NCBI GenBank assembly: GCA_963759155.1
Contig: CAVWXX010000027.1
Location: forward strand, 136,144-200,143
Source of the DNA: an uncultured Gammaproteobacteria bacterium
GTDB taxonomy: Bacteria; Pseudomonadota; Gammaproteobacteria; Xanthomonadales; SZUA-36
Direction: 5' to 3'
Length of the DNA stretch: 64,000 nucleotides
The number at the start of each line of letters is the position of its first letter. Positions within the stretch are counted from its first letter, which is position 1. Positions 1 through 64,000 of this stretch are shown here, piece by piece. Made by a program: the position numbers and the translations under genes. Below the pieces are notes generated by a model. That model searched no databases and had not been told where the DNA came from. It saw only the letters and a program-made list of their open reading frames with translations.

Positions 1-1310
1 ACTGGACCGGGTCCATGTGCCTCACGGAATCCGCAGCGGGCTCAGACCTCGCAGCAGTTGCCTGTAAGGCGGTGCCGAAAGATGATCATTTTCTGATCAG
101 TGGTCAAAAAATCTATATCACCTGGGGTGATCACCAGATGACGGAAAACATTATTCATCTCGTGCTGGCACGACTTCCGGATGCACCGGCGGGTGTCAGG
201 GGGATTTCCCTGTTCCTCGTGCCGAAGTTTTTACTGGATGAAAACGGCCGCCCGGGTGAGCGTAATGACGTCTATTGCGTGGGTATTGAACACAAGCTGG
301 GTATCCATGGCAGTCCCACCTGTACCATGAGTTTTGGTGATAACGGTGGAGCGGTTGGTTACCTGGTAGGTAAACCCAACCAGGGTCTGATGGCCATGTT
401 TACGATGATGAATGAAGCGCGTCAGGGTGTTGGCATCCAGGGCCTGGGCGTTGCTGAGGCCTCTTTCCAGCAGGCCGTGCCTTACGCCAAAGAGCGTCTC
501 CAGGGGACGCGCAGTGATGGTTCGCGCTATCCGATCATTGAGTTCCCCGATGTTCGACGTATGCTGATGCTGATGAAGTCGGCCACTGAAGCCATGCGCG
601 GCCTGGCTTACCTGGCAGCGGCCGAGACTGACCTGGAGCACAACGCGAGCGACCCTGAAAAAGCACAACAACATGCCTTACGGGTTGGCCTTTACACACC
701 CATCGTCAAAGGTTGGTTGACCGAACTGTCCCAGGAACTCACTTACCTGGGTACACAGGTACATGGTGGTATGGGCTATGTCGAGGAAACCGGTAGTGCG
801 CAGTTTTACCGTGATGCGCGCATCATGACCATTTACGAGGGAACCACGGGTATCCAGGGTCTGGACCTGGTTGGCCGTAAAACACTCGGTGATGGCGGTG
901 TGGCGCTGCAGGGCTTGCTCGATGAAATGCAGGCTACGGTTGAAGATATGGCCGCAGTGGATGGGCTCGGAGAGATGGCCGATGCTTTGAGGGCAGCTGT
1001 AGACCAGGGTGTCCAGGCAAGGGCCTGGTTGCTTGAGAAAGGCTCACAGGATCGCAATGACGCCGGTGGCGCCAGTGTTAATTTCATGATGTTGATGGGC
1101 TACCTCTGCGGCGGCTGGGTGATGGGTAAATCAGCAATCAAGGCAACCCAGCTGCTGGCTGCCGGTGGTGGCGATGAAGCCTTTTTGAAAACCAAGCAGG
1201 TCACGACACGTTTTTACTTTGAGCACCTGCTGCCACGTACCGCCGCTTATCTTGCAACGATCCTGGCAGGTAGTGAAAGCATGATGGCACTGGATGCCGA
1301 ACAGTTCTGA
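1..1310 (+). CDS. acyl-CoA dehydrogenase, large FadE-type, C-terminal part (5' end outside window)
   Basis: The reading frame is open from the window edge (codon phase starts at nt 3). Motifs MCLTE..GSD and IYEGTTGIQGLDLVGRK are typical of ~600-aa acyl-CoA dehydrogenases. Stop at 1308-1310. Confidence 0.85.
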   Translation, partial: WTGSMCLTESAAGSDLAAVACKAVPKDDHFLISGQKIYITWGDHQMTENIIHLVLARLPDAPAGVRGISLFLVPKFLLDENGRPGERNDVYCVGIEHKLGIHGSPTCTMSFGDNGGAVGYLVGKPNQGLMAMFTMMNEARQGVGIQGLGVAEASFQQAVPYAKERLQGTRSDGSRYPIIEFPDVRRMLMLMKSATEAMRGLAYLAAAETDLEHNASDPEKAQQHALRVGLYTPIVKGWLTELSQELTYLGTQVHGGMGYVEETGSAQFYRDARIMTIYEGTTGIQGLDLVGRKTLGDGGVALQGLLDEMQATVEDMAAVDGLGEMADALRAAVDQGVQARAWLLEKGSQDRNDAGGASVNFMMLMGYLCGGWVMGKSAIKATQLLAAGGGDEAFLKTKQVTTRFYFEHLLPRTAAYLATILAGSESMMALDAEQF

Positions 1311-1340
1311 GTTCAGGCGCTGCTCAGGTCGTGGTTAGCC

Positions 1341-1979
1341 ATGCATGATGAATGGCTGGCCCGCTGGGAGCAAGGTCAAACCGGCTGGCACGAAACCGGT
1401 GGCAGCAGTGCGCTTCGCAAGTACTGGCCCCGGCTCAAAACGGGCAGTCGCGTGCTTGTGCCCTTGTGCGGAAAGTCACACGACCTGTTATGGCTGGCAG
1501 AGCAGGGCTTTGACGTTACCGGTGTAGAGCTTTCAGAAATCGCAGCACGGGCCTTTTTCAACGACTCAGGTATCCGCTTTGAGCTTGAAAAAGCGGGTGG
1601 GCTGTTATGGTTTCGAGCGTTGAAGTACCGCCTGGACATCGTTTGCGGGGATTACTTCGGGTTTTCCGATGAGCCTTTCGATGCCCTGTACGACCGGGCC
1701 GCACTGGTTGCTTTATCTTCTGAGCTTCGTCCTGCGTATGTTGAACACACCAAAACGTTATTAAAGGCGGATGCTGCGCAATTATTGCTTACGCTTGAGT
1801 ACGACCAGTCAAAGGTTGGCGGCCCGCCATTTTCGGTGTTACCAAAAGAGGTGAACGCTCACTGGCCGCGCCTGCAAAGGGTTGGTCAACTGTGTGCACT
1901 CAAAAATATGCCGCCAAAATACCGGGAAGCTCAATTGAGTGAGTTTGTCGAAGCGGTATGGTTGTCAGCGCCAGGTTAG
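1341..1979 (+). CDS. tpm: thiopurine S-methyltransferase family protein
   Basis: 212 aa. N-terminal W..RW..G..GWH and the VLVPLCGKS.DL.WLAEQGF.V.GVELS SAM-binding block are characteristic of the TPMT/Tpm family. Confidence 0.8.
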   Translation: MHDEWLARWEQGQTGWHETGGSSALRKYWPRLKTGSRVLVPLCGKSHDLLWLAEQGFDVTGVELSEIAARAFFNDSGIRFELEKAGGLLWFRALKYRLDIVCGDYFGFSDEPFDALYDRAALVALSSELRPAYVEHTKTLLKADAAQLLLTLEYDQSKVGGPPFSVLPKEVNAHWPRLQRVGQLCALKNMPPKYREAQLSEFVEAVWLSAPG

Positions 1980-1999
1980 GTCCGGGGGGTGAGCAGGGG

Positions 2000-2707
2000 C
2001 TAAGGTTTCTGTAGCAGGTCGACGCGAATGGGTGTCAAAAATAGTGCGCCATCGTCACCGAGATGGTGCTCGAACATCTGTTTAACCTTGTCGAAAAGAT
2101 TCTGATCGAGCTCATGGTCGGTGTGACTTACGTTGATAATGGTGTTTTCAAACTCGGCAAAGTCCCTGTAGCGTCTTGGTGTATTGAAAAAAACTTCCTC
2201 AACCAGCGTGAACATTTTTCCATCTACGGCCCTTTTTATCGTATTGAATGCTTCTTCTCTAACCTCTTGTTCATTGTGAAATAAGCTCAGTATTTCATTG
2301 AAATCACCAGAAAAAATTGGTTCAGAAATGTACAAAAATCCGCCTGGCTTCAATACACGCCTGATTTCCTGCAACGATACCTCCATCAACTCCACCGGTA
2401 TGTGATGCAGAGATTTGAACATCAACACGATATCGACCGATTCATCACTCAATGGAATGTCCTGTGCGCCGGCAAGGCCAAATTCCACATTGGGTAAATC
2501 ATTGATCAACAGGTTGTTTTGATGGGCGACCTCGTCAACTTCCAAAGCGGTGATTCGGCGATTAACACCTGAAGTTGCGATATCCCGGGTCTTTTGAGCA
2601 AGACCACAGCCGAGTTCTAAAATATGTTTCTTATCCAACGCCAGTAGACGGTTGTAAACCTCGGCTTCCAGGCAGGCTAAATTGATAGGGTCGGCTGCAA
2701 TTTTCAT
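2000..2707 (-). CDS. class I SAM-dependent methyltransferase
   Basis: 235 aa. Motif I ILELGCGLAQ and the post-motif VLKPGGFLYISE are present. GC is visibly lower than in the neighbouring genes. Confidence 0.75.
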   Translation of the reverse strand: MKIAADPINLACLEAEVYNRLLALDKKHILELGCGLAQKTRDIATSGVNRRITALEVDEVAHQNNLLINDLPNVEFGLAGAQDIPLSDESVDIVLMFKSLHHIPVELMEVSLQEIRRVLKPGGFLYISEPIFSGDFNEILSLFHNEQEVREEAFNTIKRAVDGKMFTLVEEVFFNTPRRYRDFAEFENTIINVSHTDHELDQNLFDKVKQMFEHHLGDDGALFLTPIRVDLLQKP

Positions 2708-2719
2708 CGCTGGACAGCC

Positions 2720-3472
2720 CTAAACGTGCGCCGCGACCATCACACGCTTGTGATAGCGCAGTTGCTCATAGGCATCTTCGGGTGGTTCGAGTACGGTGGC
2801 GCTGGAAAAACCGATTTTCTCGAGTATCCACATCAGAGCATCGAGACTCGGTACCAGGCTGATCCCGGTAACACTGGCTTCGGGGCCGTGGGTATCATCC
2901 ATCTCATCGATAATGCCAAAGCTGCCTTTGAGTGGGCGAACATACTGGTAACTGCCGTAATCCACAAAGCCGGTCATACCCGGGACAACCTGGGTTTCAA
3001 TGATGCATAGATTTTTGCACAGATCGCGGCAGGTGCGCAGGGCGCCAATCGGGTTTTCCAGGTGGTAAAGCAGGCCCAGCATTAGCACCACGTCAAATTG
3101 CCCCAGTTTTTCACTGCTTAAATCATGCACATCCCCCTGTTGAAAGGAAAGTTGCTCCATTTCATAGATGTTGGAAATCAACTTGCTGTCATCCACGTGC
3201 GATTGACGGGCATCGATACCCAAAACCGGTGAGAAGCCGGCGCGCGCCATATTGACCGCAAACCAACCCTGGTGAGAGGCCAGGTCTAACGCTGATAAAC
3301 CGGTCCGCCCGGCGCCCAGGTTTCTGTCCAGGTAGGATTCCAGCATCCGCCAGCGGGTGTCATGGATCACATGGATATCCGCGTCGTGATAGGTGGACGT
3401 TGAACTGCCATCAGGCAATTCATAGGCATAAAACCACTCCCTCGAGTGTGCCTGTTCGATCAATGTGGACAT
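2720..3472 (-). CDS. class I SAM-dependent methyltransferase
   Basis: Methyltransferase fold motifs ALDLASHQGWF and FDVVLMLGLLYHLENP. I place the start at ATG 3472, which is preceded by a GGAG Shine-Dalgarno; the track start at 3553 is a GTG extension. Confidence 0.7.
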   Translation of the reverse strand: MSTLIEQAHSREWFYAYELPDGSSTSTYHDADIHVIHDTRWRMLESYLDRNLGAGRTGLSALDLASHQGWFAVNMARAGFSPVLGIDARQSHVDDSKLISNIYEMEQLSFQQGDVHDLSSEKLGQFDVVLMLGLLYHLENPIGALRTCRDLCKNLCIIETQVVPGMTGFVDYGSYQYVRPLKGSFGIIDEMDDTHGPEASVTGISLVPSLDALMWILEKIGFSSATVLEPPEDAYEQLRYHKRVMVAAHV

Positions 3473-3577
3473 GGAAAACTCCGATAAGAATTTAGCGGTG
3501 GAATTATGACAGCAGCTAATGCTGAGAACCAGTGTCACGCGCGTCGGGATCACAAGGTGTCGTTGTCAGGAGAGGTG

Positions 3578-4885
3578 TCAACTTGACGACCGCTTAGCCG
3601 AGAATTTTCGCGACAGGGCATACAAGACTGTGCCAAAGCCCATAAATACCAGGGTGGTCATCCAGGACTGGGCGGAGGCGTAGGTAATCAACCACAGGCT
3701 TAACAGGACGGCGATAGCGGGAATCAGAAAACCACCCGGCAGGGTGAATTGCCCCGGTATGGGTTCGGTTGATTTTTCCAGTCGTGGAAGCGCCACGATA
3801 CACACAATGTATGTCAGCAACCTGACGAGCGTGCTCATGACCGCCAACCACACAAAGCTACCGGTCAGTGCCAGCAGCAGGCATAAAATACCGTAAAACC
3901 ACAGGGAGGTATGAGGTGTTTGAAACCTGTGGTGTACACGTGCAAACCACGAAGGCAAGCTGCCCTCAAGTGCGAGTGCGTAGGTCATTCTCGGTGCCGA
4001 TAGAAAAGTCGACTGCAGGTTGCCGCCAATTGAAAAAACCGCACCGAGCGTCAGGATGGTCGCTCCAATAGGCCCCAAAAGCACTACCGCAACATCTGTC
4101 AACGCCTTCGAACTCGAAGCCACATCCGGCAAGCTTGAGATGGCTATCATCTGGATAAGTACATAAACCAGCCCGGTGAAAAGTATCGTGTTGACCATCG
4201 CCCTGGGAAGGTCGCGGCGTGGATGGTGGCCTTCACCCGCTGCTACCGATGTGCCTTCAAAACCGACATAGGCATAGAGTACGATTAATACAGCCTCACT
4301 CAGTTGGCCGAATTCGGGCAGATCGGCTCCACCCAGCATTTGTAAATCGATATGGCCCAGGCCAAACAGGACCAGCAGCGATAAAGGCAAGAGTTTCAGC
4401 GCAGTTAACAGGTAGATAATGCCGATACTATTCCTCGTGCCGCGGACGTTCAGCCAGGTTAACCCCATGATCAATACCGTCAAGACAATGGAGCGAACCG
4501 GATTATCTGCAAACGGTGACCAGAACCAACTGGCGTAAGTGATCAATAGGTTGGCATTTGCACCCATGGCCGTCGCACGTCCGAGGTAAGCAAGCCAGCC
4601 GGTCTGAAAACCGACAAACGGGCCGAAGGCGTGACTCGCATAAAGGACGATACCACCAGTATCACGAAACATGCTGGAGGCGCGGGCAAATGACAGTACC
4701 ACGCTGAAAATCAGTATGCCTGCGATAACAAACAACCAAGGGCTGAACGCCCCGGTCTTGGCAGCAGCCACGGCAGGCAGGCCAAAGATACCTGCACCGA
4801 TGACACTATTGAGCGCCATCGCACTATAACCGGTTTTACTGATCGCCCGGCGTAGCGCCGGTGCTGGGCTGTCCTGATCTGTCAT
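3578..4885 (-). CDS. APC-family amino acid permease
   Basis: 435 aa, about 12 hydrophobic helices, and an APC-like N-terminus (MALNSVIGAGIFGLPAVAA). Confidence 0.8.
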   Translation of the reverse strand: MTDQDSPAPALRRAISKTGYSAMALNSVIGAGIFGLPAVAAAKTGAFSPWLFVIAGILIFSVVLSFARASSMFRDTGGIVLYASHAFGPFVGFQTGWLAYLGRATAMGANANLLITYASWFWSPFADNPVRSIVLTVLIMGLTWLNVRGTRNSIGIIYLLTALKLLPLSLLVLFGLGHIDLQMLGGADLPEFGQLSEAVLIVLYAYVGFEGTSVAAGEGHHPRRDLPRAMVNTILFTGLVYVLIQMIAISSLPDVASSSKALTDVAVVLLGPIGATILTLGAVFSIGGNLQSTFLSAPRMTYALALEGSLPSWFARVHHRFQTPHTSLWFYGILCLLLALTGSFVWLAVMSTLVRLLTYIVCIVALPRLEKSTEPIPGQFTLPGGFLIPAIAVLLSLWLITYASAQSWMTTLVFMGFGTVLYALSRKFSAKRSSS

Positions 4886-5130
4886 GATTTAACCGTTGCC
4901 TGGTGGTAAGGGGCTCGACAGTGTTATCCAGGCATAGTTTTAGCGCTGCGCTTAAATGCCGGATAAGCCACTCTAAAGTATGCCGGTGTTTTGCTCAAGA
5001 CTGTTCTGCCCGCCTGACATGCCGGCAGAGTTACTGATGATCTTGAACCGGATTGTGTTACGGTTGTGGTGCTGGTTTTTCAACCACATCGAATATATTG
5101 AGCATAATCAAGTATTTTACCGGTGGAATT

Positions 5131-5745
5131 ATGAAACTATTTTACTCGCCCGGTGCTTGTTCACTGGCACCCATGATCGTTGCCGAATGGCTGGGTATAA
5201 AGCTGGGTTTGCAAAAGGTGGACCTGCAGAATCTCGACGAATCCTTTCTCCGTAACAACCCGATGGGTGCGGTTCCGGTTTTACAGATGAACGATGGTGA
5301 ATATAAAAACCAGGTGGATGCCATCCTGCAATATTTCTGTGCCCTGAACCCTGAAGGAAAGCTTGTCGGTGAGGATATTTTTGAATGGTTTGAGTTGGAC
5401 CGGTGGATCGCATTTCTGACGGGTGATTTTCACCCTGCCTTTGCTCCCTGGTTCAAACCGTTGCGTTTTACAACAGCGAGAGATGATGCGTCTATCGCCG
5501 CCGTCAGAACAGCTGCGGTTAACCACATTAACAAGGTTGCTGCGGTATTGGAGGATAAAATTGGTCCAACACACCATATTGTTCTCAACCGGCGTACCAT
5601 GGTGGATGCCTATGCGTTCTCAATGGTTCGCTGGATGGAATACATGGGCGGCGGACTGGACTCCTATCCCAATATCCGCCGCTTCATAGACTATATGAAG
5701 GCGGACCTGGGTGTTCAACAGGCCCTGAAAAAAGAATCAGCCTGA
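5131..5745 (+). CDS. gstA: glutathione S-transferase, GstA-like
   Basis: MKLFYSPGACSLAPMIV... closely resembles the E. coli GstA N-terminus (MKLFYKPGACSL), and the length is GST-like. ATG at 5131; the track start at 5053 is an upstream extension. Confidence 0.8.
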   Translation: MKLFYSPGACSLAPMIVAEWLGIKLGLQKVDLQNLDESFLRNNPMGAVPVLQMNDGEYKNQVDAILQYFCALNPEGKLVGEDIFEWFELDRWIAFLTGDFHPAFAPWFKPLRFTTARDDASIAAVRTAAVNHINKVAAVLEDKIGPTHHIVLNRRTMVDAYAFSMVRWMEYMGGGLDSYPNIRRFIDYMKADLGVQQALKKESA

Positions 5746-5788
5746 ACAAGGTGACTTGGGCCTTTGGAAGCCAGCGTTCGCATCACGG

Positions 5789-6985
5789 TCAGTTCTCCCT
5801 GAGGTAGAGCCATAAACCTGCTGCCAGCAACAGGAACACAAGTTGACCCAGCACGAAATCCAGCCATTGGGTATTCAACAGGGGAACGGCAATGCTCGCA
5901 ACAGCGGCATTGGTCACCGATTGGAGAAAGCCCTGCATTGAAGCTGCAGTACCGCGGTGGGTTGGCAGGCAATCAAGTGCCAGCACGGTTATGGCCGGCA
6001 TCATCACGGCAAGACCAAGTACGTAAAGCACCAACGGCCCAACGACTGAAATAATACTGGCTGAGGCAACACCGACCAGGACGAGGTTAAGTGTCATGGC
6101 AGCTATCATTACCAGCAATCCCGTTGAAATGGTTCTTTGCGCGGACCAGCGATGAGCGAGTCGACTCGAGATGGACGCCCCGACAATCAGGCCGGATACG
6201 ATCGGAATAAACAACCAGCCAAATTCATTGCTGCCGAGACCAAGGAAATCATAAATCACAGAGGGTGCGCCGGCGATATAGAGAAACAGCCCGCCGAAAG
6301 AAAGTGAAAGGCAAAGTACCAAAGCAGGAAGGCGCCTGTGAAATATCGCACTGATATAGACACGCATGACGGCGGCGGGGCGTATCGAGCTGCGTTGTTC
6401 CTGGTGCAGGGTTTCTTTGATGAAAAAACCCATCACGACCAGCAGGCTGCCAAAGATACTCAGAAACCAGAAAACACTGCGCCAGCCGAATTGATCGTGT
6501 AGCCAGCCACCCAGTACCGGTGCCAGCGCCGGCGCCAGTGCAAACAGCATCATTACCTGTGACATCGCGCGACGTGCCGCTTCGGCATTGTGAGCATCAC
6601 GTATCATGGCCCGGCCGGCGATAAATCCGCCGCTGGCTGCAAGGCCCTGGAGCACGCGCAGCAACATGAAAGTTTCTGCACTCTCTGACAGGGCACAACC
6701 GATGGAGCCAAGCGTATACAAGGCCATGCTGACCAGGATGACCAGGCGGCGACCAAACCGATCAGCTACCGGCCCCCAAAAAAGCGTAGAAACAGCGAAA
6801 GACAAAAGGTAAACCGCCAGGCTTTGTGAAAGCATGGCTCGCGAGATTCCGAACTCCAGCTCAATATCCGGGAACGAGGGCAGGTAGGCATCAATGCTGA
6901 ACGGACCGATCATTGCCAGTAAGGCGGCAATGACGGTCAGGTGGTGTGTGCCCGGTCTGGTGAGGCTGATACCTTTTTTTGTCAT
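5789..6985 (-). CDS. MFS efflux transporter, Bcr/CflA family
   Basis: 398 aa, 12 TM helices, MFS motif A GPVADRFGRR. Confidence 0.8.
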   Translation of the reverse strand: MTKKGISLTRPGTHHLTVIAALLAMIGPFSIDAYLPSFPDIELEFGISRAMLSQSLAVYLLSFAVSTLFWGPVADRFGRRLVILVSMALYTLGSIGCALSESAETFMLLRVLQGLAASGGFIAGRAMIRDAHNAEAARRAMSQVMMLFALAPALAPVLGGWLHDQFGWRSVFWFLSIFGSLLVVMGFFIKETLHQEQRSSIRPAAVMRVYISAIFHRRLPALVLCLSLSFGGLFLYIAGAPSVIYDFLGLGSNEFGWLFIPIVSGLIVGASISSRLAHRWSAQRTISTGLLVMIAAMTLNLVLVGVASASIISVVGPLVLYVLGLAVMMPAITVLALDCLPTHRGTAASMQGFLQSVTNAAVASIAVPLLNTQWLDFVLGQLVFLLLAAGLWLYLREN

Positions 6986-7053
6986 CCGGGCAGGTGATCC
7001 TTATTAAGCACCGGTGACAGGTAAAGTCTTGTCTGCCTAAAACTTATACCGAA

Positions 7054-8361
7054 TCAGACGATCTCCGGTTGCAGTGGTTTTTCGCATTTACGCGGGGCCG
7101 CCTGCATAAAACAACCGTGACTCTTGATCTCCTCAAGCCGGCAACTCCAGTAAAGCTGACCGTTGTATACGGTCATGTCGGGGCAGCCGTCACACATGTT
7201 GGCGCGACCATCTGCCATCAAATCAACCGGTTGGATGATCGTAAATGTCTGCATATGCAGTTTGTCACGGATAGATGCATCATCATGACCCATGGCTTTT
7301 ATAAAACGTTTACCGATTTTTCTCATGCCCGGATCCAGCAGTGAAAACATGGCGGTGGTTGACTTGCCACGTTGCAGCAACTTGGGTGTCGAGTAGCTCA
7401 GCCAGGTGCCCTTGAACAGATGGTGTCCCATTTGCAGGTATTCCATGTACTTGGGGCTGACATAGCCAAAGCCCTGTTTCATATTGGCCATACGCGCCCC
7501 GATCAGCCACTTGGTTGAATTCGGGTCAACGGTGCCGCCAAGATAGGCGCTGGGTTCAAAATCAGGGTCAACTTCACGGATCTTCGCAACCACGTGCCGG
7601 GCTTCGATCAGGCTGTCTCCACCCCAGGGGGTTTCTTCATAGTTGTCATACTCGGTGACGTTTTCACCATTGGCGTAAAAGTCGAATTCACCTGTAAGAC
7701 TGGGGCTGCGGAATAGAATAAATACCACTGTATGCACGATATCAGGGTATTGCAGCGCCCATTCCATCGTATCTTTGACCTGATCCAGCGTGTTTACGCT
7801 GACGGTCTGGTTGAATGAGCAGGTCAGACCACCGGCTTCGGCGACCATTTTTGCAAACTTGGTACGCAACGCGTTATGGTCTGCTTCTCTGGTGCCCTCT
7901 GAGTCCTTCCGGATTTGTGTTGTGTCTATATGAAAGGTAAAACCGGAAGCGCCGGCTTCCTTGAGTTTCATTAGTAATTTTTTGCCCAGAGCCAGGCCAT
8001 TGGTGTTGATGATGGGCTTCCAGCCTCCCTCACGAACCATCCGCACGATGTCTACAATTTCGGGGTGCATCAGGGGATCACCACCGGCCAGGCTCATGCA
8101 ATCGCTGTTACGCTGGGCCTTGAATACTGCCAACTCATCTGCAATTTGCTCGAGCGATTTGTGATTGTCTATATGTGGACGATAGCAACCTTCACAGGTC
8201 AGGTTGCAGGCATCGGTGACTTCCAGCCAGGAAATACCATTGTCATTAAGTGTCCATGGAAGTCGATAATATTTTTGCGGTGTCAGGGCCGGTGCTTCCG
8301 GCATTGGATCGGTATTCTTGCTGCGTGATTCCGGTTTGGTTTCCAAAACTGCTGCATTCAT
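7054..8361 (-). CDS. radical SAM protein, unassigned subfamily
   Basis: CNLTCEGCY matches the CX3CX2C radical SAM motif, and the C-terminus is Cys-rich (MCDGCPDM...WSC...HGC). ATG at 8361 is preceded by a GGAGAAGAGG Shine-Dalgarno; the track start at 8427 is an extension. Confidence 0.8.
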   Translation of the reverse strand: MNAAVLETKPESRSKNTDPMPEAPALTPQKYYRLPWTLNDNGISWLEVTDACNLTCEGCYRPHIDNHKSLEQIADELAVFKAQRNSDCMSLAGGDPLMHPEIVDIVRMVREGGWKPIINTNGLALGKKLLMKLKEAGASGFTFHIDTTQIRKDSEGTREADHNALRTKFAKMVAEAGGLTCSFNQTVSVNTLDQVKDTMEWALQYPDIVHTVVFILFRSPSLTGEFDFYANGENVTEYDNYEETPWGGDSLIEARHVVAKIREVDPDFEPSAYLGGTVDPNSTKWLIGARMANMKQGFGYVSPKYMEYLQMGHHLFKGTWLSYSTPKLLQRGKSTTAMFSLLDPGMRKIGKRFIKAMGHDDASIRDKLHMQTFTIIQPVDLMADGRANMCDGCPDMTVYNGQLYWSCRLEEIKSHGCFMQAAPRKCEKPLQPEIV

Positions 8362-8680
8362 GATTCTAACCTCTTCTCCATAATCCCAGTGGGATTTTCC
8401 GGTATCAGGACCGGCTTGAGCGCCCATTCGTTTTATTCGGTAATTTGTATAGTTATAACCGGGGTGTGATTATGCTGCGAACGAGATTGAATACAATGAC
8501 ATAGGTCATGTTCCCCGCGTAAGCCCAATTAGCCCAAAAGGGGGGCGAATCAAATTTATTCGCAATTTTTGTGCGCCGTAACTGACATAAATCACCATGC
8601 CCAAACCGCATTCCGTATATCGTTTAGCACTGCAAAATTTAGTCACTTGATTCGAGTTAACAATAGGATGGAGACGAAGT

Positions 8681-11413
8681 ATGACTTCTAGTGAAAAACC
8701 ACATAAATATGTCTATGTGTTCGGAGAAATTGATGAGGTGCTGGCCCGCTATGATGGCGACTGGGAAGCGATGCGTGGATTGTTAGGCGGTAAGGGCGTC
8801 AATCTGTTTGATGCCACTAGCCTGGGTATCCCTGTTCCCCCGGGTTTTACCGTGACGACCGAGGGTTGTAATGATTACCTCGCAGCTGATGAGAGTTTTC
8901 CGGAAGGTTTGTGGGACCAGGCACTGGCAGCTACGACTGAGCTGGAGAATTTAACCGGCAAGCGTTTCGGCGACCCGAAAAATCCTTTACTTGTTTCCTG
9001 CCGTTCTGGTGCCAAGTTCTCAATGCCCGGCATGATGGATACCATCCTCAATATTGGCATGAACGACGAAATTGCGGAAAGCATGGCCAAACTGACCAAT
9101 CGTCCGCGTTTTGCCTATGACCTGTATCGCCGACTGGTGCAGATGTTCGGTGGTGTTGTAATGGGTGTTCCGGATGAGGTGTTTGAAGCCGTGATCACGG
9201 CACAACGACGTGAATCAGGAGCTATACAGGATGCAGACCTCGATGCAAATGCATGGAGAGCCGTTACTGCAAGGTTCCGGGAGATCATTCGCAGCTATAC
9301 CGGTCGGGAGTTTCCGACGGACCCCTACGAGCAGTTGAAGCAGGCTACAGAGGCCGTGTTCAAGTCCTGGAACGGCAAGCGTGCATTTGATTACCGCAAT
9401 GCTTCAAATATTGCACATGACCTGGGTACTGCTGTGAATATTCAGACCATGGTTTTCGGTAACCTGGGTGACGATTCGGCCACGGGCGTGTTTATGTCTC
9501 GAAACGCCACCAATGGCGCGCCCTCACTCGAAGGTGATTATCTGATTAATGCGCAGGGTGAGGATGTTGTTGCCGGCACGAGGACAACGTTGCCCATCAG
9601 GCAGTTGTCGAGGGATATGCCAAAGATGTACGAGGAGTTGGAGCAGATTGCCCATCGCCTGGAAAAACATCATCGCAATATGCAGGACATGGAATTTACC
9701 ATTGAGCAGGGCAAGCTCTGGTTACTGCAAACACGTGACGGTAAACGCACAGCCCAGGCGGAAGTACGTATTGCAGTCGACATGGTTGATGAAGGTCTGA
9801 TAACAATTGCCGAAGCCGTTTCACGCGTGAAGACGGATCAGGTTGACTTCTTCCTGCACCCGCAACTGCAAGCAGAGGCGCTTAAGAGTGTTCAGCCAAT
9901 CGCCAAGGGACTAAATGTCTCACCCGGTGCTGCTGTAGGTATCATCGCGTTTGATCCTGGTCTTGCTGAACGTTGGGCCAAAGAGGATGGCAGAAACGTT
10001 ATTCTGGTCAGGCCGGAAACCCGCCCGGATGACGTACATGGCATGCTGGCGGCAAAAGGTGTTGTTACCTGTAAAGGTGGGCGCACCAGTCATGCGGCGC
10101 TGGTTGCACGGCAGTTTGGTAAACCCGCCGTTGTAGGTGTCAGTGACATCGAAATTGACCTCGATAATCACGAGATGCTGGTCGGTGAAGACCTGGTTAT
10201 CAAGGAAGGTGATTACCTTTCAATCGATGGTAATACGGGTTTGATATTCAGCGGCAAGCTACCAACACAGGTGCCGGACTTCAATGATCCCTACCTGATG
10301 AAGATTTTGTCGTGGGCCGATGACATACGCAAAATTGGCGTACGTGCAAACTCAGACTACCCCGAAGATGCACAGCGCGCCCGTCTGTATGGCGCAAAAG
10401 GTATCGGTCTTTGCCGGACAGAGCATATGTTCTTCCAGGAAGATCGCTTACCGATTATGCAAAAAGTGATCGTGGCCAGTACGCTCTCGGAACGTAATGA
10501 AGCCATAAGCCGCTTGTTGCCCATGCAGCGCTCGGATTTTGAAGGTTTGTTCCGTGCCATGGATGGTTACCCCGTGATCATCCGTTTGCTGGATCCGCCA
10601 CTGCACGAGTTTCTGCCTTCAGCAACCGATCTGATGATGGATCTGACCGATCTCAAGCTACGAATGCAGCATTTGTCTAACCTCAAGGATCTTGACCGTA
10701 CCCTGGAAGAGATCGAAGAGAAACGCCTGTTGTTGCAACGTGTAACGGCACTGGAAGAATCCAACCCGATGCTGGGTACCCGTGGTGTGCGCCTGGGTAT
10801 CACTATTCCCGGTCTCTACACGATGCAGGTTCAGGCCATTTTCGAAGCGGCCTGCCGGGTTGCAGCAGATGGTGTTGATGTCCGGCCCGAGGTGATGATA
10901 CCGCTGGTTTCTCATGAAAGTGAGTTCAACCTGATGCGCAAGATGCTGGAAAAGAAGGCCATCTCGGTGATGGAAGAACATGGCGCGAAGATCAAGTACC
11001 TGATTGGTACCATGATCGAGATTCCACGCGCTGCATTGACCGCAGGCAAGATTGCTGAGTCTGCCGAGTTCTTCTCATTCGGCACCAACGATCTGACCCA
11101 GACGACTTACGGCATTTCCCGTGATGATGCCGAGTCGGGCTTCCTCGTTCAGTACCTACAGGATGGCCTGCTCAAGGACAATCCTTTCGCAAGCATTGAT
11201 CCTGAAGGTGTCGGTCGTTTGATGAAAATTGCCACCGAGGAAGGGCGTGCGGTTCGCAAGAATCTGGAGATCGGTGTCTGTGGTGAACATGGCGGTGATC
11301 CGAAGAGTATTCACCTGTGTCATAAACTGGGTGTCGATTACGTCTCCTGCTCACCGTTCCGGGTGCCAATTGCACGACTGGCAGCGGCGCATGCGGCCTT
11401 GGCAGATAAATAG
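8681..11413 (+). CDS. ppdK: pyruvate, phosphate dikinase
   Basis: 910 aa. Phosphohistidine motif GGRTSHAALVARQFGKP and PEP-utilizer motif GIGLCRTEHMFF are present. GGAG Shine-Dalgarno upstream. Confidence 0.95.
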   Translation: MTSSEKPHKYVYVFGEIDEVLARYDGDWEAMRGLLGGKGVNLFDATSLGIPVPPGFTVTTEGCNDYLAADESFPEGLWDQALAATTELENLTGKRFGDPKNPLLVSCRSGAKFSMPGMMDTILNIGMNDEIAESMAKLTNRPRFAYDLYRRLVQMFGGVVMGVPDEVFEAVITAQRRESGAIQDADLDANAWRAVTARFREIIRSYTGREFPTDPYEQLKQATEAVFKSWNGKRAFDYRNASNIAHDLGTAVNIQTMVFGNLGDDSATGVFMSRNATNGAPSLEGDYLINAQGEDVVAGTRTTLPIRQLSRDMPKMYEELEQIAHRLEKHHRNMQDMEFTIEQGKLWLLQTRDGKRTAQAEVRIAVDMVDEGLITIAEAVSRVKTDQVDFFLHPQLQAEALKSVQPIAKGLNVSPGAAVGIIAFDPGLAERWAKEDGRNVILVRPETRPDDVHGMLAAKGVVTCKGGRTSHAALVARQFGKPAVVGVSDIEIDLDNHEMLVGEDLVIKEGDYLSIDGNTGLIFSGKLPTQVPDFNDPYLMKILSWADDIRKIGVRANSDYPEDAQRARLYGAKGIGLCRTEHMFFQEDRLPIMQKVIVASTLSERNEAISRLLPMQRSDFEGLFRAMDGYPVIIRLLDPPLHEFLPSATDLMMDLTDLKLRMQHLSNLKDLDRTLEEIEEKRLLLQRVTALEESNPMLGTRGVRLGITIPGLYTMQVQAIFEAACRVAADGVDVRPEVMIPLVSHESEFNLMRKMLEKKAISVMEEHGAKIKYLIGTMIEIPRAALTAGKIAESAEFFSFGTNDLTQTTYGISRDDAESGFLVQYLQDGLLKDNPFASIDPEGVGRLMKIATEEGRAVRKNLEIGVCGEHGGDPKSIHLCHKLGVDYVSCSPFRVPIARLAAAHAALADK

Positions 11414-11447
11414 AATATAGTTTATAAATATATTTTAATTATCTGAT

Positions 11448-12293
11448 TTAATTATAAATAATTTCAAGTGAATCACCCACGGCAATGATTTCATCATTGC
11501 CGTGGGTCAGAATGGCATTCTCCCCAAACGCGGGGGCTTTACTATCGCCGGGCATTGGGTTGATAAGCTGAAGCGTCTTGAATGGTTGACCCCGTGAGTC
11601 TTTTTCTGCGCTGTCCTGATCGATGGTTGTTACGACACAACGTTGACAGGGGAAGCAGAGTTTAAGCTGATAAGTTTCCGCGGTAAGCGTAGCCTGGCGG
11701 TGTTCCGCAAAAGGCTCCAAACCCCTGACGATGATATTCGGTCGAAAGCGGTTCATTGGCACCGTTTGCAGTGCCTTGGACTCAAGAACTGAATTCAGCC
11801 TGTCCAATGATGCTTCATTGGCAAGCAACAGGGGGGCGCCATCTGCAAAAATGGTACTTGTTTCCCCACTCATCAAAGCCTTTTTGCTCAGTGAGCGATT
11901 GAAACCGGGACGCATCCTGACCAGGTGCAGTGGCTCATTGCTTTGAAGTGCCTGTGTCAGCCAGTTTGAAATTTCTGTTCCCTGGTCGAGCGTTTCACAG
12001 ACATCCTTCCACACCATGGTTTCAAGCGGTTGGCCATGGTGAAGGTCATAGGGAATTGAAATGGAACCACAAGCTGGCTTGGAAAGCACAAGCCCATTTT
12101 CATCCAGGCGGGTATGAATTAATGCCATCTCCCCCAGGTCGCGTTGTGTAACAAACCGGCCATTTGACCTGACGACCATCCATTGCCGGTCGTATGCGAG
12201 TCCCTTGTTGGTTATCCGGGTGCTTTCAATGGCAACCCCTTTCATGGATTTAACAGGGTAGGTGATAAGACCTGTGATGCTGATAGTGTTCAT
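11448..12293 (-). CDS. MOSC domain-containing protein (YcbX-like)
   Basis: 281 aa with an N-terminal beta-barrel plus a MOSC domain carrying the conserved Cys in CQRCVVTTIDQD. Confidence 0.8.
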   Translation of the reverse strand: MNTISITGLITYPVKSMKGVAIESTRITNKGLAYDRQWMVVRSNGRFVTQRDLGEMALIHTRLDENGLVLSKPACGSISIPYDLHHGQPLETMVWKDVCETLDQGTEISNWLTQALQSNEPLHLVRMRPGFNRSLSKKALMSGETSTIFADGAPLLLANEASLDRLNSVLESKALQTVPMNRFRPNIIVRGLEPFAEHRQATLTAETYQLKLCFPCQRCVVTTIDQDSAEKDSRGQPFKTLQLINPMPGDSKAPAFGENAILTHGNDEIIAVGDSLEIIYN

Positions 12294-12300
12294 GATGTGA

Positions 12301-13602
12301 TCATTTTCCCGTCTCGTTTTGCGGACCAGCGTGCTGTTTGAGATGTGCCTTTACGTCAAAAAATATTTTCAGAGCGATAGCGATCACCAGCACCGGGACC
12401 GGGCTACCGAGCGCCATGGTCAGGCCACCACCAAAGATTAATATCATCTGCATGAAGATGATACGGCTATAGGGTTCAGACATCTGATCTTTAACAGTTT
12501 TACCCCGGTAGGCCTTGCGTCCGAGAAAGTTAGCGTAAAAAGAGAAGGCGTGACTGATAAACAGGGCAACCAGGGCAGGCCATAGATGATTTAAGAGTGA
12601 TGCAACTTCTGCCAATTGACCGTCGGTGGCTACACCGGGCTGCGCACCCTCGATAAATATCGTGTAAATAAACAGGAAGTGGACTGCCATAAAACCACCG
12701 AAATGGCCGGCAAAAAACGGCGCGGCGAAAAGTGCGGCCCATCGACCTATCACAATGATTTTACAGATATTAAAAAAGCCGATCACTGCGCTTTCCGCCC
12801 AGTAAAGCACCATGACATCAGCCAGGTTCCAAGCCAGGAAGACGCTGCCGGCAACCGGGATCAGGTTGGCGATAATCAGCATCAGCGTGCTGGCGGATGT
12901 CAGTGTGAGTTGCGCGCTATCGATCGGTGAAACGGTGGCTGCAAAGTGAGGTGACTCGTTTGCGTCAGCCACCCGCTTTGCCTCGATCTTGTCAGTTTCC
13001 CACTGTGCCCCGGTTTCCCCGGGCTTTGCGTCACCGTCACGAATCTTTACGCCGGTGGCGATTTCAAGTTGATGTTTCAGTTCCGCCAGTTCCCAGGCCT
13101 CAATATTGGAGCCGAATGCGATTGTATTGGCACCGTAATCAAATACCAGGTGACTACCCCGCCATGATCGCCCTGATTTTTTGGGCGGCTGTTCAAATCG
13201 CAGATTTCGCATTTTCGCAATATCGTATTGAGCAGAAATACCCAGGAAGGGGACCCCCAAAAAGAGTTCGAGCTTGCCTGGACCGGCTTTAAGGACCTCC
13301 CTGCCAAAAAGCAACAGTATCAGGATAGTGGTCATGATCAGTGGTGCGATGACCCAGCCTAGCAGCCAGGCACTGAGGAAGGCGGCTGCCACCAGGTTGA
13401 ACAGGGAGTCAAGGTTTCCCCATTCGCCCATTGCCTGTTTAAACGTCAAGACAGTGGGGACCAAAAATGCAGCATCCATGACGGCGAGTATCACAATGGC
13501 AACCCAGGATCGTTTGAACGGCAAAACCCGCCGGAATTCACCTTTTTGACCAGGTGAATCAATACTGATTCTTAATCCGGGCCTGAGTCCTTTTCTGATC
13601 AT
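12301..13602 (-). CDS. hypothetical polytopic membrane protein (C-terminal half resembles DUF6498-type proteins)
   Basis: 433 aa. N-terminal TM pair, a soluble middle segment, then a C-terminal multi-TM block (LIIANLIPVAGSVFLAWNLADVMVLYWAESAVIGFFN). Only 7 nt upstream of the MOSC gene. Confidence 0.55.
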   Translation of the reverse strand: MIRKGLRPGLRISIDSPGQKGEFRRVLPFKRSWVAIVILAVMDAAFLVPTVLTFKQAMGEWGNLDSLFNLVAAAFLSAWLLGWVIAPLIMTTILILLLFGREVLKAGPGKLELFLGVPFLGISAQYDIAKMRNLRFEQPPKKSGRSWRGSHLVFDYGANTIAFGSNIEAWELAELKHQLEIATGVKIRDGDAKPGETGAQWETDKIEAKRVADANESPHFAATVSPIDSAQLTLTSASTLMLIIANLIPVAGSVFLAWNLADVMVLYWAESAVIGFFNICKIIVIGRWAALFAAPFFAGHFGGFMAVHFLFIYTIFIEGAQPGVATDGQLAEVASLLNHLWPALVALFISHAFSFYANFLGRKAYRGKTVKDQMSEPYSRIIFMQMILIFGGGLTMALGSPVPVLVIAIALKIFFDVKAHLKQHAGPQNETGK

Positions 13603-13617
13603 CTGCCTGCTAACCTG

Positions 13618-14397
13618 TCAGAAAGTGCCCGGGTATAGCCCTCCATCCATGAGCACGTTCTGCGCCGTGATATAGGCGGCCTGCTGACTGCAAAGAAACG
13701 CGCAGGTGGCGCCGAATTCATCGGGTTCACCGGGCCGTTTTGCACCGATTTTACTGAACAGGGCCTGTTGGAAAGCTTCCGGGTCGGAAGCACTCTGCCT
13801 GGCGCCGGCCTCCAGTACTGACCACATCCGGTCGGTCGCGATATAGCCGGGCAGCAGGTTGTTGATGGTGACATTGTATTGTGCCGGGTCGCGTGCGATA
13901 CCGGATATAAAACCGGTCAGGCCCGAGCGTGCGCCATTGGAGAGACCCAGTACCGTCACAGGCGCCTTGACCGCGACGCTGGTGATGTTGACGATGCGGC
14001 CAAAACGGCGCTCGATCATGCCATCGAGACATCGTTTAATCATGTCGATGGCGCTGTACATATTGTTATTGATTGCTTCAAACCAGTCCTTCTGGTCCCA
14101 GTCGCGAAAATCCCCGGGAGCGGGGCCACCGGCGTTATTGACCAGAATATCAGGAGCAGGGCAGGCTTCGAGGAGCGCCGTGCGTCCTTCGTCGGTAGTG
14201 ACATCGGCGATGACCGCCGTGGCTTTACCGCCAGACATGGCATTGATTTCGTCGCATGCCGCAGCCAGGGTGACAGCCGTGCGTGCACTGATCCAGACGT
14301 CGACTCCTTCCATGGCCAATGCCATCGCACAGGCTTTTCCCAATCCCTTGCTTGAGGCGCAGATGATGGCCTTGCGGCCGGCAATTTTCAGATCCAT
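13618..14397 (-). CDS. SDR family oxidoreductase
   Basis: 259 aa. Gly-rich dinucleotide motif (CASSKGLGKA), NNAG, and SDR-like length. Confidence 0.85.
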   Translation of the reverse strand: MDLKIAGRKAIICASSKGLGKACAMALAMEGVDVWISARTAVTLAAACDEINAMSGGKATAVIADVTTDEGRTALLEACPAPDILVNNAGGPAPGDFRDWDQKDWFEAINNNMYSAIDMIKRCLDGMIERRFGRIVNITSVAVKAPVTVLGLSNGARSGLTGFISGIARDPAQYNVTINNLLPGYIATDRMWSVLEAGARQSASDPEAFQQALFSKIGAKRPGEPDEFGATCAFLCSQQAAYITAQNVLMDGGLYPGTF

Positions 14398-14617
14398 ATG
14401 AATTTATCCTTCTTCTGCTGGCACCCGGGTTCTTCCGATCGGTGCAATGTGTTCGCTTCGGATTATAGCCAGAAACAGCGGGCAGGCGTCTAAATTTGAA
14501 AAATGTCGATCCCGGCAAAGCAATGTGGCGCCATTGACAGGACCGTTAGGTAATAAACCTGTCAATCCGGTGTCGATAAACATTCCACCGCTACTGGCAG
14601 TGCGAGATAATAGATCA

Positions 14618-15658
14618 ATGAATTCCCCTCTTGACCCAATCTGCTATGAATATGACTTCCAACCCGATATCGGCGAGGCCTTTGATATTCTTCCTGGCCT
14701 GAAATGGCTGCGTTTGCCATTGCCATTCATGTTGGGCCATATCAATGTCTGGTTGCTCGAGGACACTGAAGGCTGGGCAATTGTAGATACCGGTATTTAT
14801 TCTGGTACCACCCGCAAAACCTGGGAAAGTGTCTTTAGTGGAGTGCTGAATAATGCACCGGTTTCGAGGGTGTTGGTTACCCACTTGCACCCGGATCATG
14901 CGGGCTGCGCAGGCTGGTTGTGTGAGACACATGATGTTGAACTCTATATGCCCCGGGACGAATACCTCTTATGCCGTATCCTTGTATCAGACACCGGTTT
15001 ACCGGCACCCAGGGAAGGCCGGCGTTTTTATCGTGCGGCCGGTTTCGAAGAACAGCATATGTCGCGTTATATCGAGATGTTTGGCGGTTTCGGCAAGATC
15101 GTTGCACAACTACCCCAGGCTTATCACCGTCTTCACGAAGATGAAACGGTTCACATCGGTCAACATGAGTGGCAGGTCATAACCGGTCATGGTCACTCGC
15201 CGGAGCATGCCTGTCTCTACAACGCCGGGCAAAATGTATTGATTTCGGGTGACCAGATACTGCCGACCATTTCGCCCAATGTCAGTGTTTACCCTACAGA
15301 GCCTGCCGCTAACCCTCTGAAGGGCTGGTTTGAGTCCTTGCATCGTATGAAGACCCTTCTGCCGGATGATGTGCTGGTGCTACCCTCACATGGCAAACCA
15401 TTTCGTGGTGTAAAACATCGTCTGGATGCCTTGATTGAAGAACACGAGGTGGGGCTGGAAAAGCTCAGGCAGCTGTGCCGCAAACCGCAACGGGCGGTGG
15501 ACGTGTTTCCTGCACTGTTCAAGAGTGAAATTACCGATAGCAACCTGATGATGGCAACCGGCGAGGCTATCGCCCACTTGAATTATCTTTTATATGAAGG
15601 TGAGCTTGGTATCAATACCGATGAGGCCGGTGTTCGTTGGTATCAAACGCGGGATTGA
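14618..15658 (+). CDS. MBL-fold metallo-hydrolase
   Basis: THLHPDHAGC matches the HxHxDH motif. ATG at 14618; the track start at 14447 is an upstream extension. Confidence 0.8.
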   Translation: MNSPLDPICYEYDFQPDIGEAFDILPGLKWLRLPLPFMLGHINVWLLEDTEGWAIVDTGIYSGTTRKTWESVFSGVLNNAPVSRVLVTHLHPDHAGCAGWLCETHDVELYMPRDEYLLCRILVSDTGLPAPREGRRFYRAAGFEEQHMSRYIEMFGGFGKIVAQLPQAYHRLHEDETVHIGQHEWQVITGHGHSPEHACLYNAGQNVLISGDQILPTISPNVSVYPTEPAANPLKGWFESLHRMKTLLPDDVLVLPSHGKPFRGVKHRLDALIEEHEVGLEKLRQLCRKPQRAVDVFPALFKSEITDSNLMMATGEAIAHLNYLLYEGELGINTDEAGVRWYQTRD

Positions 15659-15660
15659 AT

Positions 15661-16938
15661 TTACCCGCTTCGCAGGACATGAATCAACATGCTCGCCATG
15701 CTGATGGCGGTCGCGATCAGTAACAGGCCGGTTAACTGAGCCAGAGAACCAAGCTGGGTAATAATGGCTAAAACGCCAAGCAGCACGGAAGCCATATGCA
15801 AATAAAACCCTGTCTTGATCCGTTTTTGCGGCAACAGGCTGCGCATCGAGGGCACGATTTCAAGGCCAACCCGTGCCGAGTAGCGATGAAACCAGACCAG
15901 GAAAGGCACGATTCGACTGAGCATGCCATGCATGATGGTAGCCGCCCAACCCCAAACTGAAAGCCAGCCGAACAGCACCTGCCAGCGTGGATCGGGAAGC
16001 AGCACGGCAGCAGTGGCAAGCGGGATCAATAGCAGCCCGATACCAAGTCCGGCCTGCCAGAAAAGCAATGAGGCATCACTGCGTTTACGTTTTCGCTGTG
16101 AAATCCTGTTCAAAATCATGACAGGGTGTAGCAACCAAATCGCCAGGGCCGCTGGCAATGCAGCCAGGGCAGCCAGCCTTTTTGCCGACAACAAGCCATC
16201 GAAGCCGACACCGGAGAAAACCATCAGCAGTGGCAGAACCAGGCCGGTTACCAACAGCACTAATAGCATGCGTTTGACGGCCTTACTGACGGTTTCAGCC
16301 AGGTAAAACATCGGTATGACCTGCCAGGACACGGCTACAATCAGCCCGCCGACCCAACCACATAGCGCCAGGGTTAAATGGATCTGCATCCATATCATGC
16401 GGTTCTCTGAGAAACCCCCACCGGCAAAGCCTGTCGCCATGAACAGGCCGATCAGTGTGATCACCAGCAGGCTTGCCACCGCCACCCGCATGCCCTGGAC
16501 CGTTGCGTCTCTGGTTGGTGCACGTAGCAGGGCCCAGCCCAAGGGCAGGAGAAACAGGGGCATGGCTATGCTGAAACAATAAATGGCGGCTTTCATCGCC
16601 ATCGTCGGGCCACCCAGCAGACGCCAGATAAACAGGAGCAAACCCGCAAACAGCAAGACATGAACAATATGTGCAAGCCGTGTAAACGGTACTGGAGCGC
16701 CTGCCACCACCGGAATCATCTGGTATAGCGCACCAAGCATACCCATAGCCAGCACCCCCAGCGTACCTGCATGTGTGAGCGCCGTGGCATGCGGCATCCA
16801 CGGGCTGACCAGCGCCGCTGAGCCCGTTCCGATCAGGATGAGACCGGCCAGCAGGACACCCAAGGGTATGGTCAGGAAGAAGCTGGCCGGAATGGATAGC
16901 TGTGGAGCCTGGTCGAGGCTCAAACCAACGGTTTTCAA
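15661..16938 (-). CDS. hypothetical polytopic membrane protein
   Basis: 425 aa, at least 10 hydrophobic helices. Overlaps the stop of the upstream DUF2249 gene by 4 nt. Confidence 0.6.
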   Translation of the reverse strand: MKTVGLSLDQAPQLSIPASFFLTIPLGVLLAGLILIGTGSAALVSPWMPHATALTHAGTLGVLAMGMLGALYQMIPVVAGAPVPFTRLAHIVHVLLFAGLLLFIWRLLGGPTMAMKAAIYCFSIAMPLFLLPLGWALLRAPTRDATVQGMRVAVASLLVITLIGLFMATGFAGGGFSENRMIWMQIHLTLALCGWVGGLIVAVSWQVIPMFYLAETVSKAVKRMLLVLLVTGLVLPLLMVFSGVGFDGLLSAKRLAALAALPAALAIWLLHPVMILNRISQRKRKRSDASLLFWQAGLGIGLLLIPLATAAVLLPDPRWQVLFGWLSVWGWAATIMHGMLSRIVPFLVWFHRYSARVGLEIVPSMRSLLPQKRIKTGFYLHMASVLLGVLAIITQLGSLAQLTGLLLIATAISMASMLIHVLRSG

Positions 16939-17216
16939 GTGTGCTTCCTGATCAAAATCAACACGCTACCTTCTTCTTCCTCGTGTAGTTCCCAATTGAG
17001 GCCGCGTGCTTTGAGGTGTGGAAAGAGCGGGTAGGGTACATGTGGAAGACGTACCAGGAAGGCATCATCCGGCGCCAGTTGAGCGCCGGCCGACAAAATT
17101 ATTTCCATCGGTTCCGGTGCCTCGAGGTCGCGCAAATCCTGGATGCCAGGGAGTTTGTCGGGCGCGAGTGAGAACACTTCTGACAGGGACTTATCCATTT
17201 GACCGGAAGGCTTCAA
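16935..17216 (-). CDS. DUF2249 domain-containing protein
   Basis: About 90 aa. DLRDLEAPEPMEIIL...LPHVPYPLFPHLKARG is typical of DUF2249. The start is either TTG 17216 or ATG 17198. Confidence 0.6.
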   Translation of the reverse strand: MKPSGQMDKSLSEVFSLAPDKLPGIQDLRDLEAPEPMEIILSAGAQLAPDDAFLVRLPHVPYPLFPHLKARGLNWELHEEEEGSVLILIRKHT

Positions 17217-19699
17217 TTGCCGATAGGTGAGCCGGGTGGCACCTGTGGCTTGCTACCGGGTTTAAGTTGTGAAGGGTGGTTCATCATCAGGTCAATCTTA
17301 TGACGCGCCTGTGTGTAAAACGCATACCAGTCGCTTTCCATTTTCCCCTGCTTCTGAGCTGCCAGAAATTGATCCAGGTTTTGTATGAACAGAAAAGCCT
17401 GTGCGCGCACGTGGTTTTCCGCTCCCGTATTGTTTGCCAGGCTTATCAGGCGATCAAGGTACTGGTCGGCCGTCAGACGTTGAATAACACCCGCAACTGC
17501 CGTCTGCCGCTTGCTGTACCAACTTGCCTGGCCCAATGCCTTCAGAACGGTCTCAAAGCCTGGTAATGAAGGGTCCATCGCGTGAAAGATATTCATACGT
17601 GCAGCACGTTGTGTGTTCAGTAACACATCCAGTGTCAGGCTGATGGCGCTGGCGGCCGGCGCCACCGGATCAAATACAACTCCCGTGTTGCGCTTGAAAG
17701 ATTCCCGGTCGAGCGCATAGCCGGGCGGGCGGGGTGGTATGCTGTCTAAAAGTGCCCGGGGCAGTGTCAACAGTGCAGGATCAAGTGTATGGAGCAGTGC
17801 ATCGATGGCAGCCTGCTGTTTTTGGGCATCGACCGTTATTGGTGCAGCCTGCCCATCACCACGCATGGCATAGTTGAAGTATTGACCACCAATGAGCTTC
17901 GCCACCGCCTGAACCTGGAAGCGGTGCAGCAGGTAAACGGGCACGAGTGCTTCTTCAATTTTGGCGAGCGGTTGTCCGGGTCTGATATTGCGCTCGGAGA
18001 AGTTTTTCAGGGCGTAGTCGCGTACCTTCAGCAGGTGCTCAAGTTCTTCGATGGCATCCGCGCCATTATCCCAGAGGTTGCCAAACGGGTTTGCCGTACC
18101 CGGGTCACGTGAGTCCTCGTCTGCGATATAAAGGAGGCCGGAAGCGATGGTTTCATCGAGGATAGCCTTTCTTTGTGCAGCGTCATCGAGTTCTGCCGGA
18201 AAATCCTGGTAGGCATAAAGCACTGTGCGTTTGTCCCATTCACCGATACCCACGCCATAGGCATCTGAAAGATCAAGATCTCCATCCGCGTTAAAACGTA
18301 TAAGCGGGAACGGGTAATCCATAACCGAAGAACGGTTGTCAACACTGGCAGCAAAATTGTGTTCCATACCCAGTGTATGTCCAACCTCGTGAGCAGATAG
18401 CTGCCGGATTCGTGCCAGTGACATTTCCAGCATGTCATCGGGTATCCCGTCGCCGTCATAGGGCGCCAACAAGCCTTCTGCAATGAGGTAATCCTGCCGT
18501 ACCCGCAAGGAACCCAGGCTGACGTGGCCCTTTAAAATTTCTCCCGTGCGCGGGTCCACAATAGATGACCCGTAAGACCACCCGCGTGTTGAGCGGTGAA
18601 CCCATTGAATAACGTTATAACGGACATCCATCGGGTCGGCGTCCTCAGGTAGTAATTTAACCTGGAAAGCGTTTTTATACCCTGCGGCTTCAAAGGCCTG
18701 GTTCCACCAGCTTGCGCCCTCCAGTAATGCGGACCGGATGGGTTCCGGTACACCGGGGTCAAGATAGTAGATGATTGGTTCGACCGCCTCACTGATATCT
18801 GCATGTGGGTCCACTTTCTGCAGGCGGTGACGCCTGCCGTAGAGTACCTGTATGGGGTCACCAACAGGCACGGCATAGTCGAGAAAGCCATTGCCCCAGG
18901 GAGCGCCGATGATGCCCGCTCTCGCGTCATAGGGTAGTGGTTGGTAGTCATCATCCGGCAAGCGGATGAACGAATGGTGTAGATGAACAGTCACGACGCT
19001 TACATCGGGTACAACGGTAGACAGAATGTCGCTGGCGGATTTTCCCTGGTCATTAAGTTTTTGCTGGCCTGTATAACTGACAATGGCCTCCACTTCCGTG
19101 TTGTCGGGGAAAGCCCTGGTACGTGGCAGATAAATGGCTGAGCGGCTGTCATCAACCTGGTAGCTGCCTTGCTGAGCCCGGCTGAGTCGTGTGGAAATAT
19201 CATGGGCATCACGCAAGAAAAACGAAGTGGCGTCAAGCAGTACCGAGTCACCTGTTTCAGCAACCAGTTCAAAACCCCATACAACTGAGCGACCGAATGA
19301 ACTCTCAACGGCAGCCTGTTCAGCCCTGTCATCAGAAATGGCCCTGTAATTTGTATTTTTCTCAATCAACAATACTTTTGCACCCGATCGATAAAACTCG
19401 ACAAGCCGGGTCATACCCAATTGACCGCGGTCCAAACCCAGGTCGTTTGAACCCACGCCACGCGCCATCGATGACTGGTAGATAAACTCATCACCCATAC
19501 GATCAACCTGTAGCAAAAGTTGTCCCTTCTGCTTGTCCCAGTAAAGATCCAGGAAGCCGTCCATGTGTAGCAGGTCTTTCACTTTTTCTTCAATGCTGGT
19601 GATTACGTTGTCCGCTTGATCATTCGATTCGGCAACAGCAAATTGAGAGCTTGATATAAGAGTAAGGCAGGCGATGAGCCAATACTTGAACTGATGCAT
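17213..19699 (-). CDS. secreted zinc-dependent metalloprotease (met-zincin)
   Basis: 828 aa. Signal peptide (LIACLTLISSSQFAVA) and zinc motif HEVGHTLGMEHNF. Confidence 0.8.
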   Translation of the reverse strand: MHQFKYWLIACLTLISSSQFAVAESNDQADNVITSIEEKVKDLLHMDGFLDLYWDKQKGQLLLQVDRMGDEFIYQSSMARGVGSNDLGLDRGQLGMTRLVEFYRSGAKVLLIEKNTNYRAISDDRAEQAAVESSFGRSVVWGFELVAETGDSVLLDATSFFLRDAHDISTRLSRAQQGSYQVDDSRSAIYLPRTRAFPDNTEVEAIVSYTGQQKLNDQGKSASDILSTVVPDVSVVTVHLHHSFIRLPDDDYQPLPYDARAGIIGAPWGNGFLDYAVPVGDPIQVLYGRRHRLQKVDPHADISEAVEPIIYYLDPGVPEPIRSALLEGASWWNQAFEAAGYKNAFQVKLLPEDADPMDVRYNVIQWVHRSTRGWSYGSSIVDPRTGEILKGHVSLGSLRVRQDYLIAEGLLAPYDGDGIPDDMLEMSLARIRQLSAHEVGHTLGMEHNFAASVDNRSSVMDYPFPLIRFNADGDLDLSDAYGVGIGEWDKRTVLYAYQDFPAELDDAAQRKAILDETIASGLLYIADEDSRDPGTANPFGNLWDNGADAIEELEHLLKVRDYALKNFSERNIRPGQPLAKIEEALVPVYLLHRFQVQAVAKLIGGQYFNYAMRGDGQAAPITVDAQKQQAAIDALLHTLDPALLTLPRALLDSIPPRPPGYALDRESFKRNTGVVFDPVAPAASAISLTLDVLLNTQRAARMNIFHAMDPSLPGFETVLKALGQASWYSKRQTAVAGVIQRLTADQYLDRLISLANNTGAENHVRAQAFLFIQNLDQFLAAQKQGKMESDWYAFYTQARHKIDLMMNHPSQLKPGSKPQVPPGSPIGN

Positions 19700-19930
19700 T
19701 TTAGTCCATCCACTTAGAAAGCTATTTTTGTGCGCATATACTAGCCGAACTCGACCGCCATGGTCGGAAGAATTGTTTCGACAAGGGGCTAATTGACCGG
19801 TTATGGGAAACAGCCATGTGCAGCTGGTGGGATGTCATGAATCACCCGTGTGGCCTTCCATACTCCGCCAGGGCTTGCACACCGGTTTTGTGCTGCCGGC
19901 CAGCACGATTGAGACAGAAACTCCCCTGGT

Positions 19931-20686
19931 TTACAGAAAGTTTAGCGTTTCGGAAAAGCAGCCCTGCAGTGGGATCGTGTTAAACCCCTTTACTTTAAAA
20001 TCAGTGTCGGTATTCAGTGCCAGTGCCAGGCGGTAGCGGTGAATCATTGAGATTCGTCGGAATTGCCATTTATTTGCATCGTCTCCCAGTTCAGGATGCA
20101 GTTCAAAACCATCGAGCCGACCTGCTACGAACCGGAAAGTGAACTTTGAAAGCGGAATGGCCAGACCCATGCCACGCGCTTTTATATAGGATTCCTTAAG
20201 CGTCCAGTAGTCAAAGAACCTCTGTTTTTGCTGTTCGGGTGGTAGTTGAGCCAGTTCGGCGATTTCAGGTGCTGAAAAATAGCTTGAAAGCCGATCAAAA
20301 GCGGCCCCGGTTGAACGCTGCACGTCCTCGACATCGACGCCAATATCGTGCTCCCGTGTGATTCCACACAAAACCAGGCCGTCGCAATGTGAAAGATTGA
20401 AGCGTACCGCCCATGATGTATCCGGATAGGTGATTTCTGGTTTCCCATAACCGTTTTTGCCAAACCTCCAGTCAGCGGGCTCGACGGGAAAATAGCTGGA
20501 TAGTGTGGTGCGAATCAATGCACGTGTGATGAGATACTGCTGACGGTGACGGGCGAAATACAAACGTGACATCTGTGTCCGTTCATCACCCGTTAACAGG
20601 GTTTCATAGCGGGCTAACAGTTCCGGATCAGCAATTTGTTCAGGTTGTGAGAAGTAGAGATGCACCTCGTTGCCTGGCAATTCCAT
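19931..20686 (-). CDS. 4'-phosphopantetheinyl transferase, Sfp/EntD type
   Basis: 251 aa. Motifs GKPE, FNLSHCDG, GVDVE and WTLKESYIKARG. Confidence 0.85.
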   Translation of the reverse strand: MELPGNEVHLYFSQPEQIADPELLARYETLLTGDERTQMSRLYFARHRQQYLITRALIRTTLSSYFPVEPADWRFGKNGYGKPEITYPDTSWAVRFNLSHCDGLVLCGITREHDIGVDVEDVQRSTGAAFDRLSSYFSAPEIAELAQLPPEQQKQRFFDYWTLKESYIKARGMGLAIPLSKFTFRFVAGRLDGFELHPELGDDANKWQFRRISMIHRYRLALALNTDTDFKVKGFNTIPLQGCFSETLNFL

Positions 20687-20762
20687 ATCAGTTCTGGCCC
20701 GCTGTGCGTGTTATTTGGCTGGTTGGTCTGGCAAACATGGGTTTCAAAAACTGCCGGACAGT

Positions 20763-21680
20763 TTAGCCCCAGCGACGGTGCATCCACAGCCATTGTTCGG
20801 GGTATTCGCGCACCCAGTCTTCAACCACCCGGGTAACAAGCTCGGTTGTACCTTTGATATCGATGTCACCTTTATCATCACGTGGTAAAACGAGTTCATC
20901 GGTGATCTCGAGCCGGAAGCGGCCATCGGGTAAACGCACCGTGCGGGCACCGTGGACCGGGCAGTTGTAACGCCGTGCCAGTTTGGCCAGCAGAGGGTTG
21001 GTTTTGGCCTCTTTACCAAAAAAGGGAACGTTGATGCCGCGTCGAAACTTCTGATCCACCAACAGGCCGACATGTTCACCACGTTCGAGTGCGCTCATCA
21101 ACTGGAATGAGGCCCCCGCACCGGACGCGACCAGATTTTTGCCATATTCCTTTCGTGCATCGGCGACCTGCGAGGCGGCATGTGGATTATTCGGGCGGCG
21201 GTACATGGACTGAATTTCAAGACCGAACCGGGCCGAAACCAACGGTAATAACTCAAAATTTGCAAGATGACCGGTGAACAATATCGCAGGCAGACCGTCA
21301 TCCCGCAGCTTGTGAAATTGTTCCGCATTTTCGATTTCAATACGCTCCGACTCAGGATTGTCGACATCCAGATCGAAAATTTCATCAATATATATGTATT
21401 CAAGAAGGCTTCGCGCCATTTGCGCCCAGTTGTCACTGGCAAGTTGCTGGCGTTCTTCAATGCTTTTTTCAGGAAAGGCGATCTCCAGGTTATCCATGAC
21501 CACCTTGTGACGCCATATTTTGGGGCCAAACCAACGCGCAAACCGCTCAAAAATGCCGGCTGCGTATTTGAGGGGTATCAGGCGAATCAGCCACAGCACT
21601 AACGAAATCAGCTTTGCGACAATCCAGTTACGGATTCCGATTAGAAATTGCGCGATGCGGTAACGTAAAGGCAGCTTCAT
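20763..21680 (-). CDS. lpxXL: LpxL/HtrB-family late acyltransferase, LpxXL-like
   Basis: 305 aa. N-terminal TM anchor, an HX4E/D-type motif (FTGHLANFELL), and it is the last biosynthetic gene of an acpXL-type operon. Confidence 0.7.
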   Translation of the reverse strand: MKLPLRYRIAQFLIGIRNWIVAKLISLVLWLIRLIPLKYAAGIFERFARWFGPKIWRHKVVMDNLEIAFPEKSIEERQQLASDNWAQMARSLLEYIYIDEIFDLDVDNPESERIEIENAEQFHKLRDDGLPAILFTGHLANFELLPLVSARFGLEIQSMYRRPNNPHAASQVADARKEYGKNLVASGAGASFQLMSALERGEHVGLLVDQKFRRGINVPFFGKEAKTNPLLAKLARRYNCPVHGARTVRLPDGRFRLEITDELVLPRDDKGDIDIKGTTELVTRVVEDWVREYPEQWLWMHRRWG

Positions 21681-21699
21681 CGGGTGTACTCAACGCGCC

Positions 21700-22725
21700 T
21701 TAAATGGTAACGATGATCTTGCCGAATACCTGGCGGTTCTCGAGTCGTTCCAGGCCTTTGCCGATATCTTCCATCGGTATCTCAAGGTCGACAATGGGTT
21801 TGACCGTACCTGCCGCCAATTTATCAAGTGCGTCCCTGATATTGCGCAGGTTGCAGCCAAAACTGCCGATCAGGCGTAGCTGTCGCTGGAAAAGCTGGAA
21901 CAGGTTGATTTCGGCCTTGATACCGGTGGTCGAACCACAGGTGACCAGACGTCCACCGATTTTCATCGAGAACATGCTACCTTCCCAGGTATCGACACCG
22001 ACGTGTTCGAATACCACGTCGACACCTTGCTTTTTAGTCAGTTTTCTTAACTTTCCTTCAAAACGGTCGGTCTGGTAATTGATGGCATGGTCTGCACCAA
22101 GATCAAGTGCCTGTTGTGCCTTTTCATCGTTGCCGACAGTTGTGTAAACGGTACAATCGATGGCCTTGGCCAGCTGAATGGCCGCCGTGCCGATACCACT
22201 GCCACCGGCGTGCACCAGGATGCTCTCACCGGGCTGAAGCTTGGCATTATCAAACAGCATATGTTCAACCGTACCAAAGGTAATCGGTGTACAGGCTGCG
22301 GCAACCGGGTCGAGACCCTCGGCAGCTGGTACGAACAACCGTGCCGGGAAATTCATCATTTCCTGGGCAAAACCGTCGATATGAAAACCGAATACGCCAT
22401 TGACGTTTTCGCAGAAGTTGTCACGGCCTTCGATACAGGGTTTACAGGTGCCACAGGTATTGGCGCCGTAGAGTGCACCCATCTGACCGACTTTCAAATC
22501 CTTGACGTTTTTACCAACAGCAATGATTTCGCCGGATGCTTCCGCACCTACGGTGATGGGCAGTTCGCGTTTGGCAAAAGCCATGCCGCGCCAGCCCCAG
22601 ACATCGATGTGGTTGAGTGCAACGGCACAAATACGTACCTGGATTTCATCATCACCAGGCGGTGGTGGGGCGTCGACCTCTGCAATTCTCAGGTCGCGTT
22701 CTCCGTAATTTCTAAGTGCTCTCAT
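21700..22725 (-). CDS. MDR-superfamily zinc-binding-dehydrogenase-like oxidoreductase
   Basis: 341 aa. The structural-zinc motif CGTCKPCIEGRDNFC and the GGSGIG nucleotide motif are present. The catalytic GHE motif reads GAE. Confidence 0.85.
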   Translation of the reverse strand: MRALRNYGERDLRIAEVDAPPPPGDDEIQVRICAVALNHIDVWGWRGMAFAKRELPITVGAEASGEIIAVGKNVKDLKVGQMGALYGANTCGTCKPCIEGRDNFCENVNGVFGFHIDGFAQEMMNFPARLFVPAAEGLDPVAAACTPITFGTVEHMLFDNAKLQPGESILVHAGGSGIGTAAIQLAKAIDCTVYTTVGNDEKAQQALDLGADHAINYQTDRFEGKLRKLTKKQGVDVVFEHVGVDTWEGSMFSMKIGGRLVTCGSTTGIKAEINLFQLFQRQLRLIGSFGCNLRNIRDALDKLAAGTVKPIVDLEIPMEDIGKGLERLENRQVFGKIIVTI

Positions 22726-22759
22726 GTGTCTGTCTACCGATGGGTTAATGGTTGGGTTT

Positions 22760-23527
22760 TCAGCGTTGAATTAACAGGCCGGCGGTGAGACCGCCATCTA
22801 TCGGAATAATGCTACCGGTGATGTAACCTGCAAGCGGTGAAAACAGGAAGCTGGTTAATGCACCAACCTCTTCGGGTTGCGCAAAACGACGCAAGGGTAT
22901 CTGGCTTTCCAGTTTTTCACGGTAAGACGCGTAAGGCGCCAAAAGCTCAGTATCGACGTAGCCCGGTGCAATATAATTGGCAGTAACACCCTTACGGGCC
23001 ATCTCCACAGCCAGTGTTCTGATATAGCTCAGCATCGCACCTTTGCTGGCAGAGTAAATAGCATTCCCTGATACGGCCAATTGGGAGGTTACCGAGCCCA
23101 TTGCAACAATCCGGCCGCCTTTGGCGCGCATCAATGGTCTTGCAGCGGCGCCGGCAAGCCGGGTCATTGCCCAGAAATTCAGTTGGAACAGCGCCTCTGC
23201 CTTGTCCTGGTCGGCCAATGCGGCGAGCGTGTCGTAAGAACCGCCTGCGTTGTAAACCAGGCCATAAAGTGATTCGGTTGCACCGATTGTTTTTGCAAAT
23301 TCATCCACCTGCTCCCGGTCAGACAAATCAACCTGGTAACTGGAGATAGTTTGCTCTGGATAGTCGGCCTGAAGTTCTTTACAAGCCTGTGCCGCTGCGT
23401 CGGCTGAGCCCCGATAGGAAAACGACACATCATAACCATCCGCAGCCAGCGCCTTGACGATACCGAGCCCGATACCCTTGGCGCCACCGGCAACAAAGAC
23501 TGTTTTTCCGTTTGCTGGATTAGTCAT
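22760..23527 (-). CDS. 3-oxoacyl-ACP reductase-like SDR
   Basis: GGAKGIGLG and YSASKGAM motifs. ATG at 23527 is preceded by an AGGAGA Shine-Dalgarno; the track start at 23569 is an extension. Confidence 0.85.
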   Translation of the reverse strand: MTNPANGKTVFVAGGAKGIGLGIVKALAADGYDVSFSYRGSADAAAQACKELQADYPEQTISSYQVDLSDREQVDEFAKTIGATESLYGLVYNAGGSYDTLAALADQDKAEALFQLNFWAMTRLAGAAARPLMRAKGGRIVAMGSVTSQLAVSGNAIYSASKGAMLSYIRTLAVEMARKGVTANYIAPGYVDTELLAPYASYREKLESQIPLRRFAQPEEVGALTSFLFSPLAGYITGSIIPIDGGLTAGLLIQR

Positions 23528-23538
23528 TTGGCTGTCTC

Positions 23539-24849
23539 CTATGAAGGTTCTGCCGAGAAGATCAGGCATACATTCTGGCCGCCAAAACCGAAAGAGTTGG
23601 ACATTACTGAATTAACAGTCTTGATCCTCTTCTCATTGGGAACGACATCCATCAGGATGTTCGGGTCCTGCTCATTGCAGTTGATAGTCGGAGGAATCAC
23701 GCCGTTTTGTATAGTCAACAGCGAAATGGCGGCCTCAATGGTGCCTGCTGCACTCAGTGTATGACCAATCATCGATTTATTTGAACTGATCGGTGTATTC
23801 TCAAGTTCATCGCCGAGTGCCGCCGACAGCGCCAGAAACTCCATCTTGTCATTTTCCGGCGTACTGGTGCCATGTGCATTGATACAATCAATTTCGGCCG
23901 GCGACATACCGGCGTCAGCCATTGAGCGTGTAATCGTTTCAATAACTGCAGAGCCGTCCGGTGTGGAGCGGGTGCGATGGAATGTATCAGCACGCTCTCC
24001 TGCACCACGTACGACGCCGAGAATCTTTGCTCCACGCGCTTTCGCGCCTTCATAGGATTCCAGCACGAGTGTGGCTGAGCCTTCTGCCATCACAAATCCG
24101 TCACGGGCTTTTGAAAATGGCTTGGAGGCACCTTGCGGGTCATCGTTCTGGGTAGACAGGGCAGAGAGCAGGTTGAAACGTACAACCATTTCCTCGCAAA
24201 TCCCGCCGTCGGTTCCGATGCAAAGTGCCGCATCGGTATCTCCACGGCGTATGGCTTCAACACCAAGTTGTACCGATGTCGCGCCGGAGGCACAGGCGGT
24301 TGTTAATGAAATCGGCTGACCGCGGGTACCAAACTCGTCTGCCAGGTGTTCGGCGATGCTGGCGAACTGAAAAAGCGAATAATAGCGATCGAAATTGCCT
24401 GCCCGCACATTCTTCAACAGACGCTCGTACCCGGTCGTACCGGCACCGGCCTTTTCGTTGTAGACAACCATCCGCTGGTCCCAGTTGGTTTCTGCCGGAG
24501 AGTTAGCGACAAACAGCGGGCCAGGAAATGAACCCCGTGAACCGATACCGGATTGTTCGATGGCTTCGGCTGCGGATTTTTTGGCAAGACTGATAGAGTG
24601 TACCGGGGCGCAATAACGGCTATCACCTTGCCAGTCGATCGTGCCTGCAATCTGAGTGCGAAGCCCGTCGGTTGGGAAACGACTTATCTTGCGTACACCG
24701 GAAACGCCGGCGGTCAGGTTCTCCCAGTTATCTTCCTTGCCTTCACCGACCGAAGTAACAATGCCGATTCCGGTCACAACAACAACAGGACGGCCTTTAT
24801 GATCTTTTGCAGAATGACTCATGTTATTCATCTCCCCGCAATGGCGCAT
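23539..24849 (-). CDS. beta-ketoacyl-ACP synthase (FabF-like, catalytic)
   Basis: The Cys-His-His triad is present (TTACASGATS, NAHGTSTP, IGHTLSAAG). The start may instead be one of the internal Met codons at 24831 or 24822. Confidence 0.9.
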   Translation of the reverse strand: MRHCGEMNNMSHSAKDHKGRPVVVVTGIGIVTSVGEGKEDNWENLTAGVSGVRKISRFPTDGLRTQIAGTIDWQGDSRYCAPVHSISLAKKSAAEAIEQSGIGSRGSFPGPLFVANSPAETNWDQRMVVYNEKAGAGTTGYERLLKNVRAGNFDRYYSLFQFASIAEHLADEFGTRGQPISLTTACASGATSVQLGVEAIRRGDTDAALCIGTDGGICEEMVVRFNLLSALSTQNDDPQGASKPFSKARDGFVMAEGSATLVLESYEGAKARGAKILGVVRGAGERADTFHRTRSTPDGSAVIETITRSMADAGMSPAEIDCINAHGTSTPENDKMEFLALSAALGDELENTPISSNKSMIGHTLSAAGTIEAAISLLTIQNGVIPPTINCNEQDPNILMDVVPNEKRIKTVNSVMSNSFGFGGQNVCLIFSAEPS

Positions 24850-26062
24850 CGGGTTTATCTACGAGTGCCAGGCTTTCACCCCGCCAATGTCCCCAGTTAC
24901 TTATCAGGACGCTTTCCGGTTGACCGGAAAACACTTTCTCAGCACCGGACTCATCAAACGGATCAAAGAAGGAGCCTTTCGAGATCGCCAGTGATGCCAG
25001 GATGACACTGAGGGGAAGCTGTGCTTCGAGGGTATTACCAAACAGGGTTGAGACACCGCGAATCGCGGGATCGATGCCATGGTCAGACAATCCCTTCAAA
25101 AAGTCATGTTCTTCATTAAGTTGAGGTTGTACACCACAACAACCCGATAATACGGGTAATGGCCCCTTTGGAACCTGGTCGCTGACTTGTTCAAACAGAC
25201 TGTCGGCCACTTGGCGGGCAGCACCGGCTTGCCTGTTACAGCGGTCCGATACGACCTTATTGATACGCGCATATGGCTTGGCACCACGGGCTTCGGCGTG
25301 TTGACGTGACTCAAGGATCAGGAAAGCACCTGCGCTGCCCATCACCATGCCACCGTCGGTATCCTCGCGTGACCAGACTGAACCAGGCTCGCCTTGCCAA
25401 AGCGTGTGATCAAATTCCATCAGCATCATCATGTCTGCGCGTTCGGCGATGTAAGCGCCACCGACAAGAAAAACTTCCCCCTGGCCATGTTGAATTTGTG
25501 CAACAGCCGTTTCAACGGCAGATACACCGGCAGATTCCTCGCCCATAAAAGTTCGTGATGAATCCGTGACGCCGTGAACAATGGATATATTGCCGGCCAT
25601 CAGGTTTGAAAGCTGTGCCAGGAACAGGGTAGGGCGTAACTCAGTATTCAGTGCCGCATTTAGAACCGGCCCGGGATTGTCAACACCATTGATTTTTTCC
25701 ATGATCGTGGTATCAACATCAAGATCACGTTCACCACCACCGGCCGCGATTATCATGTTGGTTGCCGCAAGAAGTTCGGGATTATGCGAAATGCCGGCAT
25801 CATCCAATGCCAGGCCGGCCGTATAAACACCAAGGTGTTGCCATGGGCCCATCTGGCGTTGGTCACTTCTCTTCGGAATTTGAGCGCCCACGTCAATATC
25901 CACAATCTTGTGAACCGGGTAAGGTGCCTGGTCTTCCATGTCTACAGGTGGTACGGGTACCTTGCCTGTGGTCATCTGCTCCCAGTGCGTATCAAGACCT
26001 TCGCCCAAAGAGCTTACAAGTCCGATCCCAGTGACCCAGACTTCTTTTTTTTCAATACTCAT
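24824..26062 (-). CDS. beta-ketoacyl synthase-like protein lacking the catalytic triad (CLF-like partner)
   Basis: KS fold (VWVTGIGLVSSLGEG). By hand alignment to the neighbouring KS, the active-site Cys position is Glu (MGEESAG) and both His positions are lost (GCCGVQ, FGNTLEA). Confidence 0.85.
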   Translation of the reverse strand: MSIEKKEVWVTGIGLVSSLGEGLDTHWEQMTTGKVPVPPVDMEDQAPYPVHKIVDIDVGAQIPKRSDQRQMGPWQHLGVYTAGLALDDAGISHNPELLAATNMIIAAGGGERDLDVDTTIMEKINGVDNPGPVLNAALNTELRPTLFLAQLSNLMAGNISIVHGVTDSSRTFMGEESAGVSAVETAVAQIQHGQGEVFLVGGAYIAERADMMMLMEFDHTLWQGEPGSVWSREDTDGGMVMGSAGAFLILESRQHAEARGAKPYARINKVVSDRCNRQAGAARQVADSLFEQVSDQVPKGPLPVLSGCCGVQPQLNEEHDFLKGLSDHGIDPAIRGVSTLFGNTLEAQLPLSVILASLAISKGSFFDPFDESGAEKVFSGQPESVLISNWGHWRGESLALVDKPDAPLRGDE

Positions 26063-26066
26063 TTTG

Positions 26067-26528
26067 TCACCCGGTTGATGATTGGCTGATTTGACTATAC
26101 CGATCAAGCATATTGTTTTTCAGGGTATCGTTTGGAAATGGCATGATCCGGAACATTAACTTGCTGTCACAGATCTTTTTGCCGTCACGCGAGATGCTTG
26201 CTTTGGTTGCTGCAAACCCGGAGCCGTCGTGTTCCAGTTTCGCCTCGACGCGAAGAACCTGTCCAGGTTCAACAAACGTACGCATTTTGGCACTGGTGAC
26301 ATTCGCCAGGAATGGCATCTTTTCGAATTTCATGCGGGATAGCAGCATAAAGCCGGACGCCTGCGCCATGGTTTCGATCAGGAGCACACCCGGGACCAGA
26401 GGCGACCCGGGGAAGTGTCCCTCGAAAACAGTGCTTTTCATCGGCACATCTGCACGTGCGATGATGCTGCCGTTATCGGGATCGAGATCCTCGACAGCAT
26501 CGATCATCTGAAAGTATTCGAGTAGCAT
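26067..26528 (-). CDS. 3-hydroxyacyl-ACP dehydratase, FabZ-like
   Basis: 153 aa with the hotdog motif FEGHFPGSPLVPGVLLIETMAQ. Confidence 0.85.
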   Translation of the reverse strand: MLLEYFQMIDAVEDLDPDNGSIIARADVPMKSTVFEGHFPGSPLVPGVLLIETMAQASGFMLLSRMKFEKMPFLANVTSAKMRTFVEPGQVLRVEAKLEHDGSGFAATKASISRDGKKICDSKLMFRIMPFPNDTLKNNMLDRYSQISQSSTG

Positions 26529-26542
26529 AAAGCGTCGCTAAA

Positions 26543-26824
26543 TCAAGCTTCTTTGGCCGCAATGAGTTCATCAATCCGGGCACACAGTTTGCTCAGGATA
26601 AAGTACTCATCGACGTCTGCTTTGTTCTCGTTCAGCTCTTCAGTCCATTTTTCCAGCGGAATCTTGATGCCGAAGTTTTTGTCGATGGCGAAAGCAATAT
26701 CCAGAAAGTCCAGGCTGTCTATACCGAGATCGGTGAAAGCATTCTTTTCAGGTGTGATTTCTTCCAGTGGGATGTCGCTGGTTTCAGAGATGATCTCAGC
26801 TACTGCTTCAAATGTTGTCGCCAT
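26543..26824 (-). CDS. acpXL: acyl carrier protein, long AcpXL-like form
   Basis: 93 aa counted from ATG 26824. Phosphopantetheine site [24 protein letters not shown], and a C-terminal extension beyond AcpP length, as in rhizobial AcpXL. Confidence 0.75.
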
Positions 26825-27033
26825 TTTAGTTACCTGTTTCAGTGTTAATTTATCGGGTGCCATCATTACGTGGCGTCATGAACCGCATCAACGGTACAAT
26901 CGTGTTACGTATATGGCGATTGGTTGTCAGATTTTAAACCTTAAGTGCTGTATTGTATTGTCTAAATAGGACAACGGCTATACATTTACCAGAGGAATTC
27001 TGGTTGAATTTTGAATGAGTTCGGGAGACTTCC

Positions 27034-27490
27034 ATGACAGGTATCGATATTGAGTCCGGTTTAGCGGCATTCTTTGAGCAGGATCACCGTGATTGTGATG
27101 CACGCTGGGCGGATGTTGAAGAGCTTCTGGACACCCAGGATGTCGAGGCCGCACGTTCGGCCTGGGAGAAATTCGACAAAGGAATGCGCCGGCATATCGC
27201 CATGGAAGAAGAAGTCATGTTTCCTGCGTTTGAAGCCGCTGCCCAGATGGGTGGAGGCGGTCCGACCTCCGTGATGCGGATGGAACACAAGCAAATGATC
27301 GGGCTTCTCGACCAGATTGAAGGTGCGATGGAGTCCGGTGACGCTGAACAGGCCCTGGATTTGGGCGATACCCTGCTGATGTTGAGTCCAACAGCACAAC
27401 ATCAAGGAAGAGGGCATGCTCTACCCGATGGCGGAAAATGTACTGGCCGAAAACTGGGCCAAGCTTGCCAAGCTACTCGAAGAGTACTGA
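27034..27490 (+). pseudogene. hemerythrin (HHE cation-binding) domain protein, disrupted by a +1-nt frameshift near 27385
   Basis: Frame 1 encodes hemerythrin motifs (DHRDCD, HIAMEEEVMFP, MEHKQM) up to ...LLML. The conserved C-terminus VQQHNIKEEGMLYPMAENVL...LLEEY* continues in the adjacent frame and stops at 27488-27490. Confidence 0.7.
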
Positions 27491-27605
27491 TTTATTGATT
27501 TGACTCAAGGTTGTTTGAGCTGCCTTACCACGATATTTCCCGTGCCCAGACCAGCCTACTGAGTAATTTTGGAGACTTGCTTACTGATATCTGCACGGAT
27601 GGGGC

Positions 27606-27711
27606 GCTGGGGTGTGTATGGTCTTACCTGGACACGGCACAAGTACGTCCCTGTAGCCTCTTTCTCGACTCCTGTCTCGCAAGGTCCAGGTAAGACCATA
27701 CACACCCCAGC
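27606..27711. repeat. perfect 28-bp inverted repeat with a 50-nt spacer
   Basis: GCTGGGGTGTGTATGGTCTTACCTGGAC (27606-27633) is the exact reverse complement of 27684-27711. Confidence 0.9.
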
Positions 27712-27950
27712 TCAACATCAAACGACGTGCATCTTTCAGAGGTTACTAACCCAAATATTCGCAAAGATCGTGGTTGATCAAACTCAGAATTTGGCGTCAC
27801 CAACCTATAAGAAACCATTGACCCTCGCATTGGTGCAAAGCTGAGGAGGTGTGGTACCTTACTGTCAGGACCGTACGAGCGACAGGGATGTCGCGATAGA
27901 GCGCTACATGGATGTGCTAGTGAGCGATGTCCCGGCATAAGCTACCACAT

Positions 27951-28120
27951 AGCCTTAGCTTCCCCAATGATCAATGGTTTTCAACCTGTGAGTGTAGGCC
28001 CTGATATCAGCTACTGCATGGCCTAAGCTTCCCCAATGCTCAATGGATTTAATCCTGTGAGTCGTGAGGTAGACACAACACAGCCCAGGCTTCCCCAATG
28101 ATCAATGGCTTTTGGATGCC
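27951..28120. repeat. three direct repeats of about 40 nt (core GCTTCCCCAATGMTCAATGG)
   Basis: The core starts at 27958, 28027 and 28089, giving spacings of 69 and 62 nt. Copies 1 and 2 also share the downstream CCTGTGAGT. Each core contains the imperfect palindrome CCAATGATCAATGG. Confidence 0.8.
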
Positions 28121-28181
28121 TCGTTGGTATCTTATTCACAAATAGTTTGAACACTCGGACGCAATTGATACACAATCAACT

Positions 28182-29696
28182 ATGAAAAAATCAATCAAAC
28201 TCAATTTCCCACGTATTGTCCTTCTCACTTTGCTAACCAGCATTGCACCAATAGCCAGCGCCTTTGATGCCGATCATCTGTCAGCCTTTACCGAAAGAGG
28301 CATGGAGCTATGGCACGTGCCGGGCATGTCAGTCGCCGTGATGAGTAAAGATGAGGTCGTTTTTCAGAAGGGTTTTGGTAAAACCGCGATAGAAAATGGG
28401 ACTGAGGTGGATGAGCACACTTTGTTTGCGATTGCATCGACTACCAAGGCAATGGTCGTAGCGGGTCTCCTGATGCTTGCTGACGAAGAAAAACTGTCAC
28501 TGGATGATCCGATCATCAAATATGTGCCTGAGTTGCACTTTGAAAACCCCATGCTTACGCAAAACTTGATGGTTCGTGATTTACTCGCGCATCGCACCGG
28601 TTTGCCATCCACCGACTACTGGTCATTTTTGCAAAATATGCCTTTGAATGAGCAGATTACACGCTTACGCAATGTGCCAAACCAGGCACCGGTGCGTACC
28701 CGTCTGATCTATCAAAATACGATGTTCGAAATAGCCGGCCTGTTGATCGAGCGACTGAGTGGTCAACGCTGGCATGATTTTCTGACAGAGCGTCTGTGGC
28801 ACCCCATTGGTATGCAGGAAACTTATGGTGAACGAGCACAGATCGGTGATGAACAAAGTCATGTTATGCCTTATCAGTACCATGAAGACCAGCTTGTTCT
28901 TGCGGACTGGGACTTTCCAGCCGATTTTGCCGATGCTGCGGGTTCAGTATGGTCTTCCATTCACGATATGAGTCTGTGGGCACAGTTTCTGTTACGTGAC
29001 GGTGTTACCAGCAGCGGTGACCGTTTGATTTCGGAGACGGCTATGCAGCAGATGTTTGAGCCACAGCAGCTTGCCAGTTCATCTGATTTTTACCCGACCG
29101 TTGAGCTCACCAGGCCCAACTGGCGCAGTTACGGCCTGGCCTGGTTTCAACAGGATTTTCAGGGCAGAAAAATTGATTTCCACACTGGCAGCCTTTCCGG
29201 TCTGATTGCCATTATCGGGCTGGACCGCGCCAACGACAAAGCGGTGGTGGTGCTGGGTAACCGTGATCATGCCGAGATGCGTCATGCGCTGATGTGGAAT
29301 GTGATGGACAATTCCACGGGTGATGATCGACGCGATTGGAACCAGGAGGTTTTTGACCTGTACGCAGGGCAAGCGGAGGAGCGCAAAGAGCATTGGAATG
29401 AAACCCGCAAGAAACGGCTTAAAAATACAAAGCCAAGCTTACCGAAGGCTTCCTATGCAGGAACTTACACTCATCCGTCTTTCGGTGAAATCCAGATCGA
29501 AAAGTCCGGTTCGGACATGGCCCTCAAGACCACGCTAATCGATTTCGAGATGAGCCACTGGCACCTCGATACCTACCTTGTGGAATACAAAACCTGGGAG
29601 ATGCATGAATTTGCGACTTTTAACATCAACCCTGAAGGTAACATCACCTCGGTTGATGTCATCGGTCACACGTTTGAGCGTGTGCCTGCGGAGTAA
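28182..29696 (+). CDS. serine hydrolase, beta-lactamase/PBP family
   Basis: 504 aa. Signal peptide (LLTLLTSIAPIASA) and SxxK motif IASTTKAM. Confidence 0.85.
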   Translation: MKKSIKLNFPRIVLLTLLTSIAPIASAFDADHLSAFTERGMELWHVPGMSVAVMSKDEVVFQKGFGKTAIENGTEVDEHTLFAIASTTKAMVVAGLLMLADEEKLSLDDPIIKYVPELHFENPMLTQNLMVRDLLAHRTGLPSTDYWSFLQNMPLNEQITRLRNVPNQAPVRTRLIYQNTMFEIAGLLIERLSGQRWHDFLTERLWHPIGMQETYGERAQIGDEQSHVMPYQYHEDQLVLADWDFPADFADAAGSVWSSIHDMSLWAQFLLRDGVTSSGDRLISETAMQQMFEPQQLASSSDFYPTVELTRPNWRSYGLAWFQQDFQGRKIDFHTGSLSGLIAIIGLDRANDKAVVVLGNRDHAEMRHALMWNVMDNSTGDDRRDWNQEVFDLYAGQAEERKEHWNETRKKRLKNTKPSLPKASYAGTYTHPSFGEIQIEKSGSDMALKTTLIDFEMSHWHLDTYLVEYKTWEMHEFATFNINPEGNITSVDVIGHTFERVPAE

Positions 29697-29733
29697 GTTT
29701 CCCCTGGTGTAAACCGATTAAAAGGTTTTTGGT

Positions 29734-30978
29734 TCAGGTGATCGCCGAACCTACTGGTGTGTGACCGGCAGCTTGTTTTCCGACGCAGGGAACTGCCTCA
29801 GGCCATACCCCTGGCAGGTCGTTTTTCAGGTCCTCGATATCTTCGAGTCCAACCGCTATGCGAACCAGTCCATCGACAATGCCGGACTGCTCGCGTTGTT
29901 CGACTGTCAGCCGGTTGTGGGTGGTGCTGGCCGGATGCGTAATGGTTGACTTGGTATCACCAAGGTTGGCAGTGATTGAAATCAGACGGGTGGCATCAAT
30001 CAACTTCCAGCCGGCTTCTTTACCACCCTCGAGTTCGAACGACAAAAGACCGCCAAAGCCTGATTGTTGCCGCTTAGCCAGCGCGTGTTGCGCATGGCTT
30101 TCCAAACCGGGGTAAAAAACCCGTTTTACCTTTGCCTGTTGCTCAAGCCATTGCGCCAGCTTCAAGGCATTTGAGCTATGCGCTTTCATACGCAAGCTCA
30201 GAGTTTCAAGGCCTTTCAAAAACACCCAGGCATTAAAAGGGCTCATTGACGGCCCGGCTGTTCTCAGGAAGCCAAAGACCTTTTCACCGACCAGGTCTTT
30301 CGGGCCGACAACCGCACCGCCCACACAACGGCCCTGACCATCGAGAAACTTGGTAGCCGAATGAATGACGATGTCGGCACCGAGACTGATGGGTTGTTGC
30401 AGGGCAGGGGTGCAAAAGCAGTTGTCCACCACCAAAAGTATATCGTTTTGATGGGCGAGTTCTGAAAGTTGCCTGATGTCCGCCAGTTCGGTTAGCGGGT
30501 TAGATGGTGTTTCCATAAACATCAGGCGGGTCTCTGGCCTTATCGCACCCGCCCAGTCATCGATGTTTGCCAGGTCGACAAAACTGGTTTCAATGCCCAG
30601 CTTGGCGAGGAAGTTGGTAAATAGCATCGTGGTTGAGCCAAAAATGCTGCGTGATGAAACGATGTGGTCACCGCTTTTGAGAAGTGCCAGGCAGGTCGAG
30701 AGGATGGCTGACATGCCGGAAGCCGTGGCCACGCAGGCTTCGGCTCCTTCCATGGCCGCCAGGCGCTGCTCAAAGGTTCTCACGGTAGGATTGGTAAATC
30801 TGGAATAGATATTACCCGGTTGTTCATCAGAAAAGCGCGCTGCAGCCTCGGCTGCAGAGGCGAATACATAGCTTGAAGTCGTAAATACCGGCTCGGAATG
30901 CTCACCTTCCGGCGTCCGGGTCTGCCCGGCCCTCACCGCCAGTGTGTCAAATTGATATTCATCCTCAAAATTCGGCAT
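29734..30978 (-). CDS. metZ: O-succinylhomoserine sulfhydrylase / Cys-Met metabolism PLP enzyme
   Basis: 414 aa. PLP-lysine motif HSATKFLDGQGR and C-terminal RIAVGLEDIEDL. Confidence 0.8.
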   Translation of the reverse strand: MPNFEDEYQFDTLAVRAGQTRTPEGEHSEPVFTTSSYVFASAAEAAARFSDEQPGNIYSRFTNPTVRTFEQRLAAMEGAEACVATASGMSAILSTCLALLKSGDHIVSSRSIFGSTTMLFTNFLAKLGIETSFVDLANIDDWAGAIRPETRLMFMETPSNPLTELADIRQLSELAHQNDILLVVDNCFCTPALQQPISLGADIVIHSATKFLDGQGRCVGGAVVGPKDLVGEKVFGFLRTAGPSMSPFNAWVFLKGLETLSLRMKAHSSNALKLAQWLEQQAKVKRVFYPGLESHAQHALAKRQQSGFGGLLSFELEGGKEAGWKLIDATRLISITANLGDTKSTITHPASTTHNRLTVEQREQSGIVDGLVRIAVGLEDIEDLKNDLPGVWPEAVPCVGKQAAGHTPVGSAIT

Positions 30979-31082
30979 AGGGGAAATTCCATTCGGTTGG
31001 TGGCGGGTTTAGCTGTCCAATAAAGCACGCTCAACTTACAATATGCATTAATTATTTACTTGAAAGCAAGGAATACAAGTCA

Positions 31083-31361
31083 ATGAAAATTGTCGCTGAC
31101 ATGAGCCTGTACCCACTGAAAGACGGGCCGATTCCAAACATCATTGAATTTATCAAAGAGTTGCAAATTCAGGATGGTATCGAAATTGTCACCAATCAGC
31201 TTGGCACGCAGTTAAGTGGCGAGTTTGAAGCTGTTACGGGCGCTATCAATCAATGTATGCGTAAGGCTATGGCGGCGCCCAATACGGTAGTGCTGGTGGT
31301 GAAATACCTGAATATTGACGTCGAACTCAACAGGAAACCCAGCCTGACACCGCCGGTTTAG
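31083..31361 (+). CDS. MTH1187/YkoF-family small protein (thiamine-binding-like)
   Basis: 92 aa. The pattern MKIVADMSLYPL...I..FI matches this family. Confidence 0.6.
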   Translation: MKIVADMSLYPLKDGPIPNIIEFIKELQIQDGIEIVTNQLGTQLSGEFEAVTGAINQCMRKAMAAPNTVVLVVKYLNIDVELNRKPSLTPPV

Positions 31362-31416
31362 ATTTGAAGGATGAGGACCGGTAATGGATGGGGGTTGATT
31401 AAGACCGGTTCTGTCT

Positions 31417-32049
31417 TCAGGAAACTATCCCATGCTTGACCGCATATTGGATTAATTCTGAATTGGATTTGACATCAAGGGTTTCCATGATCTGGTACTT
31501 ATGGAAAGCGACGGTCCTTGGCGTGATGTTCAATATTGCAGCGACCTGTTTCATCGTATTGCCCTCTGCAAGTAACTGCAGAACCTCGCGCTGGCGAATG
31601 GAAAGGTCACCGTGCACTTTATGAGTGCCCGGGTTTTTGATTTGCGCATCAGCCATGCTCTCGGCGAGTTTGGGCGAAACGTAAACCTTTGAATTAAGCA
31701 CAGCGTCGATGGCCTGAAATAACTCGGATGAGGCTGAACTCTTTAGCAGATACCCACTTGCCCCGATTCGTAAAGCCTCAGTCACCATGTCTGCATCTTC
31801 ATTGACGGTTAAAAAAACGAGCTTGGTGTCAGGCAGGATTTTTTTCAGTTTTTCGCCTGCGTCAAACCCGTTCAGGTTTGGCATGGCAATATCCATCAAG
31901 ACCAGGTCGGGAGCCAGTTTTGTGACCATTTTCAGCATCATGCGACCATCTGTCGCGGTTCCGACAATATCGTATTTTGTCTCAAGCAACTTACTGAATG
32001 CGTCCAGTAGAAGCGAGTGATCATCTGCTAAAAAAATGCGTGCACGCAT
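31417..32049 (-). CDS. response regulator transcription factor, NarL/LuxR type
   Basis: Receiver domain (DLVLMDIAMPNLNG) plus a LuxR-type HTH (LSIRQREVLQLLAEGNTMKQVAAILNITPRTV). Confidence 0.9.
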   Translation of the reverse strand: MRARIFLADDHSLLLDAFSKLLETKYDIVGTATDGRMMLKMVTKLAPDLVLMDIAMPNLNGFDAGEKLKKILPDTKLVFLTVNEDADMVTEALRIGASGYLLKSSASSELFQAIDAVLNSKVYVSPKLAESMADAQIKNPGTHKVHGDLSIRQREVLQLLAEGNTMKQVAAILNITPRTVAFHKYQIMETLDVKSNSELIQYAVKHGIVS

Positions 32050-32212
32050 TATTAAATATCCATGTTATTTCATCGCAATTGATACTATGCCATTTTGGGC
32101 CACTGACTGCACTACCCAAAACCGGGTATCGGATTAACTTTGACTCTGTTAAATAGTGAGTGCAACGATTATAGTCTGTATCTGTTCCCCGAAAGACAGC
32201 ATTTAAACCAGG

Positions 32213-32965
32213 ATGAATCTCGTGTCACAGTCTTCTGAAAAGCCAGAAACCGGATTAGGCCATATTCTTGTTGCCGAAGACGACGTGGTTGCCCAAATGG
32301 TCGTAAAGAAAATCGTTGAGCAGGCAGGTTATACGATGGACCTGGTTGGCGATGGTCAAGAGGCCGTCAAGGCACTCGAATCCGGGGATTATGATCTTGT
32401 ATTGATGGATTGTCTGATGCCCAGGATGAGCGGATTTGAAGCGAGTCAGATAATTCGCAATGCCGAATCCTCCGAGATCAATTCCAAGATTCCCATCATT
32501 GCGATGACGGGTTTGACGGAAGAGGAAGACCAGCAGCGCTGCATTGATGCCGGGATGTTTGAGGTGGTCAGTAAGCCATTTGGTCCAGAGGCACTGATTC
32601 CAGTGATCAGGCACTGCATGTCAAAAAATGAGGGAACAGATCTCGCATCAGAGCAGGCTGAAGTGGAAGAAAGTCAAACCTGGGACGATGGGTTTATCGA
32701 CAATGTCATTGATGAGTACCTGTCTGAAGTGCCACGTGTTATCGGTGACCTCCAACAAGCTATCGATGAAGCTGATGCAGACAAACTACGCCAGGTTGCC
32801 CATCGCTTTCGGGGGGCAACGGATTTCCTCAACGTTTCCGGGCTTTCCGCGCGTTCACGAGCCCTGGAGCACGCCGCTAGAGCAGGGGAAACCGAGCTGG
32901 CAATCACACACGCAACAGATTTAATAGAAGCCTTGCAAAAACTGTTGAATATGCTCACTGAGTAG
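32213..32965 (+). CDS. response regulator receiver domain fused to an Hpt phosphotransfer domain
   Basis: Receiver domain (ILVAEDD..., DLVLMDCLMPRMSG...KP), and a C-terminal Hpt motif AHRFRGATDFL. Confidence 0.8.
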   Translation: MNLVSQSSEKPETGLGHILVAEDDVVAQMVVKKIVEQAGYTMDLVGDGQEAVKALESGDYDLVLMDCLMPRMSGFEASQIIRNAESSEINSKIPIIAMTGLTEEEDQQRCIDAGMFEVVSKPFGPEALIPVIRHCMSKNEGTDLASEQAEVEESQTWDDGFIDNVIDEYLSEVPRVIGDLQQAIDEADADKLRQVAHRFRGATDFLNVSGLSARSRALEHAARAGETELAITHATDLIEALQKLLNMLTE

Positions 32966-32991
32966 AAAACTGATCTACCGGAATGTAAGCG

Positions 32992-33675
32992 CTATTGAAG
33001 TCCATTTTTTCGACTGACATAACGTTGTACGAATTTGACCAGAAGCTTTGCCAACAAGGGAAACGATGCCAGCAGGCATAAGGCGAGTATCAGGTCAGGT
33101 GAAAAAACCTCGGCGAAACTGAAGCTTTCGATATCACCCAGTTCATCACCCGTATAAGTGAGTATCAGCAATACCGGCATCATTCCGCAAAATGTCGCCA
33201 GCATGAAAACCGGAACCCGCATTGAAGTCAAACCCATGACGAGGTTCAGTAACCAGAACGGGATCACCGGAATCATTCTCAGGCCGAACAGATAAAAAGC
33301 GCCTTCTTTTTCAATACCCTTGTTAACCATTTCGATCTGACCTGTGAATCTTCTTTTGACCAGGTCGTAGAAAAGGAAGCGGGTGCTATAAAGCGCAACG
33401 GTTCCACCCAGCGTGGTGGCGGCGAGTGACAATGAAAATCCCGTCAGGGTGCCAAAGACGATACCACCGGCCAGGGTCAGAATTGCGGTAGCGGGTAACG
33501 AGCAACTGGTAGCGATAAAAAAAACGGTAAAAAAGACGGCAGCAGTTGCAACGGGTGAGCGTTCAAACAGCCCCTGGTACAGGTCGATACTGAAGTACTT
33601 TTCACCACCGCCAACAAAGTAGAGGATGATAATGGTGGCGATAAACAGCGCCAGGGCCAGCTTTTTTAGCGGCAT
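32992..33675 (-). CDS. TVP38/TMEM64 (DedA-related) family membrane protein
   Basis: 227 aa, multi-TM, with the family-typical G..FG.. and PVIPF segments. Confidence 0.7.
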   Translation of the reverse strand: MPLKKLALALFIATIIILYFVGGGEKYFSIDLYQGLFERSPVATAAVFFTVFFIATSCSLPATAILTLAGGIVFGTLTGFSLSLAATTLGGTVALYSTRFLFYDLVKRRFTGQIEMVNKGIEKEGAFYLFGLRMIPVIPFWLLNLVMGLTSMRVPVFMLATFCGMMPVLLILTYTGDELGDIESFSFAEVFSPDLILALCLLASFPLLAKLLVKFVQRYVSRKNGLQ

Positions 33676-33885
33676 ACTGATGTCTTATACATCCTTTTCT
33701 GTGTACGGGTGAACATCCCGTTGATAGAGGGAGCCAGTAGTATAGAAAGTATAAAAGGTCTTTGCCATGAAATCTGTACAACACGTTTGAATCATAAAAG
33801 GCTGCTTCTTGCACAAAATTGGACTCCCATTGTGGGTATGTTTCCAACATAATGTGTGCTGTCTTCAACCGGGAAAAATGATTAC

Positions 33886-34935
33886 ATGTCTAAGGTGTGG
33901 AGTTGTAATGAATGGGACCCATTGGAAGAGGTGATTGTTGGCAATCCGCTAAAGGCGCGGTTTCCCACAGCTGATTTAAGTACGCGGTTGGCGGAGTTCC
34001 CGGATCGCTCGCTGGCGGATATACCCCGGGGTCCATTTCCACAACAAATCATTGAGGAGACCGAAGAGGACCTGAATGCATTCGTTGAGGTTCTGCAGGC
34101 GCAGGGCGTCACGGTCAAACGTCCGGATACGTGGCCCCATGACAGGAAGTTTTCTACCATTCATTGGGAGTCTGAAGGCTACTACAACTACTGCCCCCGT
34201 GATGTCATGCTGGTCATCGGTGACACGATCATCGAAACACCCAACGTCATCCGTAGCCGTTACCAGGAAACCTTCAGCTATCGTTCATTGCTGATGGAGT
34301 ATTTGAAGTCGGGTGCAAAATGGTACAGCGCGCCAAAACCGATGCTGCTCGACTCGTTATTCGATGTTGATCTGGGCAAACCCACACCGCGTAATGATGA
34401 ACCGGCTTTTGATGCAGCGAATGTTCTGCGTCTTGGCCGGGACCTGATCTACCTGGTCAGTGCGACCGGTAATGAACTGGGCGGGCAATGGTTACAGACG
34501 ATGCTGGGTGATCAATTCCGGGTTCACTTTCTCAAAGATGTCTACTATGGCAGCCATATTGACTCAACATTCGTTGCCTTGCGGCCTGGATTGATACTCT
34601 GTAGCCCGGGTCGCGTTAACGACGATACCCTGCCGGAAGTTCTCAAGCAGTGGGAAGTGATTTACAGTCCGCCGATGGAGAATACAGGTGGATTCGATGC
34701 GGACTATCTTTCCAGGAGCATCGGCAGCAAGTGGATTGATATGAACCTGTTCAGTATTAATCCGAACCTGGTGGTGGTCGACCGCGATCAGACAGCGCTC
34801 ATTAAACTACTTGAGAAGCACGGTCTTGATGTGATTCCTTTGAAATTACGACATTCCAAAATGCTGGGTGGCGGTTATCATTGTGTAACGCTGGATACAC
34901 GACGAAAAGGAACGATGCAACGCTATTTCGATTGA
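33886..34935 (+). CDS. amidinotransferase (glycine/inosamine-phosphate amidinotransferase family)
   Basis: 349 aa counted from ATG 33886. N-terminal NEWDPLEEVIVG, the catalytic His context GSHIDSTF, and the catalytic Cys context GGGYHCVTLDTRR are all present. Confidence 0.85.
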   Translation: MSKVWSCNEWDPLEEVIVGNPLKARFPTADLSTRLAEFPDRSLADIPRGPFPQQIIEETEEDLNAFVEVLQAQGVTVKRPDTWPHDRKFSTIHWESEGYYNYCPRDVMLVIGDTIIETPNVIRSRYQETFSYRSLLMEYLKSGAKWYSAPKPMLLDSLFDVDLGKPTPRNDEPAFDAANVLRLGRDLIYLVSATGNELGGQWLQTMLGDQFRVHFLKDVYYGSHIDSTFVALRPGLILCSPGRVNDDTLPEVLKQWEVIYSPPMENTGGFDADYLSRSIGSKWIDMNLFSINPNLVVVDRDQTALIKLLEKHGLDVIPLKLRHSKMLGGGYHCVTLDTRRKGTMQRYFD

Positions 34936-34970
34936 ATGCTTTGCTCTAAATTGACGATCACATGAGCTGA

Positions 34971-37900
34971 ATGATGACAGCAATCAGCACGCTATCCGTC
35001 TTCCTGGCCTTTTTTTTATTGGCCTTCGCTGCGTGGCGACGCTACCTCTGGGTGGCGCAGAGGGAGTCTGATGCACAGGAAGATAACTGCCCATACAGTT
35101 TGACCGAAGTCTTTAGCGACAGGCATCTGATTAGCGTGCCGCACCAGAAGGGAGTGCGCTGGTTAACGGATGTCTTTAGTCGCTCCGCCAGAAAATTCCC
35201 CGATCATACCGCCTTGCAGATTCCCCATACGGGCGAGTCGCTGACCTACGCTGAACTTGACGAGCGTGCTGAACAAGTGGCTTTTGCGTTGTCACCCTAC
35301 CTGACTGGTCCTGACCAGGTCGTGGCAGTGGCCATGTCACAGGACAACTGGCAAATCGTTGCTTCCCACCTCGGTATTCTCAAGGCTGGCGGAACATTGA
35401 TGTTCCTCGACACCAGTCTGCCTGAAAGCCTGATTACCCACATGCTGGAAGACGCGAAGCCGGTGGTCATTCTTACCCGCGGTGAAGATAAGTTTCGCGA
35501 CCTGCCGACAGTGGATGTACTGAATTTGCCCAAAGAGAGGCCGCGCCGGGAGGCGCCACATTGGCTGGATGATCCTGAACAGCGGCTTGCAACCATTTTC
35601 TATACGAGTGGTTCTACCGGCATGCCAAAGGGCGTGGAGTGCCATCATGCGGGCTACGTTAACCTGGCACTAAGCTACGCTGATTATCTTGATCTCATAC
35701 CGGGTATGGATGCGACCACGTTGACGTCTTCACTGGGTTACGATGGCAGTATATCTGAGATGTACAGTGCCTGGGTGTCCGGCTGTGCGGTGGTTTTACT
35801 GACCTCAGATGAGGTCCGGTCCGGTCCTGACTTACTGCCGGTTCTTCGTGCAGCAGAGGTTACCGTTCTGTTCTGTCCGCCGGTGTTGCTGACCACACTG
35901 TCACATGAGCCGGAGGTGGATTTACCTTATCCCTTGTGCCGCTACATTATTCCGGCTGGTGAGGCGTTTCCCGCTGCACTGGTGGAGCCCTGGACCCGTG
36001 CCAGGCGGCAGGTGATTAATACCTATGGGCCTACAGAGGCGAGCACAGATACCAGCCGGCAGAGCTTGCGTCCGGGTGAGCCCGTTACGATCGGTTCGCC
36101 GTTGGCCAATGTCACCTACGTGATACTTGAGATCGACAAGCTCACGCCACTCCCACATGGCGAGACCGGTGAACTCTGTATCGGTGGTGTACATGTTGGT
36201 CGTGGCTACCGTAACCTGCCGGAGCAAACCTCCGCAAAGTTCATCACGCATCCGCAGTTTGGCCGGCTCTATCGCACGGGCGATAAATGTAAGATTGACG
36301 CTCACACACAACGCGTGCACTTCCTCGGCCGTATCGACACACAGCTCAAGGTTCGGGGACACCGTGTTGAAGTCCAGGCCGTTGAGGACATTCTGCAGAC
36401 TCAGATCCATGAGGTCGAGTCTGCTGTGCTTGATTATCAAAATGGGGAACTGGTCGCATTTGTCGTCGCGCCTTTGATTTCAAATCCAGAAATGCATAAT
36501 GCCGTCCCGGCCCCTGAGGCGTGGGCCGCCCGAACCACGGAAATTCTTGCGAGGCAACTGCCATCTCCATCGGTTCCTTCACGAATTTTTCTGGTCGACA
36601 ATTTTGTCATGAAACCCCTGTCAGGCAAGATTGACCGGGAACACTTACCCAACCTGTCCGGGCTGTTGAAGCGTGCAGGGGGGGATGCAAAGGATAGTTA
36701 TCACCCAATACAAAGCAGCCATCAGGACGAAGGGCAGGGCCCGGTTTCTGAAGTCAGCGCAGCCATCAAGCCAGGTGATAAGGAAGTGTTAGCGATCTGT
36801 CGACAGGTATTCGATACCCCACTGGGCTGGGATGATGTGTTTGCAGATAATGGCGGGCATTCGATCGTGATTGCCCAACTCGCTCAGCGGCTACAGGCTG
36901 CCGGGTGGCAGGTGCCGGTGCGCGCGCTTCTCAGTGATTGTGATACCGCACGTAAGATTGTCAATCGGCCAGGAGAGACGCAATCAACGACTGATTCACC
37001 TGCGAGCAGTGCTCACTTTGGGAAACATGGTGGTCAACGTGATGAGGTCGCAGCAAAAGTGTTATCCCCCGGGTATTTCACCATGCTGCAGGCGTTGTTC
37101 CTGGCATTATTATACGCACCGCCATTGGTCGGCTTTTTGGGGTTGGTCGCGTTCTCGGAAGTTGGCGAGTTCTTTATGACCGGCTTGCTTTGGGAGTTTA
37201 TTGCTGTTGGTTTCCTGATGTACCTGGTTGCCCTTGTCTATCCGTTTGCGAATTTACTCTGGATCATGTTCATCAAGCTTTGCATGGGGGGGCATATTTA
37301 CAGGAATAATGTGACACCGGGTGTGTACCCAAAGTGGAGCAGGATGCACCTTCGTACCTGGTGTGTCGGACGCTTGGAGCAGTCGGTGCTCCGACCAATG
37401 GGCACCTTTTTTCGCAGTGCGCCACTCATGGCATATGTTTTACGGCGACTTGGTGCGCGCGTGGGACGTAATCTCCAATGTGCCTCTGACGTAGAATTCT
37501 TCGGGCCGCTGGACTTACTCTCCATCGAAGATGATGTCGCTATTCAGGCGAGGGCCTATATTCACATGTTGAGATGGGTCGGGCAGGATTTGCATATCGG
37601 TCCCGTATACCTCGGCAGCGGTTGTAAGATCGGTATGCGTTCGGGGGTTGCCAACGATGTAACGGTCGGCCGTGGTAGCTGGATCACTCCATTCACACCC
37701 ATCCTTGGTGACGTGGGCGCAAATGAATTATGGGAAGGCTCTCCAGCCAGGCTCAGTGGCCGTTGCACGGCAATGAAACGCACCGCTAGCCACTGCCGGT
37801 ATACGTTGCCAATATGGCTACTGGAAACGCTGAACATTTTTATGCAGGTTTTCTTTGAATTCTGCCTTGTCGTTGTACCAACAGCCCTGGTTACCTGGTT

Positions 37901-39248
37901 TGCCACCAGTTTCATACCCGTCAGGGAGACGGCACAGGCGAGCGAATATTTCAAAATAACGCCATTGCAAGAAATCGTGTGGCACATGGGGCTTTATGCG
38001 TTTCTGACGACCTGGGTCAGCATCGTTTTGATCTCGATACTGGGTAGTGTCTTTTTGCGCTTCACGGCCGCGTCGCCAGGCTTGTATTCCTCACGTGGGC
38101 TCAAAACTGCTCTGTTGATGTACAGGATGAAAAAGCTGAACTGGATTCAACAACAGTGGACCTGGACCATTACCGGGCAGTATCTGCGCGCGCTCGCTGG
38201 CTTGCGTTTTACTCGGGTGGGTGCCTCGGAGTGCGACGTCATGTTCAATCTTGTCCCGGAAGCTGCCAGTGCCGATGCCAAGGTGTTCTGGTCCAATGGC
38301 TGTTTTACCAACATGCTGGATTACGGTGCTGAGCACACAGAGTTGCGCCAGCTTGATATGCCTTTGAATTTCTTTAGTGGCAATAACAGTGTGGCGGAGC
38401 ACGGACGTTTACCCGCCAATTTCCTGTTGGGCGTCTCGACACCGGTAAGTGAAATACAGTTCAGGCGACAAATGCAGTCGCGCCCGGGTGAGCCGCTCAC
38501 GGTTGCCGGAAACCCGCCATTAAGATTTGCGAACGCAGACCCTGGTGCGGAGTGTGAAGCTGACAGGCTACCGACCCTGCCATTATTCCTGGCGCGTGTT
38601 TTTCTGAACGACATTTTCAGTATCGGAATCCTGCGTATTGCCAATGTGCTTGTTTACGTGATTTTGTACAGTGCACTATTAAGACTGGGAGGACACGTTC
38701 TCCTTAGTGCCTTGATTGCCCTGGCGCTCACAGAGCTGACGTTGATCATGGCCTGTGTTGTGATCAAGAAGTTTCTCGTGGGGAGCCATTGGGGCTCGGA
38801 TCACTCAACTCCGTTCTGGTCCTGGCGGCACTTCAGTTATTTCTTCGCTCAGGATTGTTTCTTTGCCTGGTGCAGGATTTTCCTGAGATTTGCAGCTGGA
38901 ACCGTGCTGACGAATCCTGTCTTGAGGTGGATGGGCTGTAAAATTGGTAAACGAACCATTGTCAGTTCACCGATGCAGGCCTCCGATTGGAACGCGGTAA
39001 AATTTGGCAACGACTGTGTGGTTGCGGGCTTTCTGCAATTCCATACCTTTGAGAATATGACCTTGAAGTTGAAATTGACCGATATACAGGATGGCAGTGC
39101 CGTTAACTTTGGTGCCACGGTCATGGGTGGTGCAGTCATCGAATCAGAGACTAATCTGGAGCCATTGTGCATGGTTTTGAAGGAGATGCACCTACAGCCA
39201 GGTACTTACGAAGGCAGCCCCGCTGAACGGGTGGATAGTTACAGATGA
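34971..39248 (+). CDS. Pls/PosA-family membrane-embedded single-module NRPS (A-T plus three TM-flanked terminal domains)
   Basis: A-domain cores FYTSGSTGMPKGV, NTYGPTE, YRTGDK, GRIDTQLKVRGHRVE and PLSGKIDR. T domain DNGGHSIVIAQL. No C or TE domain. The C-terminal ~700 aa alternates hydrophobic helix pairs with three soluble hexapeptide-like segments. Confidence 0.85.
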   Translation: MMTAISTLSVFLAFFLLAFAAWRRYLWVAQRESDAQEDNCPYSLTEVFSDRHLISVPHQKGVRWLTDVFSRSARKFPDHTALQIPHTGESLTYAELDERAEQVAFALSPYLTGPDQVVAVAMSQDNWQIVASHLGILKAGGTLMFLDTSLPESLITHMLEDAKPVVILTRGEDKFRDLPTVDVLNLPKERPRREAPHWLDDPEQRLATIFYTSGSTGMPKGVECHHAGYVNLALSYADYLDLIPGMDATTLTSSLGYDGSISEMYSAWVSGCAVVLLTSDEVRSGPDLLPVLRAAEVTVLFCPPVLLTTLSHEPEVDLPYPLCRYIIPAGEAFPAALVEPWTRARRQVINTYGPTEASTDTSRQSLRPGEPVTIGSPLANVTYVILEIDKLTPLPHGETGELCIGGVHVGRGYRNLPEQTSAKFITHPQFGRLYRTGDKCKIDAHTQRVHFLGRIDTQLKVRGHRVEVQAVEDILQTQIHEVESAVLDYQNGELVAFVVAPLISNPEMHNAVPAPEAWAARTTEILARQLPSPSVPSRIFLVDNFVMKPLSGKIDREHLPNLSGLLKRAGGDAKDSYHPIQSSHQDEGQGPVSEVSAAIKPGDKEVLAICRQVFDTPLGWDDVFADNGGHSIVIAQLAQRLQAAGWQVPVRALLSDCDTARKIVNRPGETQSTTDSPASSAHFGKHGGQRDEVAAKVLSPGYFTMLQALFLALLYAPPLVGFLGLVAFSEVGEFFMTGLLWEFIAVGFLMYLVALVYPFANLLWIMFIKLCMGGHIYRNNVTPGVYPKWSRMHLRTWCVGRLEQSVLRPMGTFFRSAPLMAYVLRRLGARVGRNLQCASDVEFFGPLDLLSIEDDVAIQARAYIHMLRWVGQDLHIGPVYLGSGCKIGMRSGVANDVTVGRGSWITPFTPILGDVGANELWEGSPARLSGRCTAMKRTASHCRYTLPIWLLETLNIFMQVFFEFCLVVVPTALVTWFATSFIPVRETAQASEYFKITPLQEIVWHMGLYAFLTTWVSIVLISILGSVFLRFTAASPGLYSSRGLKTALLMYRMKKLNWIQQQWTWTITGQYLRALAGLRFTRVGASECDVMFNLVPEAASADAKVFWSNGCFTNMLDYGAEHTELRQLDMPLNFFSGNNSVAEHGRLPANFLLGVSTPVSEIQFRRQMQSRPGEPLTVAGNPPLRFANADPGAECEADRLPTLPLFLARVFLNDIFSIGILRIANVLVYVILYSALLRLGGHVLLSALIALALTELTLIMACVVIKKFLVGSHWGSDHSTPFWSWRHFSYFFAQDCFFAWCRIFLRFAAGTVLTNPVLRWMGCKIGKRTIVSSPMQASDWNAVKFGNDCVVAGFLQFHTFENMTLKLKLTDIQDGSAVNFGATVMGGAVIESETNLEPLCMVLKEMHLQPGTYEGSPAERVDSYR

Positions 39249-39346
39249 GCAGATACGATAGCGACCGGATACAAAGTGTATCGAGGTGTCCTGAGCTTAG
39301 GTGATTCTTGTCGTAACAGATAAAACCAAAGGCTCAATAACTGCTC

Positions 39347-39376
39347 AAAAAAAAGGCCGTCATACCCGACGGCCTT
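39347..39376 (-). terminator. Rho-independent terminator of the 39398-39781 gene (a hairpin also sits downstream of the NRPS gene)
   Basis: 9-bp stem AAGGCCGTC / GACGGCCTT with a 6-nt loop. The plus-strand A8 run gives a T-tract on the minus strand. Confidence 0.7.
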
Positions 39377-39397
39377 CCAATCTAAATTAATGTGTCT

Positions 39398-39781
39398 TTA
39401 TTCAACCATTCCACCTTCCCATAAGGAGGATTCACCACAGTTTGCAATTTTGAACAATTCATCATCTATTTCCACAAGCACGGATGTGTCGTAAGCATCT
39501 GTAAAAGCACCCCACTCAGCAAAATTAGGTGTGATTATCACAAATTTAAAATCAAACTCAGAGACTGCGGCAGCTACAGGGTGCCTGATTGCAATTTGTA
39601 GGTTTTCACCGCCTTTTAATGTTTTTGCTGCCTTGAGCCATTTGCTGGCCATGTTCATAACATCATCTTCGGTTGCATCACCTTCATAGGTGCAGTTAAA
39701 AATCTGTATTGTTTCTGAATAAACCGGAGCAGCAAAGACCATTAACATGGAAATAGCCATAACTCGTATCAAAGTTTTCAT
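39398..39781 (-). CDS. small secreted hypothetical protein
   Basis: 127 aa counted from ATG 39781, which has an AAGGAGA Shine-Dalgarno. Signal peptide MKTLIRVMAISMLMVFAAPVYS. GC is visibly lower than in the flanking genes. Confidence 0.55.
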   Translation of the reverse strand: MKTLIRVMAISMLMVFAAPVYSETIQIFNCTYEGDATEDDVMNMASKWLKAAKTLKGGENLQIAIRHPVAAAVSEFDFKFVIITPNFAEWGAFTDAYDTSVLVEIDDELFKIANCGESSLWEGGMVE

Positions 39782-40208
39782 CTCGTGGTTCTCCTTGGGG
39801 TACAAAAAATATTTCATGCTACGGGCCTTGAAGGGTGTTTACACCGCCCGGAATCGTAACGCTGATCAATTCGCTGACGTGTTTTATAATAAAGCAAAAC
39901 AAGCACTTTTGCTTCTAATCATTATATAGATGCAAGATTCACTGACCCGCCTTTTAGACAAGGGCGCCATGGCGAACAGCTCGTCCCAAAATATTTCTGT
40001 TGTCATCATTTGTACCTTGATCTAAGGTCGCAGGGCTTCATTTCAGGCGTTAATCTGAACCAGGCGATAATTGAGTGGATGCACTACCAAAGCACCTGCT
40101 GCCACGTGAAGGAGCACTAGCACCGTTAACATACAAATCAACGATATTTTTGCCAGCGGTTCGCGAAACCTGACACCGGCATCGGTGCCTGGGACCCATG
40201 TCCGGTAT

Positions 40209-40856
40209 ATGCCATTCAGGTCTGATCCGGTTTTTTCGAGTTTATGTGCTTCGGTGTTATCCACAGAAGAAATTCAAAGATCGGAGCGATTTTCGGGCGA
40301 GGCTGACAGGACCCATTTTCTGCAGCGTCGTGCGTTTCGGCGCTATTGCGGTGTCATCGCGCTTGACTCGCAACGGCCTTTATCAAAGGTCGTTTTTTGT
40401 GAAGCAAAAAATGGGCGACCTTTCATTTCTGATTTACCGGATCTCTGCTTTAGTTTTTCCTCCTGCCGACAGGGCTTCTTGGGGGCGTGGTCATTCAGCC
40501 ATGGGGTCGGTGTTGATATCGAAGATGACACCAGGGAACTTGAGGTTGCTGAACTTTCACAGCAGTATTTCCGGGGTTCTGAATCCTCAGTTATTGAAAC
40601 ATTCCAAGGTCTGCAGCGTCTGCGGGTTTTCTACCAATTCTGGTGCCTCAAGGAAGCTGCGCTGAAGTCTATCGGGGAGGGCTTGCCTTTTGGTCTGGAT
40701 ACGTTCGAATTTAAGCTAAAGCCAAATCTGCGTGTTGTTCGTGCGCCCGCCGGTCACGGCGGAGCAGGGCAATTTGAAGCCTGCCTGATCGAAGGGACTG
40801 ACAATTGTGCGGCGCTTGTCACCCGCAAACCTGCAATCTCTCCACTTTCGCCGTGA
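40209..40856 (+). CDS. 4'-phosphopantetheinyl transferase, Sfp type
   Basis: Motifs GRPF, FSFSSCRQG, GVDIED and FWCLKEAALKSIGEG. ATG at 40209; a GTG at 40185 is also possible. Confidence 0.8.
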   Translation: MPFRSDPVFSSLCASVLSTEEIQRSERFSGEADRTHFLQRRAFRRYCGVIALDSQRPLSKVVFCEAKNGRPFISDLPDLCFSFSSCRQGFLGAWSFSHGVGVDIEDDTRELEVAELSQQYFRGSESSVIETFQGLQRLRVFYQFWCLKEAALKSIGEGLPFGLDTFEFKLKPNLRVVRAPAGHGGAGQFEACLIEGTDNCAALVTRKPAISPLSP

Positions 40857-40863
40857 TTTCACT

Positions 40864-41685
40864 ATGACTCGTTCACCTTACATTGTCGACAACACCGATT
40901 GGCTTAAAACTGCCGCAATTATCCTGGTTACGATTGGCCACTTCGGTTATTTCTTCATTGAGAGCGCCGATTGGTGGAGTGTTGCCGGGCGTCTGGCGGC
41001 ACCGCCGTTCTTCTTCATGATTGGGTACGCGCGAAGCCGGACGATCCCGCTTCGTTGGATTGGGCTAGGGATTGCTCTGACCTTACTTGATAGCTGGAAC
41101 AATGATTGGGACTGGATGGCACTGAATATTCTTATAAGCTATGTGCTCATCCGGCTGATCCGCCCGAAGGTGCAGAATTTCCTGAAAGCATACCGATGGC
41201 TTGCTTTCGTGATCTTCATCGGCATACTTTTGGCCCTGCTGCCTCTATTCTCAAATGTTTTCGATTACGGCGCAGCAGGGTGGCTATGGGCTTTATTGGG
41301 CTTATGTCAGCGCATGTATCTTGAGCGTCGATCGCTTATCGATGATGTCGACACTTCCCAACGCCCATCTGCGGTCGTCTGCACAATACCTGAGAGCATA
41401 GGGCTGATGCGTCTGCTGGCATGCTTTGTTGCAGCCGTAGTTTACCTTTGGCATGAGCAGATCGAATTCTCGTTTACCGGGGTCCAGTTTACTGTTTTCC
41501 TTCTTGGCACCTGCCTGATGTCCTGGAGTCTGTGCCTGTTTCAACGTGCGCCGAGTCGTATCCAGCCAGGGAAATTCATGGGTAGTGCTTTGCACTTCAT
41601 CGGTCGGCACACGCTGGAACTTTATGCGATTCCGCTTGCCGGTTTCGAACTGATCATAGGATTGATACCTCAACTGGCCGGATGA
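40864..41685 (+). CDS. TraX-like polytopic membrane protein (putative acyl/acetyltransferase family)
   Basis: 273 aa. N-terminal WLKTAAIILVTIGHFGYFF and GRLAAPPFFFMIGY resemble TraX-family motifs. Starts 7 nt after the PPTase stop. Confidence 0.5.
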   Translation: MTRSPYIVDNTDWLKTAAIILVTIGHFGYFFIESADWWSVAGRLAAPPFFFMIGYARSRTIPLRWIGLGIALTLLDSWNNDWDWMALNILISYVLIRLIRPKVQNFLKAYRWLAFVIFIGILLALLPLFSNVFDYGAAGWLWALLGLCQRMYLERRSLIDDVDTSQRPSAVVCTIPESIGLMRLLACFVAAVVYLWHEQIEFSFTGVQFTVFLLGTCLMSWSLCLFQRAPSRIQPGKFMGSALHFIGRHTLELYAIPLAGFELIIGLIPQLAG

Positions 41686-41751
41686 CCAACCAGGATGCCT
41701 TCACGGACAAATATCAAGCGGACATGACGCCGCGCAGCGACAAGTGCTAAC

Positions 41752-41781
41752 AAAGAAGCCCGCTAGTTTGCGGGCTTCTTT
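41752..41781. terminator. bidirectional hairpin terminator between convergent genes
   Basis: 12-bp stem AAAGAAGCCCGC / GCGGGCTTCTTT with a 6-nt loop. The A and T runs lie within the stem flanks. Confidence 0.6.
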
Positions 41782-41890
41782 GTTACTAAATCATGGCATC
41801 TGCCATAAAGTGAATTTAACGTGAATTCACAGGCGGATTTCAACCTTGGTCCGCCTGCAATTGCCTGTTAACGGCAGCTCCGCACATCTG

Positions 41891-44623
41891 CTAACGAACG
41901 GGTCTCGCATGTGCTGATCCACGCAGGATGGCATTCATAAAGATGACATTCAAGCCATCAAGATAGGCGCGTACATTCGGGTCCTGGGTAAAGCCGATCA
42001 CATATCCCTGGCCATTTTTTTGAGCCACGACAAATGGTTTGTAAGCCATTTGTTTCCGGTTCTGCTCCCACATGTAACCACTGGCAAGCAAATCATCTGC
42101 ATTGCCGAATACCGCGACATTGACACCCTTATCCATTTTCACCGGTGTATAAATGTCAGAACCCCTGACAAGTACATTCAGGGTAGGGGAGACACCTGCG
42201 CCAAGCCAGTGGTCAGGGTCGACGTTTGATTTGACCAGAACACCCGCCACTGAATCGGGGCTGCCTTTTTCCGGTGTGATGAGCGCCATGTAGTCATCGC
42301 TACTGGTCAGGTACTGGCCTTCAACAGTGGTTTCTTTCGATTTTTCATCGCCACCTTTACCATTTCCGTTGGATTTGACCTTTTCTTTATCCACTTCAAT
42401 AACCGCGTTCTCCCTGCGAATCGAGAGCAGGTCGATTTCGGGATTGGCCAGATAACGGTTGGCATTGCCAAGACCAATCAAAACACCGCCTTTTGCAACC
42501 CAGTCTTTCAGGTTGGCGGTGCCTTTTTCACCCAGTGCTTCTTCATAGTCACCACTCCAGCCAACTGCTGGCAGGATCAATACCTGGTAGCGGCTCAGGT
42601 CGGCCCTCTTAAGCTGATTCAAGCGGATCGCCGTCACGGGGAAGTCGAACTGCCGCTCGATGACAAAACGCGTGTTACCGGCGCTGTATGAAGAGGTGGG
42701 CTGATCCCAGGCGATAGCGACCCGGGGCGCATTGAACCTGACGACGTTTTCGCTGCCAAAATTCGGTCCGTCAGTGACCCAGCTGCTGTCGACCGATATC
42801 ACGGTGGCCCCGGTTGTTGCCGCAAGCTCAACGACGGTATCCGTCAGCGTATTGGAGTTATCCGCAACGTCGATGATCAGTGTGCCTGCCGGATAACGCT
42901 TGCCAGAATGTGTAAATGCCTTGTCAGAACTCTTGACATCAAGACCCTGCCTCAACGCGTTGGTCAAAAACCGGACGGCAGTGGCCGAGCCCCATGGCAC
43001 CAGGTAGGCAACCGGACCGCTTGCACCCGATACCTTGCCCGCTTGCACCAGTTCAGATCCCTGGGTGGTGAAGTTTCCGCTGATGCTGCGATTGCAGCTA
43101 TCGGCACGTACGTTCATCATCAGGGGCAGTGACCAGGCGGTTACGTCGTAAATTTCGTCTCTCAGGTTCTTGGCCCGACGGCGTTCCTGTTCAGCGAGGA
43201 AAGCTTTTTCCATCGGTACGTCGGTGTCCATCAGTGTGCGGATGAAGCGCTTTGCCGGCTGCGATGTGTTAATGACATAGCTGCCGGCCTTGTAGGATTC
43301 TCCACAGGCTTCGAAGGATGCGTCAGCACGTCCAACCTCGACACCCTGGCGAACCAACAGGCCAACCAGCTTGTTTGCCGCGGCCTGATCGAACTGCGTT
43401 GGCAGGATATAGGAGCGGATACTGTCGTTCTTTCCTTCTTCTATCGCACTGGCGCGGTAATTGTAAAAATCGGTAAGAAATTTCTGACGGTTTGTCACCA
43501 CCGCCTCAGCGGTGCTGAGTGATGTCACAAAGTGGTTGCGGATGGTGTAAGGGAAGCTTAAATCCTTGCCGTCATACTGCCTGACGATCAGCCCACGCGA
43601 TGACGCCTGTTCATAGGTCATGGAGATGCTGCCAAAGTACGACGGCCAGCTGGCACCATAGCCCGGATAAAACTCGTCAAATACCTCACGTGTGTAATAG
43701 TCCAGACCAAACGTATCAAACCAGCGGGCATTGTTTTGACCGAATATTTCGAGGCTTTCACGTTGGTTTGCAGCAAGGTGAGGGTTGTAAGGGGTGGCAC
43801 CTGGTGCAAAAAAGTAGGTGCTGTCCGAACCCATCTCGTGCGCGTCAACAAAGGCGACCGGATACCATTGCTGCAGGAGATCGACCCTGCCTTGTGTTTC
43901 CGGTTGTGTCAGGATGAACCAATCGCGATTCAGGTCGAAATAGTAGTGGTTGGTACGCCCGCCCGGCCAGGGCTCATTGTGTTCGGCGGAAAGCCTGTCC
44001 GAATCCGGCACCAGGCCTTCTGCAATCTCAAAGTGATGTATAAAGCGGTCACGGCCATCGGGGTTTTGCATCGGGTCAATCACAACGACGGTGTCGCGCA
44101 TGATATCGGCCACGCGCTTGTCACCGCGCGATGCAAGCAGGTGATAAGCGGTTAGCATGGCTGCTTCGGTGGATGAAATCTCGTTGCCATGAACACCGTA
44201 GGAGAGCCAGGTAATCGCAGGCTGGGTTTTGATGATCTCCTGTGCCTCGGCACGTGTGGTTTTGCGGGGATCAGCCAGGCGTTGCATATTGCTCTTGATC
44301 GTGTCGATACGGGCCATGTTCTCAGCGGATGTGACGACCGCATAAACAAGATCACGGCCCTCCCAGCTCTGTGCATAAGTCGCCACCGAGATACGCTCAG
44401 GTGAGGTTTCGGCAAGTGCTTCAAAATATCGGACCGCATCCGCATGCCAGGTGATACGTTCACCGGGCTCGTAGCCAAGGACAGCCTTGAAGGTGGGAAT
44501 GGCAGGGTCGTAATCTGCATCCGGCCAGTAAACAAAATCGTCACTGGCATTGCTGTAATTTGTAAACAGCAGACTGGCAAGAAGAATGAGGGTCATTCCG
44601 GTGCGTTGCAGAGTGGATTTCAT
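41891..44623 (-). CDS. secreted M14-family zinc carboxypeptidase-like protein
   Basis: 910 aa. Signal peptide and M14 zinc motif SYGVHGNEISSTE. Confidence 0.85.
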   Translation of the reverse strand: MKSTLQRTGMTLILLASLLFTNYSNASDDFVYWPDADYDPAIPTFKAVLGYEPGERITWHADAVRYFEALAETSPERISVATYAQSWEGRDLVYAVVTSAENMARIDTIKSNMQRLADPRKTTRAEAQEIIKTQPAITWLSYGVHGNEISSTEAAMLTAYHLLASRGDKRVADIMRDTVVVIDPMQNPDGRDRFIHHFEIAEGLVPDSDRLSAEHNEPWPGGRTNHYYFDLNRDWFILTQPETQGRVDLLQQWYPVAFVDAHEMGSDSTYFFAPGATPYNPHLAANQRESLEIFGQNNARWFDTFGLDYYTREVFDEFYPGYGASWPSYFGSISMTYEQASSRGLIVRQYDGKDLSFPYTIRNHFVTSLSTAEAVVTNRQKFLTDFYNYRASAIEEGKNDSIRSYILPTQFDQAAANKLVGLLVRQGVEVGRADASFEACGESYKAGSYVINTSQPAKRFIRTLMDTDVPMEKAFLAEQERRRAKNLRDEIYDVTAWSLPLMMNVRADSCNRSISGNFTTQGSELVQAGKVSGASGPVAYLVPWGSATAVRFLTNALRQGLDVKSSDKAFTHSGKRYPAGTLIIDVADNSNTLTDTVVELAATTGATVISVDSSWVTDGPNFGSENVVRFNAPRVAIAWDQPTSSYSAGNTRFVIERQFDFPVTAIRLNQLKRADLSRYQVLILPAVGWSGDYEEALGEKGTANLKDWVAKGGVLIGLGNANRYLANPEIDLLSIRRENAVIEVDKEKVKSNGNGKGGDEKSKETTVEGQYLTSSDDYMALITPEKGSPDSVAGVLVKSNVDPDHWLGAGVSPTLNVLVRGSDIYTPVKMDKGVNVAVFGNADDLLASGYMWEQNRKQMAYKPFVVAQKNGQGYVIGFTQDPNVRAYLDGLNVIFMNAILRGSAHARPVR

Positions 44624-45279
44624 GTTCTCTCCGTGTGTTTAATCAAACCCTGCACAATCAGGTACTGGGCGGTCATGTAAATGGACATTATCAGGATTCG
44701 TTCAAAAGGTACTTCAAAGGCAAATTTATTGATCGCGATCAGACCGTCTGAAAGCGCAAACAGGATTGCACCGATGGCAACAAGCTGGAAACTGGCAGAG
44801 GAGGTTGCACCCCTGCGTTTGTGGGCCCACACGCCCATCGCCAGGAGCACCAGGGCATAGATCAGTACGGGAATCAGCAGGTCGCCGAGACCCGGATAAA
44901 TAACCCAAATCAATACGACCCCGTAAGCTACAAATTTGACGACATCCAGCGTTTTCAGTTCACCGGTGGCGGCGCCGGTTTTCTGGTAAGCGATGATGTA
45001 GAAAATGTGAGCGATCAGAAATGAAACCAGTCCGGCGATGAACCATTCGCTGGAGATCAGGAACACGTCTCCGGCCCAGGAAAAAACCAGCGCTGCCATG
45101 ACGTAAAAACGCCAGCGTGGATAACCTTTTGTTGCGCTGGCAAAGTAAAGCAAAAGGGTAATCATCAATAATGGCTTGGCGGACATATAGAGGACCGGCA
45201 GACCAAACAAAAGACCCGCCAATACAGCTACGGCCGAGATCGCATACAGAATCCGCCAGTCTGGTTTCATGTTTCTCAA
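44620..45279 (-). CDS. YhhN-family membrane protein (lysoplasmalogenase family)
   Basis: 219 aa, multi-TM, with YhhN-like motifs (SWAGDVFL, LSDGLIAINKF). 4-nt overlap with the M14 gene start. Confidence 0.7.
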   Translation of the reverse strand: MRNMKPDWRILYAISAVAVLAGLLFGLPVLYMSAKPLLMITLLLYFASATKGYPRWRFYVMAALVFSWAGDVFLISSEWFIAGLVSFLIAHIFYIIAYQKTGAATGELKTLDVVKFVAYGVVLIWVIYPGLGDLLIPVLIYALVLLAMGVWAHKRRGATSSASFQLVAIGAILFALSDGLIAINKFAFEVPFERILIMSIYMTAQYLIVQGLIKHTERT

Positions 45280-45406
45280 GCTTGTATTTTTATATCCTGC
45301 GGGATTCCCGGTCGTGGGCGAAATTATAGACTCTTTTACTGCATATCTGTGGCATCAGTCGTAAAATTATACGGATTAAATTTCACCGCAATACCAAGGA
45401 GCATTT

Positions 45407-46534
45407 ATGTCACGTATTACCGTGGTCGGCGCTGGATTTGGAGCCCTGACAGCCATTCGTAAGTTACGTGCCGGTGACCCGGATATACAGATTGATGTCG
45501 TGGCGCCCAAACCCGAATTTGTCTATTACCCCGGCACCATCTGGATACCCACGGGATTGCGTAAACCTGAAGACCTGGTCGTGCCCCTGGATAATTTTTT
45601 CCGTCGTATGAAGGTGAATTTTCACAAGGCGGAGGTCACAGGTTTAAGAGACGCGGGGCGCACGCTGGAAAGCAGTATTGGCGATATCAGTAATGATGGA
45701 CTGATCATTGCCTCGGGCGGTCGATTTATACGCAAGTTACCCGGTATCGAGCATTCAATTACACCCTGTGGTGGAATCGATGCGACCGTCAAGATACGTG
45801 ACCGCCTCGCTGCAATGGAAGGCGGCACCATCGCTTTTGGTTTTTCAGGCAACCCTAAAGAACCAACGGCAATGCGCGGTGGGCCGGTTTTTGAGTTTTT
45901 ATTTGGTATCGACAACTGGTTGCGGAAACAGGGCAGGCGTGACAAATTCAAATTGGTGTTTTTCACACCGGCGCCTAAACCGGGCGCGCGTCTTGGTCCG
46001 AAAGCGGTTCAGGGTATCCTGTCCGAAATGGCCAAGCGGGATATCGTTACCCACCTCGGGCACAAGATGAAGGCCTTCGAGGCCAATAAAGTGATTACAG
46101 AGGCTACCGCGTTCGAGGCGGATTTGATTCTATTTATGCCGGGCATGACGGGTAATCTCTGGTTCGACAACACGGAATTGCCGAGATCTGAAGGTGGTCT
46201 GATCAAGGCTAATGGGCATTGTCAGGTTGAGGGCATGGACAAGGTTTATGTCGCCGGTGATTCCGGAAGCTTCCCCGGTCCTGACTGGATGCCAAAACAA
46301 GCCCACATGGCAGACCTGCAGGCCAGCACCGCCGCTGCAAACCTATTGGCGGAACTGGCCGGTAAAACCGCCAGTGAATCCTTCAAGGTCGAGCTGCTTT
46401 GTATTATCGACAGTTACAACAAGGGCATGCTGGTAGCACGCACGCCAAAGCGTAATTTCATACTGCCGCAAATGCTGCCCTTGCATTGGGTCAAACGCTA
46501 TTTTGAGTGGATGTATTTGCGGAAATATCGCTGA
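45407..46534 (+). CDS. NAD(P)/FAD-dependent oxidoreductase, short SQR-like paralog
   Basis: 375 aa. GAGFGALT dinucleotide fold, GD motif VYVAGDS, and a Cys in LLCIIDSYNKG that aligns with the C-terminal SQR cysteine. Confidence 0.7.
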   Translation: MSRITVVGAGFGALTAIRKLRAGDPDIQIDVVAPKPEFVYYPGTIWIPTGLRKPEDLVVPLDNFFRRMKVNFHKAEVTGLRDAGRTLESSIGDISNDGLIIASGGRFIRKLPGIEHSITPCGGIDATVKIRDRLAAMEGGTIAFGFSGNPKEPTAMRGGPVFEFLFGIDNWLRKQGRRDKFKLVFFTPAPKPGARLGPKAVQGILSEMAKRDIVTHLGHKMKAFEANKVITEATAFEADLILFMPGMTGNLWFDNTELPRSEGGLIKANGHCQVEGMDKVYVAGDSGSFPGPDWMPKQAHMADLQASTAAANLLAELAGKTASESFKVELLCIIDSYNKGMLVARTPKRNFILPQMLPLHWVKRYFEWMYLRKYR

Positions 46535-46688
46535 TGACTCATTTGGGCGGCTAAGAAAGTTTCATAATTGGCTGCGGCCGCTTGTAATGAGATATCTACT
46601 TTTTAAGAGTTAACCCAATTGCCAGTCGACATTTGAAATAGGATTATACGACCGGAGTTAGCTCCACTACCTTCGAGTTGTGATATTT

Positions 46689-47102
46689 TTACTCGACTGG
46701 TTTTGCGCGCAGTTTCTTTAAAGAACCACGCTGTTTCTTGGTATCCATCCGCCTTTCTTTTGCTGCACGACCAGGCCGCGTGGGTATGCGTTTTCGGGGA
46801 ACCTTTAAAGCGCTTTTGATTAAATCTGTAAGTCGCGTGAGCGCTTCGTTTCGGTTTTTTTCCTGGGTGCGGTGATTCTGAGCCTTGATAACGATTATGC
46901 CGTCCGTCGTGATGCGCTTGTCATTTGTTGTCAGCAGTCGCTGTTTGACGGCCCCGGGTAGCGAGGATGCTTCTATATCAAAACGCAGATGGATGGCAGA
47001 CGAGACCTTGTTGACGTTTTGGCCGCCGGCGCCCTGGGCGCGAATCGCGGTGATTTCGACTTCATCCTCGCCAATACTGACCTGGTCGCTGATTTTCAAC
47101 AT
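46689..47102 (-). CDS. arfB: alternative ribosome-rescue factor ArfB (peptidyl-tRNA hydrolase)
   Basis: 137 aa. GGQ motif GAGGQNVNKVSSA and a basic C-terminal tail. Confidence 0.9.
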   Translation of the reverse strand: MLKISDQVSIGEDEVEITAIRAQGAGGQNVNKVSSAIHLRFDIEASSLPGAVKQRLLTTNDKRITTDGIIVIKAQNHRTQEKNRNEALTRLTDLIKSALKVPRKRIPTRPGRAAKERRMDTKKQRGSLKKLRAKPVE

Positions 47103-47139
47103 ACCGTATTGTAAGGGAATAAGAGGCTGGGAATAAGGG

Positions 47140-47173
47140 GGCCAGGTTCATCTACAAATCAATGAACCTGGCC
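47140..47173. terminator. 12-bp hairpin between sqr and arfB (possible terminator or attenuator)
   Basis: GGCCAGGTTCAT / ATGAACCTGGCC with a 10-nt loop. There is no clear T-tract on the minus strand. Confidence 0.35.
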
Positions 47174-47188
47174 TCTTTGTGCATAGGG

Positions 47189-48475
47189 CTAATCTTTTAG
47201 CCGGTTGAGTCCCATCACTTTTAACATCAGTTTCTGGAATAGCGGGTCAGTTGAGCCACGCTTGATATTAAAAATAAAGTACTTCTCAAATGCGATCTTC
47301 GACCAGTGAACCCATTTACCTTTTTTCGCCCACGTAACATTACGTGGCGGAATCTGCGGGACCGCGATAAATGCTGCACCGGTGTCACCCATGTCTGCCA
47401 GGCAGAAGGCGTTCCAGGTGGCTACCTTCTCGGGTGTATTGCCCTTGATGTGGTTGGAGATATTGTGTGCAGTCGCGGCAACCATGGATTCGATCATGTA
47501 ACCCGTCTTTGGCGTGCCGGTCGGAACCGGGGTGGCTTCAACCGGTGGGATGGCGATACAAACACCCAGTGAGTAAATATTGTTCCACTTCGGGTTACGC
47601 TGAAACTCATCCACCTTTACAAAGCCGCGTGGGTTAACCAGGTCTTCACCTACATTGTTCACGGCATCGATACCGAGGAAGGCTGGCAACATCATGGAGT
47701 AGTTGAACGGCAGTTCATGCTGTTTGATAACCTCGCCCTGGTTATTGTGCTCATCTACAAACATCATGCCTTTCTCAATCCTGGTCACCTTGGCATTGGT
47801 GATCCAGCTGATGTGACGTTGACGGAATTCGGACTCCAGTAAGCCCTTGGAGTTACCAACACCACCGAGACCAAGGTGACCGATATAGGGCTCGGAAGTT
47901 ACGTAGGTCATGGGCACACGGTCACGGATTTTGCGTTTGCGCAAATCGGTATCCATGATGGTCGCAAATTCATAGGCAGGGCCGAAGCAGGAAGCACCCT
48001 GAACGGCACCGACCACGATCGGTCCCGGGTTATGTGTAAATTCCTGCCACGACTCCCACGCCTTTTCGGCGTGAGCAATGGTACAGACAGACTCTGTAAA
48101 ACCCTCCGGTCCCAAACCTTCCACCTCGTGGAAAGCGAGTGCCGGTCCGGTGGCAATGACAAGATAGTCGTAGTCAAGCGTGTCACCGTTTTCAAGTTGC
48201 AGTTGATTATCATCGGGTTTGATTTCCGTCACTGCGCTGTGAATAAAATCGATCCCTTTTCTCTGCAGTGGGTTTTTCAGTGGGAAACCGGTATCTGCGC
48301 GTTTACGCCAGCCTACGGCAACCCAGGGGTTGGACGGCACAAAACTGAAATCCGCGGTATTGGATACAACGGTGACCTTATGATCACCCGGCGTGTCTTT
48401 TTGCAATATTTCCTGTATTTCGAAAGCGGCGGGCAGTCCGCCGATGTTGGCGCCGACGATTGCAATATGTGCCAT
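47189..48475 (-). CDS. sqr: sulfide:quinone oxidoreductase
   Basis: 428 aa. FAD fold IAIVGANIGG, and the SQR cysteine contexts GASCFGPAYEF and AFCLADMGDTGA. Confidence 0.85.
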   Translation of the reverse strand: MAHIAIVGANIGGLPAAFEIQEILQKDTPGDHKVTVVSNTADFSFVPSNPWVAVGWRKRADTGFPLKNPLQRKGIDFIHSAVTEIKPDDNQLQLENGDTLDYDYLVIATGPALAFHEVEGLGPEGFTESVCTIAHAEKAWESWQEFTHNPGPIVVGAVQGASCFGPAYEFATIMDTDLRKRKIRDRVPMTYVTSEPYIGHLGLGGVGNSKGLLESEFRQRHISWITNAKVTRIEKGMMFVDEHNNQGEVIKQHELPFNYSMMLPAFLGIDAVNNVGEDLVNPRGFVKVDEFQRNPKWNNIYSLGVCIAIPPVEATPVPTGTPKTGYMIESMVAATAHNISNHIKGNTPEKVATWNAFCLADMGDTGAAFIAVPQIPPRNVTWAKKGKWVHWSKIAFEKYFIFNIKRGSTDPLFQKLMLKVMGLNRLKD

Positions 48476-48548
48476 ATGAAGTCCACTCCTGGTTCAGGCA
48501 GAAGAGGGCGTGTGAGACTACCCCTCCCACGGTTTTTAGATGTGAAGA

Positions 48549-48577
48549 TATTTATAGCACAAGTTTTTTATAGTCAA
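48549..48577 (-). promoter_or_regulatory. putative sigma70 promoter of sqr (TTGACT-17-TAAATA)
   Basis: On the minus strand, TTGACT lies at 48577-48572 and TAAATA at 48554-48549, with an AGGAG Shine-Dalgarno before the ATG. Identified by motif only. Confidence 0.35.
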
Positions 48578-48634
48578 TTTGCTCTGGATCAACTTGCTCT
48601 GGATCAATTAGCTCCGGATCAAACTTCCAGGCTT
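48575..48634. repeat. tandem 15-nt repeats (3 good copies plus 1 degenerate)
   Basis: CAATTTGCTCTGGAT / CAACTTGCTCTGGAT / CAATTAGCTCCGGAT / CAAACTTCCAGGCTT, lying between the hoxW stop and the sqr -35 element. Confidence 0.85.
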
Positions 48635-48640
48635 CGCCGG

Positions 48641-49126
48641 CTAACAGTGTTTGATCCACTCGCCATCGATAATGTATTGATAGGCCAACTCAAGGTTACG
48701 TCTGGCAGCTTCACTCATCTCCAGGCCAAGACCGAACTTGTAGGCCCTGATGGTGAGAAGGTAGGCGGGTGGCGCCTCTTGCTGATTGATCTGTTTGTAG
48801 ACCGCCAGCACCGCGGCCGGGCTCATCGCATGGGTGGTGAAACTGTCGTCTCTCTCGGCCTGAAGCTGGTGCATCTCAAACGGCTCCGCACATGACACGC
48901 CGGCGTCAATGAACAAGATACATTGACGCCCTTCCAGGTCGACAGCGTGTTCAATCTGCAACTGGAAATCAGTCAGTAAGTCCACTTCATCGAGGTCATT
49001 GGATTCGCGTTGATGCCTTTCAAGCCTGTCGAACATGGCCGGTCCCAGTGCATCGTCACCACGCGAGGGGTTGCCATAAGTAAAGATCAGAACGGGGGCG
49101 GGTGTTTGCCTGCCGCTCACTTGCAT
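48641..49126 (-). CDS. hoxW: hydrogenase maturation endopeptidase
   Basis: 161 aa with GNPSRGDDALGP, immediately downstream of hoxH. Confidence 0.85.
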   Translation of the reverse strand: MQVSGRQTPAPVLIFTYGNPSRGDDALGPAMFDRLERHQRESNDLDEVDLLTDFQLQIEHAVDLEGRQCILFIDAGVSCAEPFEMHQLQAERDDSFTTHAMSPAAVLAVYKQINQQEAPPAYLLTIRAYKFGLGLEMSEAARRNLELAYQYIIDGEWIKHC

Positions 49127-49129
49127 TCC

Positions 49130-50620
49130 TCAGAGCGTTCTGTTGATTTGACCGTTTACTCTTTTCTCAAGCTGATCGATCAGCTCACCACTGTCATCAA
49201 CCAGGTTCAGCTGCATTGGCATTTTGCCGATCGCATGGGTTGCGCAGGACAGGCAGGGGTCATAGGCGCGAATCGCCACCTCCACCTGGTTCAGCAGCGC
49301 CTCACTCAAACGGTGTCCATCCAGGTACTGGTTAGCTACCTTGCGGATAGACTCGTTCATAGCCTGGTTGTTGTTGGTGGTTGATACGATCAGGCTGGCC
49401 TTTTCAACGATTCCCTGATCATCAATTTCGTAGTGGTGAAACAGGGTGCCGCGCGGTGCTTCAATGACGCCGGTGCCGGCGCGCTGTAACTCGCCCTTTG
49501 TGCGCAAATCCTTGCCCATGAGATCATTGTCGCATAGCAACTCAGCGATGGCCTCGGTGCAATGCAGCAGTTCGATCAGCCTGGCCCAGTGATAGCCCAT
49601 GGTTGACTGTACCGGCAGACCATTACCAATCGCCAGGAATTCCCTTCGTTGGGTTTCTGCCAACGGGGTTGAAATAAAGTCACAGTTGTTGATACGGGCC
49701 AATGGACCGACCCGGTACCAGCCTTCCTCTTCACCCAGTGAGGTGATGAACGGGAACTTCATATAGCTCCAGTCCTTCACGCTTTCGCGGATATAGTCGT
49801 TGTAATTTCTATAATCGATGTGGTCAAAAATGGTTTCACCCAAATGATCTCTTGCGCGCAATCCACCGTGATAGAGTTCGAATGCACCATCGGCCCGGAC
49901 CTGGCTCATCATGCTGGTTTCGATAGCGGCAAATGCCATGTTGTAGTCGTACTGTTCAAAAAACACCTTTTTTATCAGTTCAACAGCACCCTGAGCCCAG
50001 CCGATCATCTGGGCGATATCAGTCTGCAGGTAGCGTATTTCATTCAGCCTCAGTGACTTGTTGACACCACCCGGTATGGCGCCGGTGCCGTGAATTCGCT
50101 TTCCGGCCGTTACACGGATAACTTCCTGTCCGTATTTACGCAGCAGAACACCCTGTTTTGCGAGTTCGGGGCTGTCCTCAATGACACCGACAATGTTGCG
50201 GTGATGGACCTCGTCATCGTGGCCGAACAAGAGGTCAGGTGAGCACAGGTGGAAAAAGTGCAGGGCATGTGACTGCATCGTCTGTCCAAAATGCATCAAA
50301 CGACGAATCTTTTCCGCCGTTGGTGTCAGTTCACGTGCACCAACGATCATATCGGTTGCTTTTGCAGCAGCGAGGTGATGGCTGACGGGACAAATGCCAC
50401 ACAGACGTTGTACCAGTACCGGTAACTCCCAATAAGGCCTTCCCTGTATGAATTTTTCAAACCCTCTGAATTCAGTGATGTGAAGACGTGCCTGCCGGAT
50501 GTTGCGGTTTTTGCCCTGCAGCAATGTGACCTTGCCGTGTCCCTCGACACGTGTCAGGGGCTCAATAACAATACGCTTCAAGTCTTGAGGGTCTGTTGCT
50601 GTTTCCAATGCTGATGTCAT
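49130..50620 (-). CDS. hoxH: [NiFe] hydrogenase large subunit, NAD-reducing (group 3d) type
   Basis: RVEGHG, RLCGICPVSHH and the C-terminal DPCLSCATH followed by a cleavable extension. Confidence 0.92.
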   Translation of the reverse strand: MTSALETATDPQDLKRIVIEPLTRVEGHGKVTLLQGKNRNIRQARLHITEFRGFEKFIQGRPYWELPVLVQRLCGICPVSHHLAAAKATDMIVGARELTPTAEKIRRLMHFGQTMQSHALHFFHLCSPDLLFGHDDEVHHRNIVGVIEDSPELAKQGVLLRKYGQEVIRVTAGKRIHGTGAIPGGVNKSLRLNEIRYLQTDIAQMIGWAQGAVELIKKVFFEQYDYNMAFAAIETSMMSQVRADGAFELYHGGLRARDHLGETIFDHIDYRNYNDYIRESVKDWSYMKFPFITSLGEEEGWYRVGPLARINNCDFISTPLAETQRREFLAIGNGLPVQSTMGYHWARLIELLHCTEAIAELLCDNDLMGKDLRTKGELQRAGTGVIEAPRGTLFHHYEIDDQGIVEKASLIVSTTNNNQAMNESIRKVANQYLDGHRLSEALLNQVEVAIRAYDPCLSCATHAIGKMPMQLNLVDDSGELIDQLEKRVNGQINRTL

Positions 50621-50665
50621 CTCGATTTCTCTTTATCGGTCTGTCAGTGAATTAGTCATCACGAA

Positions 50666-51235
50666 TTAGTCATAGTGAATCAGTGAATACGGGAAGTTGA
50701 CGGCGTTGCCCGCGATGACCTCGGTCAGGAACAACCAGAGCGCGTCGGCTGCTGGCGGGCACCCGGGCAGGAAATAATCTACGCGCACGACCTCGTGTAT
50801 CGGATGCACCTTGTCGAGTAATAAAGGGATTTCCACGTCATTGGGTACGTGCGGGTTCTCCACACCGATGCCGTGGATGTAGGCCTCTTCGAGGCAGTCC
50901 TTCAGGTCAAACTGGTTACGCATGGTCGGAACGCCACCATTGACGGCGCAGGCGCCCACAGCCACCAGAACGTCGCAATTGTTGCGAAACTCACGCAGGA
51001 CCTCAACGTTGTCAACATTGGCAACGCCGCCCTCGATCAACCCGATATCACACTTGCCAACGGTTTTTATGTCGGTCAATGGCGTGCGATCGAACTCGAC
51101 CAGTTCGACCAGTTGCAGGATTCGTTCATCGATATCCAGCAACGACATATGGCAGCCGAAACACCCGCATAAAGCGGCTGTGGCGACAATCAGTTTTTCT
51201 TTGGGTCTGGCTTCGGCTAATTGAACGTCATTCAT
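50666..51235 (-). CDS. hoxY: [NiFe] hydrogenase small subunit
   Basis: CGCFGCHMSLLD, GACAVNGG and LPGCPP. ATG at 51235 overlaps the hoxU stop by 8 nt; the track start at 51328 is an extension. Confidence 0.88.
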   Translation of the reverse strand: MNDVQLAEARPKEKLIVATAALCGCFGCHMSLLDIDERILQLVELVEFDRTPLTDIKTVGKCDIGLIEGGVANVDNVEVLREFRNNCDVLVAVGACAVNGGVPTMRNQFDLKDCLEEAYIHGIGVENPHVPNDVEIPLLLDKVHPIHEVVRVDYFLPGCPPAADALWLFLTEVIAGNAVNFPYSLIHYD

Positions 51236-51980
51236 CTGGACCACCATTGATAAAGGGCTTTTTCGCTGAATGATGCTTGGCGGCATCACCGACCACGCTG
51301 ATGGGCAGGCAATCGTAAAGACGCTCACCTACCGGGGTTTCATAGCCCAGATGCTTGGGCAATATCGCGCCGGTTGGACAGACAGAGACCGCCTTGTCGG
51401 TGATCGCAAGTTGCGTATCCACAGCCTTGCCGCTGGGTGAATTGAATATGATCCTGGTTCTGTGACCGCGACCGCTCAACGAGAATACGGACTTCTTGTC
51501 AATGTCACGGCTGACACGGACACAAAGACCACACAGAATGCAGCGGTTGAAGTAGAAAACAATGTCCGGATGTGATGCATCAATTGACCGCTTGGGGAAG
51601 AAGTGCGTGAAATGCGGGTTCAACATGCCGGTCTGGTAGGCCACGGCCTGTAACTGGCAGGCGCCGCTCTTTTCACAGGCAGGACAGATGTGGTTACCTT
51701 CAACAAACAGCATCTGCAAGAGTGTCCGCCGTTTGTCAACAATGGCCTCGGAGCTGTTGTCCACCTCCATACCTTCGCCAGCGGGCAAGGTGCAGGAACA
51801 CTGGTGTTTACCATTGACATCAACCACGCAAATCCGGCAACTGCCATGTGGTTTATAATCGGGGTTGTGACACAGGTGCGGAATGTATTCACCGGCCCTC
51901 AGGGCGGCGTCCATGACGGTCTCACCGTCCTCAAAGGGTATTTCTTTACCATCGAGTCTGAATGTTTTTTCCGTGCTCAT
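51228..51980 (-). CDS. hoxU: NAD-reducing hydrogenase diaphorase Fe-S subunit (NuoG-like)
   Basis: 2Fe-2S motif CHNPDYKPHGSCRICVV, plus CPACEKSGACQLQ and CILCGLCVRV. Confidence 0.88.
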   Translation of the reverse strand: MSTEKTFRLDGKEIPFEDGETVMDAALRAGEYIPHLCHNPDYKPHGSCRICVVDVNGKHQCSCTLPAGEGMEVDNSSEAIVDKRRTLLQMLFVEGNHICPACEKSGACQLQAVAYQTGMLNPHFTHFFPKRSIDASHPDIVFYFNRCILCGLCVRVSRDIDKKSVFSLSGRGHRTRIIFNSPSGKAVDTQLAITDKAVSVCPTGAILPKHLGYETPVGERLYDCLPISVVGDAAKHHSAKKPFINGGPDE

Positions 51981-53764
51981 CGTTCATACCTGATATGTGC
52001 GGCCTCGTCATCTCGTCCGGTGATATGCCTGGAAACCTCCAGTGCAGCATCAAGGTCGAACGCCGGTTCGTAACTGCGGTTCAGCAGACGTTTCGAATAA
52101 ATGCCGGGAAACTTTTCCAGGGTATCCAGTATTGAGTTGGGCGCCGTTGTGCCGAGTCCACAATGGGCCGTTTTTTGCATGAGATGGCCAATCTTTTTCA
52201 TCTCTTCAAGGTCGTAAGCGGTCGCGTGGCCGACCATGACTTTATTGAGAAGATTTTCCATCAACGTGCCACCAATACGGCAGGGCGTGCAGAATCCACA
52301 ACTTTCATGACAGAAAAACCGGTTGAAATTCTGAACCATGTCAAGCAGGTCACGTTGCTGGTTAAAGATCATGAAAGAGCCGCCGGTCGGGACATCCTCA
52401 AAGGCAATGGTGCGATAAAACTCCTGCGGTGGAATGGTGAATCCAGCAGCCCCGGATACCTGAACTGCCTGGGTGTCCTCGGCACCGCAATCTTCCAGAA
52501 TCTGTCGAATTGAAACACCGTACGGATACTCGTAGATACCTGGCCAGGCACAATCACCGCTGATACTCAGTAGCTTGGTGCCACAGGATTGCTCCGTACC
52601 GGCGGATTGGAACCAGTCGGCGCCAAACACCGCTATTCGCGCCGCGGCGACAAATGTTTCGACGTTATTGACCACCGAGGGTTGATTTTTATAGCCATGT
52701 GTCACGGGGAAGGGCGGGCGGTTTCGCGGAATACCGCGTTTACCCTCAAGTGATTCGATGAGTGCTGATTCCTCGCCACAAATGTAAGCACCCGCACCCA
52801 TGTGTATATCGATGTCGAAATTAAAGCCCTTGCGTCCAAGGATGTCCTTACCCAGCAGGCCGGCATCGCGCCGATCCTGCAGTAGGCTCTCCAGCGCAGG
52901 CCGCAGATAAAGGTATTCACCCCGCAGGTACAGGAACCCCTTTGTTGCGCCTATGACACCTGCACACATGGTCATGCCCTCGAAGACTACATTGGCATAA
53001 CTGTTAAGCAGAATCCTGTCCTTGAATGTGCCCGGTTCGCCTTCGTCGGCATTACAGATGACGTAATGTTCCTGCCCCGGGGCATCGCGGCAGAAACGCC
53101 ATTTGGTTGCGGTCTTGAAACCGGCACCGCCACGCCCGCGTAATCCTGACTTATCGATAGACTCCAGCAGGGCATCACTGCCCCTGACAGCAAAGGCTTC
53201 AATGGCGCTGCCACGGGTGATCACATCATCGAGGAGCTTGTCGCGGCGTTGAATGTTGTCTTTGATCACAAAGAACTTCTTTGGCCATTTGGTAATGGGG
53301 ATACCAGCCTCAATGAGCCCGACCATTTTGTGAATGCGATCTTCGTCCAGGCGGGAAACTGCCATGCCATTAACCAGCAAGGCCGGCCCCTGGTCACAGA
53401 TGCCGGTACATGAAGTAAGGTCAACGCTTACACGTCCATCTTCCCTTGGCTTACCGGGCTCAACACCCAGCTTTTTGCACAGGCTCTCGAGCAGGGGAAG
53501 GCTACCCAGCATTCTGTCAGTGATGTTGTCACTGAAGCGAATATCGAAATCACCCCGGTCACTCGTATGCAAAAATGCATAGAAATAGGCAATCGAAACA
53601 ATTTCTACCCGGGGCATATTCAAGTGCTCAGAGAGCAGTTGGATGGCCTCTTCCGGTATGTGGGAATATTGGTGTTGAATGCTGCAAAGATGTTGCAGTA
53701 ACAGGTCAGGCGCATTATCCGTGTCGGATAGGAGCCCACTTACAAAGCGGCTGATATCACTCAT
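51977..53764 (-). CDS. hoxF: NAD-reducing hydrogenase diaphorase subunit (NuoE-NuoF fusion)
   Basis: FMN/NADH motifs GRGGAGF and GAGAYICGEESALIESLEG, plus the 4Fe-4S motif ESCGFCTPCR. ATG at 53764; the track start at 53785 is TTG. Confidence 0.9.
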   Translation of the reverse strand: MSDISRFVSGLLSDTDNAPDLLLQHLCSIQHQYSHIPEEAIQLLSEHLNMPRVEIVSIAYFYAFLHTSDRGDFDIRFSDNITDRMLGSLPLLESLCKKLGVEPGKPREDGRVSVDLTSCTGICDQGPALLVNGMAVSRLDEDRIHKMVGLIEAGIPITKWPKKFFVIKDNIQRRDKLLDDVITRGSAIEAFAVRGSDALLESIDKSGLRGRGGAGFKTATKWRFCRDAPGQEHYVICNADEGEPGTFKDRILLNSYANVVFEGMTMCAGVIGATKGFLYLRGEYLYLRPALESLLQDRRDAGLLGKDILGRKGFNFDIDIHMGAGAYICGEESALIESLEGKRGIPRNRPPFPVTHGYKNQPSVVNNVETFVAAARIAVFGADWFQSAGTEQSCGTKLLSISGDCAWPGIYEYPYGVSIRQILEDCGAEDTQAVQVSGAAGFTIPPQEFYRTIAFEDVPTGGSFMIFNQQRDLLDMVQNFNRFFCHESCGFCTPCRIGGTLMENLLNKVMVGHATAYDLEEMKKIGHLMQKTAHCGLGTTAPNSILDTLEKFPGIYSKRLLNRSYEPAFDLDAALEVSRHITGRDDEAAHIRYER

Positions 53765-54186
53765 GGTGCACGCTCTGAAGGTCAAACAAAAAAGAACGGT
53801 GACACCAAAAACATAGTTTCATAACGGTATTCCTTCTGCTAAACCAAGAGCATCAGTGAACACTTATTATGATTGGAGTAGAACACGTATAGAGGGCGTT
53901 TTAACTGATCTGGATCACTAATTTTGCCGATTTCAGTCGGTGTAAAAAGCCGCTGTTTCTTATGGCTATTCAGGTCATGTAAATAGGAGTTTTTTCGACT
54001 GTTTTTAATGGTTTTGCGCTTTTTTTTGAGACTTGGTTGGCGAATTTGAATGTCATTGGGCTACAATCAGAATGGCTGTTTTCCGGGTGTGTCCGAAGCG
54101 GTCGTATCACTTCGTTGCAAATTGCGCTGTTTTGCGGAAATAGGTTGAACAATAATGCCGGCAGTTACCATTTGGAGACCTGATCG

Positions 54187-55443
54187 ATGATAGAGCTAAA
54201 CACCGCCTGGGAATTTGGCTCCGCACTCGGGTTGGGTGTGCTCATCGGCATGGAGCGCCAGCGTACCCGCGGAGAAACAGAGATATTTGCCGGTGTCAGA
54301 ACCTTTGCCCTGGTGGCGCTTTTTGGTTCGCTCTCCGTCTATGCCAGTGAGCAATCAGGCTTACCCTGGCTTTTAGGCCTGATTTTTGTTTCAGTGTTGG
54401 CATTGGTCATAACGGGTTACCGGGCAACCTGCAGGCTTGGGCAGATCGGTGCTACCACTGAAGTTTCCGTTTTAATCACGTTCTTTGTGGGCTGCATCTG
54501 TGCCTGGGGACAGGTCGGTATTGCAGGGGCAATAACCGTGATAATGATGTTGTTGCTGTCTCTTAAAGGTTGGCTTCACGATCTCGCCAAACGCATTGAA
54601 CCCTCCGATGTTGAGGCAACACTTAAGTTCGCCATCATTACGCTGATTATTTTGCCGTTGGTGCCCAATACCAATTTCGGTCCGGAGGGACTTGAGGTTA
54701 TCAACCCATACAAGACGTGGCTGATGGTGGTATTAATTGCCGGGCTCAACTTCGTAGGTTATATCCTCGTCAAGGTATTGGGGAAGGAGCATGGGTTTGG
54801 CATCACGGGGTTGTTAGGTGGCCTGGTTTCCAGTACCGCTGTGACCCTTGGGTTTTCGCAACGCAGTCGTGTCGAGCCGAGTCTGACACCGGTTCTTGCA
54901 CTGGCTATTCTGCTGGCCTGGACGGTGATGTATTTCCGTGTGGTGGTGGAAGTCGGGGTGGTTAATTTCTCCCTGGCCAAGAGCCTGGCTTTGGGAATGT
55001 TGTTAATGGGTGCGGTGAGTGTCGTGATCTGCCTGCTGCTTTGGCGGCGGGGGCGAAGCAAGGAGAGAGCGGAAGTTGAATCAGGTAATAATCCGTTTGA
55101 ACTTGGTGATGCGATCAAGTTTGGTGGGCTATTTGCCGTCGTCATTTTCGTTGCCAGTGCCGCTCAGGTTTATTTTGGTGACACCGGTTTGTACGTGGCA
55201 GGTGCGTTGGCGGGTCTGACTGACGTGGATGCGATTGCGCTTTCAATGGCCAATCTTGCTCAGCAGGATCCTGCAATGTCCACCGCCGCAGCCCGAACGG
55301 TCGTTATCGCAGTGGTCTCCAACACCATGGTCAAGTGCGGTATGGCCATCTGGCTTGGTGCCCCATCCATGCGCCGTACAATGGTGCCTATCACGATAGT
55401 CCTGGCTTTATCGGGTGTCGGTGCTGCTTTTTTGGTGGGTTAG
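54187..55443 (+). CDS. MgtC/SapB-family membrane protein with a DUF4010-like C-terminal half
   Basis: 418 aa, multi-TM, N-terminal LGLGVLIGMERQ. Confidence 0.7.
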   Translation: MIELNTAWEFGSALGLGVLIGMERQRTRGETEIFAGVRTFALVALFGSLSVYASEQSGLPWLLGLIFVSVLALVITGYRATCRLGQIGATTEVSVLITFFVGCICAWGQVGIAGAITVIMMLLLSLKGWLHDLAKRIEPSDVEATLKFAIITLIILPLVPNTNFGPEGLEVINPYKTWLMVVLIAGLNFVGYILVKVLGKEHGFGITGLLGGLVSSTAVTLGFSQRSRVEPSLTPVLALAILLAWTVMYFRVVVEVGVVNFSLAKSLALGMLLMGAVSVVICLLLWRRGRSKERAEVESGNNPFELGDAIKFGGLFAVVIFVASAAQVYFGDTGLYVAGALAGLTDVDAIALSMANLAQQDPAMSTAAARTVVIAVVSNTMVKCGMAIWLGAPSMRRTMVPITIVLALSGVGAAFLVG

Positions 55444-55457
55444 ACAGATACCTGCGA

Positions 55458-55590
55458 TTAATTGGGGTCAGAGTAAAAACTCTTGGATTAATTGGGGTCA
55501 GAGTAAAAACTCAAGAGTTTTTACTCTGACCCCAATTAACTTAAAACTCAAGAGTTTTTACTCTGACCCCAATTAACTGACCCCAATTAA
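55458..55590. repeat. REP-like palindromic element cluster (core TTAATTGGGGTCAGAGTAAAAACTC)
   Basis: Forward copies at 55458-55482 and 55488-55512. Reverse copies at 55515-55539 and 55552-55576. Partial reverse copy at 55578-55590. Confidence 0.9.
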
Positions 55591-55618
55591 CTTCAGGCTG
55601 AGCGTGTTGAAGACAAGA

Positions 55619-56806
55619 TTACCTTTGAGTATCAACGATTACCCGCTCGACATCGCCGGTAAACTGTAATCGGTTTTCCATTTCAGGGGTCAGGTATACC
55701 GTTCCATTCTCGTCCACGACGGCAACCTGCTGTAAATCGAGTGCTCGGGCAACTTCAGGCCAGCCCTCCAGACCGGCAACCACCAGCGCCGTTGCGGCAG
55801 CATCTGCCAGTACTCCTTCCCTGGTGATAAGCGTGACCGATGCAATGTCCTTTGCAGGCCAACCGGTACCCGGGTCCAGAATGTGCGGGTAGCGTTCGGT
55901 TTTGTCCTGGCGGAAACGCTCATAGTTACCAGAAGTAAAAATGGCTTCATCACCCTCCACCTGCACAGAGCCGACCGTGCCACCGCCGGGTTTTCTGACA
56001 GCGACTCGCCAGGGCCGGTCACCGTGTGTACCGATGGCACGCAGGTCACCGCCGGCATTGACGATGGCATTGCTGATACCCAAAGAACGCAGCCTCTCGA
56101 TGGTGAGATCAACCGCATAGCCCTTGGCGATACCACCAAAGTCCAGTTGTACGGCAGGGTTGTCAGAGCTCAACTCAAGGCCGTTGATATGAATGTCATT
56201 ACTCGAAGGCTGGAGGTCCATTATCGCGCTGATTTGAGACGCGGAAGGGGGAGGGCCCTCAATCGGGTAATCGGATGTATGGAAGCCCCATAGCCTTATC
56301 AAAGCGCCAATAGCGGGGTTAAAACGGCCACCTGTAGCGGTTTCAAGGGGTTGTGAGCGACGGACCATTTCGACGATATCTTCGTCTGCGGTTGCGGGTC
56401 TGCCTTCGGCAAAAGCCTTGTTGATTTCCACCAGGCGACCCGGTTCCCAGGCATGCCAGTCACGGTGCATGGCCTGAAACATCTGTTGAATTTCGGTGAA
56501 TGCGTGTCCTGCCTCTTCTGGTGAGGCACCCCAGAGCTTGATCTCGACAATCGTGCCAAACACATATAACTCAGCGCTCTGCTCCTCGTCACGCTGACAG
56601 GCCGAAAGAAGCACCAGGCAAAACAGGGCAATGAGGATAATTGGGGTCAGAGTAAAAACTTTGAAGTTTTTACTCTGACCCCAATTATCCCTTGAATCTC
56701 TCGGAGCTGAATTAATGATGGTGGGATTTACCTTCGCTTGAGCACTCAGATTTGCCTGAGCAATCCTCACCGGTGCAACCTGCGCAGTTGCCTGGTCCTT
56801 CACCAC
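55619..56806 (-). CDS. apbE: FAD:protein FMN transferase ApbE (lipoprotein); true start uncertain
   Basis: ApbE-family body (NPAIGALIRLWGF, DFGGIAKGYAVD, AIVNAGGDL) and lipobox LLSAC. The upstream part of the ORF overlaps a small ORF and contains a REP-like palindrome. Confidence 0.85.
   Translation of the reverse strand: MVKDQATAQVAPVRIAQANLSAQAKVNPTIINSAPRDSRDNWGQSKNFKVFTLTPIILIALFCLVLLSACQRDEEQSAELYVFGTIVEIKLWGASPEEAGHAFTEIQQMFQAMHRDWHAWEPGRLVEINKAFAEGRPATADEDIVEMVRRSQPLETATGGRFNPAIGALIRLWGFHTSDYPIEGPPPSASQISAIMDLQPSSNDIHINGLELSSDNPAVQLDFGGIAKGYAVDLTIERLRSLGISNAIVNAGGDLRAIGTHGDRPWRVAVRKPGGGTVGSVQVEGDEAIFTSGNYERFRQDKTERYPHILDPGTGWPAKDIASVTLITREGVLADAAATALVVAGLEGWPEVARALDLQQVAVVDENGTVYLTPEMENRLQFTGDVERVIVDTQR
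56639..56686. repeat. REP-like palindrome of the same family as 55458-55590
   Basis: AATTGGGGTCAGAGTAAAAACT, TTGA, AGTTTTTACTCTGACCCCAATT. It lies inside the annotated 5' end of apbE. Confidence 0.9.
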
Positions 56807-56876
56807 GGCGATGGGTCAGGCCGAAGCCGATAAACAGCACGATGAGTAGTAGCAGGGGTGCGATATAACTTTCCAT
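56712..56876 (-). CDS. small membrane-anchored Cys-rich protein (NqrM-like / FeoB-associated Cys-rich-like)
   Basis: 54-aa ORF that I translated by hand: MESYIAPLLLLIVLFIGFGLTHRRGEGPGNCAGCTGEDCSGKSECSSEGKSHHH. It has one TM helix and a CxxC-x5-C-x5-C cluster. It starts 5 nt after the rnfA stop and is absent from the ORF track, which lists only ORFs of 60 aa or longer. Confidence 0.5.
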   Translation of the reverse strand: MESYIAPLLLLIVLFIGFGLTHRRGEGPGNCAGCTGEDCSGKSECSSEGKSHHH

Positions 56877-56881
56877 AGCCC

Positions 56882-57457
56882 TTATAGTAGCCCTGCAAAG
56901 CCCATAAATGCCATGGAAAGCGTTCCAGCGATAATCAGCACAAGACCGGTTCCCTTGGCGATACCGGGCACGTCTGAAAACTCAACCGATTCGCGAATAG
57001 AGGCCATCAGTACCAACGCAAGTGTCAGGCCAAGACCGGCGCCGACGGCGAAAGTCACACCCTGGAGAAAGCCGTACCCGCGGTTGGTCTGGAAAATCGC
57101 CAGGCCTAAAATAGCGCAGTTGGTTGTCATCAGGGGCAGGAAAATACCAAGTTGCCGGAATAAAACCGGGGACAGTTTTTTAACCGCCATCTCAACGATT
57201 TGTACCAGCGATGCAATCACGATTATGAACGAGATAATACGCAGGTAGGGCGCAGTTTCCAGTATGTAAGTATTTAGAAACCAGGCACTTGCCGCGGTCA
57301 GTACCAACACAAAAATATTGGCCAGACCCATACGCAGACCGGTTTCAACACGGGCGGAAACACCCATGAAGGGACACAGGCCCAGGAACATGGCCAGGGT
57401 AAAGTTGTTGACCACCATGGCGGAGAAAAAGATGGAAAATAGCGACTGGTCACTCAT
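56882..57457 (-). CDS. rnfA: Rnf electron transport complex subunit A
   Basis: 191 aa with FLGLCPFMGVS. 4-nt overlap with rnfE. Confidence 0.9.
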   Translation of the reverse strand: MSDQSLFSIFFSAMVVNNFTLAMFLGLCPFMGVSARVETGLRMGLANIFVLVLTAASAWFLNTYILETAPYLRIISFIIVIASLVQIVEMAVKKLSPVLFRQLGIFLPLMTTNCAILGLAIFQTNRGYGFLQGVTFAVGAGLGLTLALVLMASIRESVEFSDVPGIAKGTGLVLIIAGTLSMAFMGFAGLL

Positions 57458-58089
57458 GATGCGGCCTCCGTCGCCTGTTCGGCTTTCGTTTTCTTACGTT
57501 GCTCGATAGCACCCATCGCCAGCAAGATAAAACCGAGCGTCAGGAATCCGCCCGCTGGCAGAACCATGATGACCCAGGGCTCAAAGTTGGGGCCAAACAA
57601 CGAAACACCCAAAAAGCTGCCTACGCCGAGAATTTCACGGAAGCCGCCCATCATGACCAATGCGATGGTAAAGCCAATGCCGGTGCCGAAAGCGTCGAGC
57701 AAAGACCGGAATGGATTGTTCTTGGATGAAAATGTTTCCTGGCGTCCAAGGATCATACAGTTCACAACGATCAGGGCGATAAAGGCGCCCAGTTCTTTAT
57801 GTTGCACCGGTGCATAGGCCTGCAGCAGCATGTCGGCCAGTGTTACAAAGGTCGCAATGACCAGGATGTAGGCTGAAATGCGCACTTCATGTGGTATGAA
57901 TCGCTTACAGGTTGAAATCAGGACGCTTGAGCAGGACATGACAAAGAATGTCGCGCCGCTCATGGCCAGTGCATTGGCCACGCTGTTAGTGACGGCCAGG
58001 GCCGGGCACAGTCCAAGCATCTGTATCAGTACCGGGTTTTCTTTCCAGATACCGCGAACAAAATCTTGTGTTGGGCTAGTCGTTCTCAC
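57454..58089 (-). CDS. rnfE: Rnf electron transport complex subunit E
   Basis: 211 aa with WKENPVLIQMLGLCPALAVT. Confidence 0.9.
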   Translation of the reverse strand: MRTTSPTQDFVRGIWKENPVLIQMLGLCPALAVTNSVANALAMSGATFFVMSCSSVLISTCKRFIPHEVRISAYILVIATFVTLADMLLQAYAPVQHKELGAFIALIVVNCMILGRQETFSSKNNPFRSLLDAFGTGIGFTIALVMMGGFREILGVGSFLGVSLFGPNFEPWVIMVLPAGGFLTLGFILLAMGAIEQRKKTKAEQATEAAS

Positions 58090-58835
58090 TGTGCTACCTC
58101 CGCTGTTGCTGCATCAGCAGGTGATGGTGGAATGCCTTTATCCAATATGGGTTTCCATTCTTCCAGTGCGTTATTGATGATCTGGATGACGGCCTTTGAA
58201 GAGATTGTTGCGCCGGTGATCATGTCAATCTCATTGGGTTGACCCTTGCCGGCGCCTTCTTTGACGCCGAGCATAGGGGTTTCAGGCCCTGCGAAAAACT
58301 GATCAACAAAGTTCATATCCTTGAAGATCTTATCACCCAGTCCCGGTGTTTCCTTACTGTCCAGAATCTTCATGCCTGACAATTTTCCGGTAACCGGGTC
58401 ATGTCCGAAAATGACCATGATGACATCCTGAAAGCCCGATTCTCCGCGAGAAATTGCAACGCCCGTGGTCTCGCCATTTGCATCGCGGCCGACATAAACA
58501 CGCTTATACTCGCTCTCTTTTGCACCGCTTGGTAATTCAGCGGAGAGGTTATTGTCAACAAGGTAAAAAGTATCGTAACGCTCAACCCCCGGCAAAACCT
58601 CATAAACGGCCAGTTGCAGTTGCTCGGCTTTCCACTTATCAATAATAGGCTTGGTGTGCAGGTTCACCAGAACGATCAACAAGCCGGCTAATGCGCCTGC
58701 GATCGCCAGTGTGGCGACCAGGCGAAATGTTGAAACCTCTTTAGGTGCCTGTTCGTCTGTCGACGCCGGGCTATCCGTGTTCTCCACTTTGATATCCACG
58801 TCGATATGACCCTGGTTGTTGCTTTCCTGGCTCAT
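58086..58835 (-). CDS. rnfG: Rnf electron transport complex subunit G (FMN-binding)
   Basis: 249 aa. TM anchor and flavinylation motif DMITGATISSKAV. Confidence 0.88.
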   Translation of the reverse strand: MSQESNNQGHIDVDIKVENTDSPASTDEQAPKEVSTFRLVATLAIAGALAGLLIVLVNLHTKPIIDKWKAEQLQLAVYEVLPGVERYDTFYLVDNNLSAELPSGAKESEYKRVYVGRDANGETTGVAISRGESGFQDVIMVIFGHDPVTGKLSGMKILDSKETPGLGDKIFKDMNFVDQFFAGPETPMLGVKEGAGKGQPNEIDMITGATISSKAVIQIINNALEEWKPILDKGIPPSPADAATAEVAQ

Positions 58836-59848
58836 TTGTCCGCCTCCTTTTTCTTACCGGAGGTTCCGAATAACCGTGGCTGCGTGGCGCGGTTAATAAA
58901 GGGGACCAGTGCATTCATCAATAGAATGGAATACATCACACCTTCTGGCAGACCGCCCCAGATTCGAATGATGACCGTCAGAAGGCCTATCCCGAAACCG
59001 AATACCCAGCAACCCTTGGTGCTTAACGGGGAGGTCACCATGTCGGTTGCCATGTACCACGCGCCGAGCATCAAGCCACCCGAGAACAACATGAACCAGG
59101 GGGAAAAATCTGATATGCCGATAACGTAAAACAAACCGGAAACCAGAAAGGTGGTCACGAAAATACTGACGGGGATATGCCAGTTAAGGTGACCACGCAC
59201 GGCCAGGTAAATACCGCCCAACAGGATCAACACTGCAGAGGTTTCACCCACGGAGCCATTGATGGTTCCCAGCATAAGATCCAAAAGCGGTGTTGCTACC
59301 GGATCATCGCCGAATTTCATGTTGCCTAACGGTGTCGCCGCCGTTACCGTGTCCGGCATCGGGGTCATGAAAGGCAAGGCAAAGTTATCTCCTTGCAGGT
59401 TCCACCAGTGTTCTGTGCCCGATGGCCAGGTGGTTATTGCGACAGGGAAAGCCGCCTGTAAAAAAGCGCGACCGACCAGTGCAGGATTAAAGATATTCTG
59501 ACCAAGACCGCCGTAGATGAGTTTGCCAAAACCCATGCCAAATACGCCACCCAGGAACGCCATCCAGAGCGGAAAACCGGGTGGAAGACACAAACCAAGC
59601 AACAGACCGGTAATCATGGCTGACCCATCTGCAACTGACCCGGGGTTGGATCCAAACATGCGTTCTGTAATCAGACAGCCTGCCACACTCGCAATGATGA
59701 CAAGTATTGCACTTGGACCAAAAAAATAGATCGATGAGGCGATAACCGGCAGCAGGCTTATCACCACCGACCACATGATTTTCGTCGTCGAGTCAGGCGA
59801 GCGAACATGCGGTGACGCAGTTATTATTACCTTGGTATTATCTGTCAT
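58832..59848 (-). CDS. rnfD: Rnf electron transport complex subunit D
   Basis: 338 aa, polytopic, NqrB/RnfD family, with DTVTAATPLG at the flavinylation site. Confidence 0.9.
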   Translation of the reverse strand: MTDNTKVIITASPHVRSPDSTTKIMWSVVISLLPVIASSIYFFGPSAILVIIASVAGCLITERMFGSNPGSVADGSAMITGLLLGLCLPPGFPLWMAFLGGVFGMGFGKLIYGGLGQNIFNPALVGRAFLQAAFPVAITTWPSGTEHWWNLQGDNFALPFMTPMPDTVTAATPLGNMKFGDDPVATPLLDLMLGTINGSVGETSAVLILLGGIYLAVRGHLNWHIPVSIFVTTFLVSGLFYVIGISDFSPWFMLFSGGLMLGAWYMATDMVTSPLSTKGCWVFGFGIGLLTVIIRIWGGLPEGVMYSILLMNALVPFINRATQPRLFGTSGKKKEADK

Positions 59849-61170
59849 GATTTCGGCAGTCTTCTAAGTTGTGTTTTTGACATGGCAAAATACTGGGAAA
59901 GGGGAATGTTGGACGGGCAGACGAATGAACAGGATCCGCACAGCATGCAATCGTTCAAATGCGCCTTTTCTACTAATTCTTCATAACGCTCCGCCTTGGC
60001 CAGATCTTTCATCCATTGTGGGTTCAGGAAAATAGGGCAGGCTTCAAGACATTTTCCGCAACGAATACACGGCAAAATATCCTGTCGTTTACATTCGCTT
60101 TTTGAAAGTACAAGTATGCCGCCTGTGCCCTTGAGCACCGGCACATCCAGGTCGGATATTGCCTGGCCCATCATCGGACCGCCAAATACAATTTCGGCTG
60201 CGTCATCCGTCATGCCACCGCAATGCTCAATGACATCCCGCAGTTTCGTACCAAAAGGGATTTTCCAGTTACCCGGTTTTTTAATACCACGTCCGCTTAC
60301 CGTCATGATACGTTCAATCAAGGGGTGCCCGGTTTGAAAAACTGCGGCTACGTTGGCAGCCGTAGCCACATTCTGAACCATCGCACCAATCGCACTTGGA
60401 AGAGCGCCGGATGGGACCTCGCGGCCCATGACGGCCTTGATTAACATTTTCTCGGCACCCTGTGGATATTTAACCGTCAAGGGCTGAATAGTGGCGTCGA
60501 GATCAGCGGGCTTGGCTTTCCGCATTACTTCTATGGCATCGGGCTTGTTGTTTTCAATCCCTATAACACAGCGTGTGATACCCAGTGCCTTAAGTTCAAT
60601 TCGAATGCCTTCGTAAACCATCTCCGGTTGCTCAAGCATCACGCGGTGATCTGAGGTGAGATAGGGTTCACACTCACTTCCATTGATGATTAACAACTCA
60701 ATCGGCTGGTCTTTTGGAGGGCACAGCTTGACATGGGACGGAAACGCCGCGCCACCCAGGCCAACGATACCGGCCTTGGCGATTTCCTTGGAAAGATCTT
60801 CTTCTTTCACATCCTGCCAGCGCGGTATCATCCGGTTTCGTCGCATCTGCGAGGAATTCTGGTCTACGGTAATACGGATTGACGGTACCATCTGGCCATT
60901 AGGGTGAGGCCAGAGCTCAATCGATTTCACCGTCCCGGCAGCCGTGGCATGCACGGTCGATGAAATAAAACCCGCCGCCTCGGCAATCACATCGCCCCGC
61001 TCAACATGGTCGCCGACTTTAACCAGGGCTTTCGCCGGCGATCCAATATGTTGTGACAGCGGAAGAATGACTTCCTTCGGGAACGGAAACCGCTTCGAGG
61101 GTATCCCCGAAGTGATGTCCTTGTTCTCCGGCGGATGAACCCCGTGTTTAAAACTTGGTAAACCTTTCAT
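59845..61170 (-). CDS. rnfC: Rnf electron transport complex subunit C
   Basis: 441 aa. Motifs GLGGAAFP and CIRCGKCLEACP, plus CMLCGSCSFVCP (two 4Fe-4S sites). Confidence 0.9.
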   Translation of the reverse strand: MKGLPSFKHGVHPPENKDITSGIPSKRFPFPKEVILPLSQHIGSPAKALVKVGDHVERGDVIAEAAGFISSTVHATAAGTVKSIELWPHPNGQMVPSIRITVDQNSSQMRRNRMIPRWQDVKEEDLSKEIAKAGIVGLGGAAFPSHVKLCPPKDQPIELLIINGSECEPYLTSDHRVMLEQPEMVYEGIRIELKALGITRCVIGIENNKPDAIEVMRKAKPADLDATIQPLTVKYPQGAEKMLIKAVMGREVPSGALPSAIGAMVQNVATAANVAAVFQTGHPLIERIMTVSGRGIKKPGNWKIPFGTKLRDVIEHCGGMTDDAAEIVFGGPMMGQAISDLDVPVLKGTGGILVLSKSECKRQDILPCIRCGKCLEACPIFLNPQWMKDLAKAERYEELVEKAHLNDCMLCGSCSFVCPSNIPLSQYFAMSKTQLRRLPKS

Positions 61171-61192
61171 AATTGAATTATCCGTTCAACAA

Positions 61193-64000
61193 TCAATTAA
61201 AAGGCTCAGCGCGTTTAATCAGCTTATCTAATCCCTTCTCTTTAGGGTTCATCGGATCACCCGGATGGATACACTCTGCCGGACAGGCTTCTGCAGCCAT
61301 TACCAGTTGCTTGAATGTACCTGCCTTGGCATCACCGATTTCAGCCTGCTGATCGTCATTGTAGACAAACACCTTGGGGTTGACCTTCAGGCAATCGTCA
61401 CAGGAGGTACAACGTATTGTGTCGATATAAGGTTCATTGCCATCGAACTCATCCGCTGGCGCTGCCGCCGGTGCCGCCGGTGCAGCTTCTGGTGCTGCCG
61501 TTTGCGCGACTGCGGCAGGTGCTGCCCCGGTTGTTGCTGCCGGAGCAGCAGCCGGTGCTGCGATACTGAAATCGGCCGGGGTATCAATTGCCGGACCATT
61601 CCAGCTCTCTGCCTTTTCGAGCAATGCCGATACAGTCGTGTCAGCGTTGCCCTTCAACAGACCTTCCGCCATCCTTCTTGCAATCAATAACGGATACTGG
61701 GTTGTCAGCTTGGCAATTTTTGCCTCGTACTCAGCTGTGATTTGAGTAATTTTGGCTTCCAGTTCTTCAGTCATGCTCTCGGCAACGGTATCACGCATGT
61801 TATCGGAAACATCAAGACCTGCGATTTCCTTCAACTGGGCCCAATAACCTAAACGCTCCACTGCAAGCCCGACGATTTCATCCGAGGCGGTCATCTTGCT
61901 GAGATGGCGGCTGGGATCAACCGTGTAAATGAAGGGTGTTACATCTGCACGTTCATCAGCGTCCATATCCACGTACTCATGGAAAGGCACCAGTTCGTCT
62001 TCACCATTGGCCTTCTTGAAGTGCTTACGGAAACGCGCTTCACCCAGTGCCCAGTCTGCCGTCGTAACAGGCAGGGTCAGTTTCTGCTCTTTGCCGTCCT
62101 CATCAAGGAAAGCCAGGTCGTAGGTCGTCCACGTATCGAGCGGTGAAGGGTTACCTTCAAGATCAATACATTCTGAGAAGGTGACGCCGGCATCCGGATC
62201 AAACACGATATTCGGTACCGCACGGCTTTCCAGGGCAAGCCTGGCCGCATCGGGTGCGCCAAAATCAGACAGGCCCCACTCAGGAGGACAAGGTGTGTTG
62301 AGGATAAACAGCGCAGGACGTCTTGCCTGCAGGCCTTTCAGTACATTCTGGATCAGGTGAGATGGTGTGGCCTGCGAAGACTGCATGACGAAGACACCAC
62401 GGTGGGCGATCGCGATAAGGGCCAGTTCTTTACGAACTTCTTCCTTACCATGATGTTCCATGCCGTATTCGGCCATGTCTGATACCTGGCTGGTAAAGCC
62501 TGATGTACATGCCTGGCCACCCGTGTTGGAGTAGACCTGTGTATCAACAACGATGACACGGATCGGCTTGTTGGTGGCCATGACCCTTGAGAGGTTCTGG
62601 AAACCGATGTCCATCATGGCGCCATCACCACCGACCGCAAACAGCGGCGGACACAGCGTGAACTCATCCTCTGTGAACTGCTCCCATTCGAATTCGTCGA
62701 AGAATTCTTCATCTGCTTCGGCATCATAGCTATCTGACAGCAGTTTCTCTGCGCGGCGCACGGAAATGAAACCGTCAGCCATCTTGCGCATATGACCTTC
62801 AAAGATACCAACCGCTACCGATGGTGCATCCTGGAACAGGTGGTTAACCCATGGGAACGGGTAGGGGTTGTAAGGATAGGATGATCCCCACACCGAACTA
62901 CAACCGGTTGAGTTGGTGAAGCCAAGGTTCGCACGACCGCGACCACTTGGACCTTCTTCATAACGCCATTTGAGATCTTTCAATTCTTCGATGGCCTTAC
63001 GAATCAGCAGCACCTGCTCTTTCTTATCCCCGCTCAGTTCGACTGAAAGTGCTTCTTCATCGGCAGACACATCCGCCAGGTCTGTTTCTGAAATCAACAG
63101 GGAATGCGCTTTTTCATCCAGGGACTTGATCAAGCGACCAAGCTGCTTCACATGCTCTTCAACACGTGGACCCATGAATGCATTGACGGTGGAGAGCAAC
63201 AGGTGGATGGTGGTTTTCTCACCACAGCCCATACATGCACCATCACCACCGGTCATGGACATGTAATTGCTTTGTTTCAGCAACAGGGATGACATAACAC
63301 CAATGCCTTCATCCAGGCTGGAAATCTTGATGTACTCGTCATTGGTTTCAGGCAGGTTGCGCCAGAGCTTCCAGTTGGACTCGAGCGTCTCCTGGAACTC
63401 GTCTGTCTGCCGTATGCTCTGCAAGGCGCCATCTGCACAGACGGCCACACAAATGTCACAACCCTTACAGGTTTCAGGATTAACCGTGATTGACAGCAGA
63501 CCGCCTGAACCTTTCTTTTTGTTCTCTGGCAAGTCGAAGAACGGTGCTGTTTTGGCTAATGGGAAATCAGCGACTGCCGCGTAAACCAGGTTGAACTGTT
63601 CATCGACTTCAGCACGACGTTCGGCATCCCAGTTATTCTTGCCGGCGACCGTCTGATAAGCCTGTGAAAAAACTTTCGCAAAGGTCTTGAATGTTCCGCT
63701 GGAGATAATGGTACGCGACTCTTTGCCAAGGTTCTTGATCAATTGAGTGAAGCGTGACAATGGATTGTCCGGTGTTGCGACGGTTCTTACCGCAGCTTCC
63801 AGGACCTCTTCTACAGTACTGACTACACCCGGAATGGCAGAGTCGGGACACTGGGTCCAGCACTTGGCGCAACCGGTACATTTTTCGGGAATAAACTCGG
63901 GGACATTGAAGCGGACCGCCGACATGTTACGCATACTCGATGTCGCCGCTGGTATGGCCGCGATAGCGGTAAATGGATCAGCGATAATATCTTTGCCGGT
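61193..64000 (-). CDS. pyruvate:ferredoxin oxidoreductase-family (PFOR/NifJ-like) protein, C-terminal ~935 aa, fused to a C-terminal ferredoxin domain (5' end outside window)
   Basis: The frame stays open upstream of the track Met through to nt 64000 (TGKDIIADPFTAIAAIPAATSS-M...). Domain V has two Cys clusters (CTGCAKCWTQCP, CKGCDICVAVCA). TPP-domain motifs are GGDGACMGCGEKT and GGDGAMMDIGFQNL. An Ala/Pro linker is followed by CTSCDDC...ACPAECIHPG. Confidence 0.85.
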   Translation of the reverse strand, partial: TGKDIIADPFTAIAAIPAATSSMRNMSAVRFNVPEFIPEKCTGCAKCWTQCPDSAIPGVVSTVEEVLEAAVRTVATPDNPLSRFTQLIKNLGKESRTIISSGTFKTFAKVFSQAYQTVAGKNNWDAERRAEVDEQFNLVYAAVADFPLAKTAPFFDLPENKKKGSGGLLSITVNPETCKGCDICVAVCADGALQSIRQTDEFQETLESNWKLWRNLPETNDEYIKISSLDEGIGVMSSLLLKQSNYMSMTGGDGACMGCGEKTTIHLLLSTVNAFMGPRVEEHVKQLGRLIKSLDEKAHSLLISETDLADVSADEEALSVELSGDKKEQVLLIRKAIEELKDLKWRYEEGPSGRGRANLGFTNSTGCSSVWGSSYPYNPYPFPWVNHLFQDAPSVAVGIFEGHMRKMADGFISVRRAEKLLSDSYDAEADEEFFDEFEWEQFTEDEFTLCPPLFAVGGDGAMMDIGFQNLSRVMATNKPIRVIVVDTQVYSNTGGQACTSGFTSQVSDMAEYGMEHHGKEEVRKELALIAIAHRGVFVMQSSQATPSHLIQNVLKGLQARRPALFILNTPCPPEWGLSDFGAPDAARLALESRAVPNIVFDPDAGVTFSECIDLEGNPSPLDTWTTYDLAFLDEDGKEQKLTLPVTTADWALGEARFRKHFKKANGEDELVPFHEYVDMDADERADVTPFIYTVDPSRHLSKMTASDEIVGLAVERLGYWAQLKEIAGLDVSDNMRDTVAESMTEELEAKITQITAEYEAKIAKLTTQYPLLIARRMAEGLLKGNADTTVSALLEKAESWNGPAIDTPADFSIAAPAAAPAATTGAAPAAVAQTAAPEAAPAAPAAAPADEFDGNEPYIDTIRCTSCDDCLKVNPKVFVYNDDQQAEIGDAKAGTFKQLVMAAEACPAECIHPGDPMNPKEKGLDKLIKRAEPFN

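Follow-up and report, generated by a model that had tools for sequence, protein, structure and literature searches.

A conserved pairing of a StrB1-like amidinotransferase with a divergent Pls-type membrane NRPS, and a possible route to a guanidino-bearing product

To our knowledge, only a handful of natural cationic homopoly(amino acid)s (CHPAs) are known (those of Lys, β-Lys, Orn, Dab, and Dap), and all of these bear plain amines. The poly(L-diaminopropionic acid) (PDAP) pathway of Streptomyces albulus PD-1 consists of a cysteine synthase-like enzyme, an ornithine cyclodeaminase-like enzyme, and PDAP synthetase, which has seven TM helices and three soluble C-terminal domains, an arrangement that the NRPS described here matches (PMC4668381). 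Pls, the ε-poly-L-lysine synthetase, and PosA, the δ-poly-L-ornithine synthetase, have the layout A-T-(TM pair-soluble domain)x3, which is also that of the present NRPS.

The present enzyme presumably shares with AGAT and the amino-acid amidinotransferases a ping-pong chemistry that proceeds via a Cys-amidino intermediate. StrB1 of Streptomyces griseus (PDB 1BWD) is an L-arginine:inosamine-phosphate amidinotransferase, which belongs to an aminoglycoside cluster and has a phosphorylated cyclitol as the acceptor. AmtA and McyK make homoarginine, a guanidino amino acid for peptide natural products, and McyK, annotated as StrB1, has been cited as a homoarginine route (PMC12283262), which provides a precedent. 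In the literature searched, neither an L-Dap acceptor nor a Pls-type partner is known for AGAT, AmtA, CyrA, SxtG, HsvA, or McyK, and we found no description of an amidinotransferase-Pls-type NRPS system in the open full-text literature.

The window analyzed here, a stretch of DNA of 64 kb, contains an amidinotransferase gene followed by an NRPS gene:

33886..34935, plus strand: StrB1-like L-arginine-type amidinotransferase, 349 aa (sequence, translation, PDB 1bwd match)
34936..34970, plus strand: 35-nt spacer from the amidinotransferase stop to the NRPS start (ATG 34971), without a terminator (sequence, fold, terminator scan)
34971..39248, plus strand: divergent Pls/PosA-type single-module NRPS, 1425 aa (Pfam, TIGR02353, hydropathy, pocket code)
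35148..36710, plus strand: adenylation domain of the NRPS, code D G S F I A T T D K (code derivation; comparison codes from PMC10522769)

The amidinotransferase gene is intact, with its ATG at 33886 and its TGA at 34933-34935 in both the sequence and the translation. The ORF could at most be extended to a GTG at 33856, but we prefer the ATG, because nearly all of the 120 close homologues are also 349 aa long. In a PDB sequence search, the best match among all solved structures is StrB1 (1bwd, E = 6.4e-111, residues 6-347), with about 51% identity over 338 residues, followed by SxtG (4e-65), HsvA (4e-63), and human AGAT (2e-62). The preliminary description had assigned the enzyme to the AGAT family. 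This holds for the fold family, which is shared with AGAT/GATM, SxtG, and HsvA at E values of about 1e-60 to 1e-65, but the enzyme is closest to the StrB1 (inosamine-phosphate) type and not to AGAT proper; AGAT/GATM, AmtA, CyrA, SxtG, HsvA, and McyK are all more distant.

The Cys-His-Asp triad (Cys333, within GGGYHCVTLDTRR; His224, within YYGSHIDSTF; and Asp176, the catalytic Asp of FDAAN) and the pair of Asp residues that bind the guanidinium group (Asp106 of PRD and Asp226, also within YYGSHIDSTF) align with their counterparts in the StrB1 numbering of the literature. Thus, the His context GSHIDSTF and the Cys context, on which the expectation of an active enzyme had been based, are both in place. 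The enzyme has the same length, triad, and guanidino-binding Asp pair as StrB1, and like StrB1, but unlike AGAT, SxtG, and HsvA, it has a shortened segment ahead of the catalytic Asp. No signal peptide is present in the amidinotransferase. We predict an active, cytoplasmic amidinotransferase that is tied to a divergent Pls-type membrane NRPS.

Pfam and NCBIfam gave no match to the amidinotransferase at E ≤ 0.001, and PF02274 scores 14.9 bits against a cutoff of 22.8. We attribute this to a gap in the libraries and not in the homology. The orthologues are 79-95% identical across 80 species genomes and make up a separate, compact group with at least 70% identity, which JGI labels as 'N-dimethylarginine dimethylaminohydrolase'; the entire clade is missed by current annotation.

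The NRPS is a single A-T module without a canonical C or TE domain. It begins with a TM helix (residues 1-23), followed by the A domain (about 60-580) and the T domain (605-665), which are seen by Pfam as AMP-binding and PP-binding together with a weak Hexapep match, and the GGHS attachment motif is present. By hydropathy, the C-terminal part has TM pairs at 703-773, 950-1036, and 1203-1271 between three soluble domains. The match to TIGR02353 covers positions 37-695 of the 695 in the profile, with a score of 147.7 bits (E = 4e-43) that is well below the curated cutoff of 423.1; the NRPS of a sister clade scores 138.3 bits. The C-terminal domain is about 25-30% identical to those of other Pls-like proteins, and a PDB search with this domain alone found no match. 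Since it falls under the Pls/PosA cutoff, polymerase activity is assumed from the architecture. The A domain resembles those of ordinary NRPSs (TycA, 218 bits) more closely than that of Pls (7wew, 130 bits). In these two respects, and in the lack of Glu at pocket position 3, the protein differs from Pls and PosA, and judged by sequence it represents a deep-branching, divergent lineage of the Pls family whose pocket is non-canonical.

The spacer between the two genes shows no hairpin, as its fold is no better than that of shuffled sequence (z = 0.12), and a terminator scan of 34936-34970 found no terminator-like site. Sequence, fold, and scan thus agree with the earlier statement that the genes lie 35 nt apart on the same strand and that no hairpin separates them. 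In relatives, most of the estimated gaps fall between -2 and about 140 nt. We infer that the amidinotransferase and the NRPS form one transcription unit.

The preliminary description had called for a survey of the co-occurrence of such genes in public genomes. We counted loci by targeted tblastn, because long antisense ORFs of GC-rich loci interfered in part with automatic family clustering of the 85 loci. The sample picked by the amidinotransferase comprised 80 species genomes, 75 of them with enough downstream DNA, and the NRPS is the next gene on the same strand in 72 of these 75, across at least seven phyla. The hosts include Gamma- and Alphaproteobacteria, Acidobacteriota, Verrucomicrobiae, Gemmatimonadales, Nitrospira, and Desulfobacteraceae, and many of the contigs that carry the pair are longer than 400 kb. 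Conversely, the amidinotransferase lies directly upstream in all 40 metagenome loci picked by the NRPS, including 30 of 30 in the sister clade, where the C-terminal domain of the NRPS is only 36% identical. At least 136 species-level genomes of soil and marine origin contain the gene set, as does the complete genome NZ_CP159826.1, deposited under the name Halioglobus sp. Uisw_031 (L014). Three of the 75 loci have no adjacent same-strand NRPS. The NRPS is still present 3 kb away in L022, and other cluster genes remain beside the amidinotransferase in L026 and L033.

This recurrence strongly supports the proposal that amidinotransferase and Pls-like synthetase cooperate in making a guanidino monomer or polymer, and we are very nearly certain that the two proteins act together. 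An obligatory amidinotransferase partner is a feature of this NRPS that is not shared by Pls and PosA.

What is the acceptor of the amidino group? No cyclitol or sugar genes were found among the neighbors of the amidinotransferase, in contrast to the aminoglycoside setting of StrB1. The neighborhood is not that of an aminocyclitol or aminoglycoside pathway; it consists of the NRPS, a PPTase, a TraX-like protein, and, in relatives, SbnA and SbnB, the enzymes that make L-2,3-diaminopropionate (L-Dap). In 50 of 71 related loci, SbnA and SbnB are encoded directly upstream of the pair on the same strand, and the sequences of both types score above the equivalog cutoffs of NCBIfam (TIGR03945 and TIGR03944). 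Both genes are also found in 11 of the 19 sister loci with enough flank, with SbnB above its cutoff and SbnA as the top match. In L033, SbnA, SbnB, and the amidinotransferase have stayed together while the NRPS is not adjacent. A tblastn search found neither sbnA nor sbnB within the 64-kb window, so the link to Dap rests on the relatives. From their SbnA and SbnB, L-Dap is the likely acceptor, and Lys, Orn, and Dab are probably not.

An SbnA/SbnB-type supply of L-Dap, here in relatives, together with a single-module A-T NRPS recalls the PDAP pathway. However, the PDAP pathway has no amidinotransferase, its hosts are actinomycetes and not Gram-negative environmental bacteria, and its synthetase has the pocket DFEYVGTVTK instead of DGSF[I/V]ATTDK.

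The code DGSF[I/V]ATTDK is constant in about 69 of these NRPSs and in the sister representative P0126, even though identity between the A domains is only 55-58%; at position 3, six loci have Pro in place of Ser. MAFFT placed a gap at positions 8 and 9, which were therefore read by counting without gaps from the YGPTE motif onward, and the comparison codes were taken from Suppl. Table 2 and Fig. 21 of PMC10522769. In every characterized CHPA synthetase, position 3 is Glu, which binds the terminal amine; this is so for the Dap enzyme (DFEYVGTVTK) and for PosA (DMEHNGTVSK) (PMC10522769). The present NRPS has Gly at position 2 and Asp at position 9. The nearest outgroup NRPS has the pocket DSECYGGVTK, a type for which weak activation of L-Arg and none of any diamino acid has been reported (PMC10522769).

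Several further features lie downstream of the pair:

39353..39376, no strand assigned: strong GC-rich hairpin, about 105 nt past the NRPS stop (folds, z about -4.7; sequence)
39398..39817, minus strand: h127, small secreted protein of no known family (translation; signal-peptide-like N-terminus)
40185..40856, plus strand: Sfp/HetI-type 4'-phosphopantetheinyl transferase (PPTase) (Pfam ACPS; NCBIfam HetI-like)
40807..41685, plus strand: TraX-like multi-pass membrane protein, putative membrane acyltransferase, accessory (Pfam TraX, 30.9 bits)

The TraX-like protein is found in 35 of 55 related loci, and it is replaced by a DUF418/YeiB-like membrane protein in the clusters of the sister clade and L022. 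The small secreted protein has no Pfam or NCBIfam match. Homologues of it accompany the cluster in both NRPS clades: in gammaproteobacterial loci they are encoded close by, and in the sister clade immediately upstream of the amidinotransferase.

The pathway toward which we lean, at slightly better than even confidence, is one in which L-Dap is amidinated as the free monomer and is then activated and polymerized at the membrane. SbnA and SbnB, presumably encoded elsewhere in this genome, would supply L-Dap. The amidino group would pass from L-arginine to Cys333 and then to an amine of L-Dap, giving ornithine and a guanidino amino acid, most simply 2-amino-3-guanidinopropionate. The guanidino acid would be adenylated by the A domain and loaded on the T domain. 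The pocket would suit such a substrate, as the Glu that binds a terminal amine is lost, position 2, which gates size, is Gly, and position 9 is Asp, as in Arg/Orn-type pockets. The six-helix, three-domain C-terminal part would carry out iterative condensation and release a guanidinium-rich polycation at the membrane, and the TraX- or DUF418-type membrane protein and the small secreted protein may act upon the product outside the cytoplasm. In this scheme, we infer the acceptor, the nitrogen that is amidinated, amidination at the monomer stage, and the formation of a polymer.

A monomer with a side-chain guanidino group has only the α-amine left as a good nucleophile, and the polymer would therefore be α-linked, a linkage for which we know of no precedent in the Pls-type family. 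It is a tentative proposal, to which we give somewhat less than even weight, that this undescribed and environmentally widespread pathway uses a re-tooled Pls-type A domain to make a guanidinium-rich poly(amidino-L-Dap), a "short-armed polyarginine", possibly with α-peptide bonds. Guanidinium-rich oligomers are a classic cell-penetrating and antimicrobial motif, and a guanidino-bearing CHPA, if true, would be new natural polymer chemistry. As the gene set is short, highly conserved, and available in at least 136 species-level genomes and in a complete genome, the prediction is directly testable.

Amidination could instead come late, with the NRPS activating L-Dap and building poly-Dap, and the amidinotransferase then turning free amines of the T-domain-bound unit or of the nascent chain into guanidines within the cell. 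The shortened segment of the StrB1 type bears on this, since it reportedly opens the active site of StrB1 to bulky acceptors; by analogy, it would also fit a carrier-bound or polymeric acceptor. The known PDAP system combines SbnA/SbnB with a Pls-type NRPS by the same logic, and the conservation of the amidinotransferase across phyla (79-95%) could reflect an interface with the NRPS. However, the pocket differs from the proven Dap pocket DFEYVGTVTK at diagnostic positions, with Gly instead of Phe at position 2 and Ser instead of Glu at position 3. Furthermore, the predicted location of the amidinotransferase is the cytoplasm, whereas release of Pls-type products takes place at the membrane, and most loci group it with the monomer-supply genes, as does L033, where no NRPS is adjacent. 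We regard late amidination as unlikely, with perhaps one chance in several.

A less probable reading, to which we give little weight, is that the NRPS is not a polymerase but transfers a single activated cationic amino acid to an envelope acceptor (such as a lipid, LPS, or exopolysaccharide) in a manner like D-alanylation, with assistance from the TraX/DUF418 proteins. The low TIGR02353 score and the 25-30% identity of the C-terminal domain to other Pls-like proteins would allow this, as would the recurrence of TraX or DUF418/YeiB type membrane proteins in the cluster and its spread among Gram-negative environmental bacteria, which are not classic antibiotic producers. However, TIGR02353 is matched from end to end, the layout of TM segments and soluble domains is the same as in proven polymerases, and no known member with this architecture acts in such a way.

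Ornithine, the obligatory co-product of arginine-dependent amidino transfer, had also been put forward as the monomer, supplied by the amidinotransferase to a PosA-like poly-ornithine synthetase. This is very unlikely, because DGSF[I/V]ATTDK is unlike the DMEHNGTVSK of PosA and lacks the Glu that binds the δ-amine of ornithine; moreover, as a common metabolite, ornithine would not require a route of its own, and the conserved SbnA and SbnB would be left without a role. Finally, a coincidental adjacency, with the amidinotransferase serving an unrelated metabolism such as that of a guanidino compound or osmolyte, could appeal to L022, L026, and L033, but it is effectively refuted by the pairing in 72 of 75 loci picked by the amidinotransferase and 40 of 40 picked by the NRPS, in different phyla and with changing flanks, and by the nearby NRPS or cluster genes in those three loci.

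With the pathway from amidinated monomer to polymer still the preferred reading, the remaining observations concern the DNA around the pair. A tRNA scan found none, and with Rfam neither the window nor three related loci showed a riboswitch, the guanidine riboswitch included, or any other known RNA. The PPTase is encoded in 29 of 55 related loci; in this window, a minus-strand gene is inserted between it and the NRPS. Homology of the PPTase begins at about 40119, while there is no start codon before 40185, so its 5' end may be truncated in comparison with its homologues. The inserted gene and this possible truncation weigh against the preferred pathway. The hairpin at 39353..39376 is followed, when read on the minus strand, by a run of eight U, which marks it as the terminator of the small minus-strand gene, and it probably also ends the amidinotransferase-NRPS transcript.

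The amidinotransferase ORF is intact and encodes 349 amino acids with the N-terminus MSKVWSCNEWDPLEE, which is the length of nearly all close homologues among the 120 listed; a GTG at 33856 is a possible alternative upstream start. The ORF closes with a stop codon ending at 34935, and the 1425-residue ORF of the Pls/PosA-type NRPS begins on the same strand at the next ATG, 34971. The region of the 35-nt spacer is no more stably folded than shuffled controls (z = 0.12), which bears out the absence of a hairpin stated in the preliminary description, and a terminator scan found none in it. A strong hairpin (39353-39376, z about -4.7) is found about 105 nt past the NRPS stop, and is mainly the terminator of the minus-strand small gene. 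Because the short spacer contains neither hairpin nor terminator, and a strong hairpin occurs only after the NRPS stop, the two genes look like a bicistronic unit. The cluster in the window contains the following genes.

Genes of the cluster in the window (coordinates, strand, description)
33886-34935, +, amidinotransferase
34971-39248, +, NRPS
39398-39817, -, small secreted protein (about 127 aa), N-terminus resembling a signal peptide
40185-40856, +, PPTase, with GTG start and homology from about 40119
40807-41685, +, TraX-like membrane protein

A DedA/VTT-family membrane protein (32992-33675, - strand) is divergent from the amidinotransferase, and beyond it are a LuxR-type response regulator and a receiver-Hpt protein (31417-32965). 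Of the relatives, only the closest, L001 and L006, share this arrangement.

One genome per species was scanned for the amidinotransferase, giving 136 relatives, and the best 80 of these are 79-95% identical in protein sequence across phyla. The gammaproteobacterial hosts include Halieaceae, a complete Halioglobus genome, Methylococcaceae, and Sedimenticolaceae, and the alphaproteobacterial hosts include Hyphomicrobium, Rhodoplanes, and Xanthobacteraceae; further hosts are Acidobacteriota, Verrucomicrobiae, Gemmatimonadales, Nitrospira, and Desulfobacteraceae. Many of the loci are on contigs above 400 kb. Downstream sequence of at least 600 nt was available for 75 loci, and in 72 of them the NRPS is next on the same strand. 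The exceptions are L022, where the NRPS is 3 kb off and convergent, L026, where a TraX-like gene and an S41 peptidase adjoin the amidinotransferase, and L033, where SbnA, SbnB, and the amidinotransferase stay together. In the reverse survey, metagenomes were scanned with P0126, the NRPS representing a divergent sister clade, and every counted locus with enough upstream DNA has the amidinotransferase directly upstream of the NRPS (40/40, and 30/30 within the sister clade). The sister-clade amidinotransferases are 70-74% identical to that of the window. Thus, the co-occurrence survey proposed in the preliminary description effectively excludes a chance adjacency, and it supports and sharpens the interpretation that the amidinotransferase works with the Pls-like synthetase. 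By these comparisons, each gene is effectively an obligate partner of the other, and they were paired before the two clades diverged.

The amidinotransferase matched no Pfam or NCBIfam model above threshold. However, a PDB sequence search places it unambiguously in its family, with matches to StrB1 (1bwd, E 6.4e-111), SxtG (4e-65), HsvA (4e-63), and human AGAT (about 1e-62). It is about 51% identical to StrB1 over 338 aligned residues, and the segment before the catalytic Asp is short, as in StrB1, whereas it is longer in SxtG and HsvA. Asp106, Asp176, His224, Asp226, and Cys333 are all in place, and both the catalytic His and Cys motifs quoted previously were found. There is no signal peptide, and therefore the enzyme should act in the cytoplasm. 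Even in loci of about 60% G+C, the gene itself remains near 50% (L018, L020, L022, L027, L047, L059, L069, L079, and others), and outside the window's close lineage its DNA is only about 73-77% identical to that of the window. This steady G+C content, together with high protein and low DNA identity, suggests horizontal spread and very strong purifying selection.

AMP-binding and PP-binding domains were identified in the NRPS, along with a weak hexapeptide match. The NCBIfam model of the Pls/PosA terminal domain aligns over positions 37-695 of 695 (E 4e-43), with a score of 147.7 bits that is far under the curated cutoff of 423. The hydropathy profile shows one N-terminal helix and three helix pairs between three soluble regions, a layout like that of the Pls/PDAP synthetases; seven TM helices are also reported for the poly(L-diaminopropionic acid) (PDAP) synthetase (PMC4668381). 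Ordinary NRPS A domains are better matches to the A domain (TycA, 218 bits) than the Pls A domain is (7wew, 130 bits). When the last 735 residues were searched against 1.84 billion representative proteins, members of its own clade were at least 50% identical, the one deep sister, P0126, 36%, and all other Pls-like proteins 25-30%. By these identities, the NRPS is a deep, distinct branch of the Pls-like family.

The ten specificity residues of the A domain were read against GrsA. The window NRPS has Gly at position 2, Ser at position 3, and Asp at position 9. In canonical NRPS codes, the position-9 Asp holds the cationic group in Arg, Orn, and Lys pockets. In six loci, position 3 is Pro, and P0126 has the same code as the window clade, although the sister-clade A domains are only 55-58% identical to that of the window.

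Adenylation pocket codes (Orn to beta-Lys are substrates of characterised enzymes, with codes from PMC10522769 Suppl. Table 2)
Window NRPS, D G S F I A T T D K
Most relatives, DGSFVATTDK
Orn, DMEHNGTVSK
Lys, DAESIGTVVK
Dab, DFECLSAVTK
Dap, DFEYVGTVTK
beta-Lys, DGESVSVVNK
Nearest full-length Pls-like outgroup (P0210, P0212, P0226, P0235, P0236, and others), DSECYGGVTK
P0199, the sole outgroup exception, DVRCYAGMSK

The position-3 Glu binds the terminal amine and is kept in all synthetases of cationic homopoly(amino acid)s (CHPAs), and position 2 is a gate for substrate size (PMC10522769). The outgroup code DSECYGGVTK is that of an uncharacterised Bdellovibrionales type, which activates L-Arg weakly and no diamino acid (PMC10522769).

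A PLP enzyme and an ornithine-cyclodeaminase-like enzyme are encoded directly upstream on the same strand in 50 of the 71 loci with enough upstream DNA. They fall into two sequence types that share only 33-41% identity, and each type scores above the NCBIfam equivalog cutoffs, with 388 and 378 bits for SbnA (cutoff 350) and 376 and 382 bits for SbnB (cutoff 327). In the sister clade, the pair is just downstream on the other strand, with SbnB above the cutoff and SbnA the top match at 269 bits. Neither sbnA nor sbnB was found within the 64-kb window. SbnA and SbnB together make L-2,3-diaminopropionate (L-Dap). In the proven PDAP pathway, an SbnA/SbnB-type pair occurs together with a Pls-type synthetase (PMC4668381).

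A four-step scheme is the simplest explanation in which every conserved part has a role. SbnA and SbnB would form L-Dap, to which the amidinotransferase would transfer the amidino group of arginine; the guanidino amino acid would then be activated by the re-tooled A domain and polymerised at the membrane by the Pls-type C-terminal part. We favour amidination at the monomer stage, because the amine-binding Glu is lost, position 2 is Gly, and the pocket is invariant. A serious alternative is that the amidino group is added to the carrier-bound unit or to poly-Dap, and the open-site feature that the amidinotransferase shares with StrB1 would suit such acceptors. The choice of the nitrogen that is amidinated would decide between an alpha- and a beta-linked backbone. 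The earlier suggestion that the enzyme supplies ornithine as the monomer is effectively excluded, since the amine-binding Glu of the Orn pocket is lost in the window NRPS.

Among the CHPA pathways, the PDAP pathway is the nearest to this system, which differs from it in the added amidinotransferase and the changed pocket. Searches of the open full-text literature gave no account of an amidinotransferase that accompanies a Pls-type synthetase, in agreement with the preliminary description, nor of a polymer of guanidino-alanine. The breadth and conservation of the cluster are unusual for a secondary-metabolite-like cluster. The product is a prediction from sequence, and it could prove to be a new natural polymer.

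In the PPTase region (40107-40856), homology begins upstream of the GTG, where there is no start codon, and the gene may be shortened at its 5' end. In the window, an inserted minus-strand gene separates the PPTase from the NRPS, and no PPTase match was found in L006, the closest relative. The small secreted protein, for which a family search gave no match, accompanies the cluster in both NRPS clades, and in all of the sister clade its gene immediately precedes that of the amidinotransferase. The TraX-like protein is frequent in window-clade clusters, and a DUF418/YeiB-like protein takes its place in the sister clade and L022. Both are members of the membrane acyltransferase-3 superfamily, a hint that the product is acylated outside the cytoplasm. 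Several unrelated lineages (L001, L007, L022, L032, and L036) encode a DUF3604 protein of about 640 aa close to or adjoining the amidinotransferase, but the window does not. In alphaproteobacterial loci, an S41-type peptidase, which may process or degrade the product, is just upstream of the SbnA/SbnB or amidinotransferase genes.

Accessory genes in related loci
L097 6427-6807 and L001 17061-17444, small protein
L097 12255-13502 and L022 12286-13521, DUF418/YeiB-like membrane protein
L001 7876-9789 and L022 7904-9823, DUF3604 protein
L026 3466-4464 and L067 6361-7323, S41-type peptidase

Just after the cluster, a 910-aa protein with an M14 zinc-carboxypeptidase domain (41891-44623, - strand) is shared only with L006, at 92% identity over the portion that L006 covers. 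A separate lipid or polyketide-type gene set (19931-26107, - strand) resembles aryl-polyene-like clusters, and its Sfp-type PPTase could serve the NRPS if the local PPTase is defective. The NiFe-hydrogenase-like and oxidoreductase genes are unrelated to the amidinotransferase-NRPS finding.

Other genes in the window
23539-24849 and 24824-26107, -, ketosynthase pair
22760-23569, -, short-chain reductase
21700-22725, -, zinc dehydrogenase
20763-21680, -, lipid A-type acyltransferase
19931-20686, -, second PPTase, Sfp-type
49130-50620, -, NiFe-hydrogenase large-subunit-like gene
45407-46534 and 47189-48475, two pyridine-nucleotide-disulphide oxidoreductase genes near the NiFe-hydrogenase-like gene

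Follow-up and report, generated by a model that had tools for sequence, protein, structure and literature searches.

A Pls/PosA-like membrane NRPS clade with a conserved amidinotransferase partner

The window analyzed here, which is the whole 64-kb stretch of DNA, carries a large NRPS ORF on its plus strand, with an amidinotransferase gene directly before it and genes for a small secreted protein, a 4'-phosphopantetheinyl transferase (PPTase), and a TraX-like membrane protein after it (Table 1). The first-pass annotation had described the ORF as a membrane-embedded, single-module NRPS of the Pls/PosA architecture. The ORF is present as described, and every motif quoted from it was found where it had been placed.

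TABLE 1 Features at and near the NRPS gene in the window
Feature	Coordinates	Strand	Details and evidence
Beta-lactamase-fold serine hydrolase with DUF3471	28182..29696	+	Pfam Beta-lactamase, E 2.5e-57
StrB1-like amidinotransferase	33856..34935	+	359 aa from GTG; phmmer against PDB
Pls/PosA-like membrane NRPS	34971..39248	+	1425 aa, ATG start; N-terminal TM helix, A, T, three-unit terminal domain
N-terminal TM anchor	34983..35051	+	aa ~5-27, AWRRYLW motif at its end; hydropathy maximum 2.17
Adenylation (A) domain	35175..36650	+	aa 69-560; Pfam AMP-binding and TIGR01733
Thiolation (carrier, T) domain	36783..36965	+	aa 605-665; Pfam PP-binding
Pls-type terminal domain	37068..39245	+	three units, each a TM pair then a soluble segment
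Small secreted protein	39398..39817	-	139 aa; probable signal peptide MKTLIRVMAISMLMVFAAPVYS
Sfp/HetI-type 4'-phosphopantetheinyl transferase	40185..40856	+	Pfam ACPS, E 9.6e-16; NF042922 HetI, E 1.1e-18
TraX-like polytopic membrane protein	40807..41685	+	Pfam TraX, 30.9 bits against cutoff of 25

Scans of the NRPS against Pfam and NCBIfam returned only AMP-binding, PP-binding, Hexapep, and TIGR02353, giving the order A, T, and terminal domain. AMP-binding was matched at residues 69 to 413 (E = 1.6e-61), and the TIGR01733 match of the A domain scored 299.8 bits. PP-binding was matched with an E value of 8.4e-07 (29.6 bits against a cutoff of 20.8), and the position of the GGHS motif identifies the phosphopantetheine-attachment residue as Ser631 (nucleotides 36861 to 36863). 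The Hexapep match, at residues 879 to 903, fell below threshold (23.8 bits against 27). No condensation, epimerization, or thioesterase domain was detected in the NRPS by the Pfam and NCBIfam scans, in agreement with the earlier description of complete A and T domains lacking these partners. All three models proposed for comparison in the first pass (AMP-binding, PP-binding, and TIGR02353) matched, the last of them below its curated cutoff.

Hydropathy analysis located the single N-terminal TM helix that had been predicted and three TM pairs, at residues ~706 to 760, 951 to 1030, and 1212 to 1266; the pairs are also seen in an AlphaFold2 model. The N-terminal helix is kept in 52 of the 56 full-length family members, whereas N-terminal hydropathy in canonical relatives does not exceed 1.53, against 2.17 in this NRPS. 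This extra helix is clade specific and is found in none of the canonical relatives examined.

The C-terminal 670 residues matched TIGR02353 over profile positions 37 to 695 of 695 (E = 4e-43), and hhalign aligned the family profile with canonical Pls-like terminal domains over 621 columns (probability, 100%; E = 2e-62). In BLASTP, the whole NRPS was collinear with an Acinetobacter baumannii PosA-type protein (25% identity, 1,407 columns, E = 6e-82). These alignments bear out the architecture that had been proposed and indicate homology between the terminal domain and the polymerizing domain of Pls and PosA over the full length. The TIGR02353 score of 147.7 bits nevertheless lies below the curated cutoff of 423.1, which is NCBI's criterion for the name "Pls/PosA family NRPS"; A. 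baumannii PosA scores 725.2 bits and intermediate relatives score 233 to 366. Judged by this score and by the missing Glu at position 3 of the specificity code, described below, the NRPS is not a canonical Pls/PosA member.

In the AlphaFold2 model (pTM, 0.74; pLDDT, 67), the best Foldseek matches were hexapeptide-repeat acetyltransferases, namely, maltose and galactoside O-acetyltransferases, and not transporters. The outcome that would have counted against the first-pass reading, a C terminus without Pls/PosA homology that models as an unrelated transporter, was thus not what was found. Left-handed beta-helices were modeled for the soluble segments in units 1 and 3, and these two units are detectably similar by hhalign (probability, 95.5%; E = 1.5e-8). 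By the same method, block 2 showed no similarity to block 1 or 3, and its soluble part could not be modeled (pLDDT, <40), which counts against the reading favored below. Block 2 can be assigned, by homology only, as the middle Pls-type unit, because it aligns confidently with the middle block of canonical relatives. Of the three successive blocks described earlier, therefore, the three TM pairs stand, but mutual similarity holds for blocks 1 and 3 and not for block 2.

Comparison with characterized enzymes places the NRPS near, but apart from, known synthetases. PosA, the delta-poly-L-ornithine synthetase of A. baumannii (PMC10522769), shares its collinear A, T, and three-unit layout, its three TM pairs, and its beta-helix soluble domain. 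Unlike the NRPS, PosA has no N-terminal TM helix, and it is encoded in a single-gene operon (PMC10522769), whereas the NRPS lies in a conserved cassette with the amidinotransferase, PPTase, and TraX genes. The first-pass annotation had seen novelty in the distance from actinomycete and fungal producers; this argument is weak, since PosA itself comes from a gammaproteobacterium and the cationic homo-poly-amino-acid (CHPA) synthetase family has been reported across many phyla (PMC10522769). Pls, the epsilon-poly-L-lysine synthetase of Streptomyces albulus, has the same domain architecture but no reported amidinotransferase partner. The Pls A domain (7WEW) matched that of the NRPS at an E value of 5.3e-37 and was outscored by the generic NRPS A domains of TycA and GrsA. 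Lys-type relatives (code DAESIGTVVK) are among the matches at 25 to 30% identity.

The amidinotransferase gene ends 35 nt before the NRPS start and is intact. The ATG at 33886, giving 349 residues, is probably its true start, since the sister-clade orthologue begins there. A phmmer search of the PDB aligned residues 16 to 357, a full-length match, with residues 6 to 346 of the inosamine-phosphate amidinotransferase StrB1 (1BWD; E = 6.9e-111), and AGAT (1JDW) was matched at an E value of 2.2e-61. The catalytic Cys-His-Asp residues are conserved, with the Cys motif GGGYHC, the His motif GSHIDST, and the segment FDAANV each lining up with StrB1; no above-threshold match was found in Pfam or NCBIfam. 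The gene lies directly upstream of the NRPS, on the same strand and with 74 to 94% identity, in 55 of the 59 related loci with enough flanking sequence, and that of the sister clade is 72% identical. Three Desulfobacterota loci retain the same A-domain code with only amidinotransferase remnants nearby, a point against the reading favored below.

Genes for SbnA and SbnB, which make L-2,3-diaminopropionate (Dap), precede or flank the amidinotransferase-NRPS cassette at 37 to 38 of 51 related loci. They were called with TIGR03944 and TIGR03945 at scores reaching or nearly reaching the cutoffs (cassette SbnB, 403 bits against 326.9; SbnA, 341.8 bits against 349.95). In the staphyloferrin B pathway, these enzymes are tied to a siderophore synthetase, whereas in this clade they are tied to an amidinotransferase and a Pls-like NRPS. 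Neither gene occurs within the 64-kb window, and both are missing nearby at 12 of the 51 loci, including that of the closest relative, so the link to Dap is indirect for this genome.

The PPTase was recognized by the ACPS-superfamily model PF01648 (58.2 bits against a cutoff of 25) and is encoded downstream of the NRPS at 37 of the 60 loci whose flanks were long enough. The enzyme had been recognized in the first pass at 40209 to 40856, but its longest ORF begins earlier than was given there. It overlaps the TraX-like ORF by 50 nt. TraX or DUF418 is present at 44 of the 60 loci, and such a partner is fused to the NRPS C terminus in three homologs, P0066 and P0111 (both PF05857) and P0113 (PF04235); the NRPS ORFs of ~1,700 residues at two further loci (L016 and L031) are likewise fusions. 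Conservation of the amidinotransferase, the PPTase, TraX/DUF418, and usually SbnA/SbnB as a cassette extends across phyla and to the sister clade. At a sister-clade locus (L082), the amidinotransferase is accompanied by SbnB (330 bits), a truncated SbnA, DUF418, and a homolog of the 139-residue secreted protein (30% identity). No cassette genes were found in the available short flanks of PosA and two other canonical relatives (P0236 and P0230). The first-pass annotation had not mentioned the amidinotransferase, the TraX-like gene, or the conserved SbnAB cassette.

The clade spans at least six phyla at 58 to 94% amino acid identity, and the GC content of its core genes tracks that of the hosts (r = 0.65); together these values imply strong functional constraint. 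From these comparisons, the NRPS belongs to a distinct, uncharacterized, deeply conserved Pls/PosA-like clade found in many bacterial phyla. Conservation this high across phyla is easier to reconcile with a physiological function than with an antibiotic one, and it is one of the points in favor of a Dlt-like surface modification system. In such a system, which would not be a polymerase, one cationic amino acid would be loaded by A and T and then handed over, as single units, by the terminal domain and the TraX/DUF418 protein to an acceptor that is a lipid or part of the envelope, so that the surface charge changes. The conserved and sometimes fused membrane partner agrees with this scheme, as does an MBOAT protein (DltB family) encoded downstream of a PDAP/PDAB-type relative. 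We nonetheless give the scheme little credence, since the terminal domain is homologous along its whole length with proven polymerases, TraX and DUF418 are both missing nearby at 16 of the 60 loci, and acceptor synthesis genes are not conserved in the cassette.

To read its specificity code, the A domain was aligned to a GrsA fragment, itself verified to match 1AMU at 100% identity. The code, as resolved in a broader alignment, is DGSFIATTDK, and the clade consensus is DGSFVATTDK. The pattern DGSF(V/I)AT..K occurs in 52 of 56 members and DGPFVAT..K in the remaining 4; a sister homolog only 36% identical (P0126) carries the consensus. Position 3 is thus Ser or, in those four, Pro, and never Glu, and the acidic residue of the code sits instead at position 9 (Asp). 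The Asp assigned earlier to GrsA position 235 was confirmed against the GrsA fragment. The broader alignment and a pairwise one with PosA both recovered the Asp at position 331, but positions 330 and 331 are alignment dependent, shifting with a 3-residue deletion after YGPTEAS.

PosA (code DMEHNGTVSK) shares Asp at position 1 and Thr at position 7 with the NRPS, whereas its Met218, Glu221, and Ser313 are replaced by Gly, Ser, and Asp. The Glu at position 3 (Glu221 in PosA) is described as "conserved in all CHPAs" and is essential for binding the side-chain amine; in PosA crystal data, Ser313 lies 2.6 Å from the terminal amine of the substrate, and Met218, 3.9 Å from C-delta, is the chain length determinant (PMC10522769). 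Pls has Ala and Glu at positions 2 and 3 (PMC10522769), where the NRPS has Gly and Ser. No characterized A domain matches DGSFIATTDK, which, like the alignment dependence of positions 330 and 331, weighs against the reading favored below. By these comparisons, the clade has an almost invariant pocket that is unlike that of every characterized CHPA synthetase. The substrate is probably cationic, as had been proposed.

Genomic context, in the form of the amidinotransferase, argues for a guanidino substrate. Our leading reading, to which we give roughly an even chance, is that the clade NRPS and its cotranscribed amidinotransferase act as one system in which a guanidino amino acid is activated and then either oligomerized or transferred at the membrane. 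The substrate is probably amidinated Dap, and the product is probably a new guanidinium-rich cationic compound. The amidinotransferase would move an amidino group from arginine onto a diamino acid, most likely converting Dap supplied by SbnA/SbnB, encoded elsewhere in the source genome if at all, to L-2-amino-3-guanidinopropionate. In the A domain, the guanidinium would be held by Asp (position 9) and Phe (position 4), with space for it left by Gly (position 2) and Ser (position 3). The T domain, primed by the PPTase, would carry the unit as a thioester, and the cytoplasm-facing beta-helix terminal domain would couple units iteratively. The product would leave through the six-helix bundle as a secreted guanidinium-rich oligomer or polymer, and the TraX/DUF418 partner and nearby hydrolases may modify, export, or trim it. 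StrB1-like amidinotransferases are known to supply guanidino amino acids to NRPSs, since McyK and AmtA make homoarginine (PMC12283262). In the literature searched, there was no report of one acting on Dap or partnering a Pls-type enzyme, and it counts against guanidino-Dap that the closest solved amidinotransferase, StrB1, acts on inosamine phosphate and not on an amino acid. Beta-guanidinylation would also leave Dap lacking a free amine on its side chain, and the isopeptide chemistry of Pls and PosA could then not operate; an alpha-peptide or other linkage, hypothetical for a Pls-type domain, would therefore be needed.

That difficulty would not arise if amidination came late. The NRPS would then be a canonical CHPA synthetase whose A domain takes unmodified L-Dap or a different diamino acid and whose terminal domain makes an isopeptide polymer in the manner of the beta-poly-Dap synthetases, and the amidinotransferase would convert free alpha-amines, the chain terminus, or a T-bound intermediate to guanidines. 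StrB1-type amidinotransferases take bulky acceptors, judged from the substrate of StrB1, and SbnA/SbnB are present at ~75% of loci. The known isopeptide chemistry of the family would be kept (PMC10522769). The pocket fits this scheme poorly: the Dap and Dab polymerases characterized so far carry Phe at position 2 and Glu at position 3 (PMC10522769), whereas the clade has Gly and Ser (Pro at four loci), so that its pocket looks too open for Dap and is without the known amine-binding residue. The PDAP/PDAB enzymes (beta-poly-L-diaminopropionate and gamma-poly-diaminobutyrate synthetases) share with the NRPS the Pls-type architecture and the Dap precursor link, but a relative of this type, P0230, has the code DFECNGTVTK, and its locus has no amidinotransferase. 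The conserved amidinotransferase/SbnAB/TraX cassette makes the clade distinctive and points away from a plain diamino acid isopeptide polymer. We consider late amidination unlikely, though it deserves some weight.

The open pocket bears equally on a third scheme, since arginine would be accommodated just as well by the Gly-Ser pair of positions 2 and 3, which counts against guanidino-Dap. Here, the A domain would activate L-Arg or L-homoarginine, the latter made from lysine by the amidinotransferase as by McyK and AmtA, and Dap would be a primer, an acceptor, or unrelated. Arg and Orn codes typically carry Asp at position 9. A long substrate is expected from Gly at position 2 (PMC10522769), and the Glu239-type relatives with the code DSECYGGVTK, of which a Bdellovibrionales representative weakly activates L-arginine (PMC10522769), are among the nearest relatives of the terminal domain outside the clade (25 to 28% identity). 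These homologs probably share with the NRPS a substrate larger than a diamino acid, but they have Glu at position 3, no N-terminal TM helix, TIGR02353 scores of 338 to 366 bits, and no amidinotransferase at the one locus examined. For arginine itself, the amidinotransferase would be superfluous; the retention of SbnA/SbnB in the cassette, in the sister clade as well, would be left unexplained; and the code resembles none of the signatures reported for Arg or homoarginine (for example, DVESIGGVTK). We regard an arginine or homoarginine enzyme as rather improbable and retain guanidino-Dap as the preferred substrate.

Two further genes accompany some loci. Homologs of the serine hydrolase occur at 10 loci, with a median offset just upstream of the amidinotransferase; in the window, four unrelated genes separate it from the cassette. 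It may be an accessory enzyme with a role in processing or degradation, although whether it belongs to the system is doubtful. The 139-residue secreted protein matched no Pfam or NCBIfam model, and its homologs adjoin the NRPS at 17 to 21 of 80 loci.

The window protein is a single open reading frame (ORF) in which Pfam detected an AMP-binding domain at residues 69 to 413 (E = 1.6e-61), a PP-binding domain at residues 605 to 665, and no condensation, epimerization, or thioesterase domain. Hydropathy analysis placed one transmembrane (TM) helix at the N terminus and three TM pairs at residues ~706 to 760, 951 to 1030, and 1212 to 1266. The first-pass annotation had described just such a 1425-aa protein, with a TM helix, adenylation (A) and thiolation (T) domains, and none of the three other domains, and every motif that it quoted lies where it was placed. 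It had also predicted a Pls/PosA-type terminal domain. The corresponding profile, TIGR02353, matched residues 749 to 1418 across profile positions 37 to 695 of 695 (NCBIfam; E = 4e-43), so the expected match is present end to end, at a score of 147.7 bits versus a curated cutoff of 423.1. A PosA-type protein of Acinetobacter baumannii, which scores 725 bits on this profile, is collinear with the whole window protein (BLASTP, 25% identity over 1407 columns, E = 6e-82). When a profile of 57 clade members, the close relatives paired with an amidinotransferase, was aligned to a profile of 17 canonical-type relatives with hhalign, the match had a probability of 100% (E = 2e-62, 621 columns) and extended across all three units of TM pair plus soluble segment. 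These data establish the C-terminal half as a Pls-type domain. A look-up by exact sequence returned no record of the window protein.

Since the C-terminal domain had no sequence match in the PDB, its structure was taken from AlphaFold2 and Foldseek. In the model of residues 691 to 1425 (pTM 0.74, mean pLDDT 67), units 1 and 3 are each predicted as a TM pair, helices, and a beta-helix. The best PDB fold matches were hexapeptide-repeat maltose and galactoside O-acetyltransferases (E ~1e-3, target TM-score 0.5 to 0.6), an acetyltransferase-like fold that agrees with the published PosA model (PMC10522769). Together with the Pls/PosA homology, these matches argue against an unrelated transporter. 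The model does not resolve the soluble part of unit 2 (residues ~1080 to 1198; pLDDT below 40). Units 1 and 3 have similar profiles (E = 1.5e-8), and the unit 2 profile has no detectable similarity to either; it aligns confidently by hhalign with the middle unit of the canonical enzymes, which has a hexapeptide pattern. Thus, the three successive blocks proposed earlier all correspond to canonical units, whereas units 1 and 3 are the only pair between which an internal repeat can be detected. Pfam found a single, subthreshold hexapeptide repeat, at residues 879 to 903.

An exhaustive terminal-domain search over 1.84 billion representatives returned 907 relatives. Terminal-domain identity to the window protein is at least 50% within its own clade, 36% for the sister protein P0126, and 25 to 30% for other Pls-like proteins of ~1300 aa, which score 233 to 366 bits on TIGR02353 (those tested). 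Scanning GTDB with one genome for each species gave 166 relatives; the best 80 loci of these were compared, with identities of 58 to 94% (58 to 93% in the terminal domain) and carriers in at least six phyla (Gamma-, Alpha-, and Betaproteobacteria, Desulfobacterota, Acidobacteriota, Verrucomicrobiota, Nitrospirota, and Bacteroidota). The closest, L001, is from an uncultured gammaproteobacterial metagenome-assembled genome (MAG), is 93% identical, and is syntenic with the window. Cultured carriers include Delta proteobacterium NaphS2 and Mesorhizobium sp. BAC0120, and clade proteins currently have no annotation beyond "AMP-binding protein" or "hypothetical." The N-terminal helix, with its AWRRYLW motif, is kept in 52 of 56 clade members; canonical relatives lack it. 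A plasmid collection contained no close member, all matches being below 60% identity and at most ~36% among the matches listed. Three alphaproteobacterial loci (L023, at 7940 to 12331 and 12504 to 16787; L046; and L049) carry two paralogues each, in tandem or nearby; both copies belong to the clade, are 68 to 71% identical to the window protein, and have the same pocket motifs. The GC content of the core follows that of the host flanks (r = 0.65, mean difference 0.000), and the GC composition of the window has no island signature, so the high conservation is attributed to constraint and not to a very recent sweep. Conservation this strong points to a physiological function (envelope, charge balance, or metal/mineral interaction) rather than to a niche antibiotic.

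The A-domain specificity code was anchored on a GrsA fragment confirmed to be identical to 1AMU. It reads DGSFIATTDK in the window protein and DGSFVATTDK in the clade consensus, with DGSF(V/I)AT..K in 52/56 members and DGPFVAT..K in 4/56; the reading at positions 330 and 331 depends on the alignment, owing to a deletion of 3 residues after YGPTEAS. Every other relative aligned has Glu at code position 3 (e.g., DAESIGTVVK, DMEHNGTVSK, DFECNGTVTK, and DSECYGGVTK). In PosA, whose code is DMEHNGTVSK, this residue is Glu221, which is essential and "conserved in all CHPAs" (cationic homo-poly-amino acids; PMC10522769), whereas the window protein has Ser. In a pairwise alignment to PosA, the sites of Glu221, Met218, and Ser313 are occupied by Ser, Gly, and Asp, respectively, indicating that the acid has been relocated and the pocket opened. 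The supplementary tables of the PosA paper (PMC10522769) contain no DGSF-type code. A 362-bit match to LgrA was rejected as a special likeness to a Gly-activating domain, since the score sums two matched A domains.

The first-pass annotation had set the synthetase in a context of hydrogenase, SQR, and Rnf genes and missed an amidinotransferase gene 35 nt upstream. Its product matches StrB1 (1BWD) over the full length (E = 6.9e-111), including the segments around the catalytic Cys, His, and Asp. The genes downstream of the synthetase encode a small secreted protein, a PPTase of the Sfp type, and a membrane protein resembling TraX.

Features of the synthetase locus and their recurrence; counts are taken only over loci with enough flank, among the best 80 of 166
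Feature	Position in window	Strand	Remarks	Loci
Beta-lactamase-fold serine hydrolase with DUF3471	28182-29696	+		
LuxR-type response regulator, receiver-Hpt protein, DedA/VTT	31417-32965 and 32992-33675		Divergent from cassette, immediately upstream	
Amidinotransferase	33856-34935	+	35 nt upstream of NRPS; probable true start ATG 33886	55/59 (directly upstream, same strand)
Pls/PosA-like membrane NRPS	34971-39248	+	1425-aa ORF	
Small secreted protein	39398-39817	-	139-aa ORF; probable signal peptide	
PPTase			Downstream	37/60
TraX or DUF418 membrane protein				44/60
S41-type peptidase				32/60
Secreted M14 zinc carboxypeptidase-like protein	41891-44623	-	910 aa; just downstream of TraX	

Unbiased clustering of neighboring ORFs found SbnA (341.8 bits; cutoff, 349.95) in 38/51 loci and SbnB (403 bits; cutoff, 326.9) in 37/51, upstream of the amidinotransferase. 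SbnA and SbnB are the L-2,3-diaminopropionate (Dap) synthase pair; neither is encoded in the 64-kb window or at the L001 locus. L082, a sister-clade locus whose terminal domain is only 36% identical, nevertheless has the same code as the window clade, a 72%-identical amidinotransferase directly upstream, a small-secreted-protein homologue, DUF418, SbnB (330 bits), and an SbnA truncated by the contig. Three canonical loci (PosA, DSECYGGVTK type, and DFECNGTVTK type) have none of the cassette genes in their available flanks. The association of pocket, amidinotransferase, and Dap genes thus spans a deep divergence and is lineage specific. In three Desulfobacterota MAGs, the amidinotransferase has been lost or relocated: L006 and L010 retain upstream remnants of 45 to 70 aa, L005 has no upstream match, and all three NRPS codes are standard. 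No correlated code change was found in the loci without amidinotransferase or in the DGPF variants.

We propose that the clade synthetase and the amidinotransferase form one system. The amidinotransferase, with arginine as the donor, would amidinate a diamino acid, most plausibly Dap, to yield 2-amino-3-guanidinopropionate, which has an ornithine-like reach and a wider planar head group and would be activated by the A domain. The Asp at the PosA Ser313 site would pair with the guanidino head, Gly and Ser at code positions 2 and 3 would provide space, and the head group might stack against Phe at position 4. The holo-T domain would bear the guanidino amino acid as a thioester, and the terminal domain would join the units into an oligomer or transfer them, at the membrane. 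The main difficulty is a chemical one. Because guanidinylation leaves the side chain without a free amine, the isopeptide chemistry of the family could not be used unchanged, and alpha-peptide or acyl-guanidine bonds would be needed. We tentatively suggest that the clade product is a polyguanidinium peptide joined by such bonds, an oligomer or polymer of L-2-amino-3-guanidinopropionate with a 128.07-Da repeat. For the supply of an NRPS by StrB1-like amidinotransferases there is a precedent in McyK and AmtA, which make homoarginine (PMC12283262). Late amidination of a Dap polymer would draw on the same Dap and amidinotransferase genes, alongside a pocket with Ser in place of Glu, and seems unlikely. 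Arg or homoarginine as the substrate here, set beside the frequent Dap genes of the clade, is improbable.

In some Acidobacteriota and metagenome sequences, the C terminus of the NRPS is fused to a TraX domain (P0113 also carries DUF418), an arrangement that speaks for a direct functional link between the synthetase and this type of membrane protein. The NRPS ORFs of L016 and L031 are ~1700 aa, and P0066, P0111, and P0113 are likewise fused. A Dlt-like transfer of single units through TraX or DUF418, set beside a terminal domain of Pls type, is improbable too, marginally more so than Arg or homoarginine as the substrate. At L084 (5765 to 8412), the genes after a PDAP/PDAB-type NRPS (DFECNGTVTK) are an MBOAT gene of the DltB family and an unannotated one of 345 aa; here, for a second time, a membrane acyltransferase accompanies a Pls-like synthetase. 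In the window, the PPTase and TraX-like ORFs, called from their longest start codons, overlap by 50 nt (40807 to 40856), suggesting translational coupling or a later true TraX start.

To our knowledge, only a handful of CHPAs are known (poly-Lys, beta-Lys, Orn, Dab, and Dap), all made from diamino acids under one pocket rule; epsilon-polylysine is an industrial food preservative. The clade departs from this rule, and its synthetase genes go with an amidinotransferase gene and usually with genes for Dap synthesis. If the polyguanidinium product is correct, bacteria of soil and sediment in at least six phyla would be making a natural polymer of a new class, rich in guanidinium groups and resembling cell-penetrating oligo-arginines in its chemistry; such a short-side-chain "polyarginine" would be new as a biopolymer, and the reaction that joins it would be new for the Pls-type terminal domain. 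The kind of enzyme is already known, and uncharacterized PosA homologues in many phyla have been reported (PMC10522769). New in the clade are the pocket that breaks the Glu rule, the near-obligate amidinotransferase with frequent SbnAB, and the N-terminal membrane anchor. In the searchable literature, outside which most subscription journals lie, neither the pairing of a Pls-like NRPS with an amidinotransferase or SbnAB nor the biosynthesis of 2-amino-3-guanidinopropionate was found to be described.

An Rfam scan of the whole window, covering guanidine and other riboswitches, gave no family at gathering score, and promoter and terminator consensus scans gave fewer matches than in shuffled sequence. 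The M14 protein is common only to the window and L001, where it is apparently frameshifted into three ORFs, and the LuxR-type regulator, receiver-Hpt, and DedA/VTT genes are common to L001 and few or no other loci. DedA/VTT, the two response regulators, and the M14 peptidase, found only in L001 or a few loci, were therefore rejected as parts of the cassette; the regulator, receiver-Hpt, and DedA/VTT genes may be local regulators instead. The small secreted protein belongs to no Pfam or NCBIfam family. Its homologues adjoin the NRPS in 17 to 21 of the 80 loci, and another, of 30% identity, is present at the sister-clade locus L082 (6416 to 6796); it may serve as a partner in binding, immunity, or chaperoning. 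Ten loci have a homologue of the hydrolase with DUF3471, in most cases just upstream of the amidinotransferase gene, and this protein or the S41 peptidase, which recurs in 35 loci, could be a product-processing or product-degrading enzyme.

Follow-up and report, generated by a model that had tools for sequence, protein, structure and literature searches.

A PFOR-family protein with a tethered ferredoxin domain encoded inside an rnf operon

Described Rnf complexes and PFOR enzymes

The locus described here comes nearest to the Rnf complexes of clostridia and acetogens (A. woodii, 9eri; C. tetanomorphum, 7zc6) and to the rnfBCDGEA operons of Bacteroidota and Chlorobi. It shares with them all six subunits, a long-form RnfB made up of a membrane anchor and a polyferredoxin part, an RnfC with NADH/FMN and two-cluster domains, flavinylation-type motifs in RnfD and RnfG, an adjacent apbE gene and the gene order B...C-D-G-E-A. 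Unlike those operons, this one has a 5-kb oxidoreductase gene, PFORL, between rnfB and rnfC, the korAB genes and a gene called X upstream, and a gene for a small Cys-rich membrane protein after rnfA. The electron donor or acceptor also seems to differ: it would be a covalently tethered ferredoxin instead of a soluble one.

PFORL resembles the homodimeric PFORs (D. africanus, 1b0p; M. thermoacetica, 6cin; NifJ/TIGR02176) in its domain order I-II-III-V-VI, its thiamine pyrophosphate (TPP) motif, its three [4Fe-4S] sites and its substrate Thr and Arg. However, it is about 500 aa longer, with insertions of about 80 to 100 aa in domain V and about 85 aa in domain VI, and a C-terminal addition consisting of about 340 aa of a fold unmatched in the PDB, a tether and a fourth cluster domain. 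The pyruvate:NADP+ oxidoreductase of Euglena and Cryptosporidium is a PFOR fused C-terminally to an NADPH-cytochrome P450 reductase-like flavoprotein, and like PFORL it joins a PFOR core to an electron-transfer module linking pyruvate oxidation to a pyridine nucleotide. In those enzymes the module is a flavoprotein, and neither a membrane complex nor ion translocation is involved; in PFORL a small ferredoxin takes this place, with the nucleotide site presumably on RnfC. The E2 components of 2-oxoacid dehydrogenases carry swinging lipoyl domains on Ala/Pro-rich linkers, and the PFORL ferredoxin can be compared to them as a small tethered carrier visiting several active sites in a pyruvate- or 2-oxoglutarate-oxidising multi-enzyme assembly. 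This is a functional analogy and not homology, since the carrier is a lipoyl-lysine domain in one case and an iron-sulfur domain in the other.

By gene position, the locus can be likened to rnf2 of the Solemya velum gill symbiont, an operon in which a PFOR lies between rnfB2 and rnfC2 and pyruvate was suggested as the electron donor; that genome also encodes a bidirectional Hox hydrogenase (Dmytrenko et al. 2014, PMC4287430). The report is a one-sentence genomic remark, silent on a tethered ferredoxin, the protein size, korAB-X, the distribution across phyla and a second form. We found no biochemistry of the PFORL-Rnf module in the literature.

The rnf operon around PFORL

The genes are tightly packed in the order korA-korB-X (312 aa)-rnfB-PFORL-rnfC-rnfD-rnfG-rnfE-rnfA-small Cys-rich ORF-apbE. 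The window, i.e., the whole 64-kb stretch of DNA that was analysed, contains the distal two-thirds of this operon, all on the minus strand (Table 1). PFORL is open to the window edge: it has no start up to 64000, and 935 codons can be read between this edge and its stop codon at 61193-61195. The spacing between PFORL and rnfC, the four overlaps from rnfC to rnfA and the small Cys-rich ORF after rnfA are as originally predicted.

A tblastn search found no rnfB homologue anywhere in the 64-kb window, and the original prediction described an operon without rnfB. This proved to be an artefact of the window edge. Another contig (L001), which is 99.9% identical to the window across 14.2 kb with identical proteins, gives the full length of PFORL (1682 aa, with codons 1-747 beyond nt 64000) and, directly upstream, a 283-aa rnfB overlapping the PFORL start by 4 nt (ATGA). 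From this contig, rnfB is placed about 2.2 kb past window position 64000. The evidence comes from near-identical contigs and not from the window's own assembly, and the adjacency of rnfB and PFORL recurs in two of them that are independent (L001 and L002). The 283-aa protein scores 84.9 bits with TIGR01944 (cutoff 68.7), has a Pfam FeS domain, and matches the RnfB proteins of A. woodii (9eri_B, 4e-53) and C. tetanomorphum (4.5e-50). As judged from these matches, it is a full-length, canonical long-form RnfB whose gene is translationally coupled to PFORL. The Rnf operon is thus complete, with all six subunits, because the "missing" rnfB sits just outside the window.

The other subunits were recognised by their profiles, with RnfG and RnfA marginal at the equivalog level (Table 1). 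RnfC has the Pfam domains RnfC_N, Complex1_51K and SLBB, RnfD has a TAAT(P) flavinylation-type motif, RnfG has a TGAT motif and an FMN_bind match (59.1 bits), and RnfA matches Rnf-Nqr (183.5 bits). Across the loci surveyed, apbE lies 3' of rnfA in at least 30, and under a strict filter at least 26 of 55 loci, from several phyla, have a small ORF similar to the 54-aa one directly 3' of rnfA. The 54-aa protein is not an RnfB substitute. It has a weak match to Pfam FeoB_associated (20.1 bits), a family matched by 6 of 20 relatives (best E-value 1.6e-5), and is a candidate metal-delivery or maturation factor.

Table 1. Features of the operon within the window (aa, amino acids; nt, nucleotides)
Feature	Position	Strand	Remarks
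apbE, flavin transferase lipoprotein	55619..56770	-	Pfam ApbE 234.8 bits; also called in L001; start codon uncertain
54-aa protein	56712..56876	-	5 nt past rnfA; one transmembrane helix and Cys-rich tail (C-x2-3-C-x3-8-C)
rnfA (191 aa)	56882..57457	-	4-nt overlap with rnfE; TIGR01943 222.3 bits, cutoff 229.3 (marginal)
rnfE (211 aa, GTG start)	57454..58089	-	4-nt overlap with rnfG; TIGR01948 219.9 bits, cutoff 213.4
rnfG (249 aa)	58086..58835	-	4-nt overlap with rnfD; TIGR01947 101.3 bits, cutoff 102 (marginal)
rnfD (338 aa)	58832..59848	-	4-nt overlap with rnfC; TIGR01946 322 bits, cutoff 207
rnfC (441 aa)	59845..61170	-	22 nt past PFORL stop; TIGR01945 529.8 bits, cutoff 245.95
PFORL gene, 3' 2.8 kb	61193..64000	-	residues 748-1682 of 1682 aa; no start in window
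PFORL single-cluster [4Fe-4S] ferredoxin domain	61196..61444	-	CxxCxxC...C(P); Fer4_13, 1dax, 1fxr_A
PFORL disordered tether, Ala and Pro rich	61445..61603	-	about 50 aa; pLDDT <50 in both AF2 models
PFORL family-specific C-terminal extension	61604..62209	-	beta-rich domain, then helix of about 50 residues
PFORL domain-VI thiamine-pyrophosphate/Mg binding motif	62513..62632	-	GGDGAMMDIGFQNL...DTQVYSNTGGQ
PFORL domain-V [4Fe-4S] motif 2	63437..63469	-	CKGCDICVAVC; cysteines invariant
PFORL family-specific helical insertion, domain V	63515..63814	-	about 80-100 aa separating both cluster motifs
PFORL domain-V [4Fe-4S] motif 1	63845..63880	-	CTGCAKCWTQCP; cysteines invariant in A1 and A2

Architecture of PFORL

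Domains I, II, III, V and VI of PFORL are all recognised by Pfam and NCBIfam profiles, and the best PDB matches by phmmer are 6cin (1.5e-74) and 1b0p (1.8e-72). Its score with the curated PFOR equivalog (TIGR02176) is 371.9 bits, far under the cutoff of 911.35. The protein retains YPITPST, the substrate Arg, both domain-V cluster motifs, the domain-VI cysteines and the GDG...NTGGQ motif, and to judge from these residues it looks catalytically intact. On sequence grounds, we class it with the pyruvate-type (PFOR/PorA) 2-oxoacid:ferredoxin oxidoreductases; it has family-specific insertions, and its substrate is presumably pyruvate. The domain-V insertion, helical in the AF2 model, aligns query residues 810-909 with residues 708-726 of the M. 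thermoacetica enzyme (6cin; HMMER). An insertion had been predicted here; its size of about 70 aa was an underestimate, the alignment giving about 80 aa.

The C terminus is the most distinctive part of the protein. In an AF2 model of the 343-aa C-terminal piece, the extension is modelled with pLDDT >90 over residues 30-135 and as a helix over residues 141-192. Foldseek found no PDB match for its fold. At a threshold of E<=1e-30, 527 representative clusters carry the same extension. The linker of about 35 aa rich in Ala and Pro and the single-cluster ferredoxin domain foreseen in the original prediction are both present: the linker is 36 aa long (AAPAAAPAATTGAAPAAVAQTAAPEAAPAAPAAAPA), and the domain (CTSCDDC...ACPAECIHPG) scores above the Fer4_13 cutoff (37.9 versus 24.5 bits). 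It also matches D. africanus ferredoxin I (1dax, 1.1e-4 by phmmer against the PDB), and Foldseek superposes it on 1fxr_A with a TM score of 0.83-0.84 and an rmsd of 0.9-1.2 A. The model of the whole PFORL fragment is of moderate confidence only (pLDDT 69.9, pTM 0.59). We read 79 C termini of the family, two of which are cut short. All 77 intact ones keep the four-Cys domain with its four ligands invariant; the tether varies in length and sequence, yet is of low complexity in every one of them (77/77). The tethered ferredoxin domain is genuine.

Conservation, a second form and the direction of electron flow

We surveyed PFORL in 80 species genomes from many phyla. Where enough flanking sequence was available, rnfC is directly downstream of PFORL in 63 of 65 loci, and rnfB is directly upstream in 58 of 66 and after rnfA in 5 more; two loci (L059 and L079) have no rnfB inside the available flanks, and two (L047 and L053) are exceptions to the PFORL-rnf pattern. 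This synteny spans Gemmatimonadota, Gammaproteobacteria, Acidobacteriota, Planctomycetota, Bacteroidota, Hydrogenedentota and Calditrichota, and the divergence of the Rnf subunits tracks that of PFORL (r 0.73-0.94). The fusion is almost never found apart from rnf genes and its cluster cysteines are invariant, which together favour a real link between PFOR, ferredoxin and Rnf.

A second form of the module (Form-2) has the extension, tether and ferredoxin on the X protein adjacent to korAB, of which the 312-aa X of our operon is a short homologue (hhalign 99.1%, E 9e-19). The Form-2 PFORL paralogue lacks the TPP motif, which is conserved in Form-1 relatives, as well as the proximal-cluster ligands and the ferredoxin. 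It is predicted to be catalytically dead, yet it remains in place between rnfB and rnfC. These loci likewise carry the small Cys-rich ORF. Since the tethered ferredoxin is on X and not on PFORL in Form-2, there appears to be one per module, and this form suggests that PFORL has a structural role within an Rnf assembly.

We think it probable that PFORL and the complete Rnf form one assembly in which the tethered ferredoxin is a swinging arm serving RnfB, and not replacing it, as suggested by gene order, conservation and predicted structure. The ferredoxin would be loaded with electrons by the distal cluster of PFORL, and probably also by the neighbouring oxoglutarate-type KorAB, and would hand them on to RnfB, the polyferredoxin subunit; from there Rnf would pass them to NAD+ at RnfC, coupled to Na+ or H+ translocation across the membrane. 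The reaction is reversible in principle. In our view it usually runs oxidatively and conserves energy in the mostly heterotrophic carriers, and reversal, in which NADH and the ion gradient would drive acetyl-CoA carboxylation, would be possible under reducing, carbon-poor conditions.

If the reverse direction were the main one, NADH and the ion gradient would reduce the tethered ferredoxin via Rnf, driving carboxylation by PFORL (acetyl-CoA to pyruvate) and KorAB (succinyl-CoA to 2-oxoglutarate) and the assimilation of acetate or CO2. Rnf and the 2-oxoacid:ferredoxin oxidoreductases can each run either way. Among solved structures, KorA is most closely related to the Magnetococcus OGOR (6n2n), reportedly a reverse TCA cycle enzyme; the window contains ppdK (8681-11413), and the arrangement is found in sulfur-oxidising symbionts. 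However, the autotroph-like gene content originally invoked for this idea is not apparent. The window ORFs scanned include an acyl-CoA dehydrogenase, an amino-acid permease, an MFS transporter, peptidases, beta-lactamase-like hydrolases, a PLP enzyme and an NAD-type [NiFe] hydrogenase, and among the 20 large ones no marker of autotrophy, such as RuBisCO or ATP-citrate lyase, turned up. The content looks heterotrophic. Most carriers come from lineages, among them Gemmatimonadota, Flavobacteriales, Algoriphagus, Haliea and Planctomycetota, that are chiefly known for aerobic or facultative organoheterotrophy. Reductive pyruvate synthesis driven by NADH and the gradient, as first proposed, could occur but draws no support from the genes of this window and fits poorly with these hosts, and we regard it as an unlikely main function.

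PFORL could instead be free-standing and soluble, its ferredoxin domain just extending the internal wire to soluble acceptors, with neither a dedicated complex nor a swinging arm; it would share an operon with Rnf since both handle the ferredoxin pool. Operon sharing is common among metabolically linked genes, contact between PFORL and Rnf is suggested by indirect evidence, and the AF2 models are uninformative on the partners of PFORL. Yet the gene lies inside the rnf operon, flanked by rnfB and rnfC, in many phyla, in frames that overlap or nearly abut, a dead PFORL is kept at this position in Form-2 modules, and the extension and tethered ferredoxin switch between PFORL and X while staying beside rnfB, so we give simple co-regulation little credence. 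The original proposal of an RnfB-less Rnf, with the fused ferredoxin standing in for RnfB and electrons entering or leaving at RnfC or the membrane subunits, drew on a genuine fusion and a window without rnfB, but it fails because PFORL is translationally coupled to a canonical, long-form rnfB, a gene that recurs beside it across the family, and the proposal can be set aside with near certainty.

If PFORL and the complete Rnf do work as one assembly, it would be an ion-translocating 2-oxoacid:NAD+ oxidoreductase that requires no soluble ferredoxin.

Operon structure and the position of rnfB

The layout originally read at this end of the window, with a PFOR-family ORF open at the edge, rnfC following closely and overlapping rnfCDGEA genes, was recovered there (see the table). 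RnfC, RnfD and RnfE all score above their NCBIfam cutoffs, while RnfG (101.3 against 102 bits) and RnfA (222.3 against 229.3 bits) fall slightly below theirs and have strong Pfam matches.

Features of the operon and its surroundings (window coordinates unless a contig is named)
Feature	Coordinates	Strand	Remarks
PFOR-family ORF (PFORL)	window edge 64000 to stop 61193-61195	minus	935 codons visible
rnfC	59845-61170	minus	start 22 nt past the PFORL stop
rnfD	58832-59848	minus	4-nt overlap with rnfC
rnfG	58086-58835	minus	4-nt overlap with rnfD
rnfE	57454-58089	minus	4-nt overlap with rnfG
rnfA	56882-57457	minus	4-nt overlap with rnfE
54-aa ORF	56712-56876	minus	3' of rnfA
apbE	55619-56770	minus	last of operon
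Palindromic element, first place	56635-56690		immediately 5' of the apbE lipoprotein signal
Palindromic element, second place	55458-55597		between the convergent ends of apbE and an MgtC-family gene
NAD-linked [NiFe] hydrogenase cluster	49130-53785	minus	~2 kb from the operon
Gene for 1425-aa protein	34971-39248		unrelated to the operon
312-aa gene	L001 3095-4033		between korB and rnfB; ~3 kb past the window edge

The original prediction was of an Rnf complex without RnfB, and the whole 64-kb window indeed holds no rnfB homologue. An exact-sequence look-up with RnfC led to three public contigs. One of them, L001, is part of a 258-kb contig (GCA_942490725.1) that is 99.9% identical to the window across 14.2 kb and encodes identical proteins. 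There, the PFORL gene is complete at 1682 aa and is directly preceded by a 283-aa gene that overlaps its start as ATGA. The product is RnfB by TIGR01944 (84.9 bits, cutoff 68.7), with a hydrophobic N terminus, an FeS domain (PF04060, 48 bits) and Fer4 matches; its residues 4-263 and 8-266 align to the RnfB subunits of the solved complexes of A. woodii (4e-53) and C. tetanomorphum (4.5e-50), respectively. The same rnfB-PFORL junction occurs in a second near-identical contig, L002. Hence, the operon reads rnfB-PFORL-rnfCDGEA, rnfB lies ~2.2 kb past the window edge as judged from L001, and its absence was a consequence of where the window ends. An Rnf operon lacking rnfB is not real, since the gene stands directly before PFORL in both contigs and in 58 of 66 related loci. 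Absence calls made beside a window edge need the flanking sequence.

With rnfB taken from the 99.9%-identical contig, the six-subunit gene set (A, B, C, D, E and G) is complete and predicts an Rnf-type ferredoxin:NAD+ oxidoreductase with Na+/H+ transport. A TGAT motif is legible in RnfG and a TAAT motif in RnfD, which we take to be the sites of covalent FMN attachment (flavinylation), and the presence of apbE 3' of the operon fits with these motifs.

The 54-aa ORF encodes one transmembrane helix followed by a C-x2-3-C-x3-8-C tail with three conserved cysteines. Under a strict filter, rnfA is directly followed by a similar ORF in at least 26 of the 55 loci, which come from several phyla. The protein resembles FeoB_associated (PF12669) weakly (20.1 bits, gathering cutoff 27), a family that matches 6 of its 20 syntenic relatives (E<=0.1; best 1.6e-5); no other Pfam family matched more than one of the 20. 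We regard it as a candidate maturation or metal-handling factor. As a substitute for RnfB it was rejected, given its single helix, its three cysteines, the weak likeness to FeoB_associated and the presence of rnfB itself.

The start of apbE is ambiguous (56690-56806), the only canonical in-frame candidates being the GTG codons at 56770 and 56806. Both overlap the 54-aa ORF, and with either of them the protein would have over 40 aa, partly encoded by a palindrome, before the lipobox LLSAC. This palindrome belongs to a perfect palindromic element with the core ATTGGGGTCAGAGTAAAAAC, present in six copies in the window against 0.01 expected by chance and confined to two places. The element looks like a REP-type repeat, and the window has ~81 nt more of it than L001.

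The remaining genes of the window encode an acyl-CoA dehydrogenase, transporters, peptidases, beta-lactamase-like hydrolases, a PLP enzyme and two pyridine-nucleotide-disulphide oxidoreductases. The autotroph-like gene content once seen in the window was not borne out: the content looks heterotrophic, and nothing specifically autotrophic was seen among the 20 large ORFs scanned. The ppdK gene is present; this enzyme also serves gluconeogenesis in heterotrophs. The 1425-aa protein has AMP-binding and phosphopantetheine-attachment domains and is NRPS-like or carboxylate-reductase-like. The hydrogenase cluster is of the HoxEFUYH type and consists of a fused HoxE-HoxF (602 aa), HoxU, HoxY and HoxH. 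It adjoins the operon here and is not among the conserved neighbours in the 80 related loci compared below, so we discarded it as a partner of the module and treat the adjacency as incidental.

A long PFOR-like protein with a tethered ferredoxin

The window holds residues 748-1682 of PFORL. The full-length protein matches, in order, the Pfam families POR_N, PFOR_II, POR, two Fer4 motifs and TPP_enzyme_C, and has the domain order I-II-III-V-VI, the TPP motif and three [4Fe-4S] sites. By phmmer it is related to the PFORs of M. thermoacetica (6cin, 1.5e-74) and D. africanus (1b0p, 1.8e-72), and Foldseek points to the same two structures. In two family alignments (17 and 45 members), the substrate threonine and arginine, both domain-V CxxCxxCxxxC motifs, the domain-VI cysteines and the GDG...DTQVYSNTGGQ thiamine-pyrophosphate motif are invariant. 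To all appearance, PFORL is thus an active PFOR-type enzyme. Its threonine (ITPST) and arginine (ACRAM) fall on positions that bind the substrate in known PFORs. This correspondence does not fix the substrate, and pyruvate and CoA are putative substrates.

Against TIGR02176, the full-length protein scores 371.9 bits, below the curated equivalog cutoff of 911.35, and its sequence places it in a distinct long subfamily that has no curated model of its own. Unlike classical PFORs, PFORL carries an insertion between the domain-V clusters, which was predicted correctly but is rather 80-100 aa than ~70 aa long, an ~85-aa insertion in domain VI and a C-terminal addition of ~340 aa.

This addition ends, as first described, in an Ala/Pro linker and a CTSCDDC...ACPAECIHPG domain, which Pfam recognizes as a single-cluster ferredoxin (Fer4_13, 37.9 bits, cutoff 24.5) and whose cysteines C1611, C1614, C1617 and C1653 are invariant. 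AlphaFold models were computed for two pieces, the 935-aa fragment (pLDDT 69.9) and the C-terminal 343 aa (pLDDT 80.6). They agree in showing a beta-rich extension domain predicted with confidence, then a helix of ~50 residues, then ~45-50 very-low-confidence residues corresponding to the Ala/Pro linker, and finally the ferredoxin domain, again with confidence. This last domain superposes on D. africanus ferredoxin I (1fxr_A) with a TM score of 0.83-0.84 and an rmsd of 0.9-1.2 A in Foldseek and was the only part of the addition with a match; Foldseek found no counterpart in the PDB for the fold of the extension. The ferredoxin domain gives PFORL a fourth cluster, borne on a disordered tether.

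In L002 (GCA_049665025.1, 4809-4811), a single GAA-to-TAA change creates a stop at PFORL codon 1416, whereby the C-terminal 265 aa, with extension, tether and ferredoxin, would become an ORF of their own. The change may be genuine variation or an error in the assembly.

Upstream of rnfB, L001 carries the genes of a two-subunit 2-oxoacid oxidoreductase and a 312-aa gene. For the alpha subunit of this oxidoreductase (KorA), the nearest match is the 2-oxoglutarate enzyme of Magnetococcus (6n2n, 2.7e-79). The 312-aa protein had no match in Pfam, NCBIfam or a plain BLAST against an 842-aa protein X, the product encoded between korB and rnfB in other loci. Profile-profile comparison identified it as a short homologue of X (99.1%, E 9e-19) lacking the extension and the ferredoxin and matching the degenerate TPP-domain-like region.

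Two forms of a widespread module

Relatives of PFORL are numerous: more than 120 of full length (1650-1695 aa, 62-94% identity), all with generic names only, are present in the protein collection, and a scan of one genome per species gave at least 590. The synteny counts refer to the loci of the best 80 of these at least 590 relatives, compared by tblastn with the proteins of the operon. Most are from Gemmatimonadota, and others from Acidobacteriota, Planctomycetota, Bacteroidota, Hydrogenedentota, Calditrichota and further groups, the Gammaproteobacteria being represented by Woeseia, Haliea, Lysobacterales and Chromatiaceae. The gene rnfC lies directly 3' of PFORL in 63 of the 65 loci with enough downstream flank, and rnfB directly 5' in 58 of the 66 with enough upstream flank; in another 5 of these 66, all from Bacteroidota, rnfB is found ~1.1 kb past rnfA instead. 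Most of the closer clade also has korA, korB and the 312-aa gene 5' of rnfB. When RnfB, C, D, E, A and KorA are compared with the query, their identities follow that of PFORL (r 0.73-0.94), which fits with inheritance and transfer of the module as a unit. We read 79 PFORL C termini, two of which are incomplete (the premature stop of L002 and a contig end in L021); all 77 intact ones have CxxCxxC...C after a low-complexity stretch of variable length. Unbiased clustering of all ORFs in the loci yielded just two further conserved same-strand neighbours, apbE and, in 17 loci including the Bacteroidota, an FNR-like gene. The module recurs in hundreds of species, in phyla better known as aerobic heterotrophs.

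Five Bacteroidota loci (L071-L073, L080 and L082) have the order PFORL-rnfCDGEA-small ORF-FNR-like gene (329 aa, NAD_binding_1)-rnfB, and korAB comes next in L071 and L073, the two with sufficient flank. L071 is from Algoriphagus kandeliae XY-J91, a cultured carrier of the module. Synteny is broken in L047 (15080-22346), where PFORL is followed by other large ORFs and not by rnfC, and in L053, where the PFORL match region has an interruption and rnfB lies downstream of this gene; either rearrangement or an assembly problem may account for these breaks.

When 1.84 billion representative proteins were searched for relatives of the C-terminal 343 aa of PFORL, 527 clusters came out at E<=1e-30. 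The top 150 representatives are mostly ~800-890 aa long, not 1680 (80 of the 150 measure 780-900 aa). One of them is the protein P0183, whose homology to PFORL is confined to residues 1140-1682 of the latter: it consists of a degenerate domain VI that lacks the GDG motif, followed by the extension, the tether and the ferredoxin. Five contexts have the order korA-korB-X-rnfB-PFORL paralogue-rnfCDGEA-small ORF-apbE, the small ORF being like that of 54 aa; loci of this second form are L085, L087, L088, L089 and L090, and also L084 and L086. Here X has 835-874 aa and carries the extension, the tether and the ferredoxin. The PFORL paralogue (1494-1526 aa, or split as 343+1080) lacks the ferredoxin, YPITPST, the TPP motif and the cysteines of the proximal cluster, and two of three such paralogues have also lost the domain-V clusters. 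By these losses it is a predicted pseudo-enzyme, which still holds its place between rnfB and rnfC. Since the ferredoxin is either on PFORL, as in the window, or on X, there seems to be one tethered ferredoxin per module. The dead PFORL and the short X form a natural series of pseudo-enzymes that should inform on the assembly. One locus of the second form, L085, encodes RnfD and RnfG fused in a protein of 577 aa (19342-21075).

A possible Rnf-associated assembly and its implications

Each component of the module is of a kind already known, be it the Rnf complex, the PFOR or the single-cluster ferredoxin. Rnf is usually viewed as belonging to anaerobes, where its partner in electron exchange is the pool of soluble ferredoxin. 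The operon described here differs in encoding 2-oxoacid oxidoreductases of its own and a ferredoxin that is covalently tethered. We propose that PFORL, and KorAB with X, would sit on or beside the cytoplasmic RnfB/RnfC arm, where the tethered ferredoxin would carry single electrons between the clusters of the oxidoreductases and RnfB. The assembly would couple the oxidation of 2-oxoacids to NAD+ reduction and ion export, or work in reverse. A dedicated electron path from PFORL through the ferredoxin to RnfB is, in our judgement, rather probable. That PFORL, KorAB and X are held with Rnf in a stable supercomplex is a more tentative proposition. Equally speculative is the broader idea that the three are peripheral modules of an undescribed Rnf supercomplex. 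Such a complex would act as an ion-translocating pyruvate/2-oxoglutarate:NAD+ oxidoreductase, with one ferredoxin on a flexible arm taking the place of the soluble pool, and would occur widely among heterotrophs, both aerobic and facultative (Gemmatimonadota, Bacteroidota, marine Gammaproteobacteria, Planctomycetota and Acidobacteriota). Of the two directions, we favour the oxidative one, given that most carriers live heterotrophically and that the gene content of the window looks heterotrophic as well, a choice that sequence cannot decide.

The swinging lipoyl arms of the 2-oxoacid dehydrogenases are a functional analogue of the tethered ferredoxin. The PNO of Euglena, a fusion of PFOR and a flavoprotein, is one of PFORL.

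In our literature search, the only mention of a PFOR within an rnf operon was a remark on the gill symbiont of Solemya velum, where one lies between rnfB2 and rnfC2 (PMC4287430). The searchable literature gave us no account of the tethered ferredoxin, of the long PFOR subfamily, of korAB-X as partners, of the two forms or of how broadly the module is distributed, and no biochemistry on it; a 2025 survey of PFOR redox does not mention a long-form PFOR.

If the supercomplex exists, its carriers would regain as ion-motive force the ~100-200 mV that the pyruvate and oxoglutarate dehydrogenase complexes discard. If the parts cooperate, ion pumping would be coupled to the oxidation of pyruvate, and probably also of 2-oxoglutarate, and in reverse the membrane potential would power the carboxylation of acetyl-CoA. 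Such cooperation would represent a new instance of a swinging-arm electron carrier and would offer a compact, ferredoxin-independent module to engineer the interconversion of pyruvate and CO2. It would also change the estimates of energy yield for abundant bacteria of sediments and soils.
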